NCBI GenBank assembly: GCA_045545315.1
Contig: JAZQAR010000067.1
Location: 591 to 64,590, forward strand
From: Eubacteriales bacterium
GTDB lineage: Bacteria; Bacillota; Clostridia; Oscillospirales; QAKW01
Direction: 5' to 3'
Length of the DNA stretch: 64,000 nucleotides
Position numbers and translations under genes: made by a program. Positions within the stretch are counted from its first letter, which is position 1; the number at the start of each line of letters is the position of its first letter. The notes below the pieces were generated by a model, which was not told where the DNA came from, ran no database searches, and was given only the letters and a program-made list of their open reading frames with translations. Positions 1 through 64,000 of this stretch are shown piece after piece.

Positions 1-327
1 GAGTGTCATCTCCACACCGCTTTTCAGACCTTCTCCGTCCTGTGCGGCGGCGATGGCACGCTCCAGGTTATCGATAGCCGGAAGAATGGAGGCCACGGCC
101 TTGGCCACACCATCGCCATAGATCCGATCCTTTTCACGGGCGGTACGCTTGCGGAAATTATCATATTCTGCATAAAGCCGCAGATACTGATCGTGTTCCG
201 CATTGAATTTTTCTTCCCATTCGTTGGGCTTCTTCTCTTTCTTTTTCTTGGGCTTGGGTTCAGCCTTGGGTTCTTCTGCCGGAGCGGTCTCCGGAGTTTC
301 GGGGTCTAACGTTTTATTCTCTTCCAT
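1..327 (-). CDS. grpE: Nucleotide exchange factor GrpE, N-terminal part (3' end runs off the window)
   Basis: My reverse-strand translation from the ATG at 327-325 reads MEENKTLDPETPE...KFNAEHDQYLRLYAEYDNFRKRTAREKDRIYGDGVAKAVASILPAIDNLERA, the conserved GrpE core. It lies directly downstream of hrcA, as in hrcA-grpE-dnaK operons. It is absent from the ORF track because it is open to the window edge. Confidence 0.85.
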   Translation of the reverse strand, partial: MEENKTLDPETPETAPAEEPKAEPKPKKKKEKKPNEWEEKFNAEHDQYLRLYAEYDNFRKRTAREKDRIYGDGVAKAVASILPAIDNLERAIAAAQDGEGLKSGVEMTL

Positions 328-329
328 AA

Positions 330-1352
330 TTAACCTTCCCTATCCTTTAAATAACGTTCAATACATTTTGCAAAGTATTCCACCTGGGAGCAATTCTCAC
401 CGTAGTTCATCCGTTTGGGTCCCAACAGGCTGATGGCGCCGAAGCCGGAGCGGCTGCCGTACTTACGGACGATCAACCCCATATCGCTGAAGTTGATACC
501 GGCGATCTCGCTACCGATGGCAATGGAAAGTTCCTTGCCGTCCCGGGGGTTCAGAAGTGTGCGCATCTCATCCTCCCGGCTCAAAAAGTTCAATACGTTC
601 TGAACCTTATGCACCTCGTAGAATTCCGGATGAGAGAGCAAATTACTTTGGCCTGAAACAAAAACCTTGGGATTCCGGATGGAATTGACCATATTCTTCA
701 CGATGCCTGCCACAAAGTTCCAGTTCTGATGAAGGCCCGCCAGCCGTTGCTCCAGCTGTTCAAAGTCATCATCCTGCAGACGGGCGAAGCTCACGTCACC
801 CAAAAATTGATTCAGGGTTTCGGAAAGATCCGCAATGTCGTTATCATCGGCCAGAAAATAGAACCGGCAAAAGCTGTTTTTGACGGTACCGTTCCGGGTG
901 ATGGCCACCAGGTTCAGGCAATTATCAGCGGTTTTGATCAGCTCCACCTTGATGATCCGGTCATCATCGGAGTGGCTCATCACCGCTGCGGCGGTATAGC
1001 CGGTGATCTCCGAAAAGCGGGAAAGGGCGTGCTTCAGAAAATCATCCACGTTGCCGCTGGGGTCTTCCACCGCCTCTTCGATGACGATGGCCCGTTCCGC
1101 AGGCAGCACCGTTTCCTGCAGCAGGTAATCCACGTAATAGCGGTAGCCCTTTTCGGTGGGGATCCGCCCGGCGCTGGTATGCGGCTGTTCCAAAAAGCCG
1201 TCTTTTTCCAGGGCGGCTAAGTCGTTACGGATCGTGGCAGAGGAGATCTGCAGGTCGATCCGCTCCAGGATCAGCTTGGAGGCCACCGGTTCCCCGGTTT
1301 CCACGTAGGCTTCCACCAATGCTTTCAAGATCAAATTCAGCCGATCCTTCAT
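330..1352 (-). CDS. hrcA: Heat-inducible transcription repressor HrcA
   Basis: 340-aa ORF with an N-terminal winged-helix region (LILKALVEAYVETGEPVASKLI...SSATIRNDLAALEKDGFLEQPHTSAGRIPT) typical of HrcA. A CIRCE operator lies upstream and grpE downstream. Confidence 0.93.
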   Translation of the reverse strand: MKDRLNLILKALVEAYVETGEPVASKLILERIDLQISSATIRNDLAALEKDGFLEQPHTSAGRIPTEKGYRYYVDYLLQETVLPAERAIVIEEAVEDPSGNVDDFLKHALSRFSEITGYTAAAVMSHSDDDRIIKVELIKTADNCLNLVAITRNGTVKNSFCRFYFLADDNDIADLSETLNQFLGDVSFARLQDDDFEQLEQRLAGLHQNWNFVAGIVKNMVNSIRNPKVFVSGQSNLLSHPEFYEVHKVQNVLNFLSREDEMRTLLNPRDGKELSIAIGSEIAGINFSDMGLIVRKYGSRSGFGAISLLGPKRMNYGENCSQVEYFAKCIERYLKDREG

Positions 1353-1374
1353 CCTTTCACCGTCCTTTTAAAAT

Positions 1375-1401
1375 TTAGCACTCTAACCTCTCGACTGCTA
1401 A
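1375..1401 (-). promoter_or_regulatory. CIRCE operator (HrcA binding site)
   Basis: TTAGCACTC-N9-GACTGCTAA matches the CIRCE consensus TTAGCACTC-N9-GAGTGCTAA with one mismatch. It sits between the predicted -10 and the hrcA start. Confidence 0.85.
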
Positions 1402-1408
1402 CAATGAT

Positions 1409-1437
1409 ACTTTACCACTATTTTATACGATTGTCAA
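1409..1437 (-). promoter_or_regulatory. Sigma-70-type promoter of hrcA operon
   Basis: On the minus strand: TTGACA (1437-1432), 17-nt spacer, TAAAGT (1414-1409), immediately upstream of CIRCE. Confidence 0.6.
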
Positions 1438-1468
1438 CACTTGAATTCAAAAAAATTGTGAATAATTC

Positions 1469-1498
1469 TTGACAATTGATAAACTCCCCCTATATAAT
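1469..1498 (+). promoter_or_regulatory. Sigma-70-type promoter of the YdbC-like gene
   Basis: TTGACA (1469-1474), 18-nt spacer, TATAAT (1493-1498). It is divergent from the hrcA promoter. Confidence 0.6.
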
Positions 1499-1535
1499 TA
1501 AAATATGAAAAAAATTGTTAACGGAGGGATCTTTC

Positions 1536-1760
1536 ATGGCAGAATTCAAGTATGAAATTACCGAGCGTTTTGGCAGCCTGCCCGAAAACGCAAACGGCTG
1601 GAGCAAGCAGTTGAACAAAATCAGCTGGATGGATCGCGCTCCGAAGTATGATCTGAGAGAATGGTCGCCGGACGGCACCAAAATGAACAAGGGCGTTTCC
1701 TTTACCGACGAAGAACTGATCGCTCTCAGAGATCTACTCAACAGCCTGAAACTGGACTAA
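1536..1760 (+). CDS. YdbC/PC4-like single-stranded nucleic-acid-binding protein (74 aa)
   Basis: MAEFKYEITERFGSLPENANGWSKQLNKISWMDRAPKYDLREWSPDG closely resembles the Lactococcus YdbC (PC4-like) family as I recall it. Start chosen at ATG 1536, which has a GGAGGG SD 7 nt upstream; the track ORF starts at 1515. Confidence 0.75.
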   Translation: MAEFKYEITERFGSLPENANGWSKQLNKISWMDRAPKYDLREWSPDGTKMNKGVSFTDEELIALRDLLNSLKLD

Positions 1761-1766
1761 TGAATA

Positions 1767-1806
1767 AATTACCGAGGCAACTTAACTGCCTCGGTAATTT
1801 ATTTTA
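1767..1806 (+). terminator. Rho-independent terminator of the YdbC-like gene
   Basis: Stem AAATTACCGAGGCA / TGCCTCGGTAATTT with a 6-nt loop, followed by a T-rich run. Confidence 0.8.
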
Positions 1807-1822
1807 TCTGATCAAAACAAAC

Positions 1823-1856
1823 AAAAACAAGAATCCCGAAGGATCCTTGTTTTTTT
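1823..1856. repeat. Palindromic hairpin element, copy 1 (AAAAACAAGAATCCCGAAGGATCCTTGTTTTTTT)
   Basis: Near-identical (one mismatch) to the element at 2117-2149. The stem is CAAG(A/G)ATCC / GGATCCTTG with a CGAA loop, flanked by an A-run and a T-run. Confidence 0.8.
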
Positions 1857-1948
1857 CAGACTGTCAAAAAAGGCACCGACCGCAGAAAAAAAGAAAAATG
1901 TATGTTCCCCATAAGCACCCCTTGCCTAAAGGGGATATTTTAAAGGAA

Positions 1949-1972
1949 AAAATGCGGCCAAAGCCGCATTTT
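1949..1972 (-). terminator. Hairpin with T-run on the minus strand (orphan terminator-like)
   Basis: AAAATGCGGC-CAAA-GCCGCATTTT. On the minus strand it is followed by TTTTTT. No annotated gene ends here. Confidence 0.4.
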
Positions 1973-2116
1973 AATTGAATTTTTTCTGCTTTCCGCCAAC
2001 TCTCCCTCTCGTAGTACCTCTGTACAACTTCGGGTCTAGTTGACGAAATCGGCACTCTTTTTATGGCAGTCTCCCAGCGTGTCAAAAATAACAAATAGAG
2101 TTTTTTGACACGCTGC

Positions 2117-2149
2117 AAAAACAAGGATCCCGAAGGATCCTTGTTTTTT
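2117..2149. repeat. Palindromic hairpin element, copy 2; probable terminator of the 1750-aa esterase gene
   Basis: AAAAACAAGGATCCCGAAGGATCCTTGTTTTTT lies 18 nt downstream of the stop of the minus-strand gene 2167-7419. A/T runs on both sides make it bidirectional. Confidence 0.75.
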
Positions 2150-2166
2150 ATTTACTTTACAGACAT

Positions 2167-5100
2167 TTAAGCCTGAGCCTTCAGCATTCTGACAACGTCA
2201 ACGATGTTGATCACGCCGTTGCCGGAATAATCTGCATTAGCTTCCACGATGCGATCGGGATAGTCTACCAAATGGCGCATTACTGCGGTGATATCTGCCA
2301 TTTCAAAGGCAGCGTTACCGGTAGCATCGCCGGCCAGCTTGGCAACAGAATTCATGGTGGCGGTTTCCTTATCAAAGGAGAACTCGTTCATCTCGGCATC
2401 CGTTACCAGTTCATTGTTCACGTAGAAGTAACCGGTCTCGGTTTTGATCTCGCCAAAGACCTTACCTTCGCTATCGGTATAGAAGGTCTTACCGTCCAAG
2501 GTAACCTTGATGGTGGCCTTGTCTTCGGTAGCGGCGATCACGGTCTTGCCATCTTTCACAGTCCAGACAGTGCCCTCTTCCCCATTCAACTTGGCGGCAG
2601 CCACACCGTTGCTGAAGGTCTCAGCCTTCACGGTGGCGGCATAGTTGGCATTGGGAATAACGTTCTTCTTATCGGCGATGATCATATTGTTCTCGTGAAC
2701 CTCTTCCTTGGCGTTACGAACAAGAATGTTAGTTTGAGGATCCTTCACGTCGGAATAGATCTTACCGTTGAAGTAGCAGTTCTTAACGGCAGTGGTACTG
2801 TTGTGAGCGTAAGCAGCCAGACCACCAACATACCGTTGACCGGTGATGGTACCGGAACAGCCCACGTTGATCATGGAACCGCCGTTACGGAAGTTTGCGG
2901 CAATACCGCCAACACCCTTGCCCATCTGCAGGCTGAGGTTGGTTACATTCACGCCGGACCAGATATTTTCCAGATTGGTAGCGCCATCGCAATAAGCAAC
3001 AATTGCAGCGGTCATATCGTAACCGATCATATTGCCGGTCACGTTCAGGTTCTTGATGGTCGCACCGTAGGTGGAGGCAAAGAGGCCAACGCCCAGGTAA
3101 TAGTGCCGGAAGTCGATATTGACGGTGTGGCCCTTGCCGTCGAAGGTACCGCAGAAGCGGTAAGCGTTATCGGGATCGGTAGCACCGGTATGATAGAAAC
3201 CATCTTCGGAATATACGCTGGTTCCATTAGAGGAGCTTCCGGTTCTACCTACGGGGAAGATGCTCATATCAGCCATATCCAGATCATTTTCCAGATATAC
3301 GGTCTTTCCAGCAAAGTTCACCCCGGAGCCAACCAATTCGCCAAAGGCCTTCCAGTCGTCCACGGTTACAATGCGATAAGCATCGTATGCGCGATACTTA
3401 TCAGCAGCGGCATACTGGGTAAGGGTGGGAACGCTGGGGTAGGTGCCGGTGTATTCGGCTGTGGTATCCACCACAGGCGCAGTAACAGCAGTAAGACCCA
3501 TACCGGCCAAAACGGCTTCGGCAATCTTCTGGTAGCCGGCATCGTTATACCAAACGCCTGCGGCGCAAGCATCGTCGGAGACGTAGCCGGCAACATCGGC
3601 CTTGGTTGCGGTATAAACGTCAATAAAGTTCACGCCCAGCTTGGTAGCCAGCTGGCTGTAAAGAGGAGCAGCAACCTGCAGAATAGCGGCAGCATTCTCG
3701 TTGGTGGCTGCAGGGGGATTTGCCAGATAGATTTCTGCTTCAGGGAAGGTAGCCTGGTATTTCTTCACCAGATAGGTGAACTGATCTTCGATCTTGTTGG
3801 CCAGGTTGGGAGCTGCAGCGTTCATGGTCTTAAAGTCGTTGGAGCCCAGCATAATAACCAGCTTATCGGGGTTCACCTTCAGGCTTTCGGCATAGGTGAG
3901 AGAATCGATATAGGAACTGCTTTGATCCTGTTGAATGGTGGCATTACCGGCTGCATAGTTCAGAACGGTGTATTCTTCGCCCAACAACTTAGTCAGAACG
4001 GCGGGGTAGCTCTTGCGATAAACGTCGCTGCTGCCCAGACCCAAGGTTAGGTCGTCACCCACCAGAGCGATCACAGGTTCTTTCTTATCGGAGGGCTCGG
4101 TAACTCTATAGGGAGTGGTGGGCATTTCTTCCATGGCTGCGCCGATAATGGGAGCCAACAGATCCAGACCCAGGGCGTTACAGTGAACGTTATCGTAGGT
4201 ACCGTCGTACAGAATAGTCTGGTCTCTGGTAACCTCTCCGGTCTTAGCAGGAGTGGTTTCGTCATAGAATTCCTCGGCCAGGTCTTCGTTATGATACAGA
4301 TCAATCAGGGGGATGCCCCATTTTTCACAAACAGCCTCAGCGGTAGGATAATAAAGTTCCTGGGCACCGTTATCGATATCGGTGAACCAGTTGGAATTTT
4401 TGATCTGATAGTTCCAGATATAAGCGATGGAGGCGGTGTCACCAAAGAGTTCAACGGCCTTGGCAATGGTGGCTTCCAAAGCACCGGAGAAGGTGGCTTG
4501 ATCAAAGTCTTCAAAATCAAATTCGTCGGGATCGATGGTGCCCTTGGGCAGCTTGGCAGAAGACTGGCTATAAGAAAGGTCGTTGGTTCCGCCGTGGATC
4601 ATCACGTAGTCGTAATCATTGTGGCGGGCGGTGTTCAACTGGTTCAGGATCTGATCCTTACCGCGAACGGTGGCGAACCAGTAACCGGAGATCCCGTAGT
4701 TATCCACCATCATATCGTACTTATCGGCGATACGGGCAGCCCAACCGCGGTTGTCAACGCCTTCCTTGTTCCAATCGTTGGCGGCTTCGGTAATGGAGTC
4801 ACCAATGAACAGAGCAGATTTACCGATCAGGGGATTATCGGCCTTGATACCGTTGGTGGCATAATAGCCATCGATTCCAACGTCGCCCCGCAGCACGAAG
4901 GCCTTGGTTCTGGCGTTGGTCATAAAGGTGGCGCGGATGTATTCAACCCCTGCGGGTACGGTGTAGGTATAAACGTCAGCACCGGTAGCCAGGTAATACT
5001 GATAATCCGTTACCAGGTTGTTCTTGATTTCAGCGCTTGTGGCGTTCTTCTTGGGGGAACCGGCATAATAACCGGTTTCATAATCGAAAGAGTCTTTCCA

Positions 5101-7419
5101 GGTCAGGTCGTTATAGGAAATAGCCTTAATCGCCTTCTTAGCGGCGTTATAGGCCGTACCAAAATGAACCTGGGTACCGGTTACAACGGGGCCTAAGGTC
5201 AGTACCTCACCCTCGGTAACCTTAATATAATCGGTAGTAAAATAGTTGGCATCGGCGGTTTCAACACCGGCGGCGGTCACGTACTTACCCTGGGCTTCCA
5301 GGATCCATACGTGATTATTGAACAGTTCCAAATACTCAGCCATGGAGAAGGGGCGATTCTTGGTGATCACGAAGAAATCGTCAACACCGGAGCTTTGCTT
5401 ATCAGCAACGATCAGCTTACCGTCGCCGGGAGCAGTCCAAACACCCATACTGAAATCTGCATTGGTGAATTTATCCAACCACAAAATGTTGGTGTCATTC
5501 CAGTCCCAGGAAGTAGCACCGGCAGGCCAGTATACGCAATGTACGGCACCGGGAGTATAGGAGGCGCCAAAATAGATTTGGTCACCCTTCTTAACGTCGA
5601 TCCATTCGGACCCGTTATGACCGGGGGCGCTTCTTCCACTGCCCCAATACTGAGTGCCGGCGGTCAGCCGGACGCCCCAGTTGCGGTTTTCAGTGGTCCA
5701 CAGATTGGCCTCTGCCAAGGGTACGGGCTGGTAGGTAGCGCCTGCGCCTGCGGTAGCCTTCTTCATGCCTGCAGCAATTTCAGGTGCAAGCAGATCATAC
5801 CCCAGATAGTTAGGATGCAGGTTATCGCCGAAACCGTCTAACACGTCGGTAAACACTTCGAATTCAGCGTTCAGCTTTTCGTTGTTATAAAGGTCAATAC
5901 AATTGATGCCCCATTTTTCACAAGCAGCCTTGGCGACTGCGTTATATTGGGCAATCAAAGTCTGATCCTGAGGATAACTGCCGTGCGGAGCGATCTTATA
6001 ACTGATCAGATAGGAGATTGCGGCGTTGCCGTACAGCTCCTTAGCTCTTGCAAAAGTGGCCTCGATACCACCGGCAAAGGTGCTCTGATCAAAGCCGGAT
6101 TTTATATTTTCTGCAGTAACGGTACCAACGTCAATCCCGTCCCAGATATCATTGACACCGCCACCGATCACAACGTGATCAAATTTTACGCCGGCAGACA
6201 AAGCGTTATTCAATTGGTTGATAATGGTGCCGGTTTTACCGTCACCAACACGGCAATTGGAGAGAGAGGAAGAGGTGCGACCGTAGTTATAGACCAGCAT
6301 ATCCTCCATATCGGCAATACGGCCGGACCAACCCCGATAGTTGATGCCTTCTTTATTGGAAGCGGAGTCCTGAGTTGCATGGGTAACGGAATCGCCCACA
6401 AACAGAGCAGTCTTGCCAGCCAGGTTGCTGTCAGCGGCGATCCCTTCCATTTTTTTGTAGGTGGCCATGTCCATCTTGCCGCGAACCACCATAAATTTTG
6501 GGGTCACCTCTACCTTAAAGGGAACACGGATATAGTTCACGCCTTCAGGTACGGTATAGGTATAGAAAGCGGCAGTTTCATCCACCATATAGCTGAAGCC
6601 CTTGTTGGGCCCGGCCTGGCCGGAACCCATGTGGCGGTAGAAGCCGGTGGTATAAGCAAAGTTTTCAACGAAGGTCAGATCAGCCTTGGCAATGGCCTTT
6701 ACGGAAGCCTTGGAGGCATTGTAAGCATGGCCAAAATAAGCCTGATCAGCGGTGATGGGGCCCAGAGTCAGGGTCTCACCGGGGGTTACTTCGATATAGT
6801 TAGTGGTATTATAGGCTGCATCTGCAACCTCTGCACCGTTACCGTCTAACCGAATGCCCAAGGAATTGAGCAGATAGGAGTTGTTATCAAAGTAATCGTA
6901 ATATTCTTTGGCGGTGAATTCTTGGTTCTTGGTAACAAGGAAGAATTCGTTGTTACCATTGTCTTGCTTGTTCAGAACCTGAATCTGGCCATCGGAGGGA
7001 GCCTTCCATTTAACAATGTACCATTTATCGCTCAGCTTTTCATAAGCGAAGGAAGGAACAGCATCTGCTTTAAGGCCGTTTGCATTTGTGGCACCAACCA
7101 GTGCGGCACTGGCGCCGGGAGCCTTCCAGCTGATGTGGCTCATATTATAATAAGCCCCACCAATGCAGATAATATCACCTGCTTTAACGGTGATCCACTC
7201 AGTAGCGGTATGGCCGGGATTACCTCTCCCAGCGGCCCACCAGGATAAAGTGGAATCGTTGGAATAAGTAACACCCCAGTTACGGTTTTCAGGAGTCCAC
7301 AAATTCACAAGCGATGAAGGTTGCGCGGTGGCAACATCTGCACTTGCAACGATACCCGGTGCAATGGGTAACGAAAGCAGCATTGCCAGAACGCAAAGGA
7401 TTGAAAGTGTGCGTTTCAT
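2167..7419 (-). CDS. Secreted multidomain SGNH/GDSL-type carbohydrate esterase (three SGNH domains, GLUG-like region, C-terminal dockerin), 1750 aa
   Basis: Signal peptide MKRTLSILCVLAMLLSLPIAPGIVASA. Two tandem ~530-aa modules each end in an SGNH domain (GDSVT..GGVND..DNLHPN and GDSIT..GGTND..DNVHCN). A third SGNH-like domain, GLUG-like repeats (VGLFAS..VGGIAA..VGGLAA) and a two-segment dockerin-like C-terminus follow. Confidence 0.9.
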   Translation of the reverse strand: MKRTLSILCVLAMLLSLPIAPGIVASADVATAQPSSLVNLWTPENRNWGVTYSNDSTLSWWAAGRGNPGHTATEWITVKAGDIICIGGAYYNMSHISWKAPGASAALVGATNANGLKADAVPSFAYEKLSDKWYIVKWKAPSDGQIQVLNKQDNGNNEFFLVTKNQEFTAKEYYDYFDNNSYLLNSLGIRLDGNGAEVADAAYNTTNYIEVTPGETLTLGPITADQAYFGHAYNASKASVKAIAKADLTFVENFAYTTGFYRHMGSGQAGPNKGFSYMVDETAAFYTYTVPEGVNYIRVPFKVEVTPKFMVVRGKMDMATYKKMEGIAADSNLAGKTALFVGDSVTHATQDSASNKEGINYRGWSGRIADMEDMLVYNYGRTSSSLSNCRVGDGKTGTIINQLNNALSAGVKFDHVVIGGGVNDIWDGIDVGTVTAENIKSGFDQSTFAGGIEATFARAKELYGNAAISYLISYKIAPHGSYPQDQTLIAQYNAVAKAACEKWGINCIDLYNNEKLNAEFEVFTDVLDGFGDNLHPNYLGYDLLAPEIAAGMKKATAGAGATYQPVPLAEANLWTTENRNWGVRLTAGTQYWGSGRSAPGHNGSEWIDVKKGDQIYFGASYTPGAVHCVYWPAGATSWDWNDTNILWLDKFTNADFSMGVWTAPGDGKLIVADKQSSGVDDFFVITKNRPFSMAEYLELFNNHVWILEAQGKYVTAAGVETADANYFTTDYIKVTEGEVLTLGPVVTGTQVHFGTAYNAAKKAIKAISYNDLTWKDSFDYETGYYAGSPKKNATSAEIKNNLVTDYQYYLATGADVYTYTVPAGVEYIRATFMTNARTKAFVLRGDVGIDGYYATNGIKADNPLIGKSALFIGDSITEAANDWNKEGVDNRGWAARIADKYDMMVDNYGISGYWFATVRGKDQILNQLNTARHNDYDYVMIHGGTNDLSYSQSSAKLPKGTIDPDEFDFEDFDQATFSGALEATIAKAVELFGDTASIAYIWNYQIKNSNWFTDIDNGAQELYYPTAEAVCEKWGIPLIDLYHNEDLAEEFYDETTPAKTGEVTRDQTILYDGTYDNVHCNALGLDLLAPIIGAAMEEMPTTPYRVTEPSDKKEPVIALVGDDLTLGLGSSDVYRKSYPAVLTKLLGEEYTVLNYAAGNATIQQDQSSSYIDSLTYAESLKVNPDKLVIMLGSNDFKTMNAAAPNLANKIEDQFTYLVKKYQATFPEAEIYLANPPAATNENAAAILQVAAPLYSQLATKLGVNFIDVYTATKADVAGYVSDDACAAGVWYNDAGYQKIAEAVLAGMGLTAVTAPVVDTTAEYTGTYPSVPTLTQYAAADKYRAYDAYRIVTVDDWKAFGELVGSGVNFAGKTVYLENDLDMADMSIFPVGRTGSSSNGTSVYSEDGFYHTGATDPDNAYRFCGTFDGKGHTVNIDFRHYYLGVGLFASTYGATIKNLNVTGNMIGYDMTAAIVAYCDGATNLENIWSGVNVTNLSLQMGKGVGGIAANFRNGGSMINVGCSGTITGQRYVGGLAAYAHNSTTAVKNCYFNGKIYSDVKDPQTNILVRNAKEEVHENNMIIADKKNVIPNANYAATVKAETFSNGVAAAKLNGEEGTVWTVKDGKTVIAATEDKATIKVTLDGKTFYTDSEGKVFGEIKTETGYFYVNNELVTDAEMNEFSFDKETATMNSVAKLAGDATGNAAFEMADITAVMRHLVDYPDRIVEANADYSGNGVINIVDVVRMLKAQA
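2170..2343 (-). other. Dockerin-like module (aa 1693-1750)
   Basis: Two F-hand-like segments, GDATGNAAFEMADITAVMRHL and ADYSGNGVINIVDVVRMLK, sit at the extreme C-terminus of a secreted enzyme. Confidence 0.65.
2755..3147 (-). other. GLUG-motif-like repeat region (aa ~1425-1555)
   Basis: Repeated G-[LI]-[FA]-A/G-G-[IL]-A-A motifs interleaved with N-x-T/N-V-T-G turns, as in GLUG repeats. This assignment is from memory. Confidence 0.45.
3502..4080 (-). other. Third SGNH-like domain with substituted catalytic residues (aa 1114-1306)
   Basis: Block I reads VGDDLT (Asp where the Ser nucleophile is expected). Block III, LGSNDF, is retained. The block V position reads GVWYNDAGY, with no DxxH. Confidence 0.6.
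4126..5724 (-). other. Esterase module 2 (aa 566-1098): internal duplicate of module 1
   Basis: LWTTENRNWGV...FFVITKNRPF, then ...YIKVTEGEVLTLGPV...YTYTVPAGVEYIRA, then GDSIT/GGTND/DNVHCN. The motif order is the same as in module 1. Confidence 0.7.
5752..7314 (-). other. Esterase module 1 (aa 36-556): two beta-sandwich-like domains plus SGNH domain 1
   Basis: LWTPENRNWGV...FFLVTKNQEF, then ...YIEVTPGETLTLGPI...YTYTVPEGVNYIRV, then GDS/GxND/DxxH blocks. It is collinear with module 2. Confidence 0.7.
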
Positions 7420-7452
7420 AGATTTTTCCTCCTAATAAAATACTATGTCTAT

Positions 7453-7481
7453 ATTTTAAAAGGTTTAACCAAAAAAGTCAA
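7453..7481 (-). promoter_or_regulatory. Sigma-70-type promoter of the esterase gene
   Basis: On the minus strand: TTGACT (7481-7476), 17 nt, TAAAAT (7458-7453), about 30 nt upstream of a GGAGGA SD and the ATG at 7419. Confidence 0.55.
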
Positions 7482-7572
7482 TTGAGTGTAAAAAAATATA
7501 CAGCACATTATACGACTTCTTTTTACCACAATGTGGTATATTTTTTAAAAATTTGATCCGCACTTCTATTAT

Positions 7573-7610
7573 AAAAATAAAAAAAGCACCGCATCGTTTG
7601 ATGCGGTGCT
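7573..7610 (-). terminator. Rho-independent terminator of the DUF3810-like gene
   Basis: Stem AGCACCGCATC / GATGCGGTGCT with a 4-nt loop, followed on the minus strand by a long T-run. It lies 9 nt after the stop at 7619. Confidence 0.85.
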
Positions 7611-7618
7611 TGATTTAC

Positions 7619-9178
7619 TTATTCGCCGGTACCGTCGTTGACCTGGGGTTCGGGGTTATATTCTTCCCAAACTTCCTTTACCTCTTCTTCCCATTCGGGC
7701 AGTTCCTTCTTGGCGAAGTTAGAAACCAGATAGCGGGAGTAGAGATACTTTTCACCAACAGCCTTAACGGGATCCTTGGCATCCTTGAACTTCATGGTCA
7801 GGTCGTCCTTCTTCTTCATGAAGTCAACGTAGAGGAGCTTGGCCAGGATCTTATAGTCGTCGGTAGGAGTCTTATCGCTGGCGGCGGTGAACTCCAGTTT
7901 GGAGATGTTATCGTAGAGAGTATCCAGATCCTTAACGTAGGAGATCACGTTCTTCTTGGCGCTTTCCTTCAAGGCAGCGGCGCAATAGAGGTGAACTTCC
8001 TTGGAAAGCTGGTAGGCGATGGTGCCCAGTTCTAAGTAAGCATCGAATTCAGCGGAGTATTTGAGGAAGTCTACGTTATACTCGCCTTCGATTTCGTCGG
8101 CATAATCGGAGAGAACCAGATAAGCGATGATGCTGGACTGGCCTTCGCTGGCAAAGCCGCGATGCTTGGCAATGGAGCGGGCGATCTGCATAGGAGCAGT
8201 TACCTGGGGATAGTCGGTATTGATCAGAACCTCACCGGTGAAGGGAGAGTAGATACTGCCGATCCCCATTGCACTGTACAAGGGAGAGAACAGCAGCTTC
8301 TTAACCTTAACCTCGCTACCCTTCAGGAAGGGATACTCTTCGCTGGCGGCCTTGAAGCAAGCGTTCACTGCTTCGCCGATCTCGCCCAGAGAATCGCCGC
8401 GGCTGGCATAGCGGGCGGCACCGGTCTGGGTAAAGTAGATATTGGACATACCTTCAACGGCTACTTCGTTGATCTGGTCGATGGTGTAGATCATAGCGCC
8501 GTCCAGGGTAGGCTGCGTATAATAATCAGGCTTGAAGTTCTTTAAAACCTCTTTGGACTGACCGTGGAAGGGCATCCGGTTGGTGGTCACACCGTAGCAC
8601 ATACTGTAGAACAGGAAGGCGGTACCGAACACGGCAACCAGCACATACCCGAACTGCACCCAAAGACCGGCGATCTTAAAGCCGTCCTTGTTGGTCTTGG
8701 CGACCTTGATGGTTTTATAGATCTGGAAGCCGGCATAGCCCAGGATCCCGACAACCGTCAAAATACCCAGAATCTCAACCAAAGAGAAGGGCAACAGGTT
8801 GGAAATGGCGGTCAGAACGCCAACCACACCGCTGGTCAAAGAGGTGGTCAGGCTTTCGCTGATGGAAGGATCCACCATCGCCATAATATAGAGAACCAGA
8901 CCGACCAAGCCCAGCCCGGCAAAGCACCATTTGACAATGGAGAAGGCCGTATGGTTCATAAAGATCAGTTTTAATTTTTCTTTTAAAGTATACTCGGGTT
9001 TGATCGCCGCCAGATCGGCAACGTCAAATTCGAAGCCTTCGTCAAATTCAGCCAGATCATCCAGGGTGAATTCGCCGGCAAGAGCCTCTAATTCGTCCAT
9101 CGAAAGGCCTAATTCCTCAGTCTGTACGCCTTCTGTAGCATCCAGCTGCAAGCCTTCGAGTTTTTCATTCTCAGCCAT
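7619..9178 (-). CDS. DUF3810-like polytopic membrane protein with acidic N-terminal extension (519 aa)
   Basis: Several TM segments. The C-terminal region ...MGIGSIYSPFTGEVLINTDYPQ...IARSIAKHRGFASEGQSSIIAYLVL resembles the DUF3810 signature (G.Y.PFTGEA.VN...HExAHqrGfarEdEANF) as I recall it, but with the HExxH position degenerate. Confidence 0.6.
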   Translation of the reverse strand: MAENEKLEGLQLDATEGVQTEELGLSMDELEALAGEFTLDDLAEFDEGFEFDVADLAAIKPEYTLKEKLKLIFMNHTAFSIVKWCFAGLGLVGLVLYIMAMVDPSISESLTTSLTSGVVGVLTAISNLLPFSLVEILGILTVVGILGYAGFQIYKTIKVAKTNKDGFKIAGLWVQFGYVLVAVFGTAFLFYSMCYGVTTNRMPFHGQSKEVLKNFKPDYYTQPTLDGAMIYTIDQINEVAVEGMSNIYFTQTGAARYASRGDSLGEIGEAVNACFKAASEEYPFLKGSEVKVKKLLFSPLYSAMGIGSIYSPFTGEVLINTDYPQVTAPMQIARSIAKHRGFASEGQSSIIAYLVLSDYADEIEGEYNVDFLKYSAEFDAYLELGTIAYQLSKEVHLYCAAALKESAKKNVISYVKDLDTLYDNISKLEFTAASDKTPTDDYKILAKLLYVDFMKKKDDLTMKFKDAKDPVKAVGEKYLYSRYLVSNFAKKELPEWEEEVKEVWEEYNPEPQVNDGTGE

Positions 9179-9277
9179 ATGCGTCCTCCTCGCCTATCAT
9201 AGGATATTATACACGATTATATATTACTATAAATTAGACAAAATTTCAAGTGGTTATTTATATTTTTTATACTTTTT

Positions 9278-10318
9278 TTATTGCTTTTCGCTGTCCGGCA
9301 TAATAATTCCGCCGCCCAACACGTAATTTTCCCAATAAATTACCGCACTCTGACCGGGGGCCGGAGCTTTTTTGGGGCTCTCGAACCGCAAGACCGCCCG
9401 ATCCCCTTCCAATTGCTCCACCCGAACGGCAGTATCCCGATCCCGGTAGCGGATCTTGGCGGTCAGCCCCTCTTGGGGCAAGGGCAGGTGAAATACCGCC
9501 CGCTCCAGCCAAACGGTCTGCTTCAGCACCGATTCCTCGGGGCCCAGCCTTACCACGTTGGTTTCCGGCTCCAGGGCCGCCACGTAAAGCCGCTGATCGG
9601 AGGCCACGCCCAAACCCCGGCGCTGACCCACCGTATAACCGCAGATCCCCTTATGGAATCCCAGCCGCTTACCGGTGAGATCCAGGATCTCCCCCGGTTG
9701 GGGGCGCTTGCCGGTGAAATCAGCGATAAAATCGTCGTGGGAGCTGCCCTCTTCCAAAAAGCAGATATCCAAAGAATCCTTTTTTGTGGCGGCAGAAAGC
9801 CCCAGCGCCGTTGCCTTTTCACGCACGGCGCTTTTATCATCGGTCTCCCCCAAAGGTAAGATCAGGCGGGATAAAACCTCCTGCCCCAGACCGTAAAGCA
9901 TATAGCTTTGATCCTTGGTCTGCCCCGGGATCCGGCGCACCAAATAACGGCCCTCGCGGAAAACCACGGAAGCATAGTGACCGGTGGCGATCTTTTCACA
10001 CCCCAGTTCGTCCGCCGCCTCCAAAAGACCCCGGAACTTGACCGCAGGGTTACAGAGGATGCAGGGGTTGGGGGTCTCGCCCCGAAGATAAAGCTCGGCA
10101 AAGGGCTTCATCACCTTTTCCCGGAACGGCCCGGTCATATCCTTGCAGTAAAAGGGAATACCCAATTCGGCGGCCGCTTTTTCAGCGGCGGCCGCCTCGT
10201 TGCCGATCTGATGCATTTTTAAAAAGACACCCACAGGCTGATCGCCCCGTTCCTTTAAAAGGGCCACACAGACCGCGCTGTCGACGCCGCCGCTCAAGCC
10301 AACGGCAACTTTGCTCAT
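9278..10318 (-). CDS. mnmA: tRNA 2-thiouridine(34) synthase MnmA
   Basis: PP-loop VAVGLSGGVDSAV plus the CNPAVKF and ATGHYA motifs. Start set at ATG 10318 (MSKVAVG), which overlaps the degV stop as ATGA; the track ORF extends to 10360. Confidence 0.92.
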   Translation of the reverse strand: MSKVAVGLSGGVDSAVCVALLKERGDQPVGVFLKMHQIGNEAAAAEKAAAELGIPFYCKDMTGPFREKVMKPFAELYLRGETPNPCILCNPAVKFRGLLEAADELGCEKIATGHYASVVFREGRYLVRRIPGQTKDQSYMLYGLGQEVLSRLILPLGETDDKSAVREKATALGLSAATKKDSLDICFLEEGSSHDDFIADFTGKRPQPGEILDLTGKRLGFHKGICGYTVGQRRGLGVASDQRLYVAALEPETNVVRLGPEESVLKQTVWLERAVFHLPLPQEGLTAKIRYRDRDTAVRVEQLEGDRAVLRFESPKKAPAPGQSAVIYWENYVLGGGIIMPDSEKQ

Positions 10319-11178
10319 TCTACGACCTCGAACAAAACACCCAAAGTGCCGGGGCCGCAATGGCTGGTGACAACGCTGCCGGCGTCGGTTTCGAAGATCT
10401 CTTCAAACATACCGGATTCCTTCACCACGTCGTATACCGCCTGCACGGTGGCAGGGTCACACTTAGTGTGGGTTACAAAGCAACGTTTTTTATTCATCTT
10501 ATCCGCATTGGCGGAGAGCATTTGCTTGGCATACTGAACCATCACCTTATCGATGACACCGCGGTATTTTTCGGCAACACCCATTTTACCGTCAGCCACA
10601 AAGATGCGGGGGTGGAGCTTTAAAATGTTGGCGCCCAAAGCGGCAACGGAGGAACAACGGCCGCCCATCCGCAGGTAATCCAGCTGATCCACCACGAAGC
10701 TGGCCCGCACCAAAGGAATGCGTTTTTGGATCTCGGCCACGATCTCTTCGGCGGATTTGCCCTCTTCCTTCAGGTCGTAGGCATCCAGCATCAAAAGAGC
10801 GGTACCGGTGGAAAGGTTGGCGCTGTCGATCACGTAGACCTTGCCCTCGCCCTGCTGTTCATCGGCGGCCAGAATAGCGCTTTGATGGGTACTGGACATG
10901 GAGGACGAGATATTGAAATGGATCACGTCGTAGCCTTCCTTGGTGTAAGTCTCAAAGAATTCGGTATAGTCGGTCAGGGTGGCGGCAGAGGTCTTGGGCA
11001 GTTGCTTATGCTCCGCCACGTAAGCATAGATCTTCTCGGGGTACATTTCCACCCCGTCGTCCTTAAAAGATTCATCGCCCAGGGTCACGTAGAGGGGCTG
11101 GATCTTAAAATCGCACCGCTCCTTCAGGGCGGTAGAAATATCGCAGGTACTGTCTGCAGAGATGATGATTTTATTCAT
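10315..11178 (-). CDS. DegV family fatty-acid-binding protein
   Basis: 287 aa. MNKIIISADSTCDIS...VIHFNISSSMSSTHQSA...FVVDQLDYLRMGGR is the typical DegV pattern. Confidence 0.88.
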   Translation of the reverse strand: MNKIIISADSTCDISTALKERCDFKIQPLYVTLGDESFKDDGVEMYPEKIYAYVAEHKQLPKTSAATLTDYTEFFETYTKEGYDVIHFNISSSMSSTHQSAILAADEQQGEGKVYVIDSANLSTGTALLMLDAYDLKEEGKSAEEIVAEIQKRIPLVRASFVVDQLDYLRMGGRCSSVAALGANILKLHPRIFVADGKMGVAEKYRGVIDKVMVQYAKQMLSANADKMNKKRCFVTHTKCDPATVQAVYDVVKESGMFEEIFETDAGSVVTSHCGPGTLGVLFEVVE

Positions 11179-11258
11179 AATGAATCCTAATCCTTTCGTA
11201 AATCACAACTTCACACCTTATAATATAACTGATATTTCCCGAATTGTCAAAGAAATTG

Positions 11259-11287
11259 TTGATTTTTTTATTTCCTTGCTCTATAAT
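11259..11287 (+). promoter_or_regulatory. Sigma-70-type promoter of fba
   Basis: TTGATT (11259-11264), 17 nt, TATAAT (11282-11287). Confidence 0.55.
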
Positions 11288-11324
11288 ATGGATAGTAATT
11301 TAATATTGAGGAGGAACTCAAAGA

Positions 11325-12188
11325 ATGCTTGTTTCTGCAAAGGAAATGATCAAAAAGGCCTATGAGGGCCATTACGCCGTTGGCCAGTTCAACATCAACA
11401 ATCTGGAATGGACCAAGGCCATCCTGCTGACCGCCGAAGAAAACAAATCCCCTGTGATCCTGGGTGTTTCCGAAGGCGCCGGTAAGTATATGTGCGGTTA
11501 TAAGACCGTTGTGGGCATGGTAAAGGGCATGATCGAGGAACTGAACATCACCGTTCCCGTTGCCATCCATCTGGACCACGGCTCCTACGAAGGTGCTAAA
11601 AAGGTTATCGCAGACGGATTCTCTTCCGTTATGTTCGACGGCTCCCATTACGGCATCGAAGAAAACATTGAAAAGACCAAAGAGATCATCGCTCTGGCCA
11701 ATGCCAAGGGCATGAGCGTAGAGGCCGAGGTCGGTTCCATCGGCGGTGAAGAGGACGGCGTGATCGGCCGCGGTGAGGTTGCCGATCCCGACGAATGCAA
11801 GAAGATCGCTGACCTGGGTGTGGACTTCCTGGCTGCCGGTATCGGCAACATCCACGGCAAATATCCCGCCAACTGGGCCGGCCTGGATTTTGAAGCCCTG
11901 GATAAGATCCAGAAGGCAACCACCGGTATGCCCCTGGTACTGCACGGCGGTACCGGCATTCCTGCCGATATGATCAAAAAGGCCATCTCTTTGGGTGTTG
12001 CCAAGATCAACGTTAACACCGAATGCCAGCTGGCTTTTGCCGATGCTACCCGTAAGTACGTGGAAGCCGGCAAGGATCTGGAAGGCAAGGGCTTTGACCC
12101 CAGAAAGCTGTTGGCCCCCGGCTTTGAAGCCATCAAGGCCACCGTTAAGGAAAAGATGGAGCTGTTCGGTTCCGTTAACAAGGCTTAA
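11325..12188 (+). CDS. fba: Class II fructose-1,6-bisphosphate aldolase
   Basis: MLVSAKEMIKKAYEGHYAVGQFNINNLEW...HLDHGS...LVLHGGTGIP, the class II FBA signature. A GAGGAGG SD lies upstream. Confidence 0.95.
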   Translation: MLVSAKEMIKKAYEGHYAVGQFNINNLEWTKAILLTAEENKSPVILGVSEGAGKYMCGYKTVVGMVKGMIEELNITVPVAIHLDHGSYEGAKKVIADGFSSVMFDGSHYGIEENIEKTKEIIALANAKGMSVEAEVGSIGGEEDGVIGRGEVADPDECKKIADLGVDFLAAGIGNIHGKYPANWAGLDFEALDKIQKATTGMPLVLHGGTGIPADMIKKAISLGVAKINVNTECQLAFADATRKYVEAGKDLEGKGFDPRKLLAPGFEAIKATVKEKMELFGSVNKA

Positions 12189-12204
12189 TTTCATCAAGCG
12201 TCTC

Positions 12205-12239
12205 AAGGCGACCGCATTTTGCGGTCGCCTTTTTCTTTT
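12205..12239 (+). terminator. Rho-independent terminator of fba
   Basis: AAGGCGACCGC-ATTTT-GCGGTCGCCTT followed by TTTTCTTTT. Confidence 0.85.
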
Positions 12240-12293
12240 CATTTTTTCACACCTCCCGGCATAGATTGGTAAAAAGAGAGGATGTGTGAAAAA

Positions 12294-13241
12294 ATGAAAA
12301 GAAAATATTTGTTCCTTTACTTATTATGTCTGTTTTTGCCCTACGTTACGGTGCTGATCCTATGCCAAATTATGGACAAGGCACCCCAAACGCCGGAGCC
12401 CCGAGGCTACACCGTGACCCTTTACCGCACCCAAACCGAAAAAACAGAGGTCTTGGCCTTAAAGGATTATCTTTTTGGTGTTTTGGCGGGGGAAATGCCT
12501 GCCTCCTACCCGGAGGAAGCATTAAAAGCCCAGGTGGTGGCATCCTATTCTTATCTTTTGCATCGCAAAAACACCATAGCAAATCACCCTACCACCGATT
12601 TCGGTCACCCCGGGGATATTTGCGATAATCCGGATCATTGCAAGGCCTACGCCACCGCAGAAGAGTGCGAGGCCCGCTGGGGCAAGGAATGGCGAACATC
12701 CTTTGAGAATAAATTACGGCAAGTGGTAGAAGATTCTTTGGGCTATGCGGCACTTTATGAGGAAGAGCCCGCCAACACGGTCTTTCATGCCTTTTCCGGA
12801 GGGGTCACCGAGGATGCCGCCGACGTATGGGGTGCCGAAGTCCCCTACCTTAAATCCGTGGATTCCCATTGGGATCGGGAGGCCAAGGATTTTTCCACCA
12901 CGGTCAAGGTGCCCCTTGAAGAATTTAAATCAAAGCTGGAGATCACCGGTACGGAGGAAGGTGCCGTCACCCTGACCGCCGGAGGCTCAGTGGGGACGCT
13001 GGTCATCGGCGAAAAGACCTTCACCGGGCGGCAGCTGCGGGAGGCTTTTGGCCTGCGCAGTACCCGTTTTAATCTAAAAATTGAAAAAGAGCAGGCGGTC
13101 TTTTCGGTCAGCGGCTACGGACATCAGGTGGGAATGAGCCAATTCGGAGCTTCGGTTTTGGCGCAAAATGGCTTCACCTTTCAAGAGATTCTTTCCTATT
13201 ATTATAAAGGTGTGACGGTGGTACAAGATTATTATGTATAA
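12294..13241 (+). CDS. spoIID: Stage II sporulation protein D (SpoIID/LytB-domain lytic transglycosylase)
   Basis: N-terminal TM, then ...ALKAQVVASYSYLLHR...VFHAFSGGVTEDAADVWGAEVPYLKSVDS...GYGHQVGMSQFGA, which are SpoIID hallmarks. Start chosen at ATG 12294; the track ORF starts at 12282. Confidence 0.88.
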   Translation: MKRKYLFLYLLCLFLPYVTVLILCQIMDKAPQTPEPRGYTVTLYRTQTEKTEVLALKDYLFGVLAGEMPASYPEEALKAQVVASYSYLLHRKNTIANHPTTDFGHPGDICDNPDHCKAYATAEECEARWGKEWRTSFENKLRQVVEDSLGYAALYEEEPANTVFHAFSGGVTEDAADVWGAEVPYLKSVDSHWDREAKDFSTTVKVPLEEFKSKLEITGTEEGAVTLTAGGSVGTLVIGEKTFTGRQLREAFGLRSTRFNLKIEKEQAVFSVSGYGHQVGMSQFGASVLAQNGFTFQEILSYYYKGVTVVQDYYV

Positions 13242-13300
13242 ATTTTTTCAAAAATGCCCATATTAGAAGCAGAAGTTCTACTATGAAAGGATATATGGGC

Positions 13301-13948
13301 ATGAAAGAGAAAATTTTGCATTTACTGAAAACCAAAGGCTACTATATTGTATTGGGGCTTTGTGTGCTGACGGTGGGCACGGTCAGTTTTCTTTCTTATA
13401 AGATCAATCAACAGGATCAGGCAGAAACACCTCTGACCCCCGGTCCCGCCTCCGATGTAGAAAAAGTAGAGGAAAAGGTACCGGATACCCGCCCGGAGGT
13501 GCAGGAGGAACAACCGGCCGCACCCTCTGAGGAGCAGGGTGCCGAGGCAGAATACGCCCCTCCCCTGACCGGCGAGGTGATCGCCCACTATTCCCCGGAT
13601 CATCCGGTTTATTCCTACACCCTGAAGGATTGGCGGGTGCATAACGGTATTGATATCGCTGCCCCCTCCGGCACCCAGGTGCTGAACGTTTGCGACGGGG
13701 TGGTGGAATCGGCAGAGACCCACGACCTGATGGGCAATACGGTGGTGATCCGCCACACCGACGGCAAGGTCTCGCGCTATTGCAGCTTAGGTGAGATGAC
13801 GGTGACCGCCGGGCAGATGGTCAAGAAGGGCGAGCCCATCGGCACCGTGGGGAACAGTATGCTGTTGGAGTGCGGTGAGGCCGATCACCTGCACTATGAA
13901 TTATGGGCAGATGATCAATTGGTGGATCCCACTTCGATTATGGAATAA
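13301..13948 (+). CDS. M23/LytM-domain peptidase with N-terminal membrane anchor (SpoIIQ-like position next to spoIID)
   Basis: TM YYIVLGLCVLTVGTVSFL, a Glu/Pro-rich linker, and a LytM domain (HNGIDIAAPSGTQV...GNTVVIRH...HLHYEL). Start chosen at ATG 13301 because of the AAAGGA SD; the track ORF starts at 13283. Confidence 0.8.
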   Translation: MKEKILHLLKTKGYYIVLGLCVLTVGTVSFLSYKINQQDQAETPLTPGPASDVEKVEEKVPDTRPEVQEEQPAAPSEEQGAEAEYAPPLTGEVIAHYSPDHPVYSYTLKDWRVHNGIDIAAPSGTQVLNVCDGVVESAETHDLMGNTVVIRHTDGKVSRYCSLGEMTVTAGQMVKKGEPIGTVGNSMLLECGEADHLHYELWADDQLVDPTSIME

Positions 13949-14251
13949 ATAACGGCGGTGCTTCATCCGCACCCCGTCGGCGGTAAGCTTGGTGGGTAAA
14001 GCTTCGGCGATCTCCGCCCATTCCAGCCCCCGAAAATAGCGCAGTTCAAAGATCAACCGCAGCTCGGGATCCGGGATCTGCTCCACGAATTTGGCCAGTT
14101 CCCACAAAACCTCTGCCAGCGCATCACAGCGCCGCAGCAGTTCCTTTTCCAGCGCCCGGGAACAGGCTGTCCGGCAGGGGGGCAGGCTCCGTTCCAATCG
14201 GCGGCATTCCTCCAGTTCCCGTTTGATCAATCTTGCGTCACACAGCTTCAT
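13901..14251 (-). CDS. Sigma-70 region-4-like phage transcription activator (RinA/DUF1492/Xpf-type), 116 aa
   Basis: The coiled N-terminus is followed by ...IPDPELRLIFELRYFRGLEWAEIAEALPTKLTADGVRMKHRRYL, a region-4-type HTH. ATG 14251 has a GGGAGGTG SD 7 nt upstream. The 3' end overlaps the convergent M23 gene by 48 nt. Confidence 0.7.
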   Translation of the reverse strand: MKLCDARLIKRELEECRRLERSLPPCRTACSRALEKELLRRCDALAEVLWELAKFVEQIPDPELRLIFELRYFRGLEWAEIAEALPTKLTADGVRMKHRRYLFHNRSGIHQLIICP

Positions 14252-14399
14252 GGGGCAGCACCTCCCGAAATTCGTTATCCACCCCGCAATGGGGGCAGCA
14301 GTAAAGGGTTTGTCCCCATCCGCCGGGTAGTCCGTAGGTCTCACGGTAGCGGACAGGCTCACGAAAGGTTCTTCGGCAGTTTTCACAGTAATACGTCAA
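14238..14399 (-). CDS. Small four-cysteine zinc-ribbon protein (53 aa)
   Basis: A TTG start at 14399 is preceded by AGGAGGTG 6 nt upstream. It has CxxC...CxxC (YYCENC...CCPHCG). It overlaps the XRE stop upstream and the sigma-like start downstream. Confidence 0.6.
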   Translation of the reverse strand: MTYYCENCRRTFREPVRYRETYGLPGGWGQTLYCCPHCGVDNEFREVLPHEAV

Positions 14400-14583
14400 G
14401 GGGGAACACCTCCTGAAAATCACATTGTAAGGCCCGGCATAGGCGCAGGGCAGTCTGAAAGCCGGGGTAACGGCCATCCTTTTCCAGCCGACAGACGGTG
14501 GAACGGGAGACCGAGGCGGCCTCTGCCAGCTCCTGCTGGGTCAGCCGACACCGAACCCGGTTATAATATAAGCGGTTATACAT
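14383..14583 (-). CDS. XRE-family helix-turn-helix transcriptional regulator (66 aa)
   Basis: RLTQQELAEAASVSRSTVCRLEKDGRYPGFQTALRLCRAL is a classic Cro/C1-type HTH. An AGGAGA SD lies 7 nt upstream of the ATG. Confidence 0.85.
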   Translation of the reverse strand: MYNRLYYNRVRCRLTQQELAEAASVSRSTVCRLEKDGRYPGFQTALRLCRALQCDFQEVFPLDVLL

Positions 14584-14613
14584 TGGTTCTTCTCCTGATA
14601 CTAAAATATTACA

Positions 14614-14625
14614 GAAATCGATTTC
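14614..14625. promoter_or_regulatory. Perfect 12-bp palindrome GAAATCGATTTC upstream of the XRE gene (candidate operator)
   Basis: Located 31 nt upstream of the XRE start, just upstream of a TAATAT -10-like hexamer on the minus strand. Confidence 0.35.
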
Positions 14626-14671
14626 GTTCTCTATTAAAAAGCAAAATTCGTCTTATTTCAAGGAAAACCGT

Positions 14672-14700
14672 TTGACATTTTTCGACATTGCCCCTAAAAT
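14672..14700 (+). promoter_or_regulatory. Sigma-70-type promoter of the Nudix gene
   Basis: TTGACA (14672-14677), 17 nt, TAAAAT (14695-14700). Confidence 0.6.
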
Positions 14701-14724
14701 AAAGGGTAAGAGGTGAGTTTTTCC

Positions 14725-15264
14725 ATGTCATTTGTCGAAAAAAAGATCCAAGAGGAATGTGTATACGAAGGGCCGATCTTTCAGGTCTATCATAATCTGG
14801 TGGAGTTGCCAAACGGAGTGGCCGCACCCCGGGATCGGATCGCCCATCGGGGCGGCGCCGGTATGGTGGCCCTGGACCGGGAGGATCATATCTATCTGGT
14901 GCGGCAATACCGCCACGGGGTGGAAAAGGAATTATTGGAGATCCCCGCCGGCAAATTGGAGGCCGGAGAAGATCCCGCCAAGACCGTGGTACGGGAACTG
15001 GAGGAGGAAGTGGGCTTTACCCCCAACAAGGTGACCTCCTTGGGCTATATGGAGCTTTCCCCCGCCTATTTGCAGGAGATCACCTATCTTTACCTGGGTC
15101 AAGAACTCATCCCCCACAAAGAGGAGCTGGATGAGGACGAGTTCCTGGAGGTGGTACGAATGCCCTTTGCCGAAGCCTTACAAAAGGTACTGGCGGGCGA
15201 GATCACCGACGGAAAGACTCAGGTGGCTATTATGAAGACCGCTTTATTATTAAATAAGTTATGA
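14725..15264 (+). CDS. nudF: Nudix hydrolase, ADP-ribose pyrophosphatase (NudF-like)
   Basis: Nudix box GKLEAGEDPAKTVVRELEEEVGF. The N-terminal region EECVYEGPIFQVYHNLVELPNG is typical of ADPR pyrophosphatases. The ATG at 14725 has an AAGAGGTG SD. Confidence 0.85.
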   Translation: MSFVEKKIQEECVYEGPIFQVYHNLVELPNGVAAPRDRIAHRGGAGMVALDREDHIYLVRQYRHGVEKELLEIPAGKLEAGEDPAKTVVRELEEEVGFTPNKVTSLGYMELSPAYLQEITYLYLGQELIPHKEELDEDEFLEVVRMPFAEALQKVLAGEITDGKTQVAIMKTALLLNKL

Positions 15265-15265
15265 G

Positions 15266-15299
15266 AGAACGGGTGCCAAAGCACCCGTTCTTTAATTTT
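15266..15299. terminator. Bidirectional terminator shared by nudF and the endolysin gene
   Basis: AGAACGGGTGC-CAAA-GCACCCGTTCT followed by TTAATTTT. The hairpin abuts the endolysin stop codon at 15292-15294. Confidence 0.8.
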
Positions 15300-15894
15300 G
15301 CAGTCGGTCCAAGATCACCGCAAGCTCGGCCCGGGTAACAGGGTCGTTAGGGCGGAAGTTTCCGTCCGGGTCCCCCACCATCAGCCCTTGCTCTGCTGCG
15401 GACTCCACGGCTTCCACCGCCCAAGCGGGGATCTGATTCTGATCCTCGAACATAGATTCATCCTCCTTCAATGTAAAATCCTTTGAATCATAGCGCCCCA
15501 CCCGATTGGGGATCCCCAACCATGTGGTGGGATCCAGCACCTCTTCCCCCTGCTGTAATTGATAATGCAGGTGGGTACCGGTCACGTTGCCGCTGGCGCC
15601 CATGGTACCGATGACGGTGGTGCGGGTGACCCGATCTCCGGCCTTGACCCGCACACTCCCCTGCACCAGATGGCAGAAGAGGTGACGGCGACCCTGGCTA
15701 TCGCCAATGGATACGTACTGTCCCCAGCCGGTGGCATCGTAGGCCACCACCCGCACCACACCGTCGCAGGTAGAATAAATATCCCGATTCTCTGCCACCA
15801 GGTCGATGCCCTTATGACCGGCCTTCCAAAGGGCGCCCTGCTGACCGTAGGTGGCGGTCACCGTAAAGGGGCCGCTGACAGGTAGATTGGTCAC
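15292..15894 (-). CDS. Phage endolysin: M23 peptidase domain plus C-terminal SLH cell-wall-binding domain
   Basis: HKGIDLVA...GQYVSIGD...GTHLHYQL is an M23/LytM Zn site. The C-terminus IPAWAVEAVESAAEQGLMVGDPDGNFRPNDPVTRAELAVILDRL is an SLH motif. The start overlaps the holin stop by 4 nt. Confidence 0.85.
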   Translation of the reverse strand: MTNLPVSGPFTVTATYGQQGALWKAGHKGIDLVAENRDIYSTCDGVVRVVAYDATGWGQYVSIGDSQGRRHLFCHLVQGSVRVKAGDRVTRTTVIGTMGASGNVTGTHLHYQLQQGEEVLDPTTWLGIPNRVGRYDSKDFTLKEDESMFEDQNQIPAWAVEAVESAAEQGLMVGDPDGNFRPNDPVTRAELAVILDRLQN

Positions 15895-16145
15895 TCCGCT
15901 GCCCCCGCTTTCAGGTTCTTTAAATACTGATCCGCCTTCAGAGCACTTTGGGTAAAGCTGTTATTCTTCCACCAGGCCCAAAGGGTGCTGATCACCGTGG
16001 CCAGGGCAGAAAGCCCCTGATAAAGTTCTTCATCGCTGAAGGGCAAGGGATTCCACCCCAGCAGGGTCATAATTTGATTGATCAGGCTGACCGCCAAAAA
16101 GGCGGTGCGGATCCAGGTTTCTTTTGAAATTTTCATAATCGACAT
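15891..16145 (-). CDS. Phage holin (SPP1-holin-like)
   Basis: 84 aa with two TM segments and the WWKNNSFT motif I associate with the SPP1 holin family. It lies immediately upstream of the endolysin. Confidence 0.8.
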   Translation of the reverse strand: MSIMKISKETWIRTAFLAVSLINQIMTLLGWNPLPFSDEELYQGLSALATVISTLWAWWKNNSFTQSALKADQYLKNLKAGAAE

Positions 16146-16151
16146 TCTCCT

Positions 16152-16517
16152 TTATATGATCTCCAGGAGCTTCAGTGCATTGATCCCCAGGCCGGAGCAG
16201 AGCAGGAGCAACAGCCCGATCCCCACGAAGCGGAGCAGGGTCTTACCGCCGGCGGTCTCGAAAAAGCCGAAGGGTGGGTGCTCCTCCATCCGATCCAATC
16301 GCTGTTCCTGCCGCTCCAGCAGGGCGGTCATCCGCTCCACCGCACCGGTAAGTTTCACGCAGGCCTTGGTCAGATCGTCCAGCTTTTGCCCCTGATCTTC
16401 GATCCGGCGCTCGGTGAGCTTTTGTACCCGCTCGATGCCCCCGCTCCGCATATTGCAATAATCCCGGGTAATGGGTTGCACCGTTATAAGCCCCGTGCCC
16501 GGTCTTCCAGCTCCCAT
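16152..16517 (-). CDS. XhlA-like lysis-associated membrane protein (coiled coil plus C-terminal TM)
   Basis: A heptad-like region (VQKLTERRIEDQGQKLDDLTKACVKLTGAVERMTALLERQEQRLDRME) is followed by a TM (LLRFVGIGLLLLLCSGLGI). It sits directly before the holin, as xhlA does in PBSX-type cassettes. The start is uncertain; ATG 16451 is an alternative. Confidence 0.6.
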   Translation of the reverse strand: MGAGRPGTGLITVQPITRDYCNMRSGGIERVQKLTERRIEDQGQKLDDLTKACVKLTGAVERMTALLERQEQRLDRMEEHPPFGFFETAGGKTLLRFVGIGLLLLLCSGLGINALKLLEII

Positions 16518-17254
16518 TGACGTTTTAACTGCTGGAGAGCCAGTTTATAGTAATAATCCTTGGCGGCGGCATCGGCGGCTGCGGCGGTTTTGAATTTTTG
16601 CAGATCCAAGGTATCCTCGGCATCCTGCAGTTCCAAAAAGCCATCGCCCATCTGTTGCCCCAATTCCCGATGCAATTCTGCCACCTGCTCCATGGCATCC
16701 TTTTGCACCGCCGCCCGGTCAGCATTGTTTTCTGCCAGGTCGTTCTGCTGATCCAGCAGGGCCCGGTACGCATTGGCCGCCGCCTGATTCAAGGCGGTGG
16801 CGGTGATCACGTCTGCCAGGCCGGTATTTTCCAGACCCCGGGTCAAAAGCCCGCTTTGTGCCAAACGCTGTTGGTTCCAGGCGGAGGAGCGGGCGGCCTG
16901 CTGATTCAGCTCCCCTTGCTGTTCCAGAAGGGCTTTTTGCTGTTCCAGGGCATCCAGTTGCTGCTCCGCTCCCTTTTGGATGGCGTTCAGCTCGCCCCGG
17001 GCGAATTGTTGCGCCAACTGCCGATAAGCATCGTAGCCCTCCGGGGCGCCGGCGCTTATCAAAAGCGTATAACGGGAGCCATCCTCCCCACCGGAATAGC
17101 CCGCACGGGCACGGATCTGCTCGGCTTGGGAATGGGCCGCCCTTTGGGCGGCGGTATCTCCGGCTGCCACCGCGGTCTCATAGGCCAGGGTGGCTTTTTT
17201 TAATTCCTCCTGCTCTGCTTGAGAGAGCAGGAATCGGTCGATATTACTGAGCAT
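16484..17254 (-). CDS. Phage structural protein, Ala/Gln-rich coiled coil (256 aa), function unknown
   Basis: An intact ORF in the structural gene string with low-complexity alpha-helical composition. I recognise no motif. Confidence 0.6.
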   Translation of the reverse strand: MLSNIDRFLLSQAEQEELKKATLAYETAVAAGDTAAQRAAHSQAEQIRARAGYSGGEDGSRYTLLISAGAPEGYDAYRQLAQQFARGELNAIQKGAEQQLDALEQQKALLEQQGELNQQAARSSAWNQQRLAQSGLLTRGLENTGLADVITATALNQAAANAYRALLDQQNDLAENNADRAAVQKDAMEQVAELHRELGQQMGDGFLELQDAEDTLDLQKFKTAAAADAAAKDYYYKLALQQLKRQWELEDRARGL

Positions 17255-17275
17255 TGTTCTTCCTTTCTATTTTAT

Positions 17276-19261
17276 TCATCGGCGTCTTCCTTTGCGATAG
17301 ATCAGCCGCAATCCCCACAGCTTATAATGCGGTACGTCCGGGAACTGCAACCGCACCGCCAGGTGATTGCACCGTCCAAAACGGGTGGCGATAGGGCACC
17401 ATTGTCCCTTGACCCCCTTCCAAAGCCGGAAGGTGCGAGAGGCATATTCCGATCCGTTCCGCAAAAGAGTAAAGGTGCCCTCGGTGTTATCCGGGGCGGT
17501 CAGCAACAGCTCCAACCGATGAAAGATCATGGCAAGACCGCTGTTTTCCTCCAGGGCAGGCGTTTGCCAATAGGCCTCAAACTCCTCCCCTGCTCCTTCG
17601 CTTATACGATATATGGAACCGTTGTAGCATCCCAAATATAAGGCATCCTCGGTGGCCACCACCGCCTGGAAGGGAAGGGGCAGTTCCCACCGCATAAAGC
17701 GGTAGCCCCCTTCCCCATCGGATCGGCCGTCGGTCACCAGCACCGTTTCCTTTAAAAACAGAAGATACAGCCCCTTCCAATTAACGGCGCAAATATCCGA
17801 AAACGTAGCGTTGTTAAAATAGGGCTCCACCGTGCGGCTGCGCAGCACCGTTTCGTTCAGGTTGATCAGCTCGTCGGAGACGGATTTGACGGTATAAATA
17901 CCGCTTTGAGCCATAAAGCAGGGCTCGTTCCCTGCCCAGCCCACCGTATGGCTGTTGATACAACCGTCCACGGAGGCTCCCGCCACCGAGGGGTACGCAT
18001 CCACTTGATAGGGCTCCCCGGCCAGGTTGGAGCCCACCTCCACCAATCGGTGGGAACGGAAAAAGACGTTGGAATCCCGGGGGTCGTTTTTCAATACCGC
18101 CAGCCGTCCGTCCTTTAAGGGGCAATAGCCGGTGATGGGGGTATCCCGATTGCCCAGCTGTTCCCAGGCGGTCTCGTAAAAGCATAAAAGATCCCCCGGT
18201 GCGCTGAAATGGTCGATGCCGGGTGTTTTCTCGCTACCGCCCATAAACAGCACGCTGTTGCCTCCATCGGGGCCGTAAAATCCTATGGCGGTAGCGCCCA
18301 CCAAGGCTTCAGGGTAATCCTTTTGCACCCCGTAGGTCACGGTCAGGTTATCCATTCCGTCAGCGGCAAGGTAAGCAGAGCCGCTCCCCAGGCCGACCAC
18401 CCGATCCTCTTCATCCAAATTCAGCGCTATACCCGCGCTCAGGTTCAGGTCGGCGGTCAGCCGGGTGCCGCTCGGTTCACTTTGAAAGCGATAAGACGGC
18501 ACACAGGCCACCTGGCGCCAAGCACCGCTATGATCCCGCACACGCAGTTCCAAAGGGATCCTTTGATTGATGGCGTTCAGAGGGCAGTTCAGCATCAGGC
18601 TGTTGACGGCGGTATTGTCCAGGTAAAAGCTTTCGGTGCGGAACTGGCTCAAAAGATTATCACCCCGGGGATCCACGTCCCCGCTCCCTTCCGCCGGAAG
18701 CTTGGCCACGGTGGTGTGGGGGACGGTGGCATAGTAATAATCACTTTGCCCGGGGGCATTTCCCCAGTTGACGTCGGTACAGGAGCGAACGGTCTCTCCG
18801 TCGTAGAACAGATAATTCTGTCCATCGCAGAGGAATAGAAACTCCTCTTCGAAGATGCGCCGTTCCCATCCGTTGGCGGTGCCGTCCCCACAATGCCGTT
18901 CTTCTACCCGCTGGTGGCGGAGAACCCCATTGGAGTAGGCACAATTCATTTTGTCGTAGAGAACGGTGCCGGAGGTGGGGGCGTACCGAAAATAAGAGAT
19001 CAGTAGCTCCCCGGCGTGTACGATCAGTTGATTGCCGTAGCAAAAGAGGCCGTAAATCGGTTGACCCACCTCCAAAAACGGGGCACAACCGGGGCGGCGC
19101 CGAAGCGCCTCCCCGTCCCAGATCAGATTCAGGGTATCGGCCGCCCGGCTCCAGGGGCGGTTCACCCCGCACCCGCCGGTATCCAGCCCCATAAACTCCC
19201 GTTCTGTCCGGGTCACCACCGTGCCGCCGCCACCCGTTAATTTATGGATGGGGTAGCTCAT
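17276..19261 (-). CDS. Large phage structural protein (661 aa), probable tail/adsorption component, family not recognised
   Basis: The largest ORF after the capsid genes. It is rich in Gly/Asp/Tyr beta-type segments (…DGRLAVLKND…, …ALYLGCYNGSIYRI…). Its start overlaps the upstream ORF stop by 4 nt. Confidence 0.65.
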   Translation of the reverse strand: MSYPIHKLTGGGGTVVTRTEREFMGLDTGGCGVNRPWSRAADTLNLIWDGEALRRRPGCAPFLEVGQPIYGLFCYGNQLIVHAGELLISYFRYAPTSGTVLYDKMNCAYSNGVLRHQRVEERHCGDGTANGWERRIFEEEFLFLCDGQNYLFYDGETVRSCTDVNWGNAPGQSDYYYATVPHTTVAKLPAEGSGDVDPRGDNLLSQFRTESFYLDNTAVNSLMLNCPLNAINQRIPLELRVRDHSGAWRQVACVPSYRFQSEPSGTRLTADLNLSAGIALNLDEEDRVVGLGSGSAYLAADGMDNLTVTYGVQKDYPEALVGATAIGFYGPDGGNSVLFMGGSEKTPGIDHFSAPGDLLCFYETAWEQLGNRDTPITGYCPLKDGRLAVLKNDPRDSNVFFRSHRLVEVGSNLAGEPYQVDAYPSVAGASVDGCINSHTVGWAGNEPCFMAQSGIYTVKSVSDELINLNETVLRSRTVEPYFNNATFSDICAVNWKGLYLLFLKETVLVTDGRSDGEGGYRFMRWELPLPFQAVVATEDALYLGCYNGSIYRISEGAGEEFEAYWQTPALEENSGLAMIFHRLELLLTAPDNTEGTFTLLRNGSEYASRTFRLWKGVKGQWCPIATRFGRCNHLAVRLQFPDVPHYKLWGLRLIYRKGRRR

Positions 19262-19773
19262 AGCACACCCCCGCCTTCCACGCTGGCGGCGGGGCGATAG
19301 CCCACCGCCGCCGAAAGCTTGGTATTATACTGCTCCATCAGCCGGGTGTAAAGATTGGGATCCTCCCCCATCACGTACAGGGCGGCGCAATAAAAGGGCA
19401 TTGCCGTCAGCAGATCTGCCGGGTAAGGCAGTTCCCGCTCCGGGTCGGTGCGGTGCACCGCCGGGGGCTTGCGGTAATAGATCAGGGTATACTCGCCATC
19501 CTCGGCCAGTACCCTGCCCTCCTCTACCACCAAGGGCATCCGCTTGCCCTGGCGCATCAGTGCCCGAGGCACCAGCACCTGCTCCGGCAGGAGGGCAGAG
19601 CCTTCCTCCACCCTAATCCGACACCGAGCCTGTAGCGGAAAGATCCGGGCAATCTCACAAAGGCCGCTATCCAGGCCATCCAACAGTCGGGCACGGCGAT
19701 CCTCCAACTCGTATTCCACCTCCACGTTATCCAGTAACGCCGAAGCACGGTCAATGATCGTTTGAATATTCAT
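19258..19773 (-). CDS. Phage head-completion / head-tail adaptor candidate (171 aa)
   Basis: Its position is two genes after the major capsid protein. The call rests on size and location only; I recognise no specific motif. Confidence 0.5.
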   Translation of the reverse strand: MNIQTIIDRASALLDNVEVEYELEDRRARLLDGLDSGLCEIARIFPLQARCRIRVEEGSALLPEQVLVPRALMRQGKRMPLVVEEGRVLAEDGEYTLIYYRKPPAVHRTDPERELPYPADLLTAMPFYCAALYVMGEDPNLYTRLMEQYNTKLSAAVGYRPAASVEGGGVL

Positions 19774-19777
19774 TGAC

Positions 19778-20107
19778 TTATTTCAGCTCAATGACAGCAA
19801 TGGAGGAATTATAAGGAGAATAGATCTCGATATAATTCCCCTCTTTCCCGGCCTTCAGATGAGGACCTACCTCCAGGCGGATCACACTGTGAGTGCCTTC
19901 GGGAATTTCGAAGGAAGCTTCCTTACCGCCAAAAACAGTGTTCCCTGCAGAGACGGTCAGGGTACCGCTGGGGACTGCATCCACGATCAGCAGGATCTCA
20001 CCGGAGCCATGCTGTACGGGGATTTTTCCGCCGTTTTCACAATCAACGTAAGCGGGCATTTTTTCAAGGGTGTTCAAGCCCAATACCATAGAGTTTACTT
20101 CAGTCAT
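19778..20107 (-). CDS. Small phage structural protein (109 aa), possibly capsid decoration
   Basis: An all-beta-looking ORF immediately downstream of the capsid gene. The call is by position only. Confidence 0.5.
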   Translation of the reverse strand: MTEVNSMVLGLNTLEKMPAYVDCENGGKIPVQHGSGEILLIVDAVPSGTLTVSAGNTVFGGKEASFEIPEGTHSVIRLEVGPHLKAGKEGNYIEIYSPYNSSIAVIELK

Positions 20108-20126
20108 TCAGATCTTCTCCTTTCCA

Positions 20127-20942
20127 TTACTTATGGGCGCGGATCACGGCCAGTTCCTTAGGACGAACCAGCTTAGCGCCGTAAACGTTCAGACCCTTGA
20201 TGGCATCGGAAAAATATTTTTCCGGGCGGTAGGCCTCGGTCTCGTCGATGGCGCTGGCAAAGGCAATGGCTTTGTTGGTACGCACCATCATATAATCGTC
20301 GGTACCGTCGTTGTACAGATTGTTGCTCAGGATCACTCTGGCGCAATCGTACATCCCTACAACGCCCTTGGCGATCAGCTCGTCGTTATTGGTCTTGATC
20401 TCAGTCAGGGCATCACGGAACAGCTGATAAAAGAAGGGAGAGACGGTGATGGACACCTGGTCGGAAACGTCCACGTCGTTCTCACGCAGGGTGAGCAGAG
20501 CGGCATCCACCAAAGCCTTGGCCTCGGCGGGGGTGGTTACCTGGGTAGATTCGCTGCAGTTAGCGCTGTCCGCCGCGATGGATGCCACGTAATGGTCACG
20601 GGCGGCAGCCATCTTACGGCTGGCCTCCTCCATCACCACGGGCATCAGCTCGGGAACCGCCTGCAGGCGATCCAGGTCGTCCACCATAAAGTTGAAGGCC
20701 TTGGCCTGATCCACGTCCATAAAGACGCTGGTGCCGGCCAGGGTCTGGGGGGTATCCATCCCCTCCTTGCTGTTATAATCGAAGATCTCGGGGGCAACGG
20801 CGCCCAAGATCTTCACCCGGCTGCCCAGCCGGGCTTCGCCTTCGAACTGGCGGTTACAATCCTCCACCAGTTTACACTTCTTTTCCAGCTCGGTCTGAAT
20901 AAAGTGGCTCCAGATGGTGGGTTTGAAATTTGCAAAAGACAT
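20127..20942 (-). CDS. Phage major capsid protein (271 aa)
   Basis: It follows the scaffold gene in the terminase-portal-scaffold-capsid order. Its size and the N-terminus MSFANFKPTIWS... are typical of small major capsid proteins. The fold was not verified. Confidence 0.7.
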   Translation of the reverse strand: MSFANFKPTIWSHFIQTELEKKCKLVEDCNRQFEGEARLGSRVKILGAVAPEIFDYNSKEGMDTPQTLAGTSVFMDVDQAKAFNFMVDDLDRLQAVPELMPVVMEEASRKMAAARDHYVASIAADSANCSESTQVTTPAEAKALVDAALLTLRENDVDVSDQVSITVSPFFYQLFRDALTEIKTNNDELIAKGVVGMYDCARVILSNNLYNDGTDDYMMVRTNKAIAFASAIDETEAYRPEKYFSDAIKGLNVYGAKLVRPKELAVIRAHK

Positions 20943-20946
20943 ATTT

Positions 20947-21513
20947 TTAACTCCTTAATTTAGACAGGGAGGCCAGGGCCTTACGGAATACGTTGGGATC
21001 CTTCAGATCCGCCTCCGTCAGGCGATCCAGCTCCCGGGAGGAATAATACAGCGCGGCTCCTCCTGCCGATTTTGCGCTTGCCATATCTGCGGGAACGGGA
21101 TCAGCCCTGCGGTTCGCCGCCAGCTGGGCTTCATAAGCCACCACCGGATCCACCATACCGCCCGCCATCAATCGGCAATAGAGCTCCCCCACTTCTTTGG
21201 GGCTTTTGGCGGTCAATTCGGGATAAGCGGCCCGCACCTGATCCAGATCCCGCTGAAAGCGGGTCTCCTCCAATAAAGACATGGCCTCCTTTACCAGAGG
21301 ATGCTCCAGAACCTCCCTGCGGAGCTGTTGCTCCCGGGCGTTTTCACGCAGTTCGTTGGCCCGGGCCTCAAGGGCTCTGCGGCGGGCGGCCTGGATGCTT
21401 CGTTCTTCCGGCGGCATCGCGCCGGGTTCGGGGTTGGTTTGGGTGGAGTCCGGCTGATTTTCCGGAGTTTCAGCGGTCTCCACCGGGGTTTCTGTGATTT
21501 CGTTCATGAACAA
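20947..21513 (-). CDS. Phage scaffolding protein (188 aa)
   Basis: An acidic/Pro-rich N-terminus followed by highly charged helical segments (RRRALEARANELRENAREQQLRREV), located between the portal and capsid genes. Confidence 0.65.
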   Translation of the reverse strand: MFMNEITETPVETAETPENQPDSTQTNPEPGAMPPEERSIQAARRRALEARANELRENAREQQLRREVLEHPLVKEAMSLLEETRFQRDLDQVRAAYPELTAKSPKEVGELYCRLMAGGMVDPVVAYEAQLAANRRADPVPADMASAKSAGGAALYYSSRELDRLTEADLKDPNVFRKALASLSKLRS

Positions 21514-21528
21514 ATCTCCTTTCCATTT

Positions 21529-23058
21529 TTACGCTGTCGGTGCGAAGTTTTCGGGATTTTTGCGCTCTTCCCCTGCGATCTCAACGGTTTGACGGGCGGC
21601 TAAGATCTGCCGCAGTTTTTCTTTGGGCACGTTGGAATCCGCATCCAACGCCTCCACGAATTCGCTGAAGCCCAGGTATCCCGCATCCAGCAAATTATGC
21701 AAAGATTGCTCCTGCGCAAATTTGGAATAGGGATTGGCGGGGGAAAGATCCACCCGCACCCGGGGGCTCAGCACCTGTAATAATTTGGCGGGGATGGTGC
21801 CCTCCTTCAGGCTTAGTCCCGCCGGATGATAGGCCCGCAACAGATCGAACCAGATCAGGGCGGTATCCTCGATAAAGCGTGTCAGTTGTGATACGGCGAA
21901 GTTCAGGTTCAGGGTTGCGGTATCCCGGGCAGCCACGATGGCGGCGCCGCTGGCATTTTCCGGGTTGATCTGACCGGTGACCGCATCGCCGGCACCGCAA
22001 AGCTCCCGGGTGGTGTTGATCAGGTTGGTCATAAAGTTATAGGCCATCCCGTTGATGCTTGCGGGCTGAACGTAAGAGATCAGCTCGCCGATATGCACGT
22101 TGGGATCATCCACCGCAATGGAGGCGCCGATCTTTTCGATATCCTCCACGTTCTGGATGCGGGGTGCATTATACACCAGCTTGGGATAAGCAAACCGCTT
22201 GATGGCCACGTCCATCCGTGCCAGGTTCTTGTTAATGGCGATCTGGTTGGGGATCAGGCTTTCCACCACACCCCTGCCCCGGCAATTTTCCTTGCGACGG
22301 CTCCAGATGAAGGGAGCAACGGGATATCGGTGCAGACCCTCCAACACCACCTCCGGCCGATAGATACAGCCCTGGGTGGCCTGCAGGTAACAAACGTTCC
22401 CGTTTCGCTTATAAAACTTCAGGATGGAGGTGCATTTTTGCAGTTCCTCCAGGTTACTTTCCTGAGGCCCCGCCTCGGTATCCGGGCGGATATTGCTGAC
22501 CTCGTCCTCCGGTAGGCCGTTAGCCAAAGCCTCGGCCCGGACGTCCTTGACCCGGCGGCGCTGGACGATCAGCAGGTAGGGCTGATTTTCCAGTTCCTGC
22601 TCCGCTTCATCGGCAAAGATCAGATCCTTGCCGGAGAGCACCTCGCTATGCACCCGCCCCTCCTTCATATAAAAATAAAGGTAGCCGGCGCCGTTGACAC
22701 AGCCATCCTCCACGATCTCCCAGCATTTTTGATCCATCTGATTCTGTTCCCACAGCAAACGGGCATTCTGATTCAAAAGCCGGGCGGCCTCGTTGCCCAG
22801 CCCCTGCAGGGCGGGATGATCGGAAAGATCAAAGCTATAGTGGACCGAAAGGTTATTTTGTGCCACTACCGCCGTTTTATATTTGACGATGGGCTCCAGG
22901 ATATTGAACTGGGGCAGGCGCTCCCCCTCGGTGGGCAGATACCGCCATTGATCCCCTTCGTAAAAGGCCGTGCATTCTTCCACACGGTCGTAAAAGCCGT
23001 TGCGGGTCAGTTGGGAGGCTCCCTCCCGATACTCCCGCCAGATCTGTTCACCGGTCAT
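21529..23058 (-). CDS. Phage portal protein (509 aa)
   Basis: It lies immediately downstream of the large terminase. The size and N-terminus (...CTAFYEGDQWRYLP...PIVKYKTAVVAQNNL) are typical of SPP1-Gp6-type portals. Confidence 0.8.
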   Translation of the reverse strand: MTGEQIWREYREGASQLTRNGFYDRVEECTAFYEGDQWRYLPTEGERLPQFNILEPIVKYKTAVVAQNNLSVHYSFDLSDHPALQGLGNEAARLLNQNARLLWEQNQMDQKCWEIVEDGCVNGAGYLYFYMKEGRVHSEVLSGKDLIFADEAEQELENQPYLLIVQRRRVKDVRAEALANGLPEDEVSNIRPDTEAGPQESNLEELQKCTSILKFYKRNGNVCYLQATQGCIYRPEVVLEGLHRYPVAPFIWSRRKENCRGRGVVESLIPNQIAINKNLARMDVAIKRFAYPKLVYNAPRIQNVEDIEKIGASIAVDDPNVHIGELISYVQPASINGMAYNFMTNLINTTRELCGAGDAVTGQINPENASGAAIVAARDTATLNLNFAVSQLTRFIEDTALIWFDLLRAYHPAGLSLKEGTIPAKLLQVLSPRVRVDLSPANPYSKFAQEQSLHNLLDAGYLGFSEFVEALDADSNVPKEKLRQILAARQTVEIAGEERKNPENFAPTA

Positions 23059-23230
23059 ATTGCTCCTTTCTGCCGGAATAGGCTTCGATCCGCTTTAACA
23101 GGGAATCCTCCTCTTCCGGGCGGGCGCCCATCAGTCTGCCCCGGCGGGAAACGGAAAGACCGTCGGCCAGACCCAGGCGGTAAAGAGCGGCGCCGATGGC
23201 AACGCCGGTCAAGATCCAAATGATGATCAT
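23048..23230 (-). CDS. Small membrane protein (60 aa) between terminase and portal
   Basis: MIIIWILTGVAIGAALYRLGL is a TM segment, followed by a charged tail. The ATG overlaps the terminase stop (ATGA) and the 3' end overlaps the portal start by 11 nt. Confidence 0.45.
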   Translation of the reverse strand: MIIIWILTGVAIGAALYRLGLADGLSVSRRGRLMGARPEEEDSLLKRIEAYSGRKEQYDR

Positions 23231-24561
23231 ATGATCGCTTCCTTTCTGTAGCCCCCCAACAGATCGGGGGCGAATTTTTTCGGTACCGGGGCATTGCCCG
23301 GCACCCCCATCACCAGGTACCTGAGAGCATCCGGTGCGTGGGTCAGCTCGTGGGGGTCGGTCTTGCAATCTCCGGGATGGGCGGGGTCCCATTGCAAGGC
23401 CGGTAAACAGCGGATCAGGTTCAGGCAGGTGGAAAAGATCCGCAGACGGGGGCCCCGCCCGGGGCGGGGGCGGAGCCACTCGTTCAGGGTTGCCCAGCCG
23501 CCACTTCGGTTGGGGCTGACCCTGGTCAGCAGGATCCCGTTTTCCCGGAACAGATCCGCAATGGCACGGCCGCTATCCTTTTGCCGGCTCCACAGATCCG
23601 GCGGTGCATAGTGGGGGCAATCGCCCCCAAAGGCCTCTTTAATCCGGGTGGCAGCCTCCGAGACGATCAGCCCCGGTTCGTAAAGCTCCCGCCAGACGTA
23701 AAAATCGCCCTGCTCGTCCTCGGCCGCAAAGAGCCCCGCCAGCATATCCAGGCCGTAGTCCAAGGCGAAATACTGCCGCCAATGATCGGGGATCTCAAAG
23801 GGCTCTACCACGTGGATACTACGATCCCATTGGGTAAAGAACCGCCCCTCCGTCAGATCCCAATCACCCTCCAGCAAAGCCCGGCGTTCCCGCTCCGGCA
23901 GCCGTTTTAATCGGGAGATATATTGGGGATCCCCCTGCATCAAAAAACGGTTATCCTGTACCCGGGCGGGAATAAAACGGCGGGTGCCCAGGTCGTCACG
24001 GATTGCGGTATCCGCCGGGGCGGGATCCACAAAGCGGCTTTTGACCCATTGGTGCCCTACCCCACCGGGGTTGGTGGTGCTTTTCATCTGCCGGGGAAAG
24101 GGCTTTGCACCCCGCAGGCGGGATTGCAGATACAGGTACATAGACTCGGTAAAATGGGTCAGCTCGTCAAAGCGGATCACGTCGTATTCCGCCGATTGGT
24201 AGCGGTAAACGTCCCGCTCGCTGTCGCAATAGCCAAAGTCCAGCACCGAGCCGTTTTCAAAGTACCCCGTATGGCGGGAGGAGAGGTAGCGGTACACCCC
24301 CCGGGGATAAAGTTCCTCCGCAGAGCGCACCAGGGAGTTTTCCAGTTCCGGTAGCGTGCGACGCAACAGCAGTTGGCGGGAACCGGGGTATTTTAAGGCA
24401 TAATAAAAGGCATCCACCAGCTGCCCGTAGCTTTTGCCGCCCCCGGCTGCACCGCCGAAGAGGATCTCGTCCTCGGTGGCGGTGATGAACCGATGCTGCA
24501 GGGAAGTAATGGTAAAAATACCGTCAGGACCCATCTTCTGCCCCCACGATGCGTATTTCAA
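23227..24561 (-). CDS. Phage terminase large subunit
   Basis: Walker A FGGAAGGGKS and Walker B-like VIRFDELTHF, plus a C-terminal nuclease-like region (ALDYGLDM...). An alternative start is ATG 24534. Confidence 0.9.
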   Translation of the reverse strand: MKYASWGQKMGPDGIFTITSLQHRFITATEDEILFGGAAGGGKSYGQLVDAFYYALKYPGSRQLLLRRTLPELENSLVRSAEELYPRGVYRYLSSRHTGYFENGSVLDFGYCDSERDVYRYQSAEYDVIRFDELTHFTESMYLYLQSRLRGAKPFPRQMKSTTNPGGVGHQWVKSRFVDPAPADTAIRDDLGTRRFIPARVQDNRFLMQGDPQYISRLKRLPERERRALLEGDWDLTEGRFFTQWDRSIHVVEPFEIPDHWRQYFALDYGLDMLAGLFAAEDEQGDFYVWRELYEPGLIVSEAATRIKEAFGGDCPHYAPPDLWSRQKDSGRAIADLFRENGILLTRVSPNRSGGWATLNEWLRPRPGRGPRLRIFSTCLNLIRCLPALQWDPAHPGDCKTDPHELTHAPDALRYLVMGVPGNAPVPKKFAPDLLGGYRKEAII

Positions 24562-24778
24562 AACGGCGGCCGGAGTCCTCCTCGGGATCCCCCCGGGAAA
24601 GCTCCTTCATCAGTTTAATGGCGTTCATCCCGCCCTCCGCCGCCCGCTTGGCCAGGCTCAAAGCCGCCAGTTCGCTAACGGTTTTGTCCTGTTGCTGCTC
24701 CAGGGCCTCCTCCAATTGGGGCATGGTCATGGCTGCGGCGCGGGCAAAATCCTCGGCCAGCAATTCCAGCAAATTCAT
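24524..24778 (-). CDS. Small acidic protein at the terminase-small-subunit position (84 aa)
   Basis: ATG 24778 has a GGGAGGTGG SD. It is the first gene of the packaging string and overlaps the terminase start. I recognise no HTH. Confidence 0.5.
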   Translation of the reverse strand: MNLLELLAEDFARAAAMTMPQLEEALEQQQDKTVSELAALSLAKRAAEGGMNAIKLMKELSRGDPEEDSGRRFEIRIVGAEDGS

Positions 24779-24845
24779 GGTTACTTCCACCTCCCGCAGA
24801 CATTATAGCGGTAAAAAAACGAACGCCGGCGAACAGGATTTATGG

Positions 24846-24874
24846 TTGCAATTATCGGCGGGTTTTGTTATAAT
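24846..24874 (+). promoter_or_regulatory. Sigma-70-type promoter of dagK
   Basis: TTGCAA (24846-24851), 17 nt, TATAAT (24869-24874). Confidence 0.6.
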
Positions 24875-24914
24875 ATTAAGGTGAAATTTATCGAAAATCG
24901 GAGGATATGTTCCA

Positions 24915-25811
24915 ATGATCACACTGATCGTTAATCCGGCCGCCGGCAGCGGAAGGTCGAAAAAGATCGTTTTATCGGTTGAAGCATCCCTGAACGAAAA
25001 AAATATCCCCTACCGCAAGTGGGAGACCGTTGCGCCCGGGGATGCCACCGCCCTTGCCCAAAGAGCGGCAGAGGAGCACCGCAACCGGCCGGAGGCAGAC
25101 GATCTTTTATTGGTAATCGGCGGCGACGGCACCTTTTTGGAGGCAGTACGGGGATTGATGAACAGCGATCTGCCCATTGCCGAGATCCCCGCCGGCACCG
25201 GTAACGACTTTTTGCGTGCCCTACAGGTGCCCCGCAAGCCTTTGTCCGCATTGGAGCATATTTTGAAAGCTCAACCCCGATGGATCGATATCGGAACGGT
25301 GAACGAGGATCTGTTTGCCAACGAATGTGGCGCCGGCTTCGACGTAACGGTGCTGGATCATGCGGAATCCGCCAAAAAGTACGTACGGGGGCTGGCGCCC
25401 TATCTTTGGGGTGTGATCAAAGCAATTTTCACCCACCAATGCCGCCCCATGCGGATCGAGGCTGACGGCGAGCTTCTGTTCGAGGGGGATTGCCTGGTCT
25501 TTTCGGTGGCCAACGGCACCTTTATCGGCGGCGGGATCCCCATCAGTCCCCAGGCATCGGTGAACGACGGGCTTTTTGACCTGATCGTGATCAGAGCCTG
25601 CAGCCGGCTCCGGATGGTCAGCTACCTGCCGGGACTTTTGACCGGCAAGATCCTGAATTTTGAGCACACCTCCGTTCACAAAAAGGTACGGGAGGTGCTG
25701 GTTCGCCCCCTGGACAACAAGGATCTGCGGGTCAACGTGGACGGCGAGATCAGCGACCGTTCCCAATGCCTCTTTAAGATCTGCCCTAAGACCCTATACG
25801 TTAAAATGTAA
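24915..25811 (+). CDS. dagK: Diacylglycerol/lipid kinase (DagK/YegS family)
   Basis: NPAAGSGRS...LLVIGGDGTFLEAV...PAGTGNDF, the DAGK catalytic-domain signature. Confidence 0.9.
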   Translation: MITLIVNPAAGSGRSKKIVLSVEASLNEKNIPYRKWETVAPGDATALAQRAAEEHRNRPEADDLLLVIGGDGTFLEAVRGLMNSDLPIAEIPAGTGNDFLRALQVPRKPLSALEHILKAQPRWIDIGTVNEDLFANECGAGFDVTVLDHAESAKKYVRGLAPYLWGVIKAIFTHQCRPMRIEADGELLFEGDCLVFSVANGTFIGGGIPISPQASVNDGLFDLIVIRACSRLRMVSYLPGLLTGKILNFEHTSVHKKVREVLVRPLDNKDLRVNVDGEISDRSQCLFKICPKTLYVKM

Positions 25812-25827
25812 AAAAGGAAGGTACTGA

Positions 25828-27570
25828 ATGAAAAAAGTTTTATCCCTGCTCGTTTGTTTTTGTTTGATGATGACCCTGGTCATCGGTGTATCGGCCACGG
25901 CGGACGCTACCCTGACGGTGACCGCCCCCACCAAACAGTTTTACCTGGTAGGCGAGGAGCCCGATTACACCGGCGGCTCGGTTACTTATACAGCCCAGGA
26001 TCCCCTGGTGATCCCCCTTTCGGCGGATAATTGCACCGGTCTGGATACCACCACCCCCGGCAACAAGACCGTTACCGTGAAGGAGATGAATCTGACCGCC
26101 TATTTCCGGGTGACGGTGTTGAATACTGCGGATCCTATTTATGATATGAAGGACGTTTACCCCAAGCAATGGTATTACAGCGCTTTGGCCGCTTGTATGA
26201 AGGCCGGCTTTTTTGAGGGGGACGAAAATAAAAACGCCTTACCAAACGGCTCCCTGACCCGGGCGCAGCTGGCTACTCTGCTTTATCGGGTGCACGAAAG
26301 TGATCCCCGGGTGATGGCGCCCAAGGATACCCCCGCCGCACCCTTTACCGACGTTCAACAAAAGGATTGGTTTTACGATGCAGTAGAAAATTGTCGGGTG
26401 GCCGGTATCATTACCGGTATGGGGGACGGAACCTTCCAACCTAACGCCACCATCAAGCGGGAGGATGCCATCCTGATGATCGTGCGCACCCTTTATTCCG
26501 CCGATGAACTGGAGACCGCAGATCCCACAGCACTGTTAGCGGCCTCCGGCCTGACCCTGACAGACTTTGACCGGGTTTCCGGCTATGCCAAAAAGGCCAT
26601 GGCCCTGGGGCTTGGTACTCTGATCAAGGGGGATGATAAGGGGGCCTTAAACCCCAAGTCCTCTATCTCCCGGGCGGAGACCGCCACCATTCTTTATCGC
26701 CAGTTCCTGGCGGGTTACGAATGGATGGGTAGTGCCCGAAGACCCTTGATCTACCTTTCCCCCTCCAATCAGATCCATAACCGATACAAGGATCTGCCCA
26801 ATACCGAAGGCTACGAGATGATCAAGGTGGCTAATCTGGTGGAGACCATTTTGCTGGAAAAGGGTTATCAAGTGATCAATGCCGACGTTACCAAGCCCAT
26901 TAAAGAACGGGCCAAGGAGGGCACCGAGCTGATGGCAGACGTTTACGTGGCGCTCCACACCAATGCGGGCGGAGGTGCCAATGCCACCGGCACCGAGGCC
27001 TATTACAACGGTGCAAACCCCGGTTCCAAGGAGCTGGCCACCGAGATCTATAACCGCATCATCACCCTGACCGGCAAGGGCAGAAAGCTGAAAGAAGATT
27101 ACCTTTGCCTGATGGACGATAAAGGCAATTTTGCCTATGGCACCCCCTTTGTGGAGGTGGGCGATCCCAAGGTAGCAAACCTGCTCCTGGAGATCGAATT
27201 CCACGATAAGGCGGATAAGGCCCTTTGGATCACCCAAAACACCCAGCCCATCGCCAAAGCGGTGGCGGAGGGGATCATCGCCTACGTGGAGCAATACGTA
27301 GATCTGAACGCACCCCGGCCGGAGCAACCGGAGGAGACCCCGCCGGAAGAACCCTTGCCGGAGGAACCCCCGGTGGAGGAGCCGCCCGCCGAGGAACCGC
27401 CCGCTGAGGAACCGCCCACTATTGAAGAGGAAGAAGAACTGCCGGTGATCACCGGCAAACCGCCCCTGAAGGAAAACAGCGACCCGGAGGAGCCCGGGCA
27501 GACCCCGGAGCAAGAACCCGAAGAAAATGAAAAGGATCCTTCCGAAGAAGGATCCGGGGAGGACACATGA
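25828..27570 (+). CDS. SLH-anchored N-acetylmuramoyl-L-alanine amidase (Ig-like domain, 3 SLH domains, Amidase_3 domain, Pro/Glu-rich tail)
   Basis: It has a signal peptide and three SLH motifs (…LTRAQLATLLYRV; …IKREDAILMIVR; …ISRAETATILYR). The amidase core is LIYLSPSNQ...VALHTNAGGG...TEAYY...LLEIEFH. Confidence 0.88.
   Translation: MKKVLSLLVCFCLMMTLVIGVSATADATLTVTAPTKQFYLVGEEPDYTGGSVTYTAQDPLVIPLSADNCTGLDTTTPGNKTVTVKEMNLTAYFRVTVLNTADPIYDMKDVYPKQWYYSALAACMKAGFFEGDENKNALPNGSLTRAQLATLLYRVHESDPRVMAPKDTPAAPFTDVQQKDWFYDAVENCRVAGIITGMGDGTFQPNATIKREDAILMIVRTLYSADELETADPTALLAASGLTLTDFDRVSGYAKKAMALGLGTLIKGDDKGALNPKSSISRAETATILYRQFLAGYEWMGSARRPLIYLSPSNQIHNRYKDLPNTEGYEMIKVANLVETILLEKGYQVINADVTKPIKERAKEGTELMADVYVALHTNAGGGANATGTEAYYNGANPGSKELATEIYNRIITLTGKGRKLKEDYLCLMDDKGNFAYGTPFVEVGDPKVANLLLEIEFHDKADKALWITQNTQPIAKAVAEGIIAYVEQYVDLNAPRPEQPEETPPEEPLPEEPPVEEPPAEEPPAEEPPTIEEEEELPVITGKPPLKENSDPEEPGQTPEQEPEENEKDPSEEGSGEDT
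27343..27417 (+). repeat. Five imperfect 15-nt tandem repeats encoding an (E-E-P-P-x)n linker
   Basis: CCGGAAGAACCCTTG / CCGGAGGAACCCCCG / GTGGAGGAGCCGCCC / GCCGAGGAACCGCCC / GCTGAGGAACCGCCC, all inside the amidase C-terminal tail. Confidence 0.8.
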
Positions 27571-27998
27571 ACTTAAAGGTACAAAAATTGGACGAGCGGG
27601 CGATCCTGCCCACCTATGGTTCCGCCGATGCGGCAGGCGCTGATCTTTACGCTCTGGAGGGCGCAACCATTGCCCCCGGCGAGACCAAGCTGATCCGCAC
27701 CGGGCTGGCCATGGCCATTCCCCAGGGCTACGGCGGCTTCATCTTCGCCCGCAGTGGCCTGGCCACCAAGCGGGGCTTGGCACCCGCCAACAAGGTAGGG
27801 GTCATCGACGCCGATTATCGGGGCGAGGTGATGGTTGCCCTTTATAATCAAAGCACCGCTACCCAGACCGTAGAAGCCGGCGAGCGGATCGCCCAGCTGG
27901 TGCTGCTCCCCTGCCCCCAGGCAATCTTTGAAGAGGCCGACACCCTGCCCGCTACCGACCGCGCGGCCGGCGGGTTCGGATCAACGGGAACGAAATAA
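27567..27998 (+). CDS. dut: dUTP diphosphatase
   Basis: SADAAGADLYA...ARSGLATKRG...GVIDADYRGEV...FGSTG are dUTPase motifs. The start overlaps the amidase stop (ATGA). Confidence 0.95.
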   Translation: MNLKVQKLDERAILPTYGSADAAGADLYALEGATIAPGETKLIRTGLAMAIPQGYGGFIFARSGLATKRGLAPANKVGVIDADYRGEVMVALYNQSTATQTVEAGERIAQLVLLPCPQAIFEEADTLPATDRAAGGFGSTGTK

Positions 27999-28158
27999 AG
28001 GGAAAACCTTTTGTAAAAGGTTTTCCCTTAGACCCTTTCGAAAACTTTCAATCTGTGTTTATTTAAAAAAGGCTTGGAACCGTTTGGTTCCAAGCCTTTT
28101 TAGATTGAAAGTTTTTGGGATTCTTAAACCCTTTTTACAAAAAGGGTTTAAGGCCTCC
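27998..28158. repeat. ~160-bp imperfect long palindrome made of three hairpins in the convergent dut/rlu intergenic region
   Basis: Hairpin A is GGGAAAACCTTTTGTAAAAGGTTTTCCC. The central hairpin is AAAAAAGGCTTGGAAC-CGTT-TGGTTCCAAGCCTTTTT, nested inside CGAAAACTTTCAATCT / AGATTGAAAGTTTTT. Hairpin C is TTAAACCCTTTTTACAAAAAGGGTTTAA. The left and right halves mirror each other. Confidence 0.75.
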
Positions 28159-28159
28159 G

Positions 28160-29104
28160 TTACAGATACTGCTCAAAATACACCTCAGGCACCTTGAAGA
28201 CCTTCCCGTTCAGGTAGGAAAGGAGGTGGTCGGGGGGCAGTTTGAATTCCAAGGAATAGGCGTACAGCGCCTGGTGCTTAAAGGGCAAGCCCTTATTGGC
28301 GGCGCCGGTACCGTATTTCAGATCCCCTGCCACCGGGGGCCCTTCGGGGGCCAGGGGGGCACGGATCTGATGTGTTCTGGCGGTGACCAGCTCCACCTCC
28401 ACCAGGGAAAGACCCGGTTTTTCCTTAAGCACCCGATAGCGGGTGATGATCTCCTTAAAGCCCTCCCGGGGGTGATCGATGACCGCCACCTTATTCTCCT
28501 TGGCATCCTTTTTCAGGTAAGCCTTCAGGGTGGCCTGCTTTTTTTGAAAGTTGCCCAAGGCCAGGGTCAGGTACCGCTTTTCCACCTGCCGGTACTTGAC
28601 GATCTCGTACAAAGCACGGCCGGCGGCGGCATTTTTGGCCACGATGACGATCCCGCCGGTATTTTTATCCAGACGGTTACATAATGCGGGGGTGAAGGAG
28701 AGCTCCTTTTTAGGATCATACTCCCCTTTTTCATAAAGATACAGCAACACGTGGTTGATCAGGGTATCCCGGGAGCCGTGGTCATCGGCGTGGACCGGGA
28801 CACCGGGCTTTTTATCCACCAGCATCAGGTTTTCGTCCTCGTATACCACCTGCAGTTGGGGGCGGTAGTTAATAGAGCGAAAATCGTCGTTTTTTTCGGT
28901 GAAGAACTCGTCGTTGATATACAACTCCACCAGGTCCCCTTCTGCCAGCCGGGTATTGCCCTCGGCCCGCTTGCCGTTGACCTTGATAGCCTTTTTACGA
29001 AGATACTTATACATCAGCGAAGGGCTCAGGTTTCCTGCCACCTTCAGAACGAATTTATCCAGCCGCTGATCGCTGTCGTTTTTGGTTACGGAAAAGCTTC
29101 TCAT
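28160..29104 (-). CDS. RluA-family 23S rRNA/tRNA pseudouridine synthase with S4 domain
   Basis: An N-terminal S4-like region (RLDKFVLKV...MYKYLRKKAIKVNGKR) and a catalytic motif NRLDKNTGGIVIVAKN. Confidence 0.88.
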   Translation of the reverse strand: MRSFSVTKNDSDQRLDKFVLKVAGNLSPSLMYKYLRKKAIKVNGKRAEGNTRLAEGDLVELYINDEFFTEKNDDFRSINYRPQLQVVYEDENLMLVDKKPGVPVHADDHGSRDTLINHVLLYLYEKGEYDPKKELSFTPALCNRLDKNTGGIVIVAKNAAAGRALYEIVKYRQVEKRYLTLALGNFQKKQATLKAYLKKDAKENKVAVIDHPREGFKEIITRYRVLKEKPGLSLVEVELVTARTHQIRAPLAPEGPPVAGDLKYGTGAANKGLPFKHQALYAYSLEFKLPPDHLLSYLNGKVFKVPEVYFEQYL

Positions 29105-31788
29105 AGGAAGTTCCAGACCAGCCCCTTACGGCGAGGCTTTCGACCCAAGATCCACTTATGGCAGAAGGCCACGAAGGGATTGGCGTTGCGGAAGATGCTC
29201 TTATCCAAAGCTTGCACGTAGGCATAAACCGCCGCACGTTCTTCCTCGGTGGCGGGTACGTCGGAATACAATACCTTTTGGAAGAGGGGCACGATGGCCT
29301 GCAAGGAGGCGCCTTCCACCACCCGCAGATTATCGGCACGCTTGGCGTAATCCTCCAAAAGTTCCCCTTCAAAGAACTTAAAGCCCTTGACCTGCAACAG
29401 CCGCAGGGTCAGGTAATAGCCCCGCTTGATACCGCTGCGGGGATCGCCGGTCCGCACCCGTTTCAAGGCCCGCTTCCGCAGAGCCTCTGCTATAATCAAA
29501 GCAGCGACCAGCAAAACGATAATCAGTACGATCCAGCCGATCACCTCCAGCAAGCCACGAAGCTTTTTGCCCAAGAGGTTACTCAGGTACTGGTTCCGCA
29601 GGGTATCGTCGTTGGTCTCCAGCCCGGTGGGATCAGGCAGCTCGTTGGTATACTTTACCCAGCCCTCGGGCGGATCCACGTATACCACCTTAATGTTGAC
29701 GTCCTTTTCGGGGTCTTCGCCCTTATCCCGCTGTTCCAGCAGGAAGTAGTTTTTGGCATCGCCGTAGTCGGGGGTAGGATCAAAGGGCAGCCAGCCGGCG
29801 CCTTCAAAATAAACCTCGACCCAGGCGTGATAGTTATCGTCATAGACGTTACCGGCAAAGCTTTCCAGATCCAGCATCTGGGTCTTGACGTAGTAGCCGG
29901 TCGCCAGCCGTGCGGGGATCCCGATTTCACGGAGCATTGCCACCATAGAGGAGGCAAACAGGGTGCAGTGGCCTTCCTTCTTTTCATTTTGGAACAGAAA
30001 GTAGTTGATATAATCGTAGCTATCGGCGGCGGAGCCATCCTTACGGGTCAGTCGCTGGCGCACGTTGGCATATTTATAGTTGGTCACCAGGTACCGCTCG
30101 ATAGCCTGGGCTTTTTCCAGGCGGGTGGGATAATTGGCGGTGATCTCCTGGGCCAGTTTCCGCACCACCAGGCTCAGCTTTTCCGGCTGATTCAGGTAGG
30201 TACGGTATACAAAGGAACTGTAGTTTTCCTCCTGGCTCATATAGGGATCGTTTTCGCCGTGGTTGGCCCGCAGGCTCATGTAACCGCTATAATAGGTATT
30301 AAAGGCGGAAAGATAGACGTTACTGCTGTACACCGGCAGGGTAGTGCGGAACATATAGGCCCGTTCCTTGGGCTTATCGTTATGATACAGCAGGGTATCG
30401 TTGATCCGCTCCAGCTCGGTATAATCACTCAGGGGCGCCTGGGCAACGGCGCCGTAGGGCAGTCCCAGCAGGGTGCTGACCTTATACTCCGGACGGAAGG
30501 TGACCTGCCCGGTCAGATAGCCCAGCTCCTCGCTGTCTGTATTATCCAGCCCGGCGGTCAAGGGATCCCCGTTGGGAGAAACCAGCCGCAGGTAGTTATA
30601 ATACTGGGTATATTCACAGAAGGAATAGCCCACCTCTTCTTCGTAAACGTCGTTAAAGGCTTCATCGGCCACGGACCAGCCCTGTTCGGTCAGGTTCACG
30701 CCGATCTGATACCGCAGGTACACGGGGTTAAAGGTCTTGGAGGAGACAGTACCTACCTTCAGATGACGGAAGGTAGGAGCGCCCAGCCCCAAAAGCTCGC
30801 CCTCTTCCATATAGCCCGCCACGTTCTCTTGCTTTTCGTAGGTCTTGCGGAAGATAACGTTCATCACCTGGGTGGAAAGGTTATCGATCTTTGCCCGCAC
30901 CTGATCCAGTTCCAAAATAGGGGTGCTGTAGATCAAGGCGGCGGTACCCACGGTGATCACCAGCATCAAAGCGGCGATGATCGCACCGAAGCTACCGCTG
31001 CGGGAGGCGAACTCGAACCGTTTTTCGGTGGTGAGGCCGGTCTTACGGGCCTTGGTATTGGTTTTTGGTTTGGCATAGTTGCCCTTTTTGCTCTTTTTGA
31101 CCTTATGATCCCGGCGGCGGCTCATTTGCTGAACCACGCTCTGACCGTAACAGCCGATCAGGGAGGACATAAAGACGCTGAAGGCAATATAATGAGGCAC
31201 GATACCGTAATAGAACAGAGGCACAAGGCAGATGCCCGGCACCACAAAGGCCACCATAATGGGGATCCGCTTAAAAAGGGCCAGTGCAAAAAAGATGGAG
31301 GCCACGATGGAAAGCAGGATGATGGTGGTCATAAAGCGGCGTTCCAGCAGAACCTTATTCTCCAAAAGACCGCTCAGATCCATGGTCATATAATCCAAGT
31401 AGCTGGAATAGTTTTCCTGGGAGCCCAACAGATAGATGATATAGTTATAGCAGACCAGGATGGAGCCCCAAAGCCCCTTCAGCATTTTTACGGTAACCGG
31501 GAAGGCCACCAGCGCCAGGCCGGCCAGGCCGCCCAGCACGCTGAAAAACACCCGCTTATACCAGGTGAGCAGGATCATTGCCCCAAAGGAAAGGGCGGCG
31601 ATCAGCACCAGCACGATGGGAGAAATATTCATCCCCATGGCTGTGGAGTTACAGAAGATATAGCCCACAAGACCGGTGAACAACAGCAAAATTTCTAAAA
31701 TTATGCCCCAGTTCCCCCATTGGCTGCTCATCTTCACCGACGCGCTGACCGGGATCGGTTTAACTTTTTGTTGCTTTAATTTCATCAT
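29101..31788 (-). CDS. Transglutaminase-like polytopic membrane protein (895 aa)
   Basis: Multiple N-terminal TMs. The Cys-His-Asp core is EGHCTLFASSMVAMLREIGIPARLATGY...YHAWVEVYFEGAGWLPFDPT. It is the last gene of the MoxR-DUF58 operon. Confidence 0.88.
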   Translation of the reverse strand: MMKLKQQKVKPIPVSASVKMSSQWGNWGIILEILLLFTGLVGYIFCNSTAMGMNISPIVLVLIAALSFGAMILLTWYKRVFFSVLGGLAGLALVAFPVTVKMLKGLWGSILVCYNYIIYLLGSQENYSSYLDYMTMDLSGLLENKVLLERRFMTTIILLSIVASIFFALALFKRIPIMVAFVVPGICLVPLFYYGIVPHYIAFSVFMSSLIGCYGQSVVQQMSRRRDHKVKKSKKGNYAKPKTNTKARKTGLTTEKRFEFASRSGSFGAIIAALMLVITVGTAALIYSTPILELDQVRAKIDNLSTQVMNVIFRKTYEKQENVAGYMEEGELLGLGAPTFRHLKVGTVSSKTFNPVYLRYQIGVNLTEQGWSVADEAFNDVYEEEVGYSFCEYTQYYNYLRLVSPNGDPLTAGLDNTDSEELGYLTGQVTFRPEYKVSTLLGLPYGAVAQAPLSDYTELERINDTLLYHNDKPKERAYMFRTTLPVYSSNVYLSAFNTYYSGYMSLRANHGENDPYMSQEENYSSFVYRTYLNQPEKLSLVVRKLAQEITANYPTRLEKAQAIERYLVTNYKYANVRQRLTRKDGSAADSYDYINYFLFQNEKKEGHCTLFASSMVAMLREIGIPARLATGYYVKTQMLDLESFAGNVYDDNYHAWVEVYFEGAGWLPFDPTPDYGDAKNYFLLEQRDKGEDPEKDVNIKVVYVDPPEGWVKYTNELPDPTGLETNDDTLRNQYLSNLLGKKLRGLLEVIGWIVLIIVLLVAALIIAEALRKRALKRVRTGDPRSGIKRGYYLTLRLLQVKGFKFFEGELLEDYAKRADNLRVVEGASLQAIVPLFQKVLYSDVPATEEERAAVYAYVQALDKSIFRNANPFVAFCHKWILGRKPRRKGLVWNFL

Positions 31789-32945
31789 TTATATTCTTCC
31801 AATTCTGCCAAGGTAAAGATCTTTGTATTCGGGGTTTGCTCCGTTTCGGGTTGGGGGCGAACCACCAGATATTCCACGTCGCAGTTCAAGCCCCGCACGT
31901 AGGGCTCCATACAATCCCGCAGTTGATCGGCGGGCATGGAGGTCACGATATAAAGGGTGCCCCCGTTGAGGGAGGAAAAGTCCATGGCGCTCAGGGATTC
32001 CTGCAGAGCGCCGCTTTCCATCATGGGGGTCATGGAGAATTCCTCCACCGCGTGAACCTGTTCCTCGGGGGTGGAGATATTCTGCAGATGGAGCATGGAA
32101 TCGTAGTTGGCGTAGCCCAGGGTACAGCGCACCCCGTTTTCAGCCAGCATTCCGGAGATCTTATTGGTGATCTCCACCACACAGTCGGTCAGGTGGCGGT
32201 TGACCAGGGTCTCCTCCTCATAAGGGAAAAGATCCGCCAGGATCATCACGTTATCGCAGGAGTTTTCCCAATAGGTCTTCACGATCATTTTGGAAAGGCG
32301 GGCAGAAAGCTTCCAGTGTACCTGGCGCAGGGTATCGTATTCGTTGAATTCACGGATCCCGGCCATATCGCCGTTGCTCTTGGTCTCGGTTCCGCCCACG
32401 GTCACGGTGTTTTCCTGCTCCTGGCGGGAGGTCTGCACCTCCAGGTCCACGGGCAGTTTGCGGGGTTCCACCACCACAAGGGTCTTGCCGTTCAGCTTAC
32501 GGCGGATACTGAAAAGGCGCAGAAAGTCGTAAAAGATCACGCTTTCCATCCCCACCTTATAGACACCCCGCACGTTAAAACGCAGAGGGATCGTCAGCTC
32601 GGTGGTACCGAAGGCCTGGTACTGCATCACGGTGTAGCCGTCCACAGCCTCGTCGCCCCGGGCATTGCTCACCCGCATAAAGAACTTCATCATAGGCAGC
32701 ATCACCGGTGTTCTGCTACGGATCTTAAGCCGGATGGCAAAGGTATTCAGGCGCTCCTCCCGGGCGGGCAGAGGCTCCAGGCTGATCTTGACCAAAGCCA
32801 TGCTGAGCATCAGGCACCCGAAGGAGATGATGGGGATCAACAGCACGATGGCCAAGGTAAACAGCGAGATGGAGTCATACAGCGCCTGGGAGAAGATGAA
32901 AGCCACGATCAACAGCGCCAGATAAATTAATCTTGAACGGATCAT
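31785..32945 (-). CDS. DUF58 domain protein
   Basis: Two N-terminal TMs plus GIREFNEYDTLRQVHWKLSARL, the DUF58 signature. The start overlaps by 4 nt in the usual MoxR-DUF58-transglutaminase arrangement. Confidence 0.82.
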   Translation of the reverse strand: MIRSRLIYLALLIVAFIFSQALYDSISLFTLAIVLLIPIISFGCLMLSMALVKISLEPLPAREERLNTFAIRLKIRSRTPVMLPMMKFFMRVSNARGDEAVDGYTVMQYQAFGTTELTIPLRFNVRGVYKVGMESVIFYDFLRLFSIRRKLNGKTLVVVEPRKLPVDLEVQTSRQEQENTVTVGGTETKSNGDMAGIREFNEYDTLRQVHWKLSARLSKMIVKTYWENSCDNVMILADLFPYEEETLVNRHLTDCVVEITNKISGMLAENGVRCTLGYANYDSMLHLQNISTPEEQVHAVEEFSMTPMMESGALQESLSAMDFSSLNGGTLYIVTSMPADQLRDCMEPYVRGLNCDVEYLVVRPQPETEQTPNTKIFTLAELEEYK

Positions 32946-32954
32946 AACGGCTCC

Positions 32955-33914
32955 TTACTTGACGATGGGGGCCTTGACCGTATCCTTCAGGGTAGCCAGC
33001 AGATCGGAAGCGCTCATCCGCTCGATCTTTGCTTCGGGCGCCAGCATAATACGGTGGCTGAGGATCGCATCGTACATTTCGTTCACGTCACGGGGGATCA
33101 CGTAGGTTCTGCCGTCCAGCATAGCGGAGGCGCAGGCAGCCCGCATCAAGGCCAAGGAGGCACGGGGAGAAGCGGCCAGGCTGATCAGAGCGTGGGCACG
33201 GGTAGCGCATACCAGCTGAACGATATAATCCAGCACCGCATCATCCACGTGGATCTGCTCCACGGTCTTTTGCATCGCCACGATCTCCTCGGGGGTAGAA
33301 ACAGGCACCACGCTGTTCAGGGGGTTTTCGCCGTGGCGGTCGCTGATGATCCGCATTTCCTCGGCGGCGGAGGGATAGCCCATGCTCATCTTCATCAGAA
33401 AACGGTCCAGCTGAGCCTCGGGCAGAGGATAAGTACCGATATAACCAACAGGGTTCTGGGTAGCCACGACCATAAAGGGATCGGGCAGCTTATAGGTCAC
33501 GCCGTCCACAGTCACCTGGCGTTCTTCCATCACCTCCAGCAGGGCGGATTGAGTCTTGGGGGAGGTTCTGTTGATCTCGTCGGCGATCAGGATATTGGTC
33601 ATACAGACGCCGGGCTTATAGACGAATTCGCCGGTCTTGCCGTCGGGGGCGGTGAAGCCGGAGATATCGGTGGCCATAACGTCGGGGGTAAACTGCACAC
33701 GCTTGCAATCCAGACCGGTGGCACGGGCCATGGCGGAAGCGGCGGTGGTCTTACCCACACCGGGAACGTCTTCGATCAAAATATGACCCTTGGACAAAAG
33801 GCAGATCAGCAGCATCCGCAGCTGCTCATCCTTACCCACGATCACCTTTTTCATTTCGTCGGTAATACGCTTGCAAAGGGCCTGTTCTTTTTCAACGTTA
33901 ATTAACTGTTCCAT
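32955..33914 (-). CDS. MoxR-like AAA+ ATPase
   Basis: Walker A EDVPGVGKTT, Walker B ILIADEINR, and the motif ...VVATQNP..GTYPLPEAQLDRF typical of MoxR. Confidence 0.93.
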   Translation of the reverse strand: MEQLINVEKEQALCKRITDEMKKVIVGKDEQLRMLLICLLSKGHILIEDVPGVGKTTAASAMARATGLDCKRVQFTPDVMATDISGFTAPDGKTGEFVYKPGVCMTNILIADEINRTSPKTQSALLEVMEERQVTVDGVTYKLPDPFMVVATQNPVGYIGTYPLPEAQLDRFLMKMSMGYPSAAEEMRIISDRHGENPLNSVVPVSTPEEIVAMQKTVEQIHVDDAVLDYIVQLVCATRAHALISLAASPRASLALMRAACASAMLDGRTYVIPRDVNEMYDAILSHRIMLAPEAKIERMSASDLLATLKDTVKAPIVK

Positions 33915-33957
33915 TTGTATTTCTCCTTAAGACATAATAATGCATTATAACTATTTA

Positions 33958-33986
33958 ATTTTATCATACCCGCTAAAAGTTTGCAA
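33958..33986 (-). promoter_or_regulatory. Candidate sigma-70-type promoter of the MoxR operon
   Basis: On the minus strand: TTGCAA (33986-33981), 17 nt, TAAAAT (33963-33958). Confidence 0.4.
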
Positions 33987-34080
33987 CCGAAATCCACTTC
34001 GGGGATGTAAAATTTGCCGCTTATAATTTGTGCAAATTTTCTATTTTCGATGAATAAAATATGAACATTCCATTCACTCG

Positions 34081-34109
34081 TTGACATTTTTTTGCGATAA
34101 TTTTATAAT
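34081..34109 (+). promoter_or_regulatory. Sigma-70-type promoter of the ABC transporter operon
   Basis: TTGACA (34081-34086), 17 nt, TATAAT (34104-34109). Confidence 0.65.
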
Positions 34110-34140
34110 ATTTTAGATATTAAATAAAGAAGGTAACAAA

Positions 34141-35868
34141 ATGCGAAAGATGATCCGTTATTTAAAGCCCTATTGGTTTTGGGCTTTACTGACTCCCCTG
34201 GCCATGATCGGGGAGGTTTTGGCCGACCTTTGGCAGCCCATGCTGATGAGCGAGCTGGTCAACAAGGGTGTATTGGGCAACGATACCGCCCTGTTGGTCA
34301 GCGTTGGGCTGCGGATGCTGCTGATCGTAGCATTGGGCGGGCTGGCCGGCTTTTCCTGCGGGGTGTTCGCCAGCATCACCTCCCAAAACTTTGGCTGTGA
34401 CCTGCGGAAGGACGTATTCCGCAGTGCTATGAGCCTTTCCTTCCAACAGACCGATCAGTTCACCACCGGCTCCCTGATCACCCGGCTGACCAACGATATT
34501 ACCCAGATGCAACATTTTGTGGAGCAATGCCTGCGGATGTTCGTGCGCTCCGGGATGATGTTTATCGGCGGGATCGTGATGCTTTTGACCCTGGATCTGC
34601 GGTTTGGGTTGATCCTGCTTTGCGCCATGCCCCTGCAGCTGTTACTGGTGCTGTTGGTCCTGCGGGCTACCAACCCCTTATACGAAAAGGTTCAGCAACG
34701 GCTGGACCGGGTCAACAACGTGATGCAGGAGAACGTTTCCGGCGCCCGGATGGTCAAGGCCTACGTGCAGGAAAATCGGGAAATCGAGCGGTTCAACGGC
34801 GCCAACAAGGATCTGACCGAAATGAACCTGAAGGTGGCCTTTATCCTGGCACGTCTCTCTCCCCTGCTCTCTTTGATCATGAACCTTTCGGTGGTGGCGC
34901 TGATCTACCTGGGCGGTCTGCAGGTGCAGGCCGGTGCCATGCAGATCGGCACCGTGATGGCCGCCATTACTTATAACACCCAGATCCTCCATTCCATGAT
35001 GATGGTAAGTATGATGTTCCAATCCATCGCCCGCGGACGTGCCAGCGGCAAGCGGCTACAGGAGGTCTTGGACAGCACCCCGGCCATCAAGGGCGGTCAA
35101 CGGATCTTGGAGGAACAGCCCTCCATCACCTTTGAAAACGTGGCCTTCCACTACCCCGGCTTTGCCGATCACCCGGTGCTGAAGGACATCGACCTGGAGA
35201 TCCGCCCCGGCGAAAACTTAGCGATCTTAGGTGCCACCGGCTCGGGTAAATCCTCCTTTATTCATTTGATGACCCGTTTTTACGACGTGACCGAAGGGCA
35301 GATCAGCCTGGCCGGTCACCCCATTGAGGAATATAACCTGGAATCCATCCGGGAGCATATCACCGTGGTGCTGCAAAAAAGCGAGCTTTTCAGCGGCACC
35401 GTGGCCGATAACATCCGATTCGGCTGCCCCGACGCCACCGACGAAGAGGTGGAGCGGGCGGCAAAGATCGCCCAGGCCGATGAATTCATCAGCAAAATGC
35501 CGGAGGGCTACCAAAGCGTGGTGGCGGAAAAGGGCGCCTCCCTTTCCGGCGGGCAAAAGCAACGGCTTTCCATCGCCCGGGCGTTGGTACGAAAGCCGGA
35601 CGTGTTGATCTTTGACGACAGTACCTCTGCCCTGGATCTGGCCACCGAAGGTCGGCTTCGTCGGGCGATCCGCCGGGAATTTGCCGGCACCACCCTGATC
35701 ACCATCGCCCAACGGGTGGCCAGCGTGCAGGATTGCGACCGCATTGCGGTCTTGGATCAGGGCACCGTGGCCGCCATCGGCACCCACGAGGAATTATTAA
35801 AGACCAGCCCGGTCTATCAGGAGATCTACCGCTCCCAGGTCAAGGAAGGAGGGGTCTTAAATGGCTGA
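34141..35868 (+). CDS. ABC exporter, fused permease/ATPase subunit (heterodimer partner A)
   Basis: A six-TM ABC_membrane region, then Walker A GATGSGKSS, signature LSGGQKQR and Walker B LIFDDSTSALD. Confidence 0.92.
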   Translation: MRKMIRYLKPYWFWALLTPLAMIGEVLADLWQPMLMSELVNKGVLGNDTALLVSVGLRMLLIVALGGLAGFSCGVFASITSQNFGCDLRKDVFRSAMSLSFQQTDQFTTGSLITRLTNDITQMQHFVEQCLRMFVRSGMMFIGGIVMLLTLDLRFGLILLCAMPLQLLLVLLVLRATNPLYEKVQQRLDRVNNVMQENVSGARMVKAYVQENREIERFNGANKDLTEMNLKVAFILARLSPLLSLIMNLSVVALIYLGGLQVQAGAMQIGTVMAAITYNTQILHSMMMVSMMFQSIARGRASGKRLQEVLDSTPAIKGGQRILEEQPSITFENVAFHYPGFADHPVLKDIDLEIRPGENLAILGATGSGKSSFIHLMTRFYDVTEGQISLAGHPIEEYNLESIREHITVVLQKSELFSGTVADNIRFGCPDATDEEVERAAKIAQADEFISKMPEGYQSVVAEKGASLSGGQKQRLSIARALVRKPDVLIFDDSTSALDLATEGRLRRAIRREFAGTTLITIAQRVASVQDCDRIAVLDQGTVAAIGTHEELLKTSPVYQEIYRSQVKEGGVLNG

Positions 35869-37696
35869 GCCTAAAAATCAACCTCCCATGAATCCCATGC
35901 GCCCCGGCGGTGGACCCCGACGGGTGATGCAGGTGGAAAAACCAAAGGATCTTTGGGGAACCCTGAAGCGCCTGCTCTATTACATCGGTAAAAACAAGCG
36001 TTCCTTTATCCTCTTGCTGGCGATGACCCTTTTGATCACCGGCACCAACCTGTTAGGGCCCTCCCTGCAGCAGCGTGCCATCGATGCCCTGGAGGGGAAT
36101 TTGGGCAAGCAGCTGATGCTGATGCTGTTGCTGATGATCCTGACCTATCTGGTCAATGCGGGGCTGACCTATCTGCAGGCCCGCTCCTCCGCACGGCTTT
36201 CCCAGGGGACGGTACGCTCCCTGCGGAAGGATCTGTTTGAAAAGCTGGTCTTTTTGCCCATCCGCTACACCGATACCCATAACCACGGCGACATCATGAG
36301 CCGTATGACCAATGACGTGGAGAATATCTCCAACACCATCTCCACCTCCATTGCCTCCCTTTGCTCTGCTCTGCTGACGGTGACCGGCACCTTTATCATT
36401 ATGATCTGTTATTCCCCGGCCCTGGCTCTGGTCAGCACCGTCACTATCTTTTTAACACTGATCGCCTCCACCTTCATCACCAAGTATATGCGTAAGTTCT
36501 TCGTGCGCCAGCAACGGATCCTGGGCACCATCAACGGCCAGGCGGAGGAGATGATCACCGGTTATCGAACGGTGGTGGCCTATAACCGCCAGCAACGGGC
36601 CGTTGAACAGTTTTCCGAAACCAGTAACAGCCTGAAAAAAACAGCTATTTTGGCCAATATTTCCGGTAGCTCCATGGGCCCGGTCATGAACTTTATCTCC
36701 AACGTGGGCTTTTTGCTGATCGCCCTGGTGGGCGGGCTCTTTGCCAGCCTGGAGCCGGAACACGTCTTACATATCTCGGTGGGTACCATTCAGGCATTTT
36801 TGCTCTATTCCAAGCAATTCTCCCGTCCTATCAACGAGATCGCCAACCAGTATGCCGCCATCCAGACCGCCATTGCCGGTGCCGAGCGGGTCTTTGACGT
36901 GATGGATGCCGAGCCCGAAGGGCAGGAAGGCTCCGCAGAGCTGGAGCCCCGGGCGGTAAAGGGCGCCCTTTCCTTCCGGGACGTACACTTTGCCTACGTG
37001 CCGGAAAAACCGGTGCTGAAGGGCTTTGACCTGGAGGTAGAGCCCGGCCAAAAGATCGCCATCGTGGGTGCCACCGGCAGCGGTAAGACCACGGTGGTCA
37101 ATCTGCTGACCCGTTTTTACGACATCGACAGCGGTACCATTACTGTAGATGGCCTTCCCTTGAACGAGATCCCCCGGGATCAGCTGCGCAGGAGCATTGC
37201 CATCGTTCTGCAGGATACGGTTCTGTTTTCGGACACCATTGCCCACAACATCAGCTACGGCCGCCCAGACGCCACCCAAGAGGAGATCGAAGCGGCGGCA
37301 GCCTTCACCGGCGCCGATCGGTTCATCAACCGGCTGAAGCACGGCTATGAGACCAAGCTTTCCGAAGGGGGCAGTAACCTTTCCCAGGGGCAGCGCCAGC
37401 TTTTGAACATCGCTCGGGCGGTATTGGCGGATCCGGCTATTCTGATCCTGGATGAGGCCACCTCCTCGGTGGATACCCGCACGGAAATGCACATTCAATC
37501 GGCCATGGTAGCCCTGATGAAAAACCGCACCAGCCTGATCATTGCCCATCGGCTTTCCACCATTCGGGATGCCGATAAGATCATCGTCATCGACGGCGGT
37601 AAGGTGGTGGAGGAGGGCGACCACGATACCCTTTTGGCACAAAAAGGCTGCTATTATAAGTTGTATCAATCCCAATTTGCCGGGATCGAGACCTGA
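35861..37696 (+). CDS. ABC exporter, fused permease/ATPase subunit (heterodimer partner B)
   Basis: A TM domain, then Walker A GATGSGKTT, signature LSQGQRQL and Walker B LILDEATSSVD. It overlaps the upstream partner by 8 nt. Confidence 0.92.
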   Translation: MAEPKNQPPMNPMRPGGGPRRVMQVEKPKDLWGTLKRLLYYIGKNKRSFILLLAMTLLITGTNLLGPSLQQRAIDALEGNLGKQLMLMLLLMILTYLVNAGLTYLQARSSARLSQGTVRSLRKDLFEKLVFLPIRYTDTHNHGDIMSRMTNDVENISNTISTSIASLCSALLTVTGTFIIMICYSPALALVSTVTIFLTLIASTFITKYMRKFFVRQQRILGTINGQAEEMITGYRTVVAYNRQQRAVEQFSETSNSLKKTAILANISGSSMGPVMNFISNVGFLLIALVGGLFASLEPEHVLHISVGTIQAFLLYSKQFSRPINEIANQYAAIQTAIAGAERVFDVMDAEPEGQEGSAELEPRAVKGALSFRDVHFAYVPEKPVLKGFDLEVEPGQKIAIVGATGSGKTTVVNLLTRFYDIDSGTITVDGLPLNEIPRDQLRRSIAIVLQDTVLFSDTIAHNISYGRPDATQEEIEAAAAFTGADRFINRLKHGYETKLSEGGSNLSQGQRQLLNIARAVLADPAILILDEATSSVDTRTEMHIQSAMVALMKNRTSLIIAHRLSTIRDADKIIVIDGGKVVEEGDHDTLLAQKGCYYKLYQSQFAGIET

Positions 37697-37704
37697 TTTT
37701 ACAG

Positions 37705-37744
37705 ATATGCCTCTTTTTCAACAGAAAAAGAGGCATATTTTATT
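37705..37744 (+). terminator. Rho-independent terminator of the ABC operon
   Basis: ATATGCCTCTTTTT-CAACAG-AAAAAGAGGCATAT followed by TTTATT. Confidence 0.85.
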
Positions 37745-37755
37745 AAAAATAACAA

Positions 37756-37784
37756 TTGACGAACCCAAAGTCTTCTTATAAAAT
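37756..37784 (+). promoter_or_regulatory. Sigma-70-type promoter of thrC-thrB
   Basis: TTGACG (37756-37761), 17 nt, TAAAAT (37779-37784). Confidence 0.5.
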
Positions 37785-37813
37785 TAAAGAAAGACAAAAA
37801 AGGAGCATTTTTT

Positions 37814-39298
37814 ATGTTATACGAAAGTACCCGCAACCGCAATCTGACCGCCAACGGCCCGGAGGCCATTCTGCAAGGCATCGCCCCGGACGGCGGACTT
37901 TATATGATCCCCGACGTAGCCGCCATTCCCTTTGATTGGAAGGCTTTGTTGGAGTTGGATACCATCCCTATGGCCGCAGAGATTCTTTCTGCCCTGCTGC
38001 CGGATTTTTCCAAGGACGAAATGAAGATTCTTTGCGAAAAGGCCTACACCGGCAAGTTTGAAAGCGACGATCTGACCCCCCTGGCTCAGGTGGGCGATCG
38101 CTACGTATTGGAGCTGTTCCGGGGTCCCACCAGCGCCTTTAAGGACGTGGCCCTTTCTATGCTGCCCCAGCTGATGACCGCCTCCCGGGGGAAGACCGGG
38201 ATGAAGGAGGAGATCTGCATCCTGACCGCCACCAGCGGCGATACCGGCAAGGCCGCCCTGGAGGGCTTCCACGACGTGGAGGGGATCAAGATCCTGGTAT
38301 ATTACCCCAACAACGGGGTCAGCGCCGTTCAGAAGGCACAGATGGTGACCCAGACCGGCAACAACGTGGCCGTGGTGGCCATCAACGGCAACTTTGACGA
38401 TGCCCAGACCGGGGACAAGAACCCCTTTGCGGCCGCCGCAGAGGGCCAACTGGATCCTGCCGGAAACGTGGTGCTTTCCTCCGCCAACTCCATCAACATC
38501 GGCCGGTTGGCGCCCCAGGTGGTTTACTACTTTAAAGCCTATGCAGACCTGGTACGGGAGGGGCGGATCACCTGCGGTGACCAGGTGACCTACGTGGTGC
38601 CCACCGGCAACTTCGGCGACATTCTGGCCGGCTATTTTGCCAAAAAATTGGGTCTGCCCGTAGGCAAGCTGATCTGCGCCTCCAACACCAACAAGGTGCT
38701 GACCGACTTTTTTGAAAAGGGCGTTTACGACCGTCGCCGTCCCTTCTTTAAAACTGATTCTCCCTCTATGGATATTCTGATCTCCAGCAATCTGGAGCGG
38801 CTCCTGTATATGGTCAGCGGAGATACCGACCTGGTAGCTTCCCTGATGAAACAGCTGAAGGAAGAGGGGCACTACACCCTTTCTGCCGAGCTCATGGATA
38901 AGATCAACGCCGAATTCGGCGCCGGCTTCTGCACCGACGAAGAGGGGGCCGCCGCCATTGCAAAGGTCTGGAAGGACTACGGCTATCTGATGGATCCCCA
39001 CACCGCCGTAGCCTGGAAGGTCAGCGAGGATTATACCGCCGCAGGCAACAAGGAGCCGGTGGTGGTGCTTTCCACCGCATCCCCCTTCAAGTTCCCCAAC
39101 GCCGTTTTGAAGGCCATGGGCGCTGAGCCGGTGGAAAACGAGTTTGATTGCCTGGAGCAGCTTTCTGCCCTGAGCCATCTGCCCATCCCCAAAAACCTGG
39201 CCAACCTGAAGGAGGCCAAGGTCCTGCACACCACCGTCATCGAGAAGGAAGACGTGGTAGCACATTCCCTTAAAAAAGCCGGAGAGCGCCAATGGTAA
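37814..39298 (+). CDS. thrC: Threonine synthase (long form)
   Basis: MLYESTRN... N-terminus and a PLP lysine motif GPTSAFKDVALSML. 494 aa. Confidence 0.93.
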   Translation: MLYESTRNRNLTANGPEAILQGIAPDGGLYMIPDVAAIPFDWKALLELDTIPMAAEILSALLPDFSKDEMKILCEKAYTGKFESDDLTPLAQVGDRYVLELFRGPTSAFKDVALSMLPQLMTASRGKTGMKEEICILTATSGDTGKAALEGFHDVEGIKILVYYPNNGVSAVQKAQMVTQTGNNVAVVAINGNFDDAQTGDKNPFAAAAEGQLDPAGNVVLSSANSINIGRLAPQVVYYFKAYADLVREGRITCGDQVTYVVPTGNFGDILAGYFAKKLGLPVGKLICASNTNKVLTDFFEKGVYDRRRPFFKTDSPSMDILISSNLERLLYMVSGDTDLVASLMKQLKEEGHYTLSAELMDKINAEFGAGFCTDEEGAAAIAKVWKDYGYLMDPHTAVAWKVSEDYTAAGNKEPVVVLSTASPFKFPNAVLKAMGAEPVENEFDCLEQLSALSHLPIPKNLANLKEAKVLHTTVIEKEDVVAHSLKKAGERQW

Positions 39299-40158
39299 CC
39301 ATCTGCGTTCCCGCCTCCACCGCTAACATCGGGCCGGGCTTTGACAGCTTTGGCTGTGCCCTTGCCCTTTACAACGAATACACCTTTGAGCCGGCGGATC
39401 ACCTGGAGATCATCGGCTGTCCGCCGGAATTCAGCAACGAGGATAACCTGGTCATCGTGGCCTTCAAACGAGCCTTGGAGGCCTTACAGGAGCCCTGGAC
39501 GGGGCTGAAGCTGACGGTACGCTCCGGGATCCCCTTTTGCCGGGGCTTAGGCTCCAGCGCCGCCGTGATCGTGGGCGGGATCCGTGGGGCCAACGCCCTG
39601 CACGGAAACCGGCTGACCACCCGGCAGATGCTGGAGATCGCCACCGAGCTGGAGGGTCACCCGGATAACGTGGCCCCTGCCCTGCTGGGCGGATTCGTGA
39701 TCTCCATGATGGATGGCGATAAACCCCTTTGGATCCAGCGTCCCGTTCACCCGGAGCTGCGGTTCATTGCCCTGATCCCCGATTTTTCCTTAAGCACCCG
39801 AAAGGCCCGCAGTGTACTGCCGCCCCAGATCCCCCGGGATGATGCAGTGTTCAACGTGGCCCACGCAGGGGTGTTGCCCTACGCCTTGGAAAGCGGCGAT
39901 GAGGAATTGATCCGTGCCGCCCTGCAGGATCGGCTCCACGAGCCCTACCGCCGGAGCCTGATCACCGACATTGAGACGGTGGAACAGACCGCCCGGGAGC
40001 AGGGAGCCTTATCCTTTTGTATCAGCGGAGCAGGCCCCACCTGCCTTTGCTTGACCCGGGATCCGGAGTTCATCCATCGGTTAAAGGCCAACCTGAAGAC
40101 CCCCAACAGCCGTTGGGAGATCCGGGAGATCCCCATTGCGCCGACAATTGAAACATAA
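39292..40158 (+). CDS. thrB: Homoserine kinase
   Basis: PASTANIGPGFD and GHMP kinase motif GLGSSAAVIVGG. It overlaps the thrC stop by 7 nt. Confidence 0.93.
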   Translation: MVTICVPASTANIGPGFDSFGCALALYNEYTFEPADHLEIIGCPPEFSNEDNLVIVAFKRALEALQEPWTGLKLTVRSGIPFCRGLGSSAAVIVGGIRGANALHGNRLTTRQMLEIATELEGHPDNVAPALLGGFVISMMDGDKPLWIQRPVHPELRFIALIPDFSLSTRKARSVLPPQIPRDDAVFNVAHAGVLPYALESGDEELIRAALQDRLHEPYRRSLITDIETVEQTAREQGALSFCISGAGPTCLCLTRDPEFIHRLKANLKTPNSRWEIREIPIAPTIET

Positions 40159-40194
40159 AAAAGACTGCAAATTCTGACGAATTTGCAGTCTTTT
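40157..40194. terminator. Bidirectional terminator between thrB and the zinc-ribbon membrane protein gene
   Basis: AAAAGACTGCAAATTC-TGAC-GAATTTGCAGTCTTTT, with A/T runs on both sides. Confidence 0.85.
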
Positions 40195-40196
40195 AT

Positions 40197-40691
40197 TTAA
40201 TCCAAATATTCTTCCTCGGTCTCTTCCTCGGTTTCCTCTTCCTCCACGTCTTCCTCCTGCTTTTTCAAGGTGACCTTGCGGATCTCGGTGCCCTGATTAA
40301 AGGTCAGCTTCATCTTATTACGGTTTACCTTATCGTAGCGATAGATATAGACGTTACCGTCTTCGGCAGTCAAAGTGAAAGCATCCTGGGTGGCGGTAAA
40401 ATCGCCGGATACCACCAGTTCTCCGTTGATCAGAAGGAAGGTATCGTCCTCGCAGTTAAAGGAAAGGGAAAGATCAGAGCCCTCCCAGGCGCCGTGCATC
40501 CAGTTATTGTTATAGAATTTTTGAAAATACAGATGGATGGATCCGGCAATGATCGCCACGGCGGCAACCCCGGTCAGGGTCCACACCAGCCATTTGGGCA
40601 TCTGTTTTTTTGCTTTGGGGCGCCCGTAAAAACAGCGGGGGCAGATATGGTTTGGATCCGAATGCTCGGTTCCGCAACGGGGACAGATCAT
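40197..40691 (-). CDS. Zinc-ribbon / single-TM protein with extracytoplasmic beta-rich domain and acidic tail (164 aa)
   Basis: MICPRCGTEHSDPNHICPRC (CxxC...CxxC), TM LVWTLTGVAAVAIIAGSI, and a C-terminal EEDVEEEETEEETEEE tail. An AAGGAG SD is present. It is co-directional with ftsZ and 60 nt downstream of it. Confidence 0.75.
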   Translation of the reverse strand: MICPRCGTEHSDPNHICPRCFYGRPKAKKQMPKWLVWTLTGVAAVAIIAGSIHLYFQKFYNNNWMHGAWEGSDLSLSFNCEDDTFLLINGELVVSGDFTATQDAFTLTAEDGNVYIYRYDKVNRNKMKLTFNQGTEIRKVTLKKQEEDVEEEETEEETEEEYLD

Positions 40692-40714
40692 AACGATTCT
40701 CCTTTTTTATCAAG

Positions 40715-40745
40715 AGAGCCGCCCGGGAACGAGCGGCTCTTTTTT
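40715..40745 (+). other. GC-rich hairpin between ftsZ and the zinc-ribbon gene, with its T-run on the non-coding (+) strand
   Basis: AGAGCCGC-N10-GCGGCTCT followed by TTTTT on the + strand only. On the minus (gene) strand no U-run follows the stem. Confidence 0.5.
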
Positions 40746-40751
40746 GAACGA

Positions 40752-41840
40752 TTATTCGCCTAAGTTTGCAAACAGATCCATAAAGCCCAGATCCAGGGAA
40801 TCTTCCTCTTTGGTGCTTTCTTCGGTACCGGGGAAGTTGAGCATCGGCTCATCGGCGACCAGGCCGGTGCGGTTCCGCTCGGCAGAGGGGAAGCCGGTGG
40901 CGATCACGGTTACGATGATCTCGTCCTCCAGGTCGCTGTTCAAAGCGGCACCCCAGATGATGTTGGCATCGGGATGGGCGGCCTGCTCGATCATCTGGCT
41001 GGCTTCATAAACTTCATCCATACCGATATCGGGGGAAGCGGTGATGTTGAAGATCACGCCGGTAGCACCGTCGATGGAGGTTTCCAGCAAGGGGCTGGAG
41101 ATGGCCATAGTGGCAGCGGCAACAGCCTTGTCCTTACCGGAGGCACGGCCAACACCCATATGAGCATTGCCGGCATCCTTCATGATCTTATGCACGTCGG
41201 CAAAGTCCACGTTGACCAGGCCGGTGATCAAAATCAGATCAGAGATGCTCTGAACACCCTGGCGCAGAACGTCGTCTGCGATCTGGAAGGCGTTCAGCAG
41301 CGTGATGCGTTCGTTGGTGGCATCCTTCAGCTTATCGTTGGGAATCACGATCAGGCTATCCACGTGGGCACGGAGCTTTTCGATGCCGGCCTCGGCGGTC
41401 TTCATCTTCCGCTGGCCTTCAAACCCAAAGGGCTTGGTTACGATGGCAACGGTCAGAATGCCCATATCCTTTGCGATCTCAGCCACCACAGGAGCGCTAC
41501 CGGTACCGGTACCGCCGCCCATACCGGCGGCAATAAAGACCATATCGGCACCGCGGAGCATCGCCTCGATCTCTTCGCGGCTCTCCAGGGCGCTGTTTTC
41601 ACCAATATTCGGATCACTGCCGGCGCCCTTGCCCTTGGTGAGCTTTTCGCCGATCTGAACCTTGGTGGTGGCGGGGGAGGATTCCAAAACCGGGCGGTCG
41701 GGATTGACCACCACGAATTCAACCCCTTGAACTCCGGCCTTGATCATACGGTTTACTGCATTACAGCCACCGCCGCCGCAGCCGATCACTTTTATATTTA
41801 CAACGCTATCTGCGCTTTCGGTATATTCAAAACTTGCCAA
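40752..41840 (-). CDS. ftsZ: Cell division GTPase FtsZ
   Basis: IKVIGCGGGGCNAVNRM and the tubulin signature GMGGGTGTGSAPV. The disordered C-terminal linker ends in DLGFMDLFANLGE. Confidence 0.97.
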   Translation of the reverse strand: MASFEYTESADSVVNIKVIGCGGGGCNAVNRMIKAGVQGVEFVVVNPDRPVLESSPATTKVQIGEKLTKGKGAGSDPNIGENSALESREEIEAMLRGADMVFIAAGMGGGTGTGSAPVVAEIAKDMGILTVAIVTKPFGFEGQRKMKTAEAGIEKLRAHVDSLIVIPNDKLKDATNERITLLNAFQIADDVLRQGVQSISDLILITGLVNVDFADVHKIMKDAGNAHMGVGRASGKDKAVAAATMAISSPLLETSIDGATGVIFNITASPDIGMDEVYEASQMIEQAAHPDANIIWGAALNSDLEDEIIVTVIATGFPSAERNRTGLVADEPMLNFPGTEESTKEEDSLDLGFMDLFANLGE

Positions 41841-41878
41841 CGCTATTTACCTCCCGATAATATTTTTCTACATATTAT

Positions 41879-41907
41879 ATTTTAATATTAAATAACACTA
41901 ATTGCAA
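41879..41907 (-). promoter_or_regulatory. Sigma-70-type promoter dedicated to ftsZ
   Basis: On the minus strand: TTGCAA (41907-41902), 17 nt, TAAAAT (41884-41879). Confidence 0.55.
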
Positions 41908-41910
41908 GTG

Positions 41911-41952
41911 TTTTTATAAAAAATAGGCAGAAAATATTTCCTGCCTATTTTT
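41911..41952 (-). terminator. Rho-independent terminator after ftsQ (includes its stop codon)
   Basis: AAAAAATAGGCAG-N10-CTGCCTATTTTT. On the minus strand the stem is followed by TTTTTTAT. Confidence 0.7.
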
Positions 41953-42880
41953 GAGGTCGATAATAGACCCGTTCCACGTCGGTCACGTCCACGGTGGCGG
42001 TTTGGCTGACACCGTTATCCTTGAGCAAATAGGCCGCCAGTTCCACCTTGGTATCCGCCTGATCCAGGGTGCCGAATTCCACGGTCACCGTATCATGGTA
42101 GATCAGATCGATATCGTAGCGTGCCTTAAAGCGGATCTCGTTGACCGCCTTCCAATCCATATCGGGGTTGTCCTGAAAGGCCAGGTACAGGCGCTCCAAA
42201 AAGCCGGTATAATCCGCTTCCTTAGGGAAGGCAAGGGTCTTGCCCACCTCCGGGGTGGTCACCTCTGCCAGCACCAGCCGGGGAACACCCACCAATTTTT
42301 CGGGCAGACCGGCAGGCTCTTCCTCCTCCGGGGGCTCCTCCCCTTCTGTGGGCTCTTCTTCGGATTCTTCTTCGGTGGGTTCCTCTTCCTCAGCGGGCTC
42401 CTCTTCCGTGGGGGTCTCCCCCTCTTGCGGTTCCTCTGCGGAGGGTGCCTCCTCCACCGGCGGAACGTAGTCCACGTATTCCAGCACCCGATAATACTCG
42501 TTCATCAGGGCGGTCCCTGCGGTGGTATGCATCCACACCACCGGCTGATTTTCCACAACGGTCACCTTCAGCTTGCTGGGCAACTGCCGACGGATGGTCA
42601 CGTCCTTTACGTAGGGCAGCTCCTTGATCTGATCAATGACCTCGAACTTATCCAGGCGGAACAGATTCTGCCCCACCTGCAGTTCCCCCTGCTCCAGGAT
42701 CTGGGTAGCGGAATAACGGGTGTTCCCTTCCACGATGATGGTCTCTGCATTAAAAAATACCGTCATAGAAAGGATGGTCAGCGTCAATAAAAACAGCACG
42801 AAAAGCAGGCTAAAGAAAACCACCTTTGCCCGTTTTTTCCGTCTTTGTTTTTTCAGATAATAGCGATCGACGCTGTTCAT
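41945..42880 (-). CDS. ftsQ: Cell division protein FtsQ/DivIB with an acidic Pro/Glu-rich insertion
   Basis: A basic N-terminus, a TM (VVFFSLLFVLFLLTLTILSMTVFF) and a POTRA-like region (IIVEGNTRYSATQILEQGELQVGQNLF). Its position is between murG and ftsZ. Confidence 0.85.
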   Translation of the reverse strand: MNSVDRYYLKKQRRKKRAKVVFFSLLFVLFLLTLTILSMTVFFNAETIIVEGNTRYSATQILEQGELQVGQNLFRLDKFEVIDQIKELPYVKDVTIRRQLPSKLKVTVVENQPVVWMHTTAGTALMNEYYRVLEYVDYVPPVEEAPSAEEPQEGETPTEEEPAEEEEPTEEESEEEPTEGEEPPEEEEPAGLPEKLVGVPRLVLAEVTTPEVGKTLAFPKEADYTGFLERLYLAFQDNPDMDWKAVNEIRFKARYDIDLIYHDTVTVEFGTLDQADTKVELAAYLLKDNGVSQTATVDVTDVERVYYRPQK

Positions 42881-42892
42881 AACTTCACCTTC

Positions 42893-44002
42893 TTAATGAA
42901 TGAGGTTGAATAGTTCACGATAGATGACCTCGCCCGCCTCCGGCAATGCCAGTTCCCGGGCGTGGGTGCCCAATTGGGCCCGTTTTTGAGGATTGTTTTT
43001 CAGTTCCAGGATCATTTCGTAGAGCTTTTCGGCAGAAAGATCCTTTTCCTCCAGCAGCAAGGCCCCGTCCCGATCGGAAAGGGAGCGAGCGTTATAATAC
43101 TGGTGGTTATGGGTCACGTTGGGGGAAGGGATCAGAATAGCAGGCTTGCCCAGGGCGGTCAATTCGCCCAGGGTCAAAGCACCGGCACGGCTGATCACCG
43201 CATCTGCCGCCGCCAGATGCACCGGCATATCATACAGATAGGGGCGCACGGAGATGGGGCCTTCCGCCTCCGGGTCGAAGCCCTTTTCCTTGAGGGAATC
43301 GGGCATCCACGCCCAGCCGGACTGACCGGTGGCGTGCATTTGATAAAAATCCTTTTGGGTATGATTCCGGGCGATAAAATCCACCATAGCCCGGTTGATC
43401 TGCAAGGCGCCCAGGCTCCCCGCAAAGGAGAGTAAGTAAAAAGCATCCTCCGGCAGGTTCAACTGCTTGCGGGCATCCTCCCGGGAAAGGCTCAGCACCT
43501 CTTCCCTTAAGGGGTTGCCGGAAAGCACCAGTTTTTTGGCGCCGGGGAAATATTTTTCCGTTCCCGGAAAGCTGATAAAGACGATATCCGCCTTTTTGGC
43601 CAGCATTTTACTGGTGATGCCGGGGTAGGCGTTTTGCTCGTGAATACAGGTAGGGATCTTAAGGCTTTGTGCCGCCGCCACCACCGGGCCGGACACGTAG
43701 CCGCCGGTTCCGATCACCAGATCCGGTTTGAATTCCCGGATGATCTTTTTACATTCGGCGTGGGCCTTTAAATAAAGGTACACGGTCTTAAAATTATCCA
43801 GAGTCAGTTTACGGCGAAAGCCCTGGGTCTGAACGGCCTTAAAGGGATAGCCCGCCTTTTGCACCAGGGTCTCTTCGATCTTACCTTGATTGCCGATGAA
43901 TAAGCATTCGGCATTGGGATTTTTACTTTTGATCATAGCGGCGATGGCCAATGCGGGATTGCAATGGCCGGCTGTTCCGCCGCCGGCTAAAATCACTCTC
44001 AT
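42893..44002 (-). CDS. murG: UDP-N-acetylglucosamine--lipid I transferase MurG
   Basis: MRVILAGGGTAGHCNPALA... and the C-terminal ...ISRAGALTLGELTALGKPAILIP motif. Confidence 0.95.
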   Translation of the reverse strand: MRVILAGGGTAGHCNPALAIAAMIKSKNPNAECLFIGNQGKIEETLVQKAGYPFKAVQTQGFRRKLTLDNFKTVYLYLKAHAECKKIIREFKPDLVIGTGGYVSGPVVAAAQSLKIPTCIHEQNAYPGITSKMLAKKADIVFISFPGTEKYFPGAKKLVLSGNPLREEVLSLSREDARKQLNLPEDAFYLLSFAGSLGALQINRAMVDFIARNHTQKDFYQMHATGQSGWAWMPDSLKEKGFDPEAEGPISVRPYLYDMPVHLAAADAVISRAGALTLGELTALGKPAILIPSPNVTHNHQYYNARSLSDRDGALLLEEKDLSAEKLYEMILELKNNPQKRAQLGTHARELALPEAGEVIYRELFNLIH

Positions 44003-45147
44003 TCTTTATTCTCCAATCTGGAATAGCGGGAGACCCCCAGCACCAGTCCCATCTCCGCCAACAGCAACAGCAAGGCTGTACCGCCGTAGCTGAAGAAGGG
44101 CAAGGCAATACCGGTGGGCGGAACCGCATTGGTCACAACGCCGATATTCAGAATGACCTGGATGGCCACCTGGCACATGATCCCCACCACCAGGAGGGAG
44201 CCGAATTTATCCCGGGCGTGATAGGCGATCACAAAGCCCCGCCAGATCAGCAGAACGAACAGAATGATCACCATCATAGCGCCCACGAAGCCCAGTTCCT
44301 CGCAGATGATGGAAAAGATATAATCGTTTTGCGGTTCAGGAATATAAAGATGCTTTTGATAGGAATTGCCCAGGCCGCGTCCCAAAAGTCCACCGCTGCC
44401 GATGGCATAAAGGGATTGCACCGTCTGGAAGCTGCTGCCGGTCACGTCCTCAAAGGGATGAAGCCAGGTATAGATCCGGGTGCGGGCATAGGGGATCAGG
44501 GCAATAAAGCCGCCCATTGCCAACACACCGGCACCGCCGATGCTCAGGAACCAGCGCAGATTTACGCCCCCCACAAACATCATCGCAATACCGATACAAA
44601 ACAGCAATACCGCACAGGAAATATGGGTCTCCACCGCCACCAGGCCGCAGATCACAAAAACCAGGCCTGCGGGCGGTAACAGCCCCACCTTGACGTCCTT
44701 CATATTATCGTAATTGGCCGCCATATAGGAGGATAGGGTCATGATCAGCGCCAGCTTGGCGATCTCGCTGGGCTGGAACTGGATGCCGAAATTCAGCCAA
44801 CGGCGGGCTCCACCGGCCTTGACGCCGATCCCGGGGATCAGCACCAGCACCAACAAAACCACCGTTATGATCAATAACCAAGGGATCCAACGGCGGAACC
44901 AGTTGTAATTGAAGCGGGTCACGATCAGCAACGCTACGATCCCGCCCACCGCAAACAGCAGCTGGCGTTTGATATAGTAAAAGCTATCGCCCTCTTTATG
45001 GAGTGCGCTGACGTAGCTGGCGGAGGCAACCATGATCAAGCCAAAGGTCAAAAGGCACAGCACCAGGATCAAAAAGACCAGGTCGATACCGCCCGCTTCC
45101 CCCTTTTGGGCAAAGCATTTATGATACCATCTTGTTTTCTTGGCCAT
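43999..45147 (-). CDS. ftsW: FtsW/SpoVE (SEDS) peptidoglycan polymerase
   Basis: A polytopic SEDS pattern (...QPSEIAKLALIM..., ...LPFFSYGGTALL...). Start chosen at ATG 45147 with an AAAGGAGG SD; the track ORF starts at TTG 45165. Confidence 0.9.
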   Translation of the reverse strand: MAKKTRWYHKCFAQKGEAGGIDLVFLILVLCLLTFGLIMVASASYVSALHKEGDSFYYIKRQLLFAVGGIVALLIVTRFNYNWFRRWIPWLLIITVVLLVLVLIPGIGVKAGGARRWLNFGIQFQPSEIAKLALIMTLSSYMAANYDNMKDVKVGLLPPAGLVFVICGLVAVETHISCAVLLFCIGIAMMFVGGVNLRWFLSIGGAGVLAMGGFIALIPYARTRIYTWLHPFEDVTGSSFQTVQSLYAIGSGGLLGRGLGNSYQKHLYIPEPQNDYIFSIICEELGFVGAMMVIILFVLLIWRGFVIAYHARDKFGSLLVVGIMCQVAIQVILNIGVVTNAVPPTGIALPFFSYGGTALLLLLAEMGLVLGVSRYSRLENKE

Positions 45148-45181
45148 AAAGCCTCCTTTCTCCAAAATCGGTCAAACCAAA

Positions 45182-46195
45182 TCAAACGTTAAAATAACGG
45201 AAATAGAACATCCCCCAAAGGGCGATCAAGCACCCAATGGCGCTGATGACGGTAAAGACCGCCACGATCTTGACCTCCTTCCAGCCACACATCTCAAAAT
45301 GGTGGTGGATGGGGGTCATTTTAAAGATCCGCTTGCCGTGGGTCAGCTTATAGAAGCCCACCTGCAGTACCACGGAAACCCCTTCGATCAGGTACATAAT
45401 ACCGCCGATCAAAATGAAATAGGGCATATCGTAGGCCATAGCCAGAGCCACCACGGAAGCCCCCAGGAACAGGGAACCGGTATCCCCCATAAACACCTTG
45501 GCCGGATGGAAGTTATAGATCAAAAAGGCCAAAAGCCCGCCCAAAAGGGCCGAAGCAAACAGGGTGATCCCGGTGTTGGAGGTATTCATCTTTAAAAAGT
45601 AGCCCACCACGATAAAGGATACCAGGTACGGCAGGGTCACGCTGGTGACCAGGCCGTCCAGCCCATCGGTCAGGTTCACGGAGTTCACGAAAAAGAACAC
45701 GAAGGGGATCATAATTAGAAAATAGAACCAGGAAAGATGCAGTCGAAGGTTCACAAAGGGGATAAAAATAGTATCCGAAATAATGTTCGCCGTATACAGA
45801 GCCCCCAGATAAAGGGCTATGATCAGCATCAAGGGCAGCGTTTTTTGCAGAACGGTGAGACCCTGGTTACGCTTTTTGACCACCTTGACGTAGTCATCCA
45901 AAAAGCCCACCAGGCCGCACAGCACCACGAAGACCAGGGAGATCAACAACCGAAGGTCCCCCTTCAGCATCTCGCCCATTCCCAAAACCAGGGTCACCAG
46001 CACGGTGGGGATAATAAAGATCAACCCGCCGATGGTGGGAGTTCCCTGCTTGGTCTCCTTATGCCAGGAGGGACCGATATCCAAAATACTTTGGGAAAAC
46101 TTTAACCGCCGGAGCCAGGGCAGGATCCAGGGTGCCAGCAACAAAGCCAGCAAAAAGCCGGCGGAAACTGCTGTAAAAATGATCCAATTTTCCAT
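45182..46195 (-). CDS. mraY: Phospho-N-acetylmuramoyl-pentapeptide transferase MraY
   Basis: ...KQGTPTIGGLIFI..., NSVNLTDGLDGL, MGDTGSLFLG and HHHFE motifs. Start set at ATG 46195 (MENWII), just after the murF stop. Confidence 0.93.
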   Translation of the reverse strand: MENWIIFTAVSAGFLLALLLAPWILPWLRRLKFSQSILDIGPSWHKETKQGTPTIGGLIFIIPTVLVTLVLGMGEMLKGDLRLLISLVFVVLCGLVGFLDDYVKVVKKRNQGLTVLQKTLPLMLIIALYLGALYTANIISDTIFIPFVNLRLHLSWFYFLIMIPFVFFFVNSVNLTDGLDGLVTSVTLPYLVSFIVVGYFLKMNTSNTGITLFASALLGGLLAFLIYNFHPAKVFMGDTGSLFLGASVVALAMAYDMPYFILIGGIMYLIEGVSVVLQVGFYKLTHGKRIFKMTPIHHHFEMCGWKEVKIVAVFTVISAIGCLIALWGMFYFRYFNV

Positions 46196-46197
46196 TT

Positions 46198-47535
46198 TTA
46201 AACCAACCTTTCCTTCAGGTCCTTGGCCAGGAGACCGAAGTTCATATAGTTCGAGGCCTTCAGCAGCAGGCAATCGCCGGGCTTGAGCATGGGCTCCAAA
46301 AGATCCCGTGCCGCCGTAGCATTGCCCACGTGATATTTTTCACAATTTTCCGGCAGCGCCTCGTAAAGGATCCGGGCGCGGCTTCCTACCGCCACCACCA
46401 CATCGATCCCCAGCTCGGCGCAGACCTCTGCCACCTCCCGATGGCCCTGTTCCTCATAGACGCCCAGCTCCAGCATATCGCCCAAAACCGCTACCTTGCG
46501 GCCTTGCTTGCCGGCCAGCACCTTCAACGCCGCCCGCATGGAATCGGGGGAGGCATTATAACTATCGTCGATGACGGTCACACCGCCCACGACCTCAACA
46601 AATTGACGGCGACCGTCGCCGGTGAAGCTTTCCAGCCCCTGCTTCAGAAGTTCGGCCTTCACGCCCAGCAGATACCCCACGCCGAAGGCGGCCAGGGCAT
46701 TCATGATCTGATGCTCCCCTTCCACCTGCAGGGTGATGGGCAGTTTTCCGCCGGGATAGCAAAGGGTAAAGGAGTTTTGATCGATCTCCTCTGCCCGGAA
46801 GGAGTTGTGGGCAGAAAGCCCAAAATAGAAGCAGGTCTTTTCCGGGCGGGCGCCGTAAAGCAGGGGTTCATCCCCGTTCAAAAGAGCAACACCGCCTTTT
46901 TTCAGGGCATCCACCATCTCCAGCTTGGCCTTGGCAATATTTTCACGGCTACCCAAAAGTTCCAGATGTGCCACACCGATATTGGTGATGACTGCCAGAT
47001 CCGGCTGTACGTATTGTGCCGCATCGGTGATCTGACCCAGGCCCCGCATCCCCATCTCCACCACGGCGGCCCGGTCGTTTTCGGCCACGTTCAGGGCGGT
47101 GGCAGGAATGCCCAGCTCGTTATTCTGATTTCCCTTGGTGCCGGAGGCTGTCATCCCCGGTGCCAGGGCAGATAGGATAAAATTCTTGGTGGTGGTCTTC
47201 CCCACACTACCGGTAACACCCACCACCCGGGCCTTCATTCCCTCCAGGTGGGTCTTGGCCAAAAGGGCCAGTGCAACCCGCACGTCCTCTACCCGGAAAA
47301 CCGGGTTCCGGGGGGTAAAATCCAGGGGTTCAGTAGTTAGAAAAGCGATCTCACCATAGGCTTCGTCTAACTGACGGATATAGTTGTGACCGTTATTCCG
47401 TTCCCCCGCAATGGCGGCAAAGAGCATCCCGTTCTGCATCTCCCGGGAATCCCAGGAAAAGCCGGTGAGCAGATAATCTCTGCCGCTGTATTCCTGCCCC
47501 AAGCTTTGGGCAATTTGATGGACCGTTAATTTCAT
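46198..47535 (-). CDS. murF: UDP-MurNAc-tripeptide--D-Ala-D-Ala ligase MurF
   Basis: The Mur ligase P-loop VGVTGSVGKTTTK and a dcw-cluster position between murE and mraY. Confidence 0.93.
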   Translation of the reverse strand: MKLTVHQIAQSLGQEYSGRDYLLTGFSWDSREMQNGMLFAAIAGERNNGHNYIRQLDEAYGEIAFLTTEPLDFTPRNPVFRVEDVRVALALLAKTHLEGMKARVVGVTGSVGKTTTKNFILSALAPGMTASGTKGNQNNELGIPATALNVAENDRAAVVEMGMRGLGQITDAAQYVQPDLAVITNIGVAHLELLGSRENIAKAKLEMVDALKKGGVALLNGDEPLLYGARPEKTCFYFGLSAHNSFRAEEIDQNSFTLCYPGGKLPITLQVEGEHQIMNALAAFGVGYLLGVKAELLKQGLESFTGDGRRQFVEVVGGVTVIDDSYNASPDSMRAALKVLAGKQGRKVAVLGDMLELGVYEEQGHREVAEVCAELGIDVVVAVGSRARILYEALPENCEKYHVGNATAARDLLEPMLKPGDCLLLKASNYMNFGLLAKDLKERLV

Positions 47536-48959
47536 GCTTGCTCCAAAAATTCCTTTACGATTTCTTTTTCGTCAAACCGGATGGTGCCGGTGTTCAAAAT
47601 CTGATAGTTTTCGTGGCCTTTTCCCGCCAACAGGATCAGATCATCCTTTTGGGCATGGGCCAGAGCGTAGCCAATGGCTTCCTTACGGTTTTCAATGACC
47701 GTATGAGGAATATCGATCCCCTCTAACCCCACCAGGATATCCCGCAGGATCCCGGCGGGATCCTCGGTACGGGGGTTATCGGAGGTAACGATCAGGTAGT
47801 CGCTGTATCGGGCGGCGGCCTTAGCCATCAAGGGGCGCTTGGTCTTATCCCGATCTCCGCCGCAACCGAACAGGGTCACGATCCGCCCTTTGGCAAAAGC
47901 CTTCAGGGTGGTGAGGATATTCTCCAAAGCGTCGGGGGTATGAGCGTAATCCAGCATTACGGTGAAGGGCAGGCCCCGAGTGATGACCTCGGCTCTGCCG
48001 GGCACCTGGGGGATCTTGTTCAGCCCTTCTGCTACTTCCTTGAAGGAATAGCCTGCCTGCAACAGCATTCCGGCGGCACAAAGGGTGTTATGCACTGTGA
48101 ACATCCCGGGGGTCGATACCCGGATCGGGGCGGTCTCGCCCTCAAAATGCATCTGATAAGCGGCACCTTCCACCGAAATCTCGATATTTTCTGCCCACAG
48201 ATCCGCCTTGGGATCGGTGGCGGAATAGGTGATGCCCCCGAACCGATCGGCAAACATACGGCCGGTCTCGTCGTCCAGGTTCAATACGTTCTTTTGGCTC
48301 AATTCAAAGAGCCGTGCCTTGGCATCCCGATAATTTTCCATGGTCTTGTGGTAATCCAGGTGATCCTGGGTCAGATTGGTAAAACCCGCCACCGCAAAGG
48401 GCAGGCTATCCACCCGATGCTGATCCATAGCCTGGGAGGAAACCTCCATCACCACGGTCTGTACCCCGGCATTTTTCATCCTTGCCAGCAGTTCATACAG
48501 CTGATAAGGCTCCGGGGTGGTAAAGGCCGTCGGGAAGGTCTCGGCGCCGATCTGATTATGAACGGTGCCGATCAATCCGGCCTTGATGCCCATACCGTCT
48601 AAAATGCTTTTAACAAATTGGGAGGAGGAGGTCTTACCGTTGGTGCCGGTCACCGCCAAAAAGGTCATAGACTTTTCGGGATGGCCGAAAAAGTTGGCGC
48701 AAAGCACCTGAAAGGCGGCACGGGTATTGGAGCAAAGGATTTCCGGCTTTCCGCAATCGGTGGGATGCTCCACCAAAACCGCCGCAGCGCCTTTTTCTGC
48801 CGCCATTGCCGTAAAGCGGTGACCGTCGGCGGTCCCGCCGGGGATCGCCACGAACAGCCAGCCGGGCTGTACTTGTCGGGAATCGCAAGTAATACCGGCG
48901 ATCTCCAGCTCGGGATGAACCGCCGTTTCAATGCCCGTTAAAAGTTCAGATAACCGCAT
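47532..48959 (-). CDS. murE: UDP-MurNAc-L-Ala-D-Glu--2,6-diaminopimelate (or L-Lys) ligase MurE
   Basis: AVTGTNGKTSS P-loop, the ...DYAHTPDALEN motif and ...GCGGDRD.... Confidence 0.93.
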   Translation of the reverse strand: MRLSELLTGIETAVHPELEIAGITCDSRQVQPGWLFVAIPGGTADGHRFTAMAAEKGAAAVLVEHPTDCGKPEILCSNTRAAFQVLCANFFGHPEKSMTFLAVTGTNGKTSSSQFVKSILDGMGIKAGLIGTVHNQIGAETFPTAFTTPEPYQLYELLARMKNAGVQTVVMEVSSQAMDQHRVDSLPFAVAGFTNLTQDHLDYHKTMENYRDAKARLFELSQKNVLNLDDETGRMFADRFGGITYSATDPKADLWAENIEISVEGAAYQMHFEGETAPIRVSTPGMFTVHNTLCAAGMLLQAGYSFKEVAEGLNKIPQVPGRAEVITRGLPFTVMLDYAHTPDALENILTTLKAFAKGRIVTLFGCGGDRDKTKRPLMAKAAARYSDYLIVTSDNPRTEDPAGILRDILVGLEGIDIPHTVIENRKEAIGYALAHAQKDDLILLAGKGHENYQILNTGTIRFDEKEIVKEFLEQA

Positions 48960-48986
48960 TTTTCTCCTCCTTCTTGCCCAGAGGGG

Positions 48987-51209
48987 TTACATACTGGAAA
49001 CACCCTCGGAGCTATTGGTTCGAATGGTGATGACCGCACCCTCCGCCACCATGGTACCGGCGGCCGGAGATTGGGAGATCACCAAGGACGTTGCTTCGGT
49101 ATTGGCATTGCCCACCACCCGGACGTTCAAGCCCGATTGCTTGATGCGGTTGGTGGCACCCGCCACGCTATAGTTCACCAGGTCGGGAACCATAATATTT
49201 TCATTAGGCGTCTTGCCGTCGGTATAAAGGATCATGGTTCCGCTGAGGGGCATCGTTCCGCCGGCGGCCGGGGATTGGCCGGTGACAGTATCGCCGTCGC
49301 CCACCACCTTACTGGTGATCCCCTTTTCCTTCAGGAGCGCCTGAGCATTGGTCAAGGTCTGATCCATCACGGAAGGAACGGAAACGTCCAAGGTTTCCAG
49401 TTCTTCGGCAGTATAGCGAGGCTGAACACCCAGATAAGGCAGAATATCCGCCAGCACGTCGCCGGCCACGGGAGCGGCAATAATACCGCCGTAGATCTCG
49501 CTTTTGCTGGGGGTATCCAGCATTACCAGAATGGCATACTCGGGGTCGTCTGCCGGCGCAAAACCGATAAAGGACGAAATATAGGTCTTTTCACCGGTGG
49601 CGTTGTAAACGTCGATCTTCTCGGAGGTACCGGTCTTACCGGCTACCCGATAGCCCTTTACGTAGGCATTTTTACCGGAGCCCACCGAAACGACCTCTTC
49701 CAAAAGGTCGCAGACCTGGTTGCTGGTCTCCTTGGAGATGACCTGTCGCTTGGCCTCGGCGGAAAAGCTCTTGATCACCTTTTCGTTGCCGTCCTCCTGG
49801 GTCTCGGTGATCTCACGCACCACGTGAGGAGTGATCAGATCCCCGCCGTTGGCGGCCCCCGCCACGGCGGGCAGCATCTGCAGGGGGGTCACCTTGGAGT
49901 TCTGTCCGAAGGAGGCGGTGGCCAGTTCCACCTCCTGGAACTTGGAGAACCAAATGCCGCTGGCTTCACCGGTCAGATCCACGCCGGTCTTTTCGGTCAG
50001 ACCGAAGTTTTTGAAGTAATCGTAGAAGGTGGAGGCACCCACCTTGGCGCCGATGGTGATAAAGGCCGGGTTGCAGGAATTCTGGATCGCCTTGGAAAGG
50101 GTCTGCATTCCGTGTCCCCCGCTCTTCCAGCAACGGATGGAGCGGTCGGCCACCCGGATATATCCGGGGCAATTATAGGTATTATTGGTGTTGATCAGCC
50201 CTTCCTCCAAAGCCATGGAGAGGGTGATGATCTTAAAGGTGGAGCCGGGCATATAGGTATCCACCGTACACTTATTCCGCCAGATCTTATTGCGGTAATC
50301 GGTGGTGGTGGTCTCCAGCTCCTCGCCGGTCAGAGTAGCCAAATTTTCCAGCATCATCTGATCGGTGATGGTATTGTATTGGTTGGGGTCGTAGTTGGGC
50401 AGAGAGGCCATACCGTAGATCTCGCCGTTCTTTACGTTCATCACGATCCCGGCAGCGCCCTCCAGACACTGCTGCTCCAGCCGGGCGCTCTGCAGGTGCT
50501 TTTCCAGGTAATATTGCACCGTTTCGTCGATGGTCAGCACCACGTTCCGGCCGTTTTGGGCCTCCACGTAGGTTTCGTATTCATAGGGCAGCTCTTCGCC
50601 GATGGCGTTTTTGGCGGTGATCATTTTACCGCTGGTGCCCTGGAGATATTCGTTATAGATCTTTTCGATACCGTCCAGCCCCACGTTATCGGTGCCGGTA
50701 AAGCCCAAGATATGGCAAGCCAGGTTATTATTGGGATAATAGCGCTTGGTATCGTTCACCAGATGGATGCCGGAAAGGTCGTTTTCATCGATAAATGCCC
50801 GCACCTTGTCGGCGGTCTCGGAATCGATCCGACGCTTGATCAGCTCGTAATAGTTGTTCTTTTTGGTTTTTTCCAAAACGGTGGTTTCGTCCACCCCTAA
50901 AATTTCTGCCAGCCCCCGGGCTACGGTGGGAGCATCCTCATCGTCCACGCCCTTGGGGTTGATATAGACCGTTTCTACCGGAGCAGAAATAGCAAGGGCG
51001 GTATAGTTACGGCTATAGATGGTGCCCCGTTCGGGGGTCAGGGTCGTATCCATGGTCTGTTGCTGGATCGCCCGGGTCTGATAAAAGGTATAATTGACGA
51101 TCTGATATCTGGCCAGGGTGCCCGCCATCCATACCAGCAAAGCCACCGCAAAAATACCCAGAAGAACGGTGCTTCGGGTGACCATTGATTTGCTTGGGCC
51201 TTTTCCCAT
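48987..51209 (-). CDS. Class B penicillin-binding protein (FtsI/PBP2B/SpoVD type) with two PASTA domains
   Basis: SxxK (GSTFK), SxN (NSCN) and KTGT motifs, plus two C-terminal PASTA-like repeats. Start chosen at ATG 51209 with an AAAGGAG SD; the track ORF starts at 51260. Confidence 0.92.
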   Translation of the reverse strand: MGKGPSKSMVTRSTVLLGIFAVALLVWMAGTLARYQIVNYTFYQTRAIQQQTMDTTLTPERGTIYSRNYTALAISAPVETVYINPKGVDDEDAPTVARGLAEILGVDETTVLEKTKKNNYYELIKRRIDSETADKVRAFIDENDLSGIHLVNDTKRYYPNNNLACHILGFTGTDNVGLDGIEKIYNEYLQGTSGKMITAKNAIGEELPYEYETYVEAQNGRNVVLTIDETVQYYLEKHLQSARLEQQCLEGAAGIVMNVKNGEIYGMASLPNYDPNQYNTITDQMMLENLATLTGEELETTTTDYRNKIWRNKCTVDTYMPGSTFKIITLSMALEEGLINTNNTYNCPGYIRVADRSIRCWKSGGHGMQTLSKAIQNSCNPAFITIGAKVGASTFYDYFKNFGLTEKTGVDLTGEASGIWFSKFQEVELATASFGQNSKVTPLQMLPAVAGAANGGDLITPHVVREITETQEDGNEKVIKSFSAEAKRQVISKETSNQVCDLLEEVVSVGSGKNAYVKGYRVAGKTGTSEKIDVYNATGEKTYISSFIGFAPADDPEYAILVMLDTPSKSEIYGGIIAAPVAGDVLADILPYLGVQPRYTAEELETLDVSVPSVMDQTLTNAQALLKEKGITSKVVGDGDTVTGQSPAAGGTMPLSGTMILYTDGKTPNENIMVPDLVNYSVAGATNRIKQSGLNVRVVGNANTEATSLVISQSPAAGTMVAEGAVITIRTNSSEGVSSM

Positions 51210-51332
51210 TTGCTTGCTCCTTTCACTGATTTTTCGGCTCCGCACCGAAAAAAACGACAAAATTTATCCGTCCATATAAGCGCAAAATGAGAGTAAGAAT
51301 AAATTCCCACTCTCGTTTCACTATATTAGCCG

Positions 51333-51719
51333 TTAGTTCAGATATTCCAAAAGAATATTGAATTCAGCGACGACGCCATCCCACCAGCTGTTATTCTTCG
51401 GCTCATCCTTGACGATCTCGATGGTATCGTCGGTGAGCAGGTTGATGGTCTGGATCTGGTAGTTTTCGATCTTTACCATTCCCAGCTCCTCGGTGGCGAT
51501 CCGTTCGATCTCACCCATCTGGTTTTTGGTATCGATGGAAACCTGCAGGGCGCCGGCTTCCCCTTCCAGAGCGGTCAGTTCATTTTTCGCCTTGAGCAAC
51601 TGGTCCGAAACGTTGTTCAAGGTAATATGGCTGTATAAGAGGTATCCGCCAACGATCATAATAGCCGCCAAACAGAGCACCACGCTCCATCGGATACCGC
51701 GAATATTGAATTTTTTCAT
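51333..51719 (-). CDS. ftsL: FtsL-like cell division protein
   Basis: 128 aa with a single TM followed by a coiled coil (LKAKNELTALEGEAGALQVSID), located between rsmH and the PBP gene. Confidence 0.75.
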   Translation of the reverse strand: MKKFNIRGIRWSVVLCLAAIMIVGGYLLYSHITLNNVSDQLLKAKNELTALEGEAGALQVSIDTKNQMGEIERIATEELGMVKIENYQIQTINLLTDDTIEIVKDEPKNNSWWDGVVAEFNILLEYLN

Positions 51720-51743
51720 TGCCGGAAACTCCTTTTTTGTTCT

Positions 51744-52679
51744 TTAGATTTTTTCACACACCCGTAGCTTTGCGGGCTTGGAGCGGTTATTTTCGGCCAG
51801 CTCCTTGGCCGTTGCCGTGATCGGCTTATGGGTCACTTGTTTAACCACAGGGGTTCTGCCGCAAACGCAGATGGGGATATTTTTGTTACAGATACAGCCG
51901 CTGGCCAGATCTGCAAAAACGTTTTTTACAATACGATCTTCCAATGAATGGAAGGTCATTACGGCGATCCTGCCGCCGGGCTTCAGTAAGGAGACCGCAT
52001 CTCTCAAAGCCTGTTCCAGGATCCGCAATTCTCCGTTGACCTCGATACGGATGGCCTGGAAGGTACGCTTGGCGGGATGCTTGTTGCCGTAGCGATCCTT
52101 GGGCGGAAAGACCTTTTCGATCAGTTCCACCAGCTGGCCGGTGGTCTCGATGGGAGCCTCTGTCCGTTTGCGGCAAATGGCGGCCGCAATGCGAGGGCTC
52201 ATCTTCTCTTCGCCGTAGCGATAGAGAATGTCAGTCAGCTGCTGTTGGGAATAGCCGTTGACCACCTGGTAGGCATCCAGGGGATTCTCACGGTCCATCC
52301 GCATATCCAAGGGAGCATCGAACCGATAAGAAAAACCGCGGGATTCTTCATCCAGTTGAAAACTGGAGACCCCCAGGTCAAAGAGGATCCCATCCACGGA
52401 AGAGATCCCCTCCTGCTCGGCTACGGTTTTAATATTAGAAAAATTTGATTTAACGGCCTTAAAGCGTTCGCCAAAGGGTTTTAGCCGTTCCGAGGCGGCC
52501 TTAATGGCATCCCGATCCTGATCGATGCCGATCAAAAGACCCGAATCTAATCTTGCGGCGATCAGGCTGCTGTGCCCGCCCCCGCCCAGGGTGGCATCCA
52601 TATAGATCCCATCGGGGCGGATCTTCAGGGCGTTGATGCACTCTTCTGCCATCACGCTGTAATGTTCAAAAGCCTTCAT
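51744..52679 (-). CDS. rsmH: 16S rRNA (cytosine1402-N4)-methyltransferase RsmH
   Basis: HYSVMAEECINAL...DATLGGGGHS...DLGVSSFQLD...TFHSLEDR motifs. Confidence 0.95.
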   Translation of the reverse strand: MKAFEHYSVMAEECINALKIRPDGIYMDATLGGGGHSSLIAARLDSGLLIGIDQDRDAIKAASERLKPFGERFKAVKSNFSNIKTVAEQEGISSVDGILFDLGVSSFQLDEESRGFSYRFDAPLDMRMDRENPLDAYQVVNGYSQQQLTDILYRYGEEKMSPRIAAAICRKRTEAPIETTGQLVELIEKVFPPKDRYGNKHPAKRTFQAIRIEVNGELRILEQALRDAVSLLKPGGRIAVMTFHSLEDRIVKNVFADLASGCICNKNIPICVCGRTPVVKQVTHKPITATAKELAENNRSKPAKLRVCEKI

Positions 52680-53104
52680 CAGAAATCCATCTCATCCATA
52701 ACGGCAACGATCTGCTTGGTATCCAATTTCTTTTCCATATCGGCAAAGGCATCGGGATTCCAGATCTCAGCACGGTTCCCGTTACCAACGATCACTGCAT
52801 TCCCTTCGATGGCGGCCAGCCGGCGCAATGCCTGAGACAGCTGTACACGTCCTTGCTTATCCACCGCCACGTCGGTCTTATAGGTATTGAAGAAATGGCT
52901 GATATCCCGCCCCTTGGACATAGGCAGGCAAGCCAGCTTGGTTTCAAAGGCGTTCCAGTCTTCCCGGGTAAAGACGTATACGCATTCATCCAGACCGCGG
53001 GTCAAAACCAGATCGCTGCCCATCAGCTCTTTCAGCTTCTTCGGCAGGATCACCCGGCCCTTTTCATCCACAAAATGTTCGGAATAACCGGTCAAATATG
53101 CCAT
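52679..53104 (-). CDS. mraZ: Transcriptional regulator MraZ
   Basis: Two SpoVT/AbrB-like repeats, VDEKGRVILPKK and VDKQGRVQLSQ. It is the first gene of the dcw cluster. Confidence 0.95.
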   Translation of the reverse strand: MAYLTGYSEHFVDEKGRVILPKKLKELMGSDLVLTRGLDECVYVFTREDWNAFETKLACLPMSKGRDISHFFNTYKTDVAVDKQGRVQLSQALRRLAAIEGNAVIVGNGNRAEIWNPDAFADMEKKLDTKQIVAVMDEMDF

Positions 53105-53141
53105 GCGTACACCTCCTTCGAAAAAACAAGATTAAGGGGCG

Positions 53142-53174
53142 TTTTGTCACCACTCAGCACCCACTGAGCACCCA
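53142..53174 (-). promoter_or_regulatory. Three phased direct repeats (TGGGTGCTCAG / TGGGTGCTGAG / TGGTGACAAAA): candidate MraZ operator
   Basis: The minus-strand reading shows an 11-nt periodicity of a (G)TGGG/TGGTG core. It lies between the predicted -10 and the mraZ SD. Confidence 0.55.
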
Positions 53175-53195
53175 AGAACACTCCCCTTGGTTTAA

Positions 53196-53223
53196 ATTAT
53201 ACCAAATAATTACGAAAAATCAA
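53196..53223 (-). promoter_or_regulatory. Sigma-70-type promoter of the dcw cluster (Pmra)
   Basis: On the minus strand: TTGATT (53223-53218), 16 nt, TATAAT (53201-53196). Confidence 0.6.
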
Positions 53224-53258
53224 TAGTATTTTATAAAAAAACATAAGTTTTTTTGCGC

Positions 53259-53296
53259 AAAAAAAGACCCCCCGGAACCACCGTTCCGAGAGGTCT
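53259..53296 (-). terminator. Rho-independent terminator of the EIIC-like gene
   Basis: The stem GACCTCTCGGAAC / GTTCCGGGGGGTC (imperfect) is followed on the minus strand by TTTTTTT. Confidence 0.75.
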
Positions 53297-53319
53297 GTAA
53301 ACCACATTATGTAAACTGA

Positions 53320-54375
53320 TCAGAGCTTCAAATCATTCTCTTTGATCCAGCCGATCTTACGCAAGATCAGGCCGCCTACCCAGGATAAAATTGCCGGCAA
53401 AACAAAGCAGATCAATACCAGGCCGACCCAATCCATTGCCGTTATGGCCGCCTTGGTGCCGGCCGCCACGTCGTTGACCCAGCCGGTATAAACACCGATC
53501 TGTCCCACCAAACCGCAGGTCCCCATCCCGGAGGAAACGGGGGTACCGTTCATCTGCAGTTTAAACAAACAGGTAGCCAGAGGACCGGTGATGGCCGAAG
53601 CCACGATGGGGGGGATCCAGATCCGGGGATTGCGGACGATATTGCCCATTTGGAGCATAGAGGTTCCCAAACCTTGAGAGACCAAACCACCCCAACGGTT
53701 CTCCTTAAAACTCATCACCGCGAAGCCCACCATTTGAGCACAGCAGCCGGCCACCGCCGCACCGCCTGCCAGGCCGGTCAACGAAAGCGCCGCACAGATC
53801 GCTGCGCTGGAAATGGGGAGTGTTAAAGCGATCCCCACCACCACGGAGACTAAGATACCCATCAGGAAGGGCTGCAACTCGGTTGCCCACATAATCAGTC
53901 TTCCCACGGCGCTGGCACCCTTGCCGATGGCAGGAGCCAACCAGGCCGAAAGGGCAACGCCCACCAAAATAGTGACCAAGGGGGTCACCAAAATATCGAC
54001 TTTCGTTTCTTTAGAAACCAATTTGCCACATTCCGCCGCCACGATAGCGATCAACAGTACGGCTAAAGGACCGCCGGCACCGCCCAAGCCATTAGCGGCA
54101 CTTCCCACAGCCGCCAAAGAAAACAAAACCAGGTTCGGTGCCTTCAAGGCATAACCGATGGCAATGGCCATAGCCGGGCCGGACATAGCCGAAGCATAGC
54201 CCCCCACCTCTGCCAAAAAGGGAAGCTTACATTGGGTGCCCAGGGTATTCAGAATCGTCCCGATCAAAAGGGAGCAAAACAGCCCTTGCGCCATAGCGCC
54301 CAGCGCATCAATGAAATACCGCTTCCAGGAAAGCTCGATATCCTTCTTTTTCAAAAACTCCGCAATTTTCTTCAT
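53320..54375 (-). CDS. PTS EIIC-like (EIIC_2-type) polytopic membrane permease, orphan
   Basis: About 10 TM segments, Gly/Ala-rich, resembling the stand-alone EIIC_2 family as I recall it. No EIIA/EIIB/HPr genes are adjacent. Start chosen at ATG 54375 (MKKIAEF); the track ORF starts at 54435. Confidence 0.6.
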   Translation of the reverse strand: MKKIAEFLKKKDIELSWKRYFIDALGAMAQGLFCSLLIGTILNTLGTQCKLPFLAEVGGYASAMSGPAMAIAIGYALKAPNLVLFSLAAVGSAANGLGGAGGPLAVLLIAIVAAECGKLVSKETKVDILVTPLVTILVGVALSAWLAPAIGKGASAVGRLIMWATELQPFLMGILVSVVVGIALTLPISSAAICAALSLTGLAGGAAVAGCCAQMVGFAVMSFKENRWGGLVSQGLGTSMLQMGNIVRNPRIWIPPIVASAITGPLATCLFKLQMNGTPVSSGMGTCGLVGQIGVYTGWVNDVAAGTKAAITAMDWVGLVLICFVLPAILSWVGGLILRKIGWIKENDLKL

Positions 54376-54499
54376 TATAGTAATTAACCTTCTTTCATAC
54401 CTTAAGCGACGTTTTATTGTTGCATATTTTATCACTTTTGATCCCGGATTACAATGGACAACATCAACGAAATATAGGTGTCTTTACACCTGTTTATAT

Positions 54500-54533
54500 A
54501 GCAAAATGCCCGCCTACTGTAGCAGGCGGGCAT
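54500..54533 (-). terminator. Rho-independent terminator after htrA
   Basis: ATGCCCGCCT-N8-AGGCGGGCAT followed on the minus strand by TTTTGC. Confidence 0.75.
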
Positions 54534-54539
54534 CGATAT

Positions 54540-55967
54540 TTAAGAAACAGCCTCTGTTAAGGTGATGGTGATCTCAAATTCCTTTTTCTCGCGCCAGACC
54601 TTAATGGTCACCTGATCGCCGGGACGATAGGAATCCTTGATGGTGGTCAGGTCTGCCATAGAGGTCACCTCTTCACCGGCAAAGCCGATGATCACGTCCC
54701 CCTTCTTCAGGCCCTTTTTGGCGGCGTCACACTTCTCATCCACCTCAACCACGTAAACGCCCTGGGGCAGACCGTGGTAGCTGGCATAGGCCTTGGTCAG
54801 GTCGCTGCCCTGGATCCCGATGTAGGCACGGGTCTTGATATAGCCGTAGTTGATCAGTTCTTCCACCAGGCCGGTCACCTCGTTCAGCGGAATGGCAAAG
54901 CCGATCCCTTCGTAGCCGTCGGCCACCAGCTTGGAGGAGGTGATGCCCACCACCTGGCCGTAGGCATTGACCAGGGGACCGCCGCTGTTACCGGGATTGA
55001 TCAGCGCATTGGTCTGGATCAGGGTCATATAGGTACCGCCGATCTCCAGCTTACGGTTCAAGGCAGAGACAATGCCGTTATGCATCGTAGAGAACAGCTC
55101 CATCCCATAGGGGTTCCCGATGGCGGCAACGGTCTCGCCCACCTCCAGCTCGTCGCTATCCCCCAATTGGGCAGCGCTCAGGCCGGTGGCATCCACCTTC
55201 AGCACCGCCAGATCCGATTGGGCGTCGCTGCCCACGATCTTGGCACTATACTCGGTGATGCCGTCGGAAAGGATCACCTTGACGGTTTTTGCATCCTCGA
55301 TCACGTGGTGGTTGGAGATAATATAACCATCCTTACTGATGATAAAGCCGGAACCGGAAAACTCCGCCTCTTCCCCATTTTCCATACTGATTAAAATAGC
55401 GACCACGCTATCCTTGACCTTTTTATAGATCTCGTTCAAAGAAAGCTCCTCGCCGGTCTTTTTCTCGGTGGTGATATCCGGGGCGTTATAGATCACCGTA
55501 TCATCCCGCTGGCTTTCGGGCACGTCCTGCTCCTGATCGGCAGGCTCATCCTCCCCAAATACCCGGTCACCCCAATCGGGGAGCAGATCCTCTTTTTCCA
55601 CCATACCGGCCTTTTGCAGAGCATTCACCGCCACGGCGGCGCTGATCACCACACAGCAAACCAGCATAATGATCCCGGCAGTAGCCGCCGCAATGATAAA
55701 AGGCTTAGCCTTATCCTTTTTACGCGGAGGCTGGGGCGGGTAATAATAGCCGTAATTCTGATAGGGATTTGGATTTTGGTAGGCATACCCACCCTGCCAT
55801 TGGGGCGGGGTATCGGCGGCGGGAGCCTCTTGGGGTTGTTCCGAGGTCGGCTCCTCCACAGTCGGTTCAACAGCGGGCTCCGCCATCTCCTCTGCAGGAG
55901 CCTCTTCGACCTTCGCAGACTCGGTCGGTTCCTCCGGTTCTATTCCGTTCAAACGATTTTCATCCAT
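54540..55967 (-). CDS. htrA: HtrA/DegP-family serine protease with PDZ domain, membrane anchored
   Basis: A Pro/Tyr-rich N-terminus, a TM, and the catalytic triad context NHHV...DLAVLKV...GNSGGPL. A C-terminal PDZ domain is present. Confidence 0.92.
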   Translation of the reverse strand: MDENRLNGIEPEEPTESAKVEEAPAEEMAEPAVEPTVEEPTSEQPQEAPAADTPPQWQGGYAYQNPNPYQNYGYYYPPQPPRKKDKAKPFIIAAATAGIIMLVCCVVISAAVAVNALQKAGMVEKEDLLPDWGDRVFGEDEPADQEQDVPESQRDDTVIYNAPDITTEKKTGEELSLNEIYKKVKDSVVAILISMENGEEAEFSGSGFIISKDGYIISNHHVIEDAKTVKVILSDGITEYSAKIVGSDAQSDLAVLKVDATGLSAAQLGDSDELEVGETVAAIGNPYGMELFSTMHNGIVSALNRKLEIGGTYMTLIQTNALINPGNSGGPLVNAYGQVVGITSSKLVADGYEGIGFAIPLNEVTGLVEELINYGYIKTRAYIGIQGSDLTKAYASYHGLPQGVYVVEVDEKCDAAKKGLKKGDVIIGFAGEEVTSMADLTTIKDSYRPGDQVTIKVWREKKEFEITITLTEAVS

Positions 55968-55978
55968 TGCTCTTCCTC

Positions 55979-57397
55979 CTAAAACTGATCGTCGGCCTTT
56001 TGCAAAGAGAAGGTGAATTCCGCAAACGCATCCTCCTGCGACGATACAAAGATATCCTGGTTATGGGCATCAATAATGCTTTTAACCATATATAAACCAA
56101 GGCCAATGCCTTTTTTATTCTCTCCACGGCTCTTATCGGTCTTATAAAACCGTTCAAAGATCTTGCCGCATTCTTCCCGGGGAATGCCTTTTCCGGTATT
56201 TCTGACCGAGAAAAACACCTTTTGATCCACGCTGTACAGCGTGGGGGTTATGGTCCCCTGCTCCGGCGTAAATTTGACCGCATTATCCATCAGGTTATAA
56301 ACCACCCGATAGATAGCATCCCGATCTCCCACCGCATAGACCGGTTCCTCCGGTAAGTGAAGATCCACTTGGATCTTTCCCTTACGCAGCCGTTCTTCCA
56401 TCGTCAAAAGCACCTGATGCACGGTTTCGGATAAATCAAAGGGATCCATTTTATAGGTCAGCTCCCCGGATTGGATCCGGGCCACGTCCAAAAGATTATT
56501 GACCAGCCGGCTGAGGCGCTTGACCTCCTCGGAGACCAGCAGCAAGTATTTATCCTGCAGCTCCGGCGGGATCGTCCCATCCAGGATTCCGTCGATAAAA
56601 CCGCTGATGGTGGTCATAGGTGTACGCAGTTCGTGGGAAACGTCCGCAATAAAAGCACGGCGCATAGTCTCGATCTGATCCAGGCCGTCGGCCATTTGAT
56701 TAAAAGAAATCGCCAGCGCCCGCATTTCATCATCCGGTGCCACCGTGATCCGCTTGGAAAAATCGCCCTTGGCATAGGATTTTGCCGCAATGGACATTTC
56801 TGTCAGGGGCTTGGTGATCTGCTTGGAAATAAAGTATACACAAACACAAGCGAATAGGAACACAAAGAGCCCGCACAGCAAAAAGATGCCGGTAATACTC
56901 CTGGCCTCACCGCCCATAAAGCTTTGTGTTTTGGTGACGAAGACGGCGGCGATCACCTTGCCATTCACTTCGTTCACCGCCGGCAAGCCCACCGTATAGG
57001 TGTTCCCCATATGGGAGATGAAAACACCTAATTTACGATAATTTTCGCCGGCCAGAACCTGCTCCACCGCTGCAGTCGGAATCTCGATGGGATGACCGAT
57101 CACGGTGCTTTCGATCACCCGACCGGTATTCCCCACCACAATCAGCTCGCAATCGATGGTATCCTTAATGGTCTGGATGGATGCATCCATTACCGTACCC
57201 ACGAAGAAGCTATAGTTTTCCGGCATTTCGCCCAGCATTGCCGCCACCTTTTTGGCAGCGTTTTCCATATTCTGATCTTGTTCCTGGGCATTCCGCATGC
57301 TGATCACACCGGTGGTGACCGTTCCAAAGATAAAAACGGTCATCAATATGATCAGCGCGCAGGCTGTTGAGATACGAAAAAATAGTCTTCTATGCAC
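55979..57397 (-). CDS. Sensor histidine kinase (two TM, HAMP, HisKA, HATPase_c)
   Basis: H-box FIADVSHELRTPMTTI, N-box VVYNLMDNAVKFT and G-box GIGLGLYMV. A GTG start lies immediately after the regulator stop. Confidence 0.9.
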   Translation of the reverse strand: MHRRLFFRISTACALIILMTVFIFGTVTTGVISMRNAQEQDQNMENAAKKVAAMLGEMPENYSFFVGTVMDASIQTIKDTIDCELIVVGNTGRVIESTVIGHPIEIPTAAVEQVLAGENYRKLGVFISHMGNTYTVGLPAVNEVNGKVIAAVFVTKTQSFMGGEARSITGIFLLCGLFVFLFACVCVYFISKQITKPLTEMSIAAKSYAKGDFSKRITVAPDDEMRALAISFNQMADGLDQIETMRRAFIADVSHELRTPMTTISGFIDGILDGTIPPELQDKYLLLVSEEVKRLSRLVNNLLDVARIQSGELTYKMDPFDLSETVHQVLLTMEERLRKGKIQVDLHLPEEPVYAVGDRDAIYRVVYNLMDNAVKFTPEQGTITPTLYSVDQKVFFSVRNTGKGIPREECGKIFERFYKTDKSRGENKKGIGLGLYMVKSIIDAHNQDIFVSSQEDAFAEFTFSLQKADDQF

Positions 57398-58081
57398 TTA
57401 TTCCATCGTTTCGAATTTATAACCGATCCCCCATACGGTACGAATCGCCCAACGCTCCGAAACGCCCTCCAATTTTTCCCGGATCCGTTTGATATGCACG
57501 TCCACGGTACGGGAATCTCCAAAATATTTAAAGCCCCAGATCTCGTCCAACAACTGATCCCGAGTAAAGACCCGATTGGGGTTCTTGGCCAGATGGTACA
57601 AAAGCTCGATCTCCTTGGGAGGAGCATCCACCTGCTTGCCCTTCACGGTCAGTTTATAGTTCGTCAAGGAAACCGTCAGGTTCTCGTATTCCACCTCCTG
57701 GCGGTTTTCATCCACGGCGTTCCCCGCCCGGCGCAGTACCGTTTTGATCCGAGCCATCACCTCTTTGGAATCAAAGGGCTTGGTTACGTAATCATCGGCA
57801 CCCAGCTCCAGACCCAGCACCTTATCAAAGGTCTCGCCCTTGGCGGAAAGCATGATGATGGGGGTATTGGAGGTTTTGCGGATCTCCCGGCAGACCTGCC
57901 AGCCATCCTTTTTGGGAAGCATAATATCCAACAGCACCAGATCCGGATTAAAGGTGCTGACTTTTTCCACGGCCATTTCACCGTCGGTGGCGGTTTCTAC
58001 CGTATATCCTTCCTTTATTAAATATAAGGAAAGCAGCTCGCAAATATTTTGTTCATCGTCAACCACTAAAATTCTGCTCAT
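57398..58081 (-). CDS. OmpR-family response regulator
   Basis: A receiver domain (ILVVDDE...DLVLLDIMLP...) and a winged-helix C-terminus (...TVDVHIKRIREKL...IRTVWGIGYKF). Confidence 0.94.
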   Translation of the reverse strand: MSRILVVDDEQNICELLSLYLIKEGYTVETATDGEMAVEKVSTFNPDLVLLDIMLPKKDGWQVCREIRKTSNTPIIMLSAKGETFDKVLGLELGADDYVTKPFDSKEVMARIKTVLRRAGNAVDENRQEVEYENLTVSLTNYKLTVKGKQVDAPPKEIELLYHLAKNPNRVFTRDQLLDEIWGFKYFGDSRTVDVHIKRIREKLEGVSERWAIRTVWGIGYKFETME

Positions 58082-58162
58082 AGGGGTTTCCCTCCTCTTT
58101 TAAGTATCTATCTTAAGTATAGCAATCGGGGCAAAAAATGGGTGAAGAAATTGTGAACAAAT

Positions 58163-58798
58163 TCAATCTATTATTTTAAAAGGATAGAATAATTCCTCCA
58201 GCACCTCACCCTGCACGCCACCGGCGGAGGCTTCGGCCAATTCAAAGAAAAAAGACTGCTGATCGGCGCTTTTGATCACCATCAGCACCGACACCTTTTC
58301 CGAAAAGGTGGTATCCTCGATCTCACAGCAAAAATGCTCCGCAATATGCTGGAAGCGGTCATAGAAGGGATAGGGGCAATCCACCAGCACCCTGGCGCCG
58401 GCTTCCATCACCGAAACACCCGCCGCCTTAACGCCGTCGGCCGCACCCTTGGAATAGGCGCGCACCAAACCGCCGGCGCCCAGCAAAACACCACCGAAGT
58501 AGCGGGTGACCACCACCGCTACGTTATAAAGATCCTCCTTTTTCAGCACGTCCAGCATCGGCATTCCCGCCGTACCGCCCGGTTCCCCATCATCGGAAAA
58601 CCGTTCGATCAACGGTGTACGAATGCGATAGGCCACACAGTTATGGGTGGCATCGGGGAACTCCGCCCGGATCTCTGCAATAAAGGCATCGGCCTCCTCC
58701 TGGGTTTCCACCCGGCGAAGGCTGGTGATGAACCGGCTTTTTCGTTCAATAAATTCCGTTCGGCAATCCTGCCCCGGCACCAAATAGTGATCCTTCAT
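58163..58798 (-). CDS. yigZ: YigZ / IMPACT-family protein
   Basis: IERKSRFITSL...HNCVAYRI...DDGEPGGTAGMPML is the UPF0029/IMPACT signature, with a C-terminal DUF1949-like part. Confidence 0.85.
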   Translation of the reverse strand: MKDHYLVPGQDCRTEFIERKSRFITSLRRVETQEEADAFIAEIRAEFPDATHNCVAYRIRTPLIERFSDDGEPGGTAGMPMLDVLKKEDLYNVAVVVTRYFGGVLLGAGGLVRAYSKGAADGVKAAGVSVMEAGARVLVDCPYPFYDRFQHIAEHFCCEIEDTTFSEKVSVLMVIKSADQQSFFFELAEASAGGVQGEVLEELFYPFKIID

Positions 58799-58865
58799 TC
58801 CTTGCTCCCAAATCCTTTTTATTACTTATTATAATATTATAATATAATTTCACACAATGAGCAAG

Positions 58866-58901
58866 AAAAAAATAGCCTCTGCTTTCGCAGAGGCTATTTT
58901 T
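58866..58901 (-). terminator. Rho-independent terminator of the 690-aa SLH protein gene
   Basis: AAAAATAGCCTCTGC-TTTC-GCAGAGGCTATTTTT, 7 nt after the stop at 58908. Confidence 0.85.
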
Positions 58902-58907
58902 GATCCA

Positions 58908-60980
58908 TTATGCGCCGTAGACAGCACGAACGCCGTCGTAACGGTCGATCACCAGGGAAACTTCGCCGGTATAGAGCTTATCGCTATCGGAAACGAAGTC
59001 AGCGGTCTTCAGCAGTTTTCTGCCGCCTTCGATAATGAAGTAATCTTCGGTTTCAATGGCGGTCATCTTCATGGCTGCAGCCACGTTCAGGTAAACCTTA
59101 TCGCCGGTGGTCTTATAGTAAGTAGCAAAGTCGCCCACGTTCAGGCTACCGTTAGCGGAAGAGATGTTATCGATCGCAACCTTTTCCAGCGTGTAGGCCT
59201 TGCCGGTGGCAAGCTCTTCAACGTCGACGTTTGCGGTGGAACCGTCTGCATTAGCAGCTACGCCGGTCACCCGAACGCCAACCTCGGCGGTGGCGGGATT
59301 TTCCTGAACGGCGATGTAGGTGGTGCCGGTATAATCCAGAACGACCAACAACTCAGCGCCGGAATCTACCAGAGTAGCGACATCGTCGTTGCTCTTATCC
59401 ATAAAGAAGTGAGGAATGTACTTGGCTTCGGAGCCGTTCAGTTCCTTGCCATCTTCAGGACCTTCCAGCAGATAGGTGGTGGAAGTAACAACGTTGTTTA
59501 CGGTGGTCTCCACAGTCTCGAGCATTGCTCTCTTCAGAACAACGGTCTGACCGGCAGTTACGTAAACGTAGGAGCCGGCTTCGTAGAAGTTTACGTAGTC
59601 GCCGCTCTTTACGTTAGCCAGGCCGGAGAACTTGATGTTGTTATCCTCGTAAACGTGAACCTTGTTATCATAGAAGCTATAGATTCCATAATAGTTATCG
59701 GTCACGGTCATCACACGGCCGGGGATCCATTCAGTAGCATATACGGTATCAGCGTTATCGGCAGAACCGCTATTGAGAGTTACAAAAGAGAGGTTGGGAC
59801 GGTTGGTGATCTTAGATGCAGGAAGCTTTGCCTTATTTGCGGCAGAAACTTCAGACAGATCAATATAAACCTGCTCGGTGAGCTTGAAAGCATCCTCCAT
59901 AGGCCACAGGTCGCCGTTCAGATAAAGCATGGTGTGGGAATAGATGGACACGCTATCCTGATCCTTGGTACCAAGCATCTGATGGTAGGTATTGAAGGAG
60001 AAGTCAGCCAGAGTCAGTTCGTTCCGGATCGGAGAGGTCATCTCGTAGGTGAGCATATTCTCATCTTCGGTGAAGGTACCGCTCTTATCGGTATCCTGAT
60101 AGATCACACGAACAGGGTAACCGATGAAATCAGTCATATCGGAGCCAACGTCAGTCTGCACACCGTTGGAGAGCAGGATGTCCTTGGTTACGTTTTCGTA
60201 ATTCATAGGCTGCTGCTGGGTGGCACGGATGATCAGGTCGGTATAGTCACAACCGAACACGTTGGTGGCCAGGCAGTTCAGCCGGTTCCCATCGTAGTTG
60301 AAGTAAGTAAACATATCCTGGTCAACGGAGTCAACCTCGGGGTCATACATCAAAGCGTTGGCAACCACAACGGCGGCCTGCTCTTTGTAGATGAACTCGC
60401 TGTCCACAGCCACGTCGGTACCGTCCAGAACGGTGGTGATGGCCTCTGCCATTGCAGCAGCCTCTTCCTCGCCGCCTTCTCCGCCCTGGCCCATCATGAT
60501 CACTTTACCGATCAGGGTGATGAACTCAGCGCCGGTGATAAAATCGGCAGCCTTGAACTGGCTTTCGGGAACGTAGCGAGCGTTGACCAGCTGATAATCT
60601 TCCGCCCAGGCGATGTAGGGCTTCAAAAGATCGGTATCCCCGATATCACCGCCGTTGCCTTCGTCGAAGCCGGTGTTTTTGCTTTCATAGTCCTTCAGCT
60701 CATCGTAGTCACAATGCAGCATCCGATAAGCGATCTGCAAAGCATCACCGCGGGTGAGCTTGTTCAAAGGACCGTAAGTACCGTTGGTCTGGGCAGGAAC
60801 GATCCCCAGCGCATCAACGAACTTGATATACATAGTCTTGGGCTCGCTCATCGTGGTGCCGTACATTTCGCTGACGTCTTCATAAGTAACGTCTTCATAA
60901 ATAGCGAAAGCGGATACACTGAAGCAAGCGAGCATCACAACAGTCATCACTGCTGCCAGAATACTTTTAAGGCCTCTCAT
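58908..60980 (-). CDS. Secreted cell-surface protein with N-terminal SLH-like domains (690 aa)
   Basis: It has a signal peptide (LAAVMTVVMLACFSVSAFA). SLH-like segments are FVDALGIVPAQTNGTYGPLNKLTRGDALQIAYRML and YIAWAEDYQLV...ITGAEFITLIGKVI. The remainder is beta-rich. Confidence 0.75.
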   Translation of the reverse strand: MRGLKSILAAVMTVVMLACFSVSAFAIYEDVTYEDVSEMYGTTMSEPKTMYIKFVDALGIVPAQTNGTYGPLNKLTRGDALQIAYRMLHCDYDELKDYESKNTGFDEGNGGDIGDTDLLKPYIAWAEDYQLVNARYVPESQFKAADFITGAEFITLIGKVIMMGQGGEGGEEEAAAMAEAITTVLDGTDVAVDSEFIYKEQAAVVVANALMYDPEVDSVDQDMFTYFNYDGNRLNCLATNVFGCDYTDLIIRATQQQPMNYENVTKDILLSNGVQTDVGSDMTDFIGYPVRVIYQDTDKSGTFTEDENMLTYEMTSPIRNELTLADFSFNTYHQMLGTKDQDSVSIYSHTMLYLNGDLWPMEDAFKLTEQVYIDLSEVSAANKAKLPASKITNRPNLSFVTLNSGSADNADTVYATEWIPGRVMTVTDNYYGIYSFYDNKVHVYEDNNIKFSGLANVKSGDYVNFYEAGSYVYVTAGQTVVLKRAMLETVETTVNNVVTSTTYLLEGPEDGKELNGSEAKYIPHFFMDKSNDDVATLVDSGAELLVVLDYTGTTYIAVQENPATAEVGVRVTGVAANADGSTANVDVEELATGKAYTLEKVAIDNISSANGSLNVGDFATYYKTTGDKVYLNVAAAMKMTAIETEDYFIIEGGRKLLKTADFVSDSDKLYTGEVSLVIDRYDGVRAVYGA

Positions 60981-61188
60981 TCAGTTACCTCCATCTCAAT
61001 AGGGTACTTCCCTTTTTATTCTGTGTATATTATATATAATAATGCGGGAAGATGCAAGCAATTTATTTAAATGTTGCCGCCCGAATTAAGAATTTGTTGA
61101 ATTTAAATAATTTTTGCTCAAAAATTTTGTTAAAAACGCCGATGATTTTTTTGGCTTTTTTTGCCAAAAATCCGGTTGTACGACCATT

Positions 61189-61222
61189 TAAAAAGCGCAA
61201 GGGAAAAACCCTTGCTCTTTTT
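61189..61222 (-). terminator. Terminator of the beta-helix/SLH protein gene
   Basis: AAAGCGCAAGGG-AAAAA-CCCTTGCTCTTT with T/A runs on both sides, 16 nt after the stop at 61238. Confidence 0.75.
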
Positions 61223-61237
61223 GATAAGGTTGTGTAA

Positions 61238-64000
61238 TTACATCCGGGAAAGAACGGTAGCGATCTCGGCACGGGTCATAGATGCGTTGGGGTTCAAATA
61301 ACCCTTTTCGTCACCCACGATCAAGCCGGAAGCGACTACTGCCTGAACCTCGGCCTTCGCCCAGGATGCAACCTTGTTGCCATCCTTAAAGGAAGAGAGG
61401 TCATAGGTACCGGTCAGGTTCAAGGTTCTTGCAAAGATGGTCATAACCTCCTGACGGGTAACGGCAGCCTTGGGATTATAGTAAACCTTGCCACCTGCGC
61501 CCAGGGAGCCCTTGATGATGCCGTTATAGTAGCAAACCTTGGCATAATCCACAGCCCACTTGGAGATCTTAGCGGTATCGGCAAAGGGAACCTCTACCTT
61601 AGCATAAGCAGCAGCGTTATAACCGATCACACGGCTCATAATGATACCCAGCTGTTCGCGGGTCATCTTATCATTTGCATTAAAGGTATAAACTTCGCCC
61701 TGAACAGAGCCGGCAATATAACCCTTGGTGGTTGCATCGGCCACGTAAGCGGCATACCAATCATCTTCCTTTACGTCGGAATAAGCCTTGGTACCGAGGT
61801 TTCTGTTTACGATCAGGTCGTAATTCTCGGTCTTACCGCTTTCAGAGGTACAAACAACGTAATAGTAGTTTACGGCATATTCGCTGGCCAGGTTAAAGGA
61901 TCTTCTGTCGATCACGTGGATCGAACCTTCAACGGTTTGCGGAGCAGAGTTATAAGCAACCTCGATCTTCTTTTCCTTATCGGCATATACCTTACAGGTA
62001 GCATAGGCGTTACGGGTATTGAAGGTCACGCTCACGGTGGCGCTACTGGCGATCGCGGTGATCACGTTATTCACGATGGAGCCGGAAGTACCGGTCAGGC
62101 TCATAATCTTGGTATCATCGGAAAGCTCGCCGTTCATTACGTACATTTTGAATACGTTAATATCGGTGCCGGCGGCAGCCCATACCTGGAACACGTTGGT
62201 GCCGGACTTCAGAGGTACTGCTCTGATATCGTCGGAAGAAGAAAGTTCCTTGCTGCCATCCTCGGTAAAGATCTTATAAACCGCGCCGGGAGTGGTCTTA
62301 AAGTCAAAGGTTTCTTCGCCCAGAAGGCTGTTGCAGGTATAGTTAATTACCTTACGTCTGGGGTTTACAACCAGGTTTCCTTCGGGCAGGATACCACCCA
62401 GGATACCGGGGTCATAGGAATCGGATTTTTCACGGTTGAATACGATGGGATAAACGATGCTGATGGGAGAAACGCCCTCGGCACCCTGAGAGGTTACCCG
62501 GGCATAAACGGTATAGCCGCCATAGGGGATATAGCCGTTCAGGTCTTCTACGGGAGCGGTGCATTCCTTGTTACCAAAGAACTCCACCTTGGCACCGGGA
62601 GAAACCTTCAACTCATAGTTTACAAAAGCAGTATCCTTATCCAGATTGAAGGTATAGGTCAGACCGCTGATCACAGGAGCGGGAACCACAACGTCGGTCA
62701 GAATATCCAGGATCTCGGCCTTGGTACCCCGGTCATTCAACAGCTTCAAAGCATAGGGAGCCTTGCTCAAGCCGCCCTGGGGATCCACAACAGCCACGTA
62801 ATAAACGGTGCTTTCGCCGGCGAAGTAAACCATCTTGTTTTCAACTTCGGTGGTCAAGGTGGCATCTTCATACAGCTTCCAATCGCAACCGGTCTCAGCG
62901 ATCAGCTTGCCGGTCAGATCCAGTTTATCATAGCCCTTGCCCTTCAGATCCATCAGGATGGTTTTTTCTGCCTCATTGATGGTAGTTACTTCCTTCAAAG
63001 AAGCTTCAACGTTCACGATCTTGGGAGCGCCAACCAGGGTGGTCATTTCGGGGTCGCTATAATAGGGATACAGGAACAATTGAGAATCTTCGGCCCGCAA
63101 TACACGGTCGGCAGTCAGGCCGGTGCTGCAGTAGTTCTTGGTCAGATCCAGGATCATATCAGCCAGTTCATTGTTGGCTTCTGCGGTGGATTCGATGAAG
63201 TTCACACCTGCAGGCAGTTCAAAATAGTTTTCGTTGATCTTTACAGAATAAGTATAAGGAGTATCAAAGCCCTGGCTCACGTGGCGGGGGAACTGGAAGG
63301 GTGCAGCGTGCAGATTCTTGAAGACGTTGCCTTCTACTATCACGTTGGTACCGCCTACAGTTCTCAGGTCATAGTAGTTGTTCAGAACGAGAGGATTGGA
63401 GCCACCCTCCATAACGGTATTATTCTTGATCTGCAAAGAATAATACAACGTCTGGTGACCGGAATAGATCCGGATTATACCGTTGGCAAAGGGGAAAAAG
63501 TTGCCTTCCAGCAAGCAGGTCGTACCCATGGAGCCGTCGGTTACAGAGGTCATAATAACAGCGTAGGTAGAGTTGTTGATATAGTTGTTACGGATATTCA
63601 TACCGACCATACCGCCGATGTTGATGATGCTCTTACAAGCAAGGAAGCGGTTATTATCGATATCCAGACCGGGGCTGGAGCCCGCACCGGTATCCAGGAA
63701 ATAGTTGGCAGTAATATTAACCAGGTTGTTCCGCAGATAAGTACCGCCGCGAACGTAACCGCCGCTCAAAACGTCCTTCAGATAGCCGGAGCCGGTGAAG
63801 GCCATACCGTCAACGATCAGGTTGGCGGCTTCGGGATTGACGGTAAGGGTGGTGGTTACCACAGCCTCGCTCGACAGATCGGCGCCGTCTGCACCGGGGC
63901 GGGCGGGGTTGGGCTTGCTGATGTCGGTGGGATCGTTGGGGCACACACCGGCATAGGGACCGTAGATCTTCAAAGATGCGGTTGTGATGGTAGCAGCCTT
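61238..64000 (-). CDS. Large surface protein: right-handed beta-helix repeats, Ig/cadherin-like domains, three C-terminal SLH domains (5' end outside the window)
   Basis: The frame stays open to the window edge; the track's 'M' at 63973 is a TTG. Repeated NN-x-I/V beta-helix rungs occur (IRNNYINNST, IKNNTVMEGG, VEGNVFKNL). C-terminal SLH motifs are ...MTREQLGIIMSRV, ...VTRQEVMTIFARTL and ...MTRAEIATVLSRM. Confidence 0.8.
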   Translation of the reverse strand, partial: KAATITTASLKIYGPYAGVCPNDPTDISKPNPARPGADGADLSSEAVVTTTLTVNPEAANLIVDGMAFTGSGYLKDVLSGGYVRGGTYLRNNLVNITANYFLDTGAGSSPGLDIDNNRFLACKSIINIGGMVGMNIRNNYINNSTYAVIMTSVTDGSMGTTCLLEGNFFPFANGIIRIYSGHQTLYYSLQIKNNTVMEGGSNPLVLNNYYDLRTVGGTNVIVEGNVFKNLHAAPFQFPRHVSQGFDTPYTYSVKINENYFELPAGVNFIESTAEANNELADMILDLTKNYCSTGLTADRVLRAEDSQLFLYPYYSDPEMTTLVGAPKIVNVEASLKEVTTINEAEKTILMDLKGKGYDKLDLTGKLIAETGCDWKLYEDATLTTEVENKMVYFAGESTVYYVAVVDPQGGLSKAPYALKLLNDRGTKAEILDILTDVVVPAPVISGLTYTFNLDKDTAFVNYELKVSPGAKVEFFGNKECTAPVEDLNGYIPYGGYTVYARVTSQGAEGVSPISIVYPIVFNREKSDSYDPGILGGILPEGNLVVNPRRKVINYTCNSLLGEETFDFKTTPGAVYKIFTEDGSKELSSSDDIRAVPLKSGTNVFQVWAAAGTDINVFKMYVMNGELSDDTKIMSLTGTSGSIVNNVITAIASSATVSVTFNTRNAYATCKVYADKEKKIEVAYNSAPQTVEGSIHVIDRRSFNLASEYAVNYYYVVCTSESGKTENYDLIVNRNLGTKAYSDVKEDDWYAAYVADATTKGYIAGSVQGEVYTFNANDKMTREQLGIIMSRVIGYNAAAYAKVEVPFADTAKISKWAVDYAKVCYYNGIIKGSLGAGGKVYYNPKAAVTRQEVMTIFARTLNLTGTYDLSSFKDGNKVASWAKAEVQAVVASGLIVGDEKGYLNPNASMTRAEIATVLSRM

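Follow-up and report, generated by a model that had tools for sequence, protein, structure and literature searches.

Among the closest described systems is FpGTA of Faecalibacterium prausnitzii, a podovirus-like element resembling gene transfer agents (GTAs), whose operon I spans 10.5 kb (Nat Commun 2026;17:2046, PMC12946183). Its particles measure ~40 nm and carry 8.4 to 8.9 kb of random host DNA, and particle, proteomic, and packaged-DNA evidence is available for it (PMC12946183), while the locus presented here is known from its genes alone. The authors leave a non-gene-transfer function open for their element (PMC12946183). In addition, GTA-like packaging of 4 to 10 kb has been reported in several uncultured gut Clostridia, with the gene cluster left unassigned there, and a 2026 preprint adds further GTA candidates in gut Clostridia.

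Here, within a 64-kb window (the whole stretch of DNA analyzed), we identify a 13-gene structural and lysis operon of 9.5 kb on the minus strand (15292 to 24790). It probably derives from a short-tailed (podovirus-type) phage that was domesticated and is now inherited vertically, and would form a GTA-like particle system. We favor this reading because, in at least 30 species, the operon stays at one chromosomal site and its evolution resembles that of a host gene. The locus most likely belongs to a kind first described in Faecalibacterium in 2026, and that publication (PMC12946183) overtakes the suggestion of the initial annotation that such a locus was undescribed for Clostridia.

The operon is flanked by spoIID and an M23 (SpoIIQ-like) gene on one side and by dagK and an SLH-amidase gene on the other, and a promoter scan recovered the previously proposed dagK promoter (24846 to 24874). 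Checking the locus, we find 17 tightly packed ORFs, 16 of them on the minus strand, with coordinates, strands, and 4-nt overlaps (15891 to 15894, 19258 to 19261, and 23227 to 23230) all as first annotated; profile searches matched the products named there as large terminase (TerL), portal, capsid, holin, M23-SLH lysin, and XRE helix-turn-helix (HTH) protein. Pfam scans of ~30 larger ORFs in the rest of the 64-kb window returned domains of cellular function or no match, with no recombinase, replication, or additional phage genes among them, in agreement with what had been noted before. We observe no att-like flanking repeats and no tRNA at the locus, no sheath, tube, or baseplate genes in it by Pfam and PHROG, and no recognizable receptor-binding or fiber gene. 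The higher GC content reported earlier is correct in direction and modest in size (57.9% in the operon versus 53.7% in the window). Codon usage of the operon is host-like, with a GC3 of 0.687 versus 0.659 +/- 0.078 in host genes and an RSCU correlation of 0.96 between the two. All features described below lie on the minus strand, except for one NUDIX gene.

When the sequences upstream of the operon are aligned for 20 related loci, a conserved promoter emerges (24802 to 24834), in which two GTTCG boxes spaced 10 bp apart (24834 to 24830 and 24824 to 24820) are followed by a T-run and then by a TATAAT -10 element (24807 to 24802), with the ribosome binding site GGGAGGTG at 24795 to 24788. The boxes are kept across these 20 loci despite near-saturated synonymous sites, and the rest of the window holds no excess of the motif (7 matches versus 6.7 expected). 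A TTGACA-like -35 element at 17-bp spacing is absent from this promoter, which therefore probably needs an activator or an alternative sigma factor; in our reading, it shows no resemblance to the consensus sequences published for Bacillus sporulation sigma factors. The start of the first gene is most likely ATG 24778, behind GGGAGGTG, rather than GTG 24790, and the gene would encode an acidic 84-aa protein at the small-terminase position (24524 to 24778). This gene is present in all related loci (44 to 75% identity) and can be aligned with the 76- to 79-aa first gene of another group of compact loci, termed type B here (L038, L042 to L044, and the IMG/VR UViG L130). The protein is matchless in Pfam, PHROG, NCBIfam, and PDB, and hhalign against phage Terminase_2 small terminases (TerS) gave a probability of 0.1%.

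TerL (23227 to 24561; ATPase and nuclease) matches Pfam Terminase_3 (4.5e-12) and Terminase_6N (2.8e-11) as well as phrog_979 (1.2e-49). Its Walker A motif reads GGAAGGGKS, and across 24 loci the Walker A, Walker B, STTNP, and nuclease motifs show either no change or conservative substitutions only; identity across loci is 70 to 89%, with a dN/dS of 0.05 to 0.09. Between terminase and portal, a 60-aa membrane-helix protein without family match (23048 to 23230) is encoded at the same position in every complete locus (50 to 87% identity). The P22-like portal (21529 to 23058; Pfam P22_portal, 2.4e-13; phrog_156, 7.7e-21) is 69 to 91% identical across loci. For the next protein (20947 to 21513; 62 to 88% identity), the earlier label of scaffold agrees with the position between portal and capsid and finds no family match in Pfam, PHROG, or NCBIfam. 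The major capsid protein of the HK97-fold family (20127 to 20942) matches phrog_267 (5.7e-37) and PDB 8e16, “Major capsid protein, gp6” (1.8e-32), has no NCBIfam match, and is 79 to 98% identical across loci with a dN/dS of 0.017 to 0.076. The 109-aa protein encoded between capsid and adaptor (19778 to 20107) is possibly surface exposed; its gene evolves fast (25 to 59% identity; dN/dS, 0.29 to 0.42), and in several loci, as well as in type-B locus L044, it is missing or escapes detection.

The particles had been proposed to be possibly tail-less. The locus is not tail-less, because the 171-aa and 661-aa ORFs are predicted short-tail parts, an adaptor and a nozzle. The 171-aa ORF (19258 to 19773), placed between capsid and nozzle, is a probable head-to-tail adaptor of the SU10 type: it matches Pfam SU10_adaptor faintly (2.9e-5, below the gathering score), its homologs give the same faint match, and in the PDB the SU10 adaptor 7z47_A ranks second best with an E of only 0.82. 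According to an AF2 model built with 46 homologs (pLDDT, 88.9; pTM, 0.87), the 661-aa ORF (17276 to 19261) folds as a podovirus tail nozzle. In a Foldseek search of the PDB, all 20 of its 20 best matches are chains of podovirus tail or portal-tail complexes (E, 2.7e-15 to 4e-9), including the T7 nozzle gp12 (7boy), the phiM1 nozzle, P22 gp10, Sf6, SU10, and cyanophage A4. The nozzle is among the most divergent genes (37 to 60% identity). It is followed by a gene for an all-helical, Ala/Gln/Glu-rich protein of 256 aa (16484 to 17254; 38 to 80% identity across loci); AF2 on the single sequence gives a poor, all-helix model (pLDDT, 62), and no PDB match is found. This gene takes the position of the “TolA”-annotated particle protein in FpGTA and of the P22 needle, and is similar in part to the genes that follow the nozzle in type-B loci and in phage L039. 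The phage-like L039 to L041 encode a Terminase_2 TerS and a 2551-aa protein.

The operon closes with a lysis cassette, comprising a 121-aa protein that combines a coiled coil with a C-terminal membrane helix and is encoded upstream of the holin (16152 to 16517), the holin itself (15891 to 16145; Pfam Holin_SPP1, 3e-29; phrog_263, 1.3e-29), and an endolysin joining an M23 endopeptidase to an SLH wall-binding domain (15292 to 15894; Pfam Peptidase_M23, 1.5e-20; SLH, 3.8e-15). The name “XhlA-like,” given earlier to the 121-aa protein (40 to 80% identity across loci), fits its position and architecture only, with no Pfam or NCBIfam match and weak PHROG matches to families without assigned function.

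Next to the endolysin gene, a NUDIX hydrolase gene (14713 to 15264, plus strand; Pfam NUDIX, 4.3e-18) is the sole plus-strand ORF and splits the operon from a trio of XRE, zinc-ribbon, and sigma-like genes. It occurs in relatives both with and without the operon, has orthologs of 41 to 48% identity in unrelated contexts, and is a host gene outside the element. The XRE-family HTH regulator gene (14383 to 14583; Pfam HTH_3, 6.8e-11) has its own conserved promoter and a conserved intergenic region, with a 12-bp palindrome, GAAATCGATTTC, in its leader (14614 to 14625) that is unique in the window (0.02 expected). The small CxxC...CxxC zinc-ribbon ORF (14238 to 14477), recognized by reading the sequence, has no Pfam or PHROG match and probably starts near 14400; relatives carry a 51- to 54-aa ORF at this position. 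For the sigma-70 region-4-like HTH protein (13901 to 14251; ~116 aa from M46 of the ORF), the earlier label persists as a weak match to phrog_36 (7.8e-8); the scores for Pfam Sigma70_r4_2 (1e-3) and for NCBIfam sigma models (1e-3 to 7e-3) fall short of their cutoffs. The trio may control the operon. In one relative (L128/L129), the operon is missing from this site and the trio is kept; the operon is therefore dispensable, and the region from 13901 to 24845, initially taken as a single element, includes a host NUDIX gene and regulators that survive where the operon is missing.

Uncultured gut Clostridia of at least 30 species carry the operon at one and the same place in the chromosome, the related genomes all being MAGs. 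All 29 of 29 non-redundant related loci are colinear at this site, 16 of them with the complete operon within the contig, and the shared order degV-fba-spoIID-M23 ... NUDIX-[operon]-dagK/SLH-amidase extends to homologs with a nozzle only 37 to 60% identical. Conservation of the element equals or beats that of the host flanks (SpoIID, 56 to 80% identity; DagK, 55 to 76%; DegV, 64 to 91%), the capsid topping most flanking host genes. For each of the genes, dN/dS stays well below 1. Comparing the window with L010 to L012, we obtain a dN/dS of 0.017 to 0.03 for capsid, 0.06 to 0.09 for portal, 0.09 for TerL, and ~0.2 for nozzle, with synonymous sites near saturation in most comparisons. In the unsaturated pair L025/L028, all element genes show a dN/dS of 0.02 to 0.15 (dS, 0.11 to 0.70), versus 0.04 to 0.17 (dS, 0.20 to 0.63) for flanking genes. 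Element-core and host-flank distances correlate with a Mantel r of 0.64, reached by 0 of 2000 permutations, in a test that is incompletely independent because of the physical linkage between flanking genes and element. The cross-genome comparison of synteny and dN/dS proposed at the outset thus favors domestication, and synteny, purifying selection, host co-divergence, and host-like codons together sustain the original view of a domesticated locus for particles that is maintained and does not replicate, whether GTA-like or PBSX-like.

As a GTA-like system, the operon would be turned on in a subpopulation by its dedicated promoter, and its products would assemble small capsids with portal, adaptor, and nozzle, into which the terminase would load DNA. 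Holin and M23-SLH endolysin would then break the producer cell and release the particles. The locus carries nothing for integration or replication and shows no preferential mobility, so that the cargo most likely consists of host chromosomal fragments, as in GTAs. By analogy, we infer particle production, random packaging, and delivery of DNA to recipients. With a capsid capacity of ~10 kb or more, the whole operon could be packaged.

There is a lesser chance that the operon instead encodes a PBSX-like domesticated particle selected for something other than gene transfer. Such particles would package DNA and act in killing, or the locus would serve for programmed lysis or the release of eDNA, perhaps in connection with stationary phase or sporulation. 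The evidence for domestication fits this equally, the repressor-type XRE gene, the sigma-like gene, and the terminal cassette of small transmembrane (TM) protein, holin, and lysin are common to PBSX, the neighborhood includes spoIID and the SpoIIQ-like M23 gene, and the FpGTA authors keep such an option for their own element. However, PBSX kills via a contractile tail, whose sheath, tube, and baseplate genes are absent here, and the terminase motifs are intact under strong constraint, implying that DNA packaging itself is selected. The link to sporulation consists of adjacency only, and the promoter, as we read it, is unlike the sporulation-sigma consensus sequences published for Bacillus.

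It is very improbable that the locus is a functionless, decaying remnant left by deletion of a 30- to 40-kb podovirus prophage, even though integrase, replication, lysogeny, and fiber genes are missing, one relative lacks the operon, and relatives of the capsid and terminase genes are present on larger phage-like contigs (L039 to L041; L131, 23 kb; and the virome scaffold MT836592.1). The genes are full-length in every contig long enough for judging (~30 species), and dN/dS is 0.02 to 0.15 in the unsaturated pair. The closest phage-like relatives are just 61% (capsid), 59% (TerL), and 38% (portal) identical, and no larger prophage with a near-identical module, the sign of a deletion remnant named at the outset, was found. 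Small size, head genes, and the absence of a long tail would also suit the earlier idea of a capsid-forming phage satellite (cf-PICI-like) or another helper-borrowing mobile element, and IMG/VR enters a related type-B element as a 9.6-kb “virus.” This, too, is highly unlikely for a locus with a fixed chromosomal site, divergence following the host, host-like codon usage, and no integrase, excisionase, primase, replication gene, or att site; because it encodes large terminase, adaptor, nozzle, and lysis proteins itself, it can dispense with a helper for those functions. The gene set is complete for making virions and lysing cells, and 9.5 kb could fit a small capsid, yet a fully active minimal temperate podovirus, integrated and replicated by host or unlinked functions, is the least probable explanation, given one site in ~30 species with co-divergence, no recombinase among the ORFs scanned in 64 kb, no att repeats, and no type-A element (the window's kind) found in IMG/VR.

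Read as a domesticated GTA-like operon, the locus resembles FpGTA in being a compact, podovirus-type operon in a gut Clostridia chromosome, found across the species examined and lacking replication and integration genes. The gene order is the same: a small gene opens the operon and is followed by TerL, portal, one further gene, capsid, a pair of small genes, the P22 gp10-like nozzle, and, in FpGTA, a helical “TolA”-annotated protein. FpGTA was compared by gene order and annotation; NCBI names its capsid “N4-gp56 family” and its portal-capsid spacer “Prp protease,” whereas the window counterparts match no NCBIfam model and the window capsid is related to PDB 8e16 gp6. In FpGTA, holin, lysin, fibers, and receptor-binding protein are encoded in a second operon 125 kb away, while here the lysis genes close the same operon and no fiber gene is seen. 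The host clade of the window also differs, being uncultured and having spoIID and SLH proteins.

PBSX of Bacillus subtilis is likewise a particle locus that has been domesticated, does not replicate, and resides in a Gram-positive chromosome, with an XRE-type repressor gene and a sigma-like factor nearby, and both it and the window operon end in a small TM protein, holin, and lysin. PBSX XhlB belongs to the same Holin_SPP1 family as the window holin. However, PBSX spans ~28 kb with contractile tail, tape measure, and baseplate, versus 9.5 kb with adaptor and nozzle only; the window TerL scores 26.9 bits against the PBSX-family model TIGR01547 (cutoff, 105), and regulators of the window type persist without the operon in one relative. 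Alphaproteobacterial GTAs of the RcGTA type (viriforms; PMC9662315) share vertical inheritance, purifying selection, host co-divergence, the lack of self-replication, and a head, tail, and terminase cluster under host control (presumed for the window). They differ by a siphovirus-type long tail and unlinked lysis, fiber, and regulator genes, the likeness being one of general TerL, portal, and HK97 folds.

Finally, the type-B loci are built from the same parts as the window operon (first gene, TerL, portal, holin, M23-SLH lysin, scaffold, 271-aa capsid, adaptor, nozzle, and post-nozzle gene), and are similarly compact (~10 kb), without integrase, and flanked by housekeeping genes at their own conserved site, between an ABC transporter/IMPDH side and a thiD/ECF-riboflavin side. 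They differ in carrying the lysis genes mid-operon and a holin of another family (Phage_holin_4_1). With identities to the window of ~70% for capsid, 59% for TerL, and 38% for portal, they are not clearly closer to it than the phage-like L039 and so may represent a separate domestication.

The plus-strand ORF at 14713-15264 encodes a host-type NUDIX hydrolase, so the unit of interest is a 13-gene minus-strand operon (15292-24790), apart from the trio of XRE HTH, zinc-ribbon, and sigma-like genes on the same strand at 13901-14583; the initial annotation had treated all of these as one element. Its ORF map otherwise holds, with 16 minus-strand ORFs and one plus-strand ORF between the end of the M23 gene (13948) and dagK (24915), and every 4-nt overlap it listed is present. 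All ORFs of the locus were scanned with Pfam, PHROG, and NCBIfam. The large terminase matches Terminase_3/6N and phrog_979 (1e-49), the portal is P22-like, and the capsid protein, which matches phrog_267 (5.7e-37) and no NCBIfam model at E ≤ 0.01, has 8e16 gp6 as its nearest solved relative (PDB, 1.8e-32). The holin belongs to Holin_SPP1, the endolysin combines M23 and SLH domains, and the XRE HTH protein was also matched, as was, weakly, the sigma region-4-like protein. We keep the labels “scaffold” and “XhlA-like” by position and architecture only, and for the 188-aa protein encoded between portal and capsid, the Pfam, PHROG, and NCBIfam scans were all empty. Most likely, the first gene starts at the ATG at 24778 behind GGGAGGTG and encodes 84 aa. 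A PDB profile search with its product was empty, and its reading as a truncated small terminase is unsupported, the hhalign probability against the 168- to 172-aa TerS proteins of related phage contigs being 0.1%.

The flanking genes are spoIID and a SpoIIQ-like M23 gene at one end and dagK, an SLH-amidase gene, and dut at the other. Pfam scans of approximately 30 of the larger ORFs elsewhere in the 64-kb window returned cellular-function domains (hrcA, mnmA, a MoxR ATPase, ABC transporters, thrC/thrB, the dcw cluster, htrA, and a two-component system) or no match, and revealed neither recombinase nor replication genes nor any additional gene of phage type. At 45.2-46.2 kb, within the dcw cluster, mraY is intact. 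Neither att-like repeats nor a tRNA were found, and Rfam gave zero matches in the window. Phage-derived structural, packaging, and lysis genes are thus present without replication or integration functions, as is generally required of GTAs and viriforms. The GC contrast noted previously is real (57.9% in the operon versus 53.7% in the window), but it is small, and GC3 lies inside the host range.

Several further features of the window were recorded. Between fba and spoIID lies a 26-nt inverted repeat (12231-12256 and 12280-12305; 96% complementary, 23-nt loop), of which the second arm extends over the start region of spoIID and the first carries on the minus strand an RBS and ATG identical to the internal start of spoIID. 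This fba-spoIID interval varies among related loci (5578-6201 in L125 and 18009-18777 in L002), one having Phage_rep_org_N and another Barstar and CopG-like genes. The C-terminal M23 regions of the host SpoIIQ-like gene (13886-13932) and the endolysin (15527-15573) are alike over 47 nt (70%, opposite orientation), and in loci lacking the host gene the host M23 query meets the endolysin M23 region at approximately 28 to 35% protein identity. Elsewhere, a 1,750-aa protein (2167-7419) displays three GDSL/SGNH lipase-type stretches by Pfam only, and a 737-aa ORF without a Pfam match (58857-61070) adjoins the gene of a 911-aa protein that carries an SLH domain at its C terminus (61238-63973).

The suggestion that the particles might be tail-less is contradicted by an adaptor match and a nozzle fold. 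The 171-aa protein, like its homologs, matches SU10_adaptor below threshold, and in a PDB profile search with it the SU10 adaptor scored no better than E 0.82. The 661-aa protein (17276-19261), modeled on 46 homologs (pLDDT 88.9, pTM 0.87), gave as its 20 best structural matches exclusively chains of podovirus tail or portal-tail complexes (E 2.7e-15 to 4e-9), among them T7 nozzle gp12, the phiM1 nozzle, P22 gp10, SU10, Sf6, and cyanophage A4. Context look-ups by exact sequence with this protein and its 100% match gave no result. For the 256-aa protein, a PDB profile search returned chance matches only, and a single-sequence AF2 model (pLDDT 62) was too poor for structure search.

At 37 to 60% identity there are 46 cluster-level relatives of the nozzle, and their contigs keep both gene order and site: degV-fba-spoIID-M23-[sigma-like, zinc ribbon, XRE]-NUDIX-[lysin ... 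first gene]-dagK/SLH-amidase-dut. All 29 nonredundant loci are colinear and occupy the same site, 16 of them with a complete operon and the remainder cut by contig ends. A scan of GTDB species representatives recovered the locus from 28 species, all of them uncultured “Eubacteriales/Clostridia” MAGs, some labeled as goat or roe-deer rectum. Across loci, the element core (capsid 79 to 98% identity, portal 69 to 91%, TerL 70 to 89%) is conserved equally to or above the host flanks (SpoIID 56 to 80%, DagK 55 to 76%, DegV 64 to 91%, NUDIX 63 to 88%), and the fastest-evolving genes are those of the nozzle and of the 109-aa protein between capsid and adaptor (25 to 59%). In L002-L007, an additional 125-aa ORF separates the nozzle gene from that of the 256-aa helical protein.

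Between the window and its three closest loci, dN/dS is 0.017 to 0.03 for the capsid, 0.06 to 0.09 for the portal, 0.09 for TerL, and approximately 0.2 for the nozzle, at dS values that are near saturation and similar to those of the flanks. For the unsaturated pair of loci L025/L028, dN/dS is 0.02 to 0.15 in every element gene (dS 0.11 to 0.70) and 0.04 to 0.17 in the flanking genes (dS 0.20 to 0.63). The Walker A, Walker B, coupling, and nuclease motifs of the terminase are invariant or conservatively substituted across 24 loci, codon usage of the element is host-like (RSCU r 0.96), and pairwise element-core distances follow host-flank distances (Mantel r 0.64, reached by 0 of 2,000 permutations). 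The same site and purifying selection were the pattern predicted for a domesticated locus, and synteny, dN/dS, and codivergence with the host together bear out that part of the earlier proposal; we regard domestication as well supported and highly probable. The element is vertically inherited with its host under purifying selection, with one relative lacking the operon at the site.

This relative emerged from a survey of the adjoining NUDIX gene. Orthologs at ≥60% identity fall into 57 clusters, after which identity drops abruptly to ≤54%, and judged from these sequences the set marks out the host clade. Most of its long contigs are those already known to carry nozzle or capsid, and of three nonmatching contigs inspected, two carry the operon (L125, L126/L127). 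In GCA_017473545.1 (contigs L128, 6809-8162, and L129, 1952-3305), the arrangement spoIID-M23-[sigma-like, zinc ribbon, XRE]-NUDIX is kept and the structural/lysis operon is absent from the site, with CN_hydrolase and PALP genes in its place. Although widespread, the operon is thus dispensable. A metagenome scan for empty sites with the NUDIX alignment returned distant orthologs only (41 to 48% identity), in unrelated contexts.

The operon promoter is kept in 20 loci. Its -10 element, TATAAT, occupies 24807-24802 and is accompanied by a T-run and, to either side of the -35 position, by a pair of GT(T/G)CG boxes 10 bp apart (24834-24820). A TTGACA-like hexamer 17 bp from the -10 element is absent, which together with the conserved boxes suggests that the promoter depends on an activator or an alternative sigma factor. 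The trio persists without the operon and is not strictly bound to it, so that its control of the operon is something that we only infer. GTTCG-N5-GTKCG occurs elsewhere in the window at chance level only, so that no regulon can be claimed, and a scan for consensus promoters and terminators gave counts not above shuffled expectation. The NUDIX-XRE intergenic region is also conserved, with divergent promoters, and contains a unique, perfect 12-bp palindrome, GAAATCGATTTC (14614-14625; 0.02 expected by chance), between the XRE promoter and RBS. Some related loci (L018, L024, L025, and L028) instead show palindromes of the GTCGAC type, in the leader of XRE as well as in that of the operon.

Outside the host clade, the capsid family is large (848 matches in a protein search). 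Its members include a second kind of compact phage-derived locus, here type B, of approximately 10 kb (L038, 4471-14237; L042, 424-10043; L044, 4250-14421; L130, a UViG of 9,620 bp), in which the capsid is approximately 70% (69 to 71%) identical to that of the window and no integrase was found. IMG/VR catalogues one copy as a 9.6-kb UViG. Type B has the same parts list, with holin and M23-SLH lysin placed mid-operon between portal and scaffold, and occupies its own conserved site, with an amino-acid ABC transporter/IMPDH on one side and thiD/ECF-riboflavin on the other. Larger phage-like contigs (L039-L041; capsid 61% identical) encode a 172-aa Terminase_2 TerS, a PBECR3-domain protein that is 2,551 aa long or more, and, within their structural module, a RelBE toxin-antitoxin pair; their capsid protein occurs in 36 of the collection's index blocks and is thus common. 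TerL and portal are 59% and 38% identical to those of the window in both type B and the phage-like contigs. By these identities type B is not clearly closer to the window than the phage contigs are, and separate domestications of the two loci are therefore possible. More distant still are a 23-kb viral contig (capsid 51%) and MT836592.1 (9,588 bp), an unannotated human fecal virome scaffold from Mexico (capsid 36%, TerL 49%) whose order matches the window: a 168-aa TerS, TerL, portal, scaffold, capsid, two small genes, and a 642-aa nozzle-like ORF. Among the relatives searched, none carries a near-identical module inside a larger prophage, as a deletion remnant would lead one to expect.

What such a domesticated locus does can be weighed against several known kinds of element. 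Capsid-forming PICI satellites and intact prophages are excluded because the locus has no integrase, replication genes, or att sites and sits at a fixed site; it also encodes its own TerL, nozzle, and lysis genes, for which a satellite would rely on a helper, and the trio, in contrast to a lysogeny switch linked to the structural genes of an intact prophage, has a host gene between itself and the operon and is retained where the operon is missing. The main rival is a PBSX-like role that does not involve transfer. Regulatory and lysis logic are common to both systems; PBSX, however, has a contractile tail, whereas here no ORF belongs to a sheath, tube, tape measure, or baseplate family, and only adaptor and nozzle are present. 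A GTA-like function, that is, packaging of random host DNA and its transfer, seems to us somewhat more likely than not, based on constrained packaging genes and on analogy to FpGTA, the GTA-like element of Faecalibacterium prausnitzii (Nat Commun 2026, PMC12946183). Capsid capacity may be close to the operon's own length, in which case the boundary between a GTA and a self-transferring element blurs.

The FpGTA operon (10.5 kb) encodes a TerS without DNA-binding domain, TerL, portal, one gene, capsid, two genes, nozzle, one gene, and an abundant particle protein annotated as “TolA”; a second operon holds fibers, receptor-binding protein, holin, and lysin, and the approximately 40-nm particles carry 8.4 to 8.9 kb of random host DNA (PMC12946183). 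The order TerS-like gene, TerL, portal, an intervening gene, capsid, two small genes, nozzle, and helical particle protein recurs here, as compared by order and by the authors' annotations (RCH50853 to RCH50844) and not by sequence, the best 120 protein-search matches all being closer relatives than Faecalibacterium. The two differ in that the FpGTA capsid is called “N4-gp56 family” by NCBI, a difference by description, while that of the window fits no NCBIfam model; in that the FpGTA portal-capsid gene is annotated as a cysteine-type “Prp protease,” a match its 188-aa counterpart here lacks; and in that the lysis genes lie within the single operon.

Podovirus-type GTA-like elements of gut Clostridia are thus already recognized, and novelty for Clostridia as such, which had been proposed for this locus, does not stand; the locus belongs to this recently recognized group, within which it may form an independent lineage. 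We propose, tentatively and as somewhat short of an even chance, a second, independently domesticated podovirus-derived GTA lineage: a self-contained 9.5-kb packaging, head, short-tail, and lysis operon with a dedicated-factor promoter, inherited vertically in an uncultured clade of SLH-bearing Clostridia with sporulation genes. GTA-like packaging of host DNA has recently been reported to account for the most common capsid-borne bacterial DNA in three human fecal viromes, and a 2026 preprint describes sequence-only GTA candidates in mouse-gut Coprocola; a gene cluster backed by particle proteomics is available for Faecalibacterium only. If active, the operon would extend podovirus-type GTAs beyond one genus, and its small size (9.5 kb) would suit heterologous reconstitution. 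With complete parts lists, a conserved promoter, and approximately 30 orthologous copies, the window locus and type B are candidate GTA clusters in other uncultured gut Clostridia. In several uncultured Clostridia, GTA-like packaging of 4 to 10 kb has been observed for which the gene cluster was not found (PMC12946183), and the operon described here could be the missing cluster in some of them.
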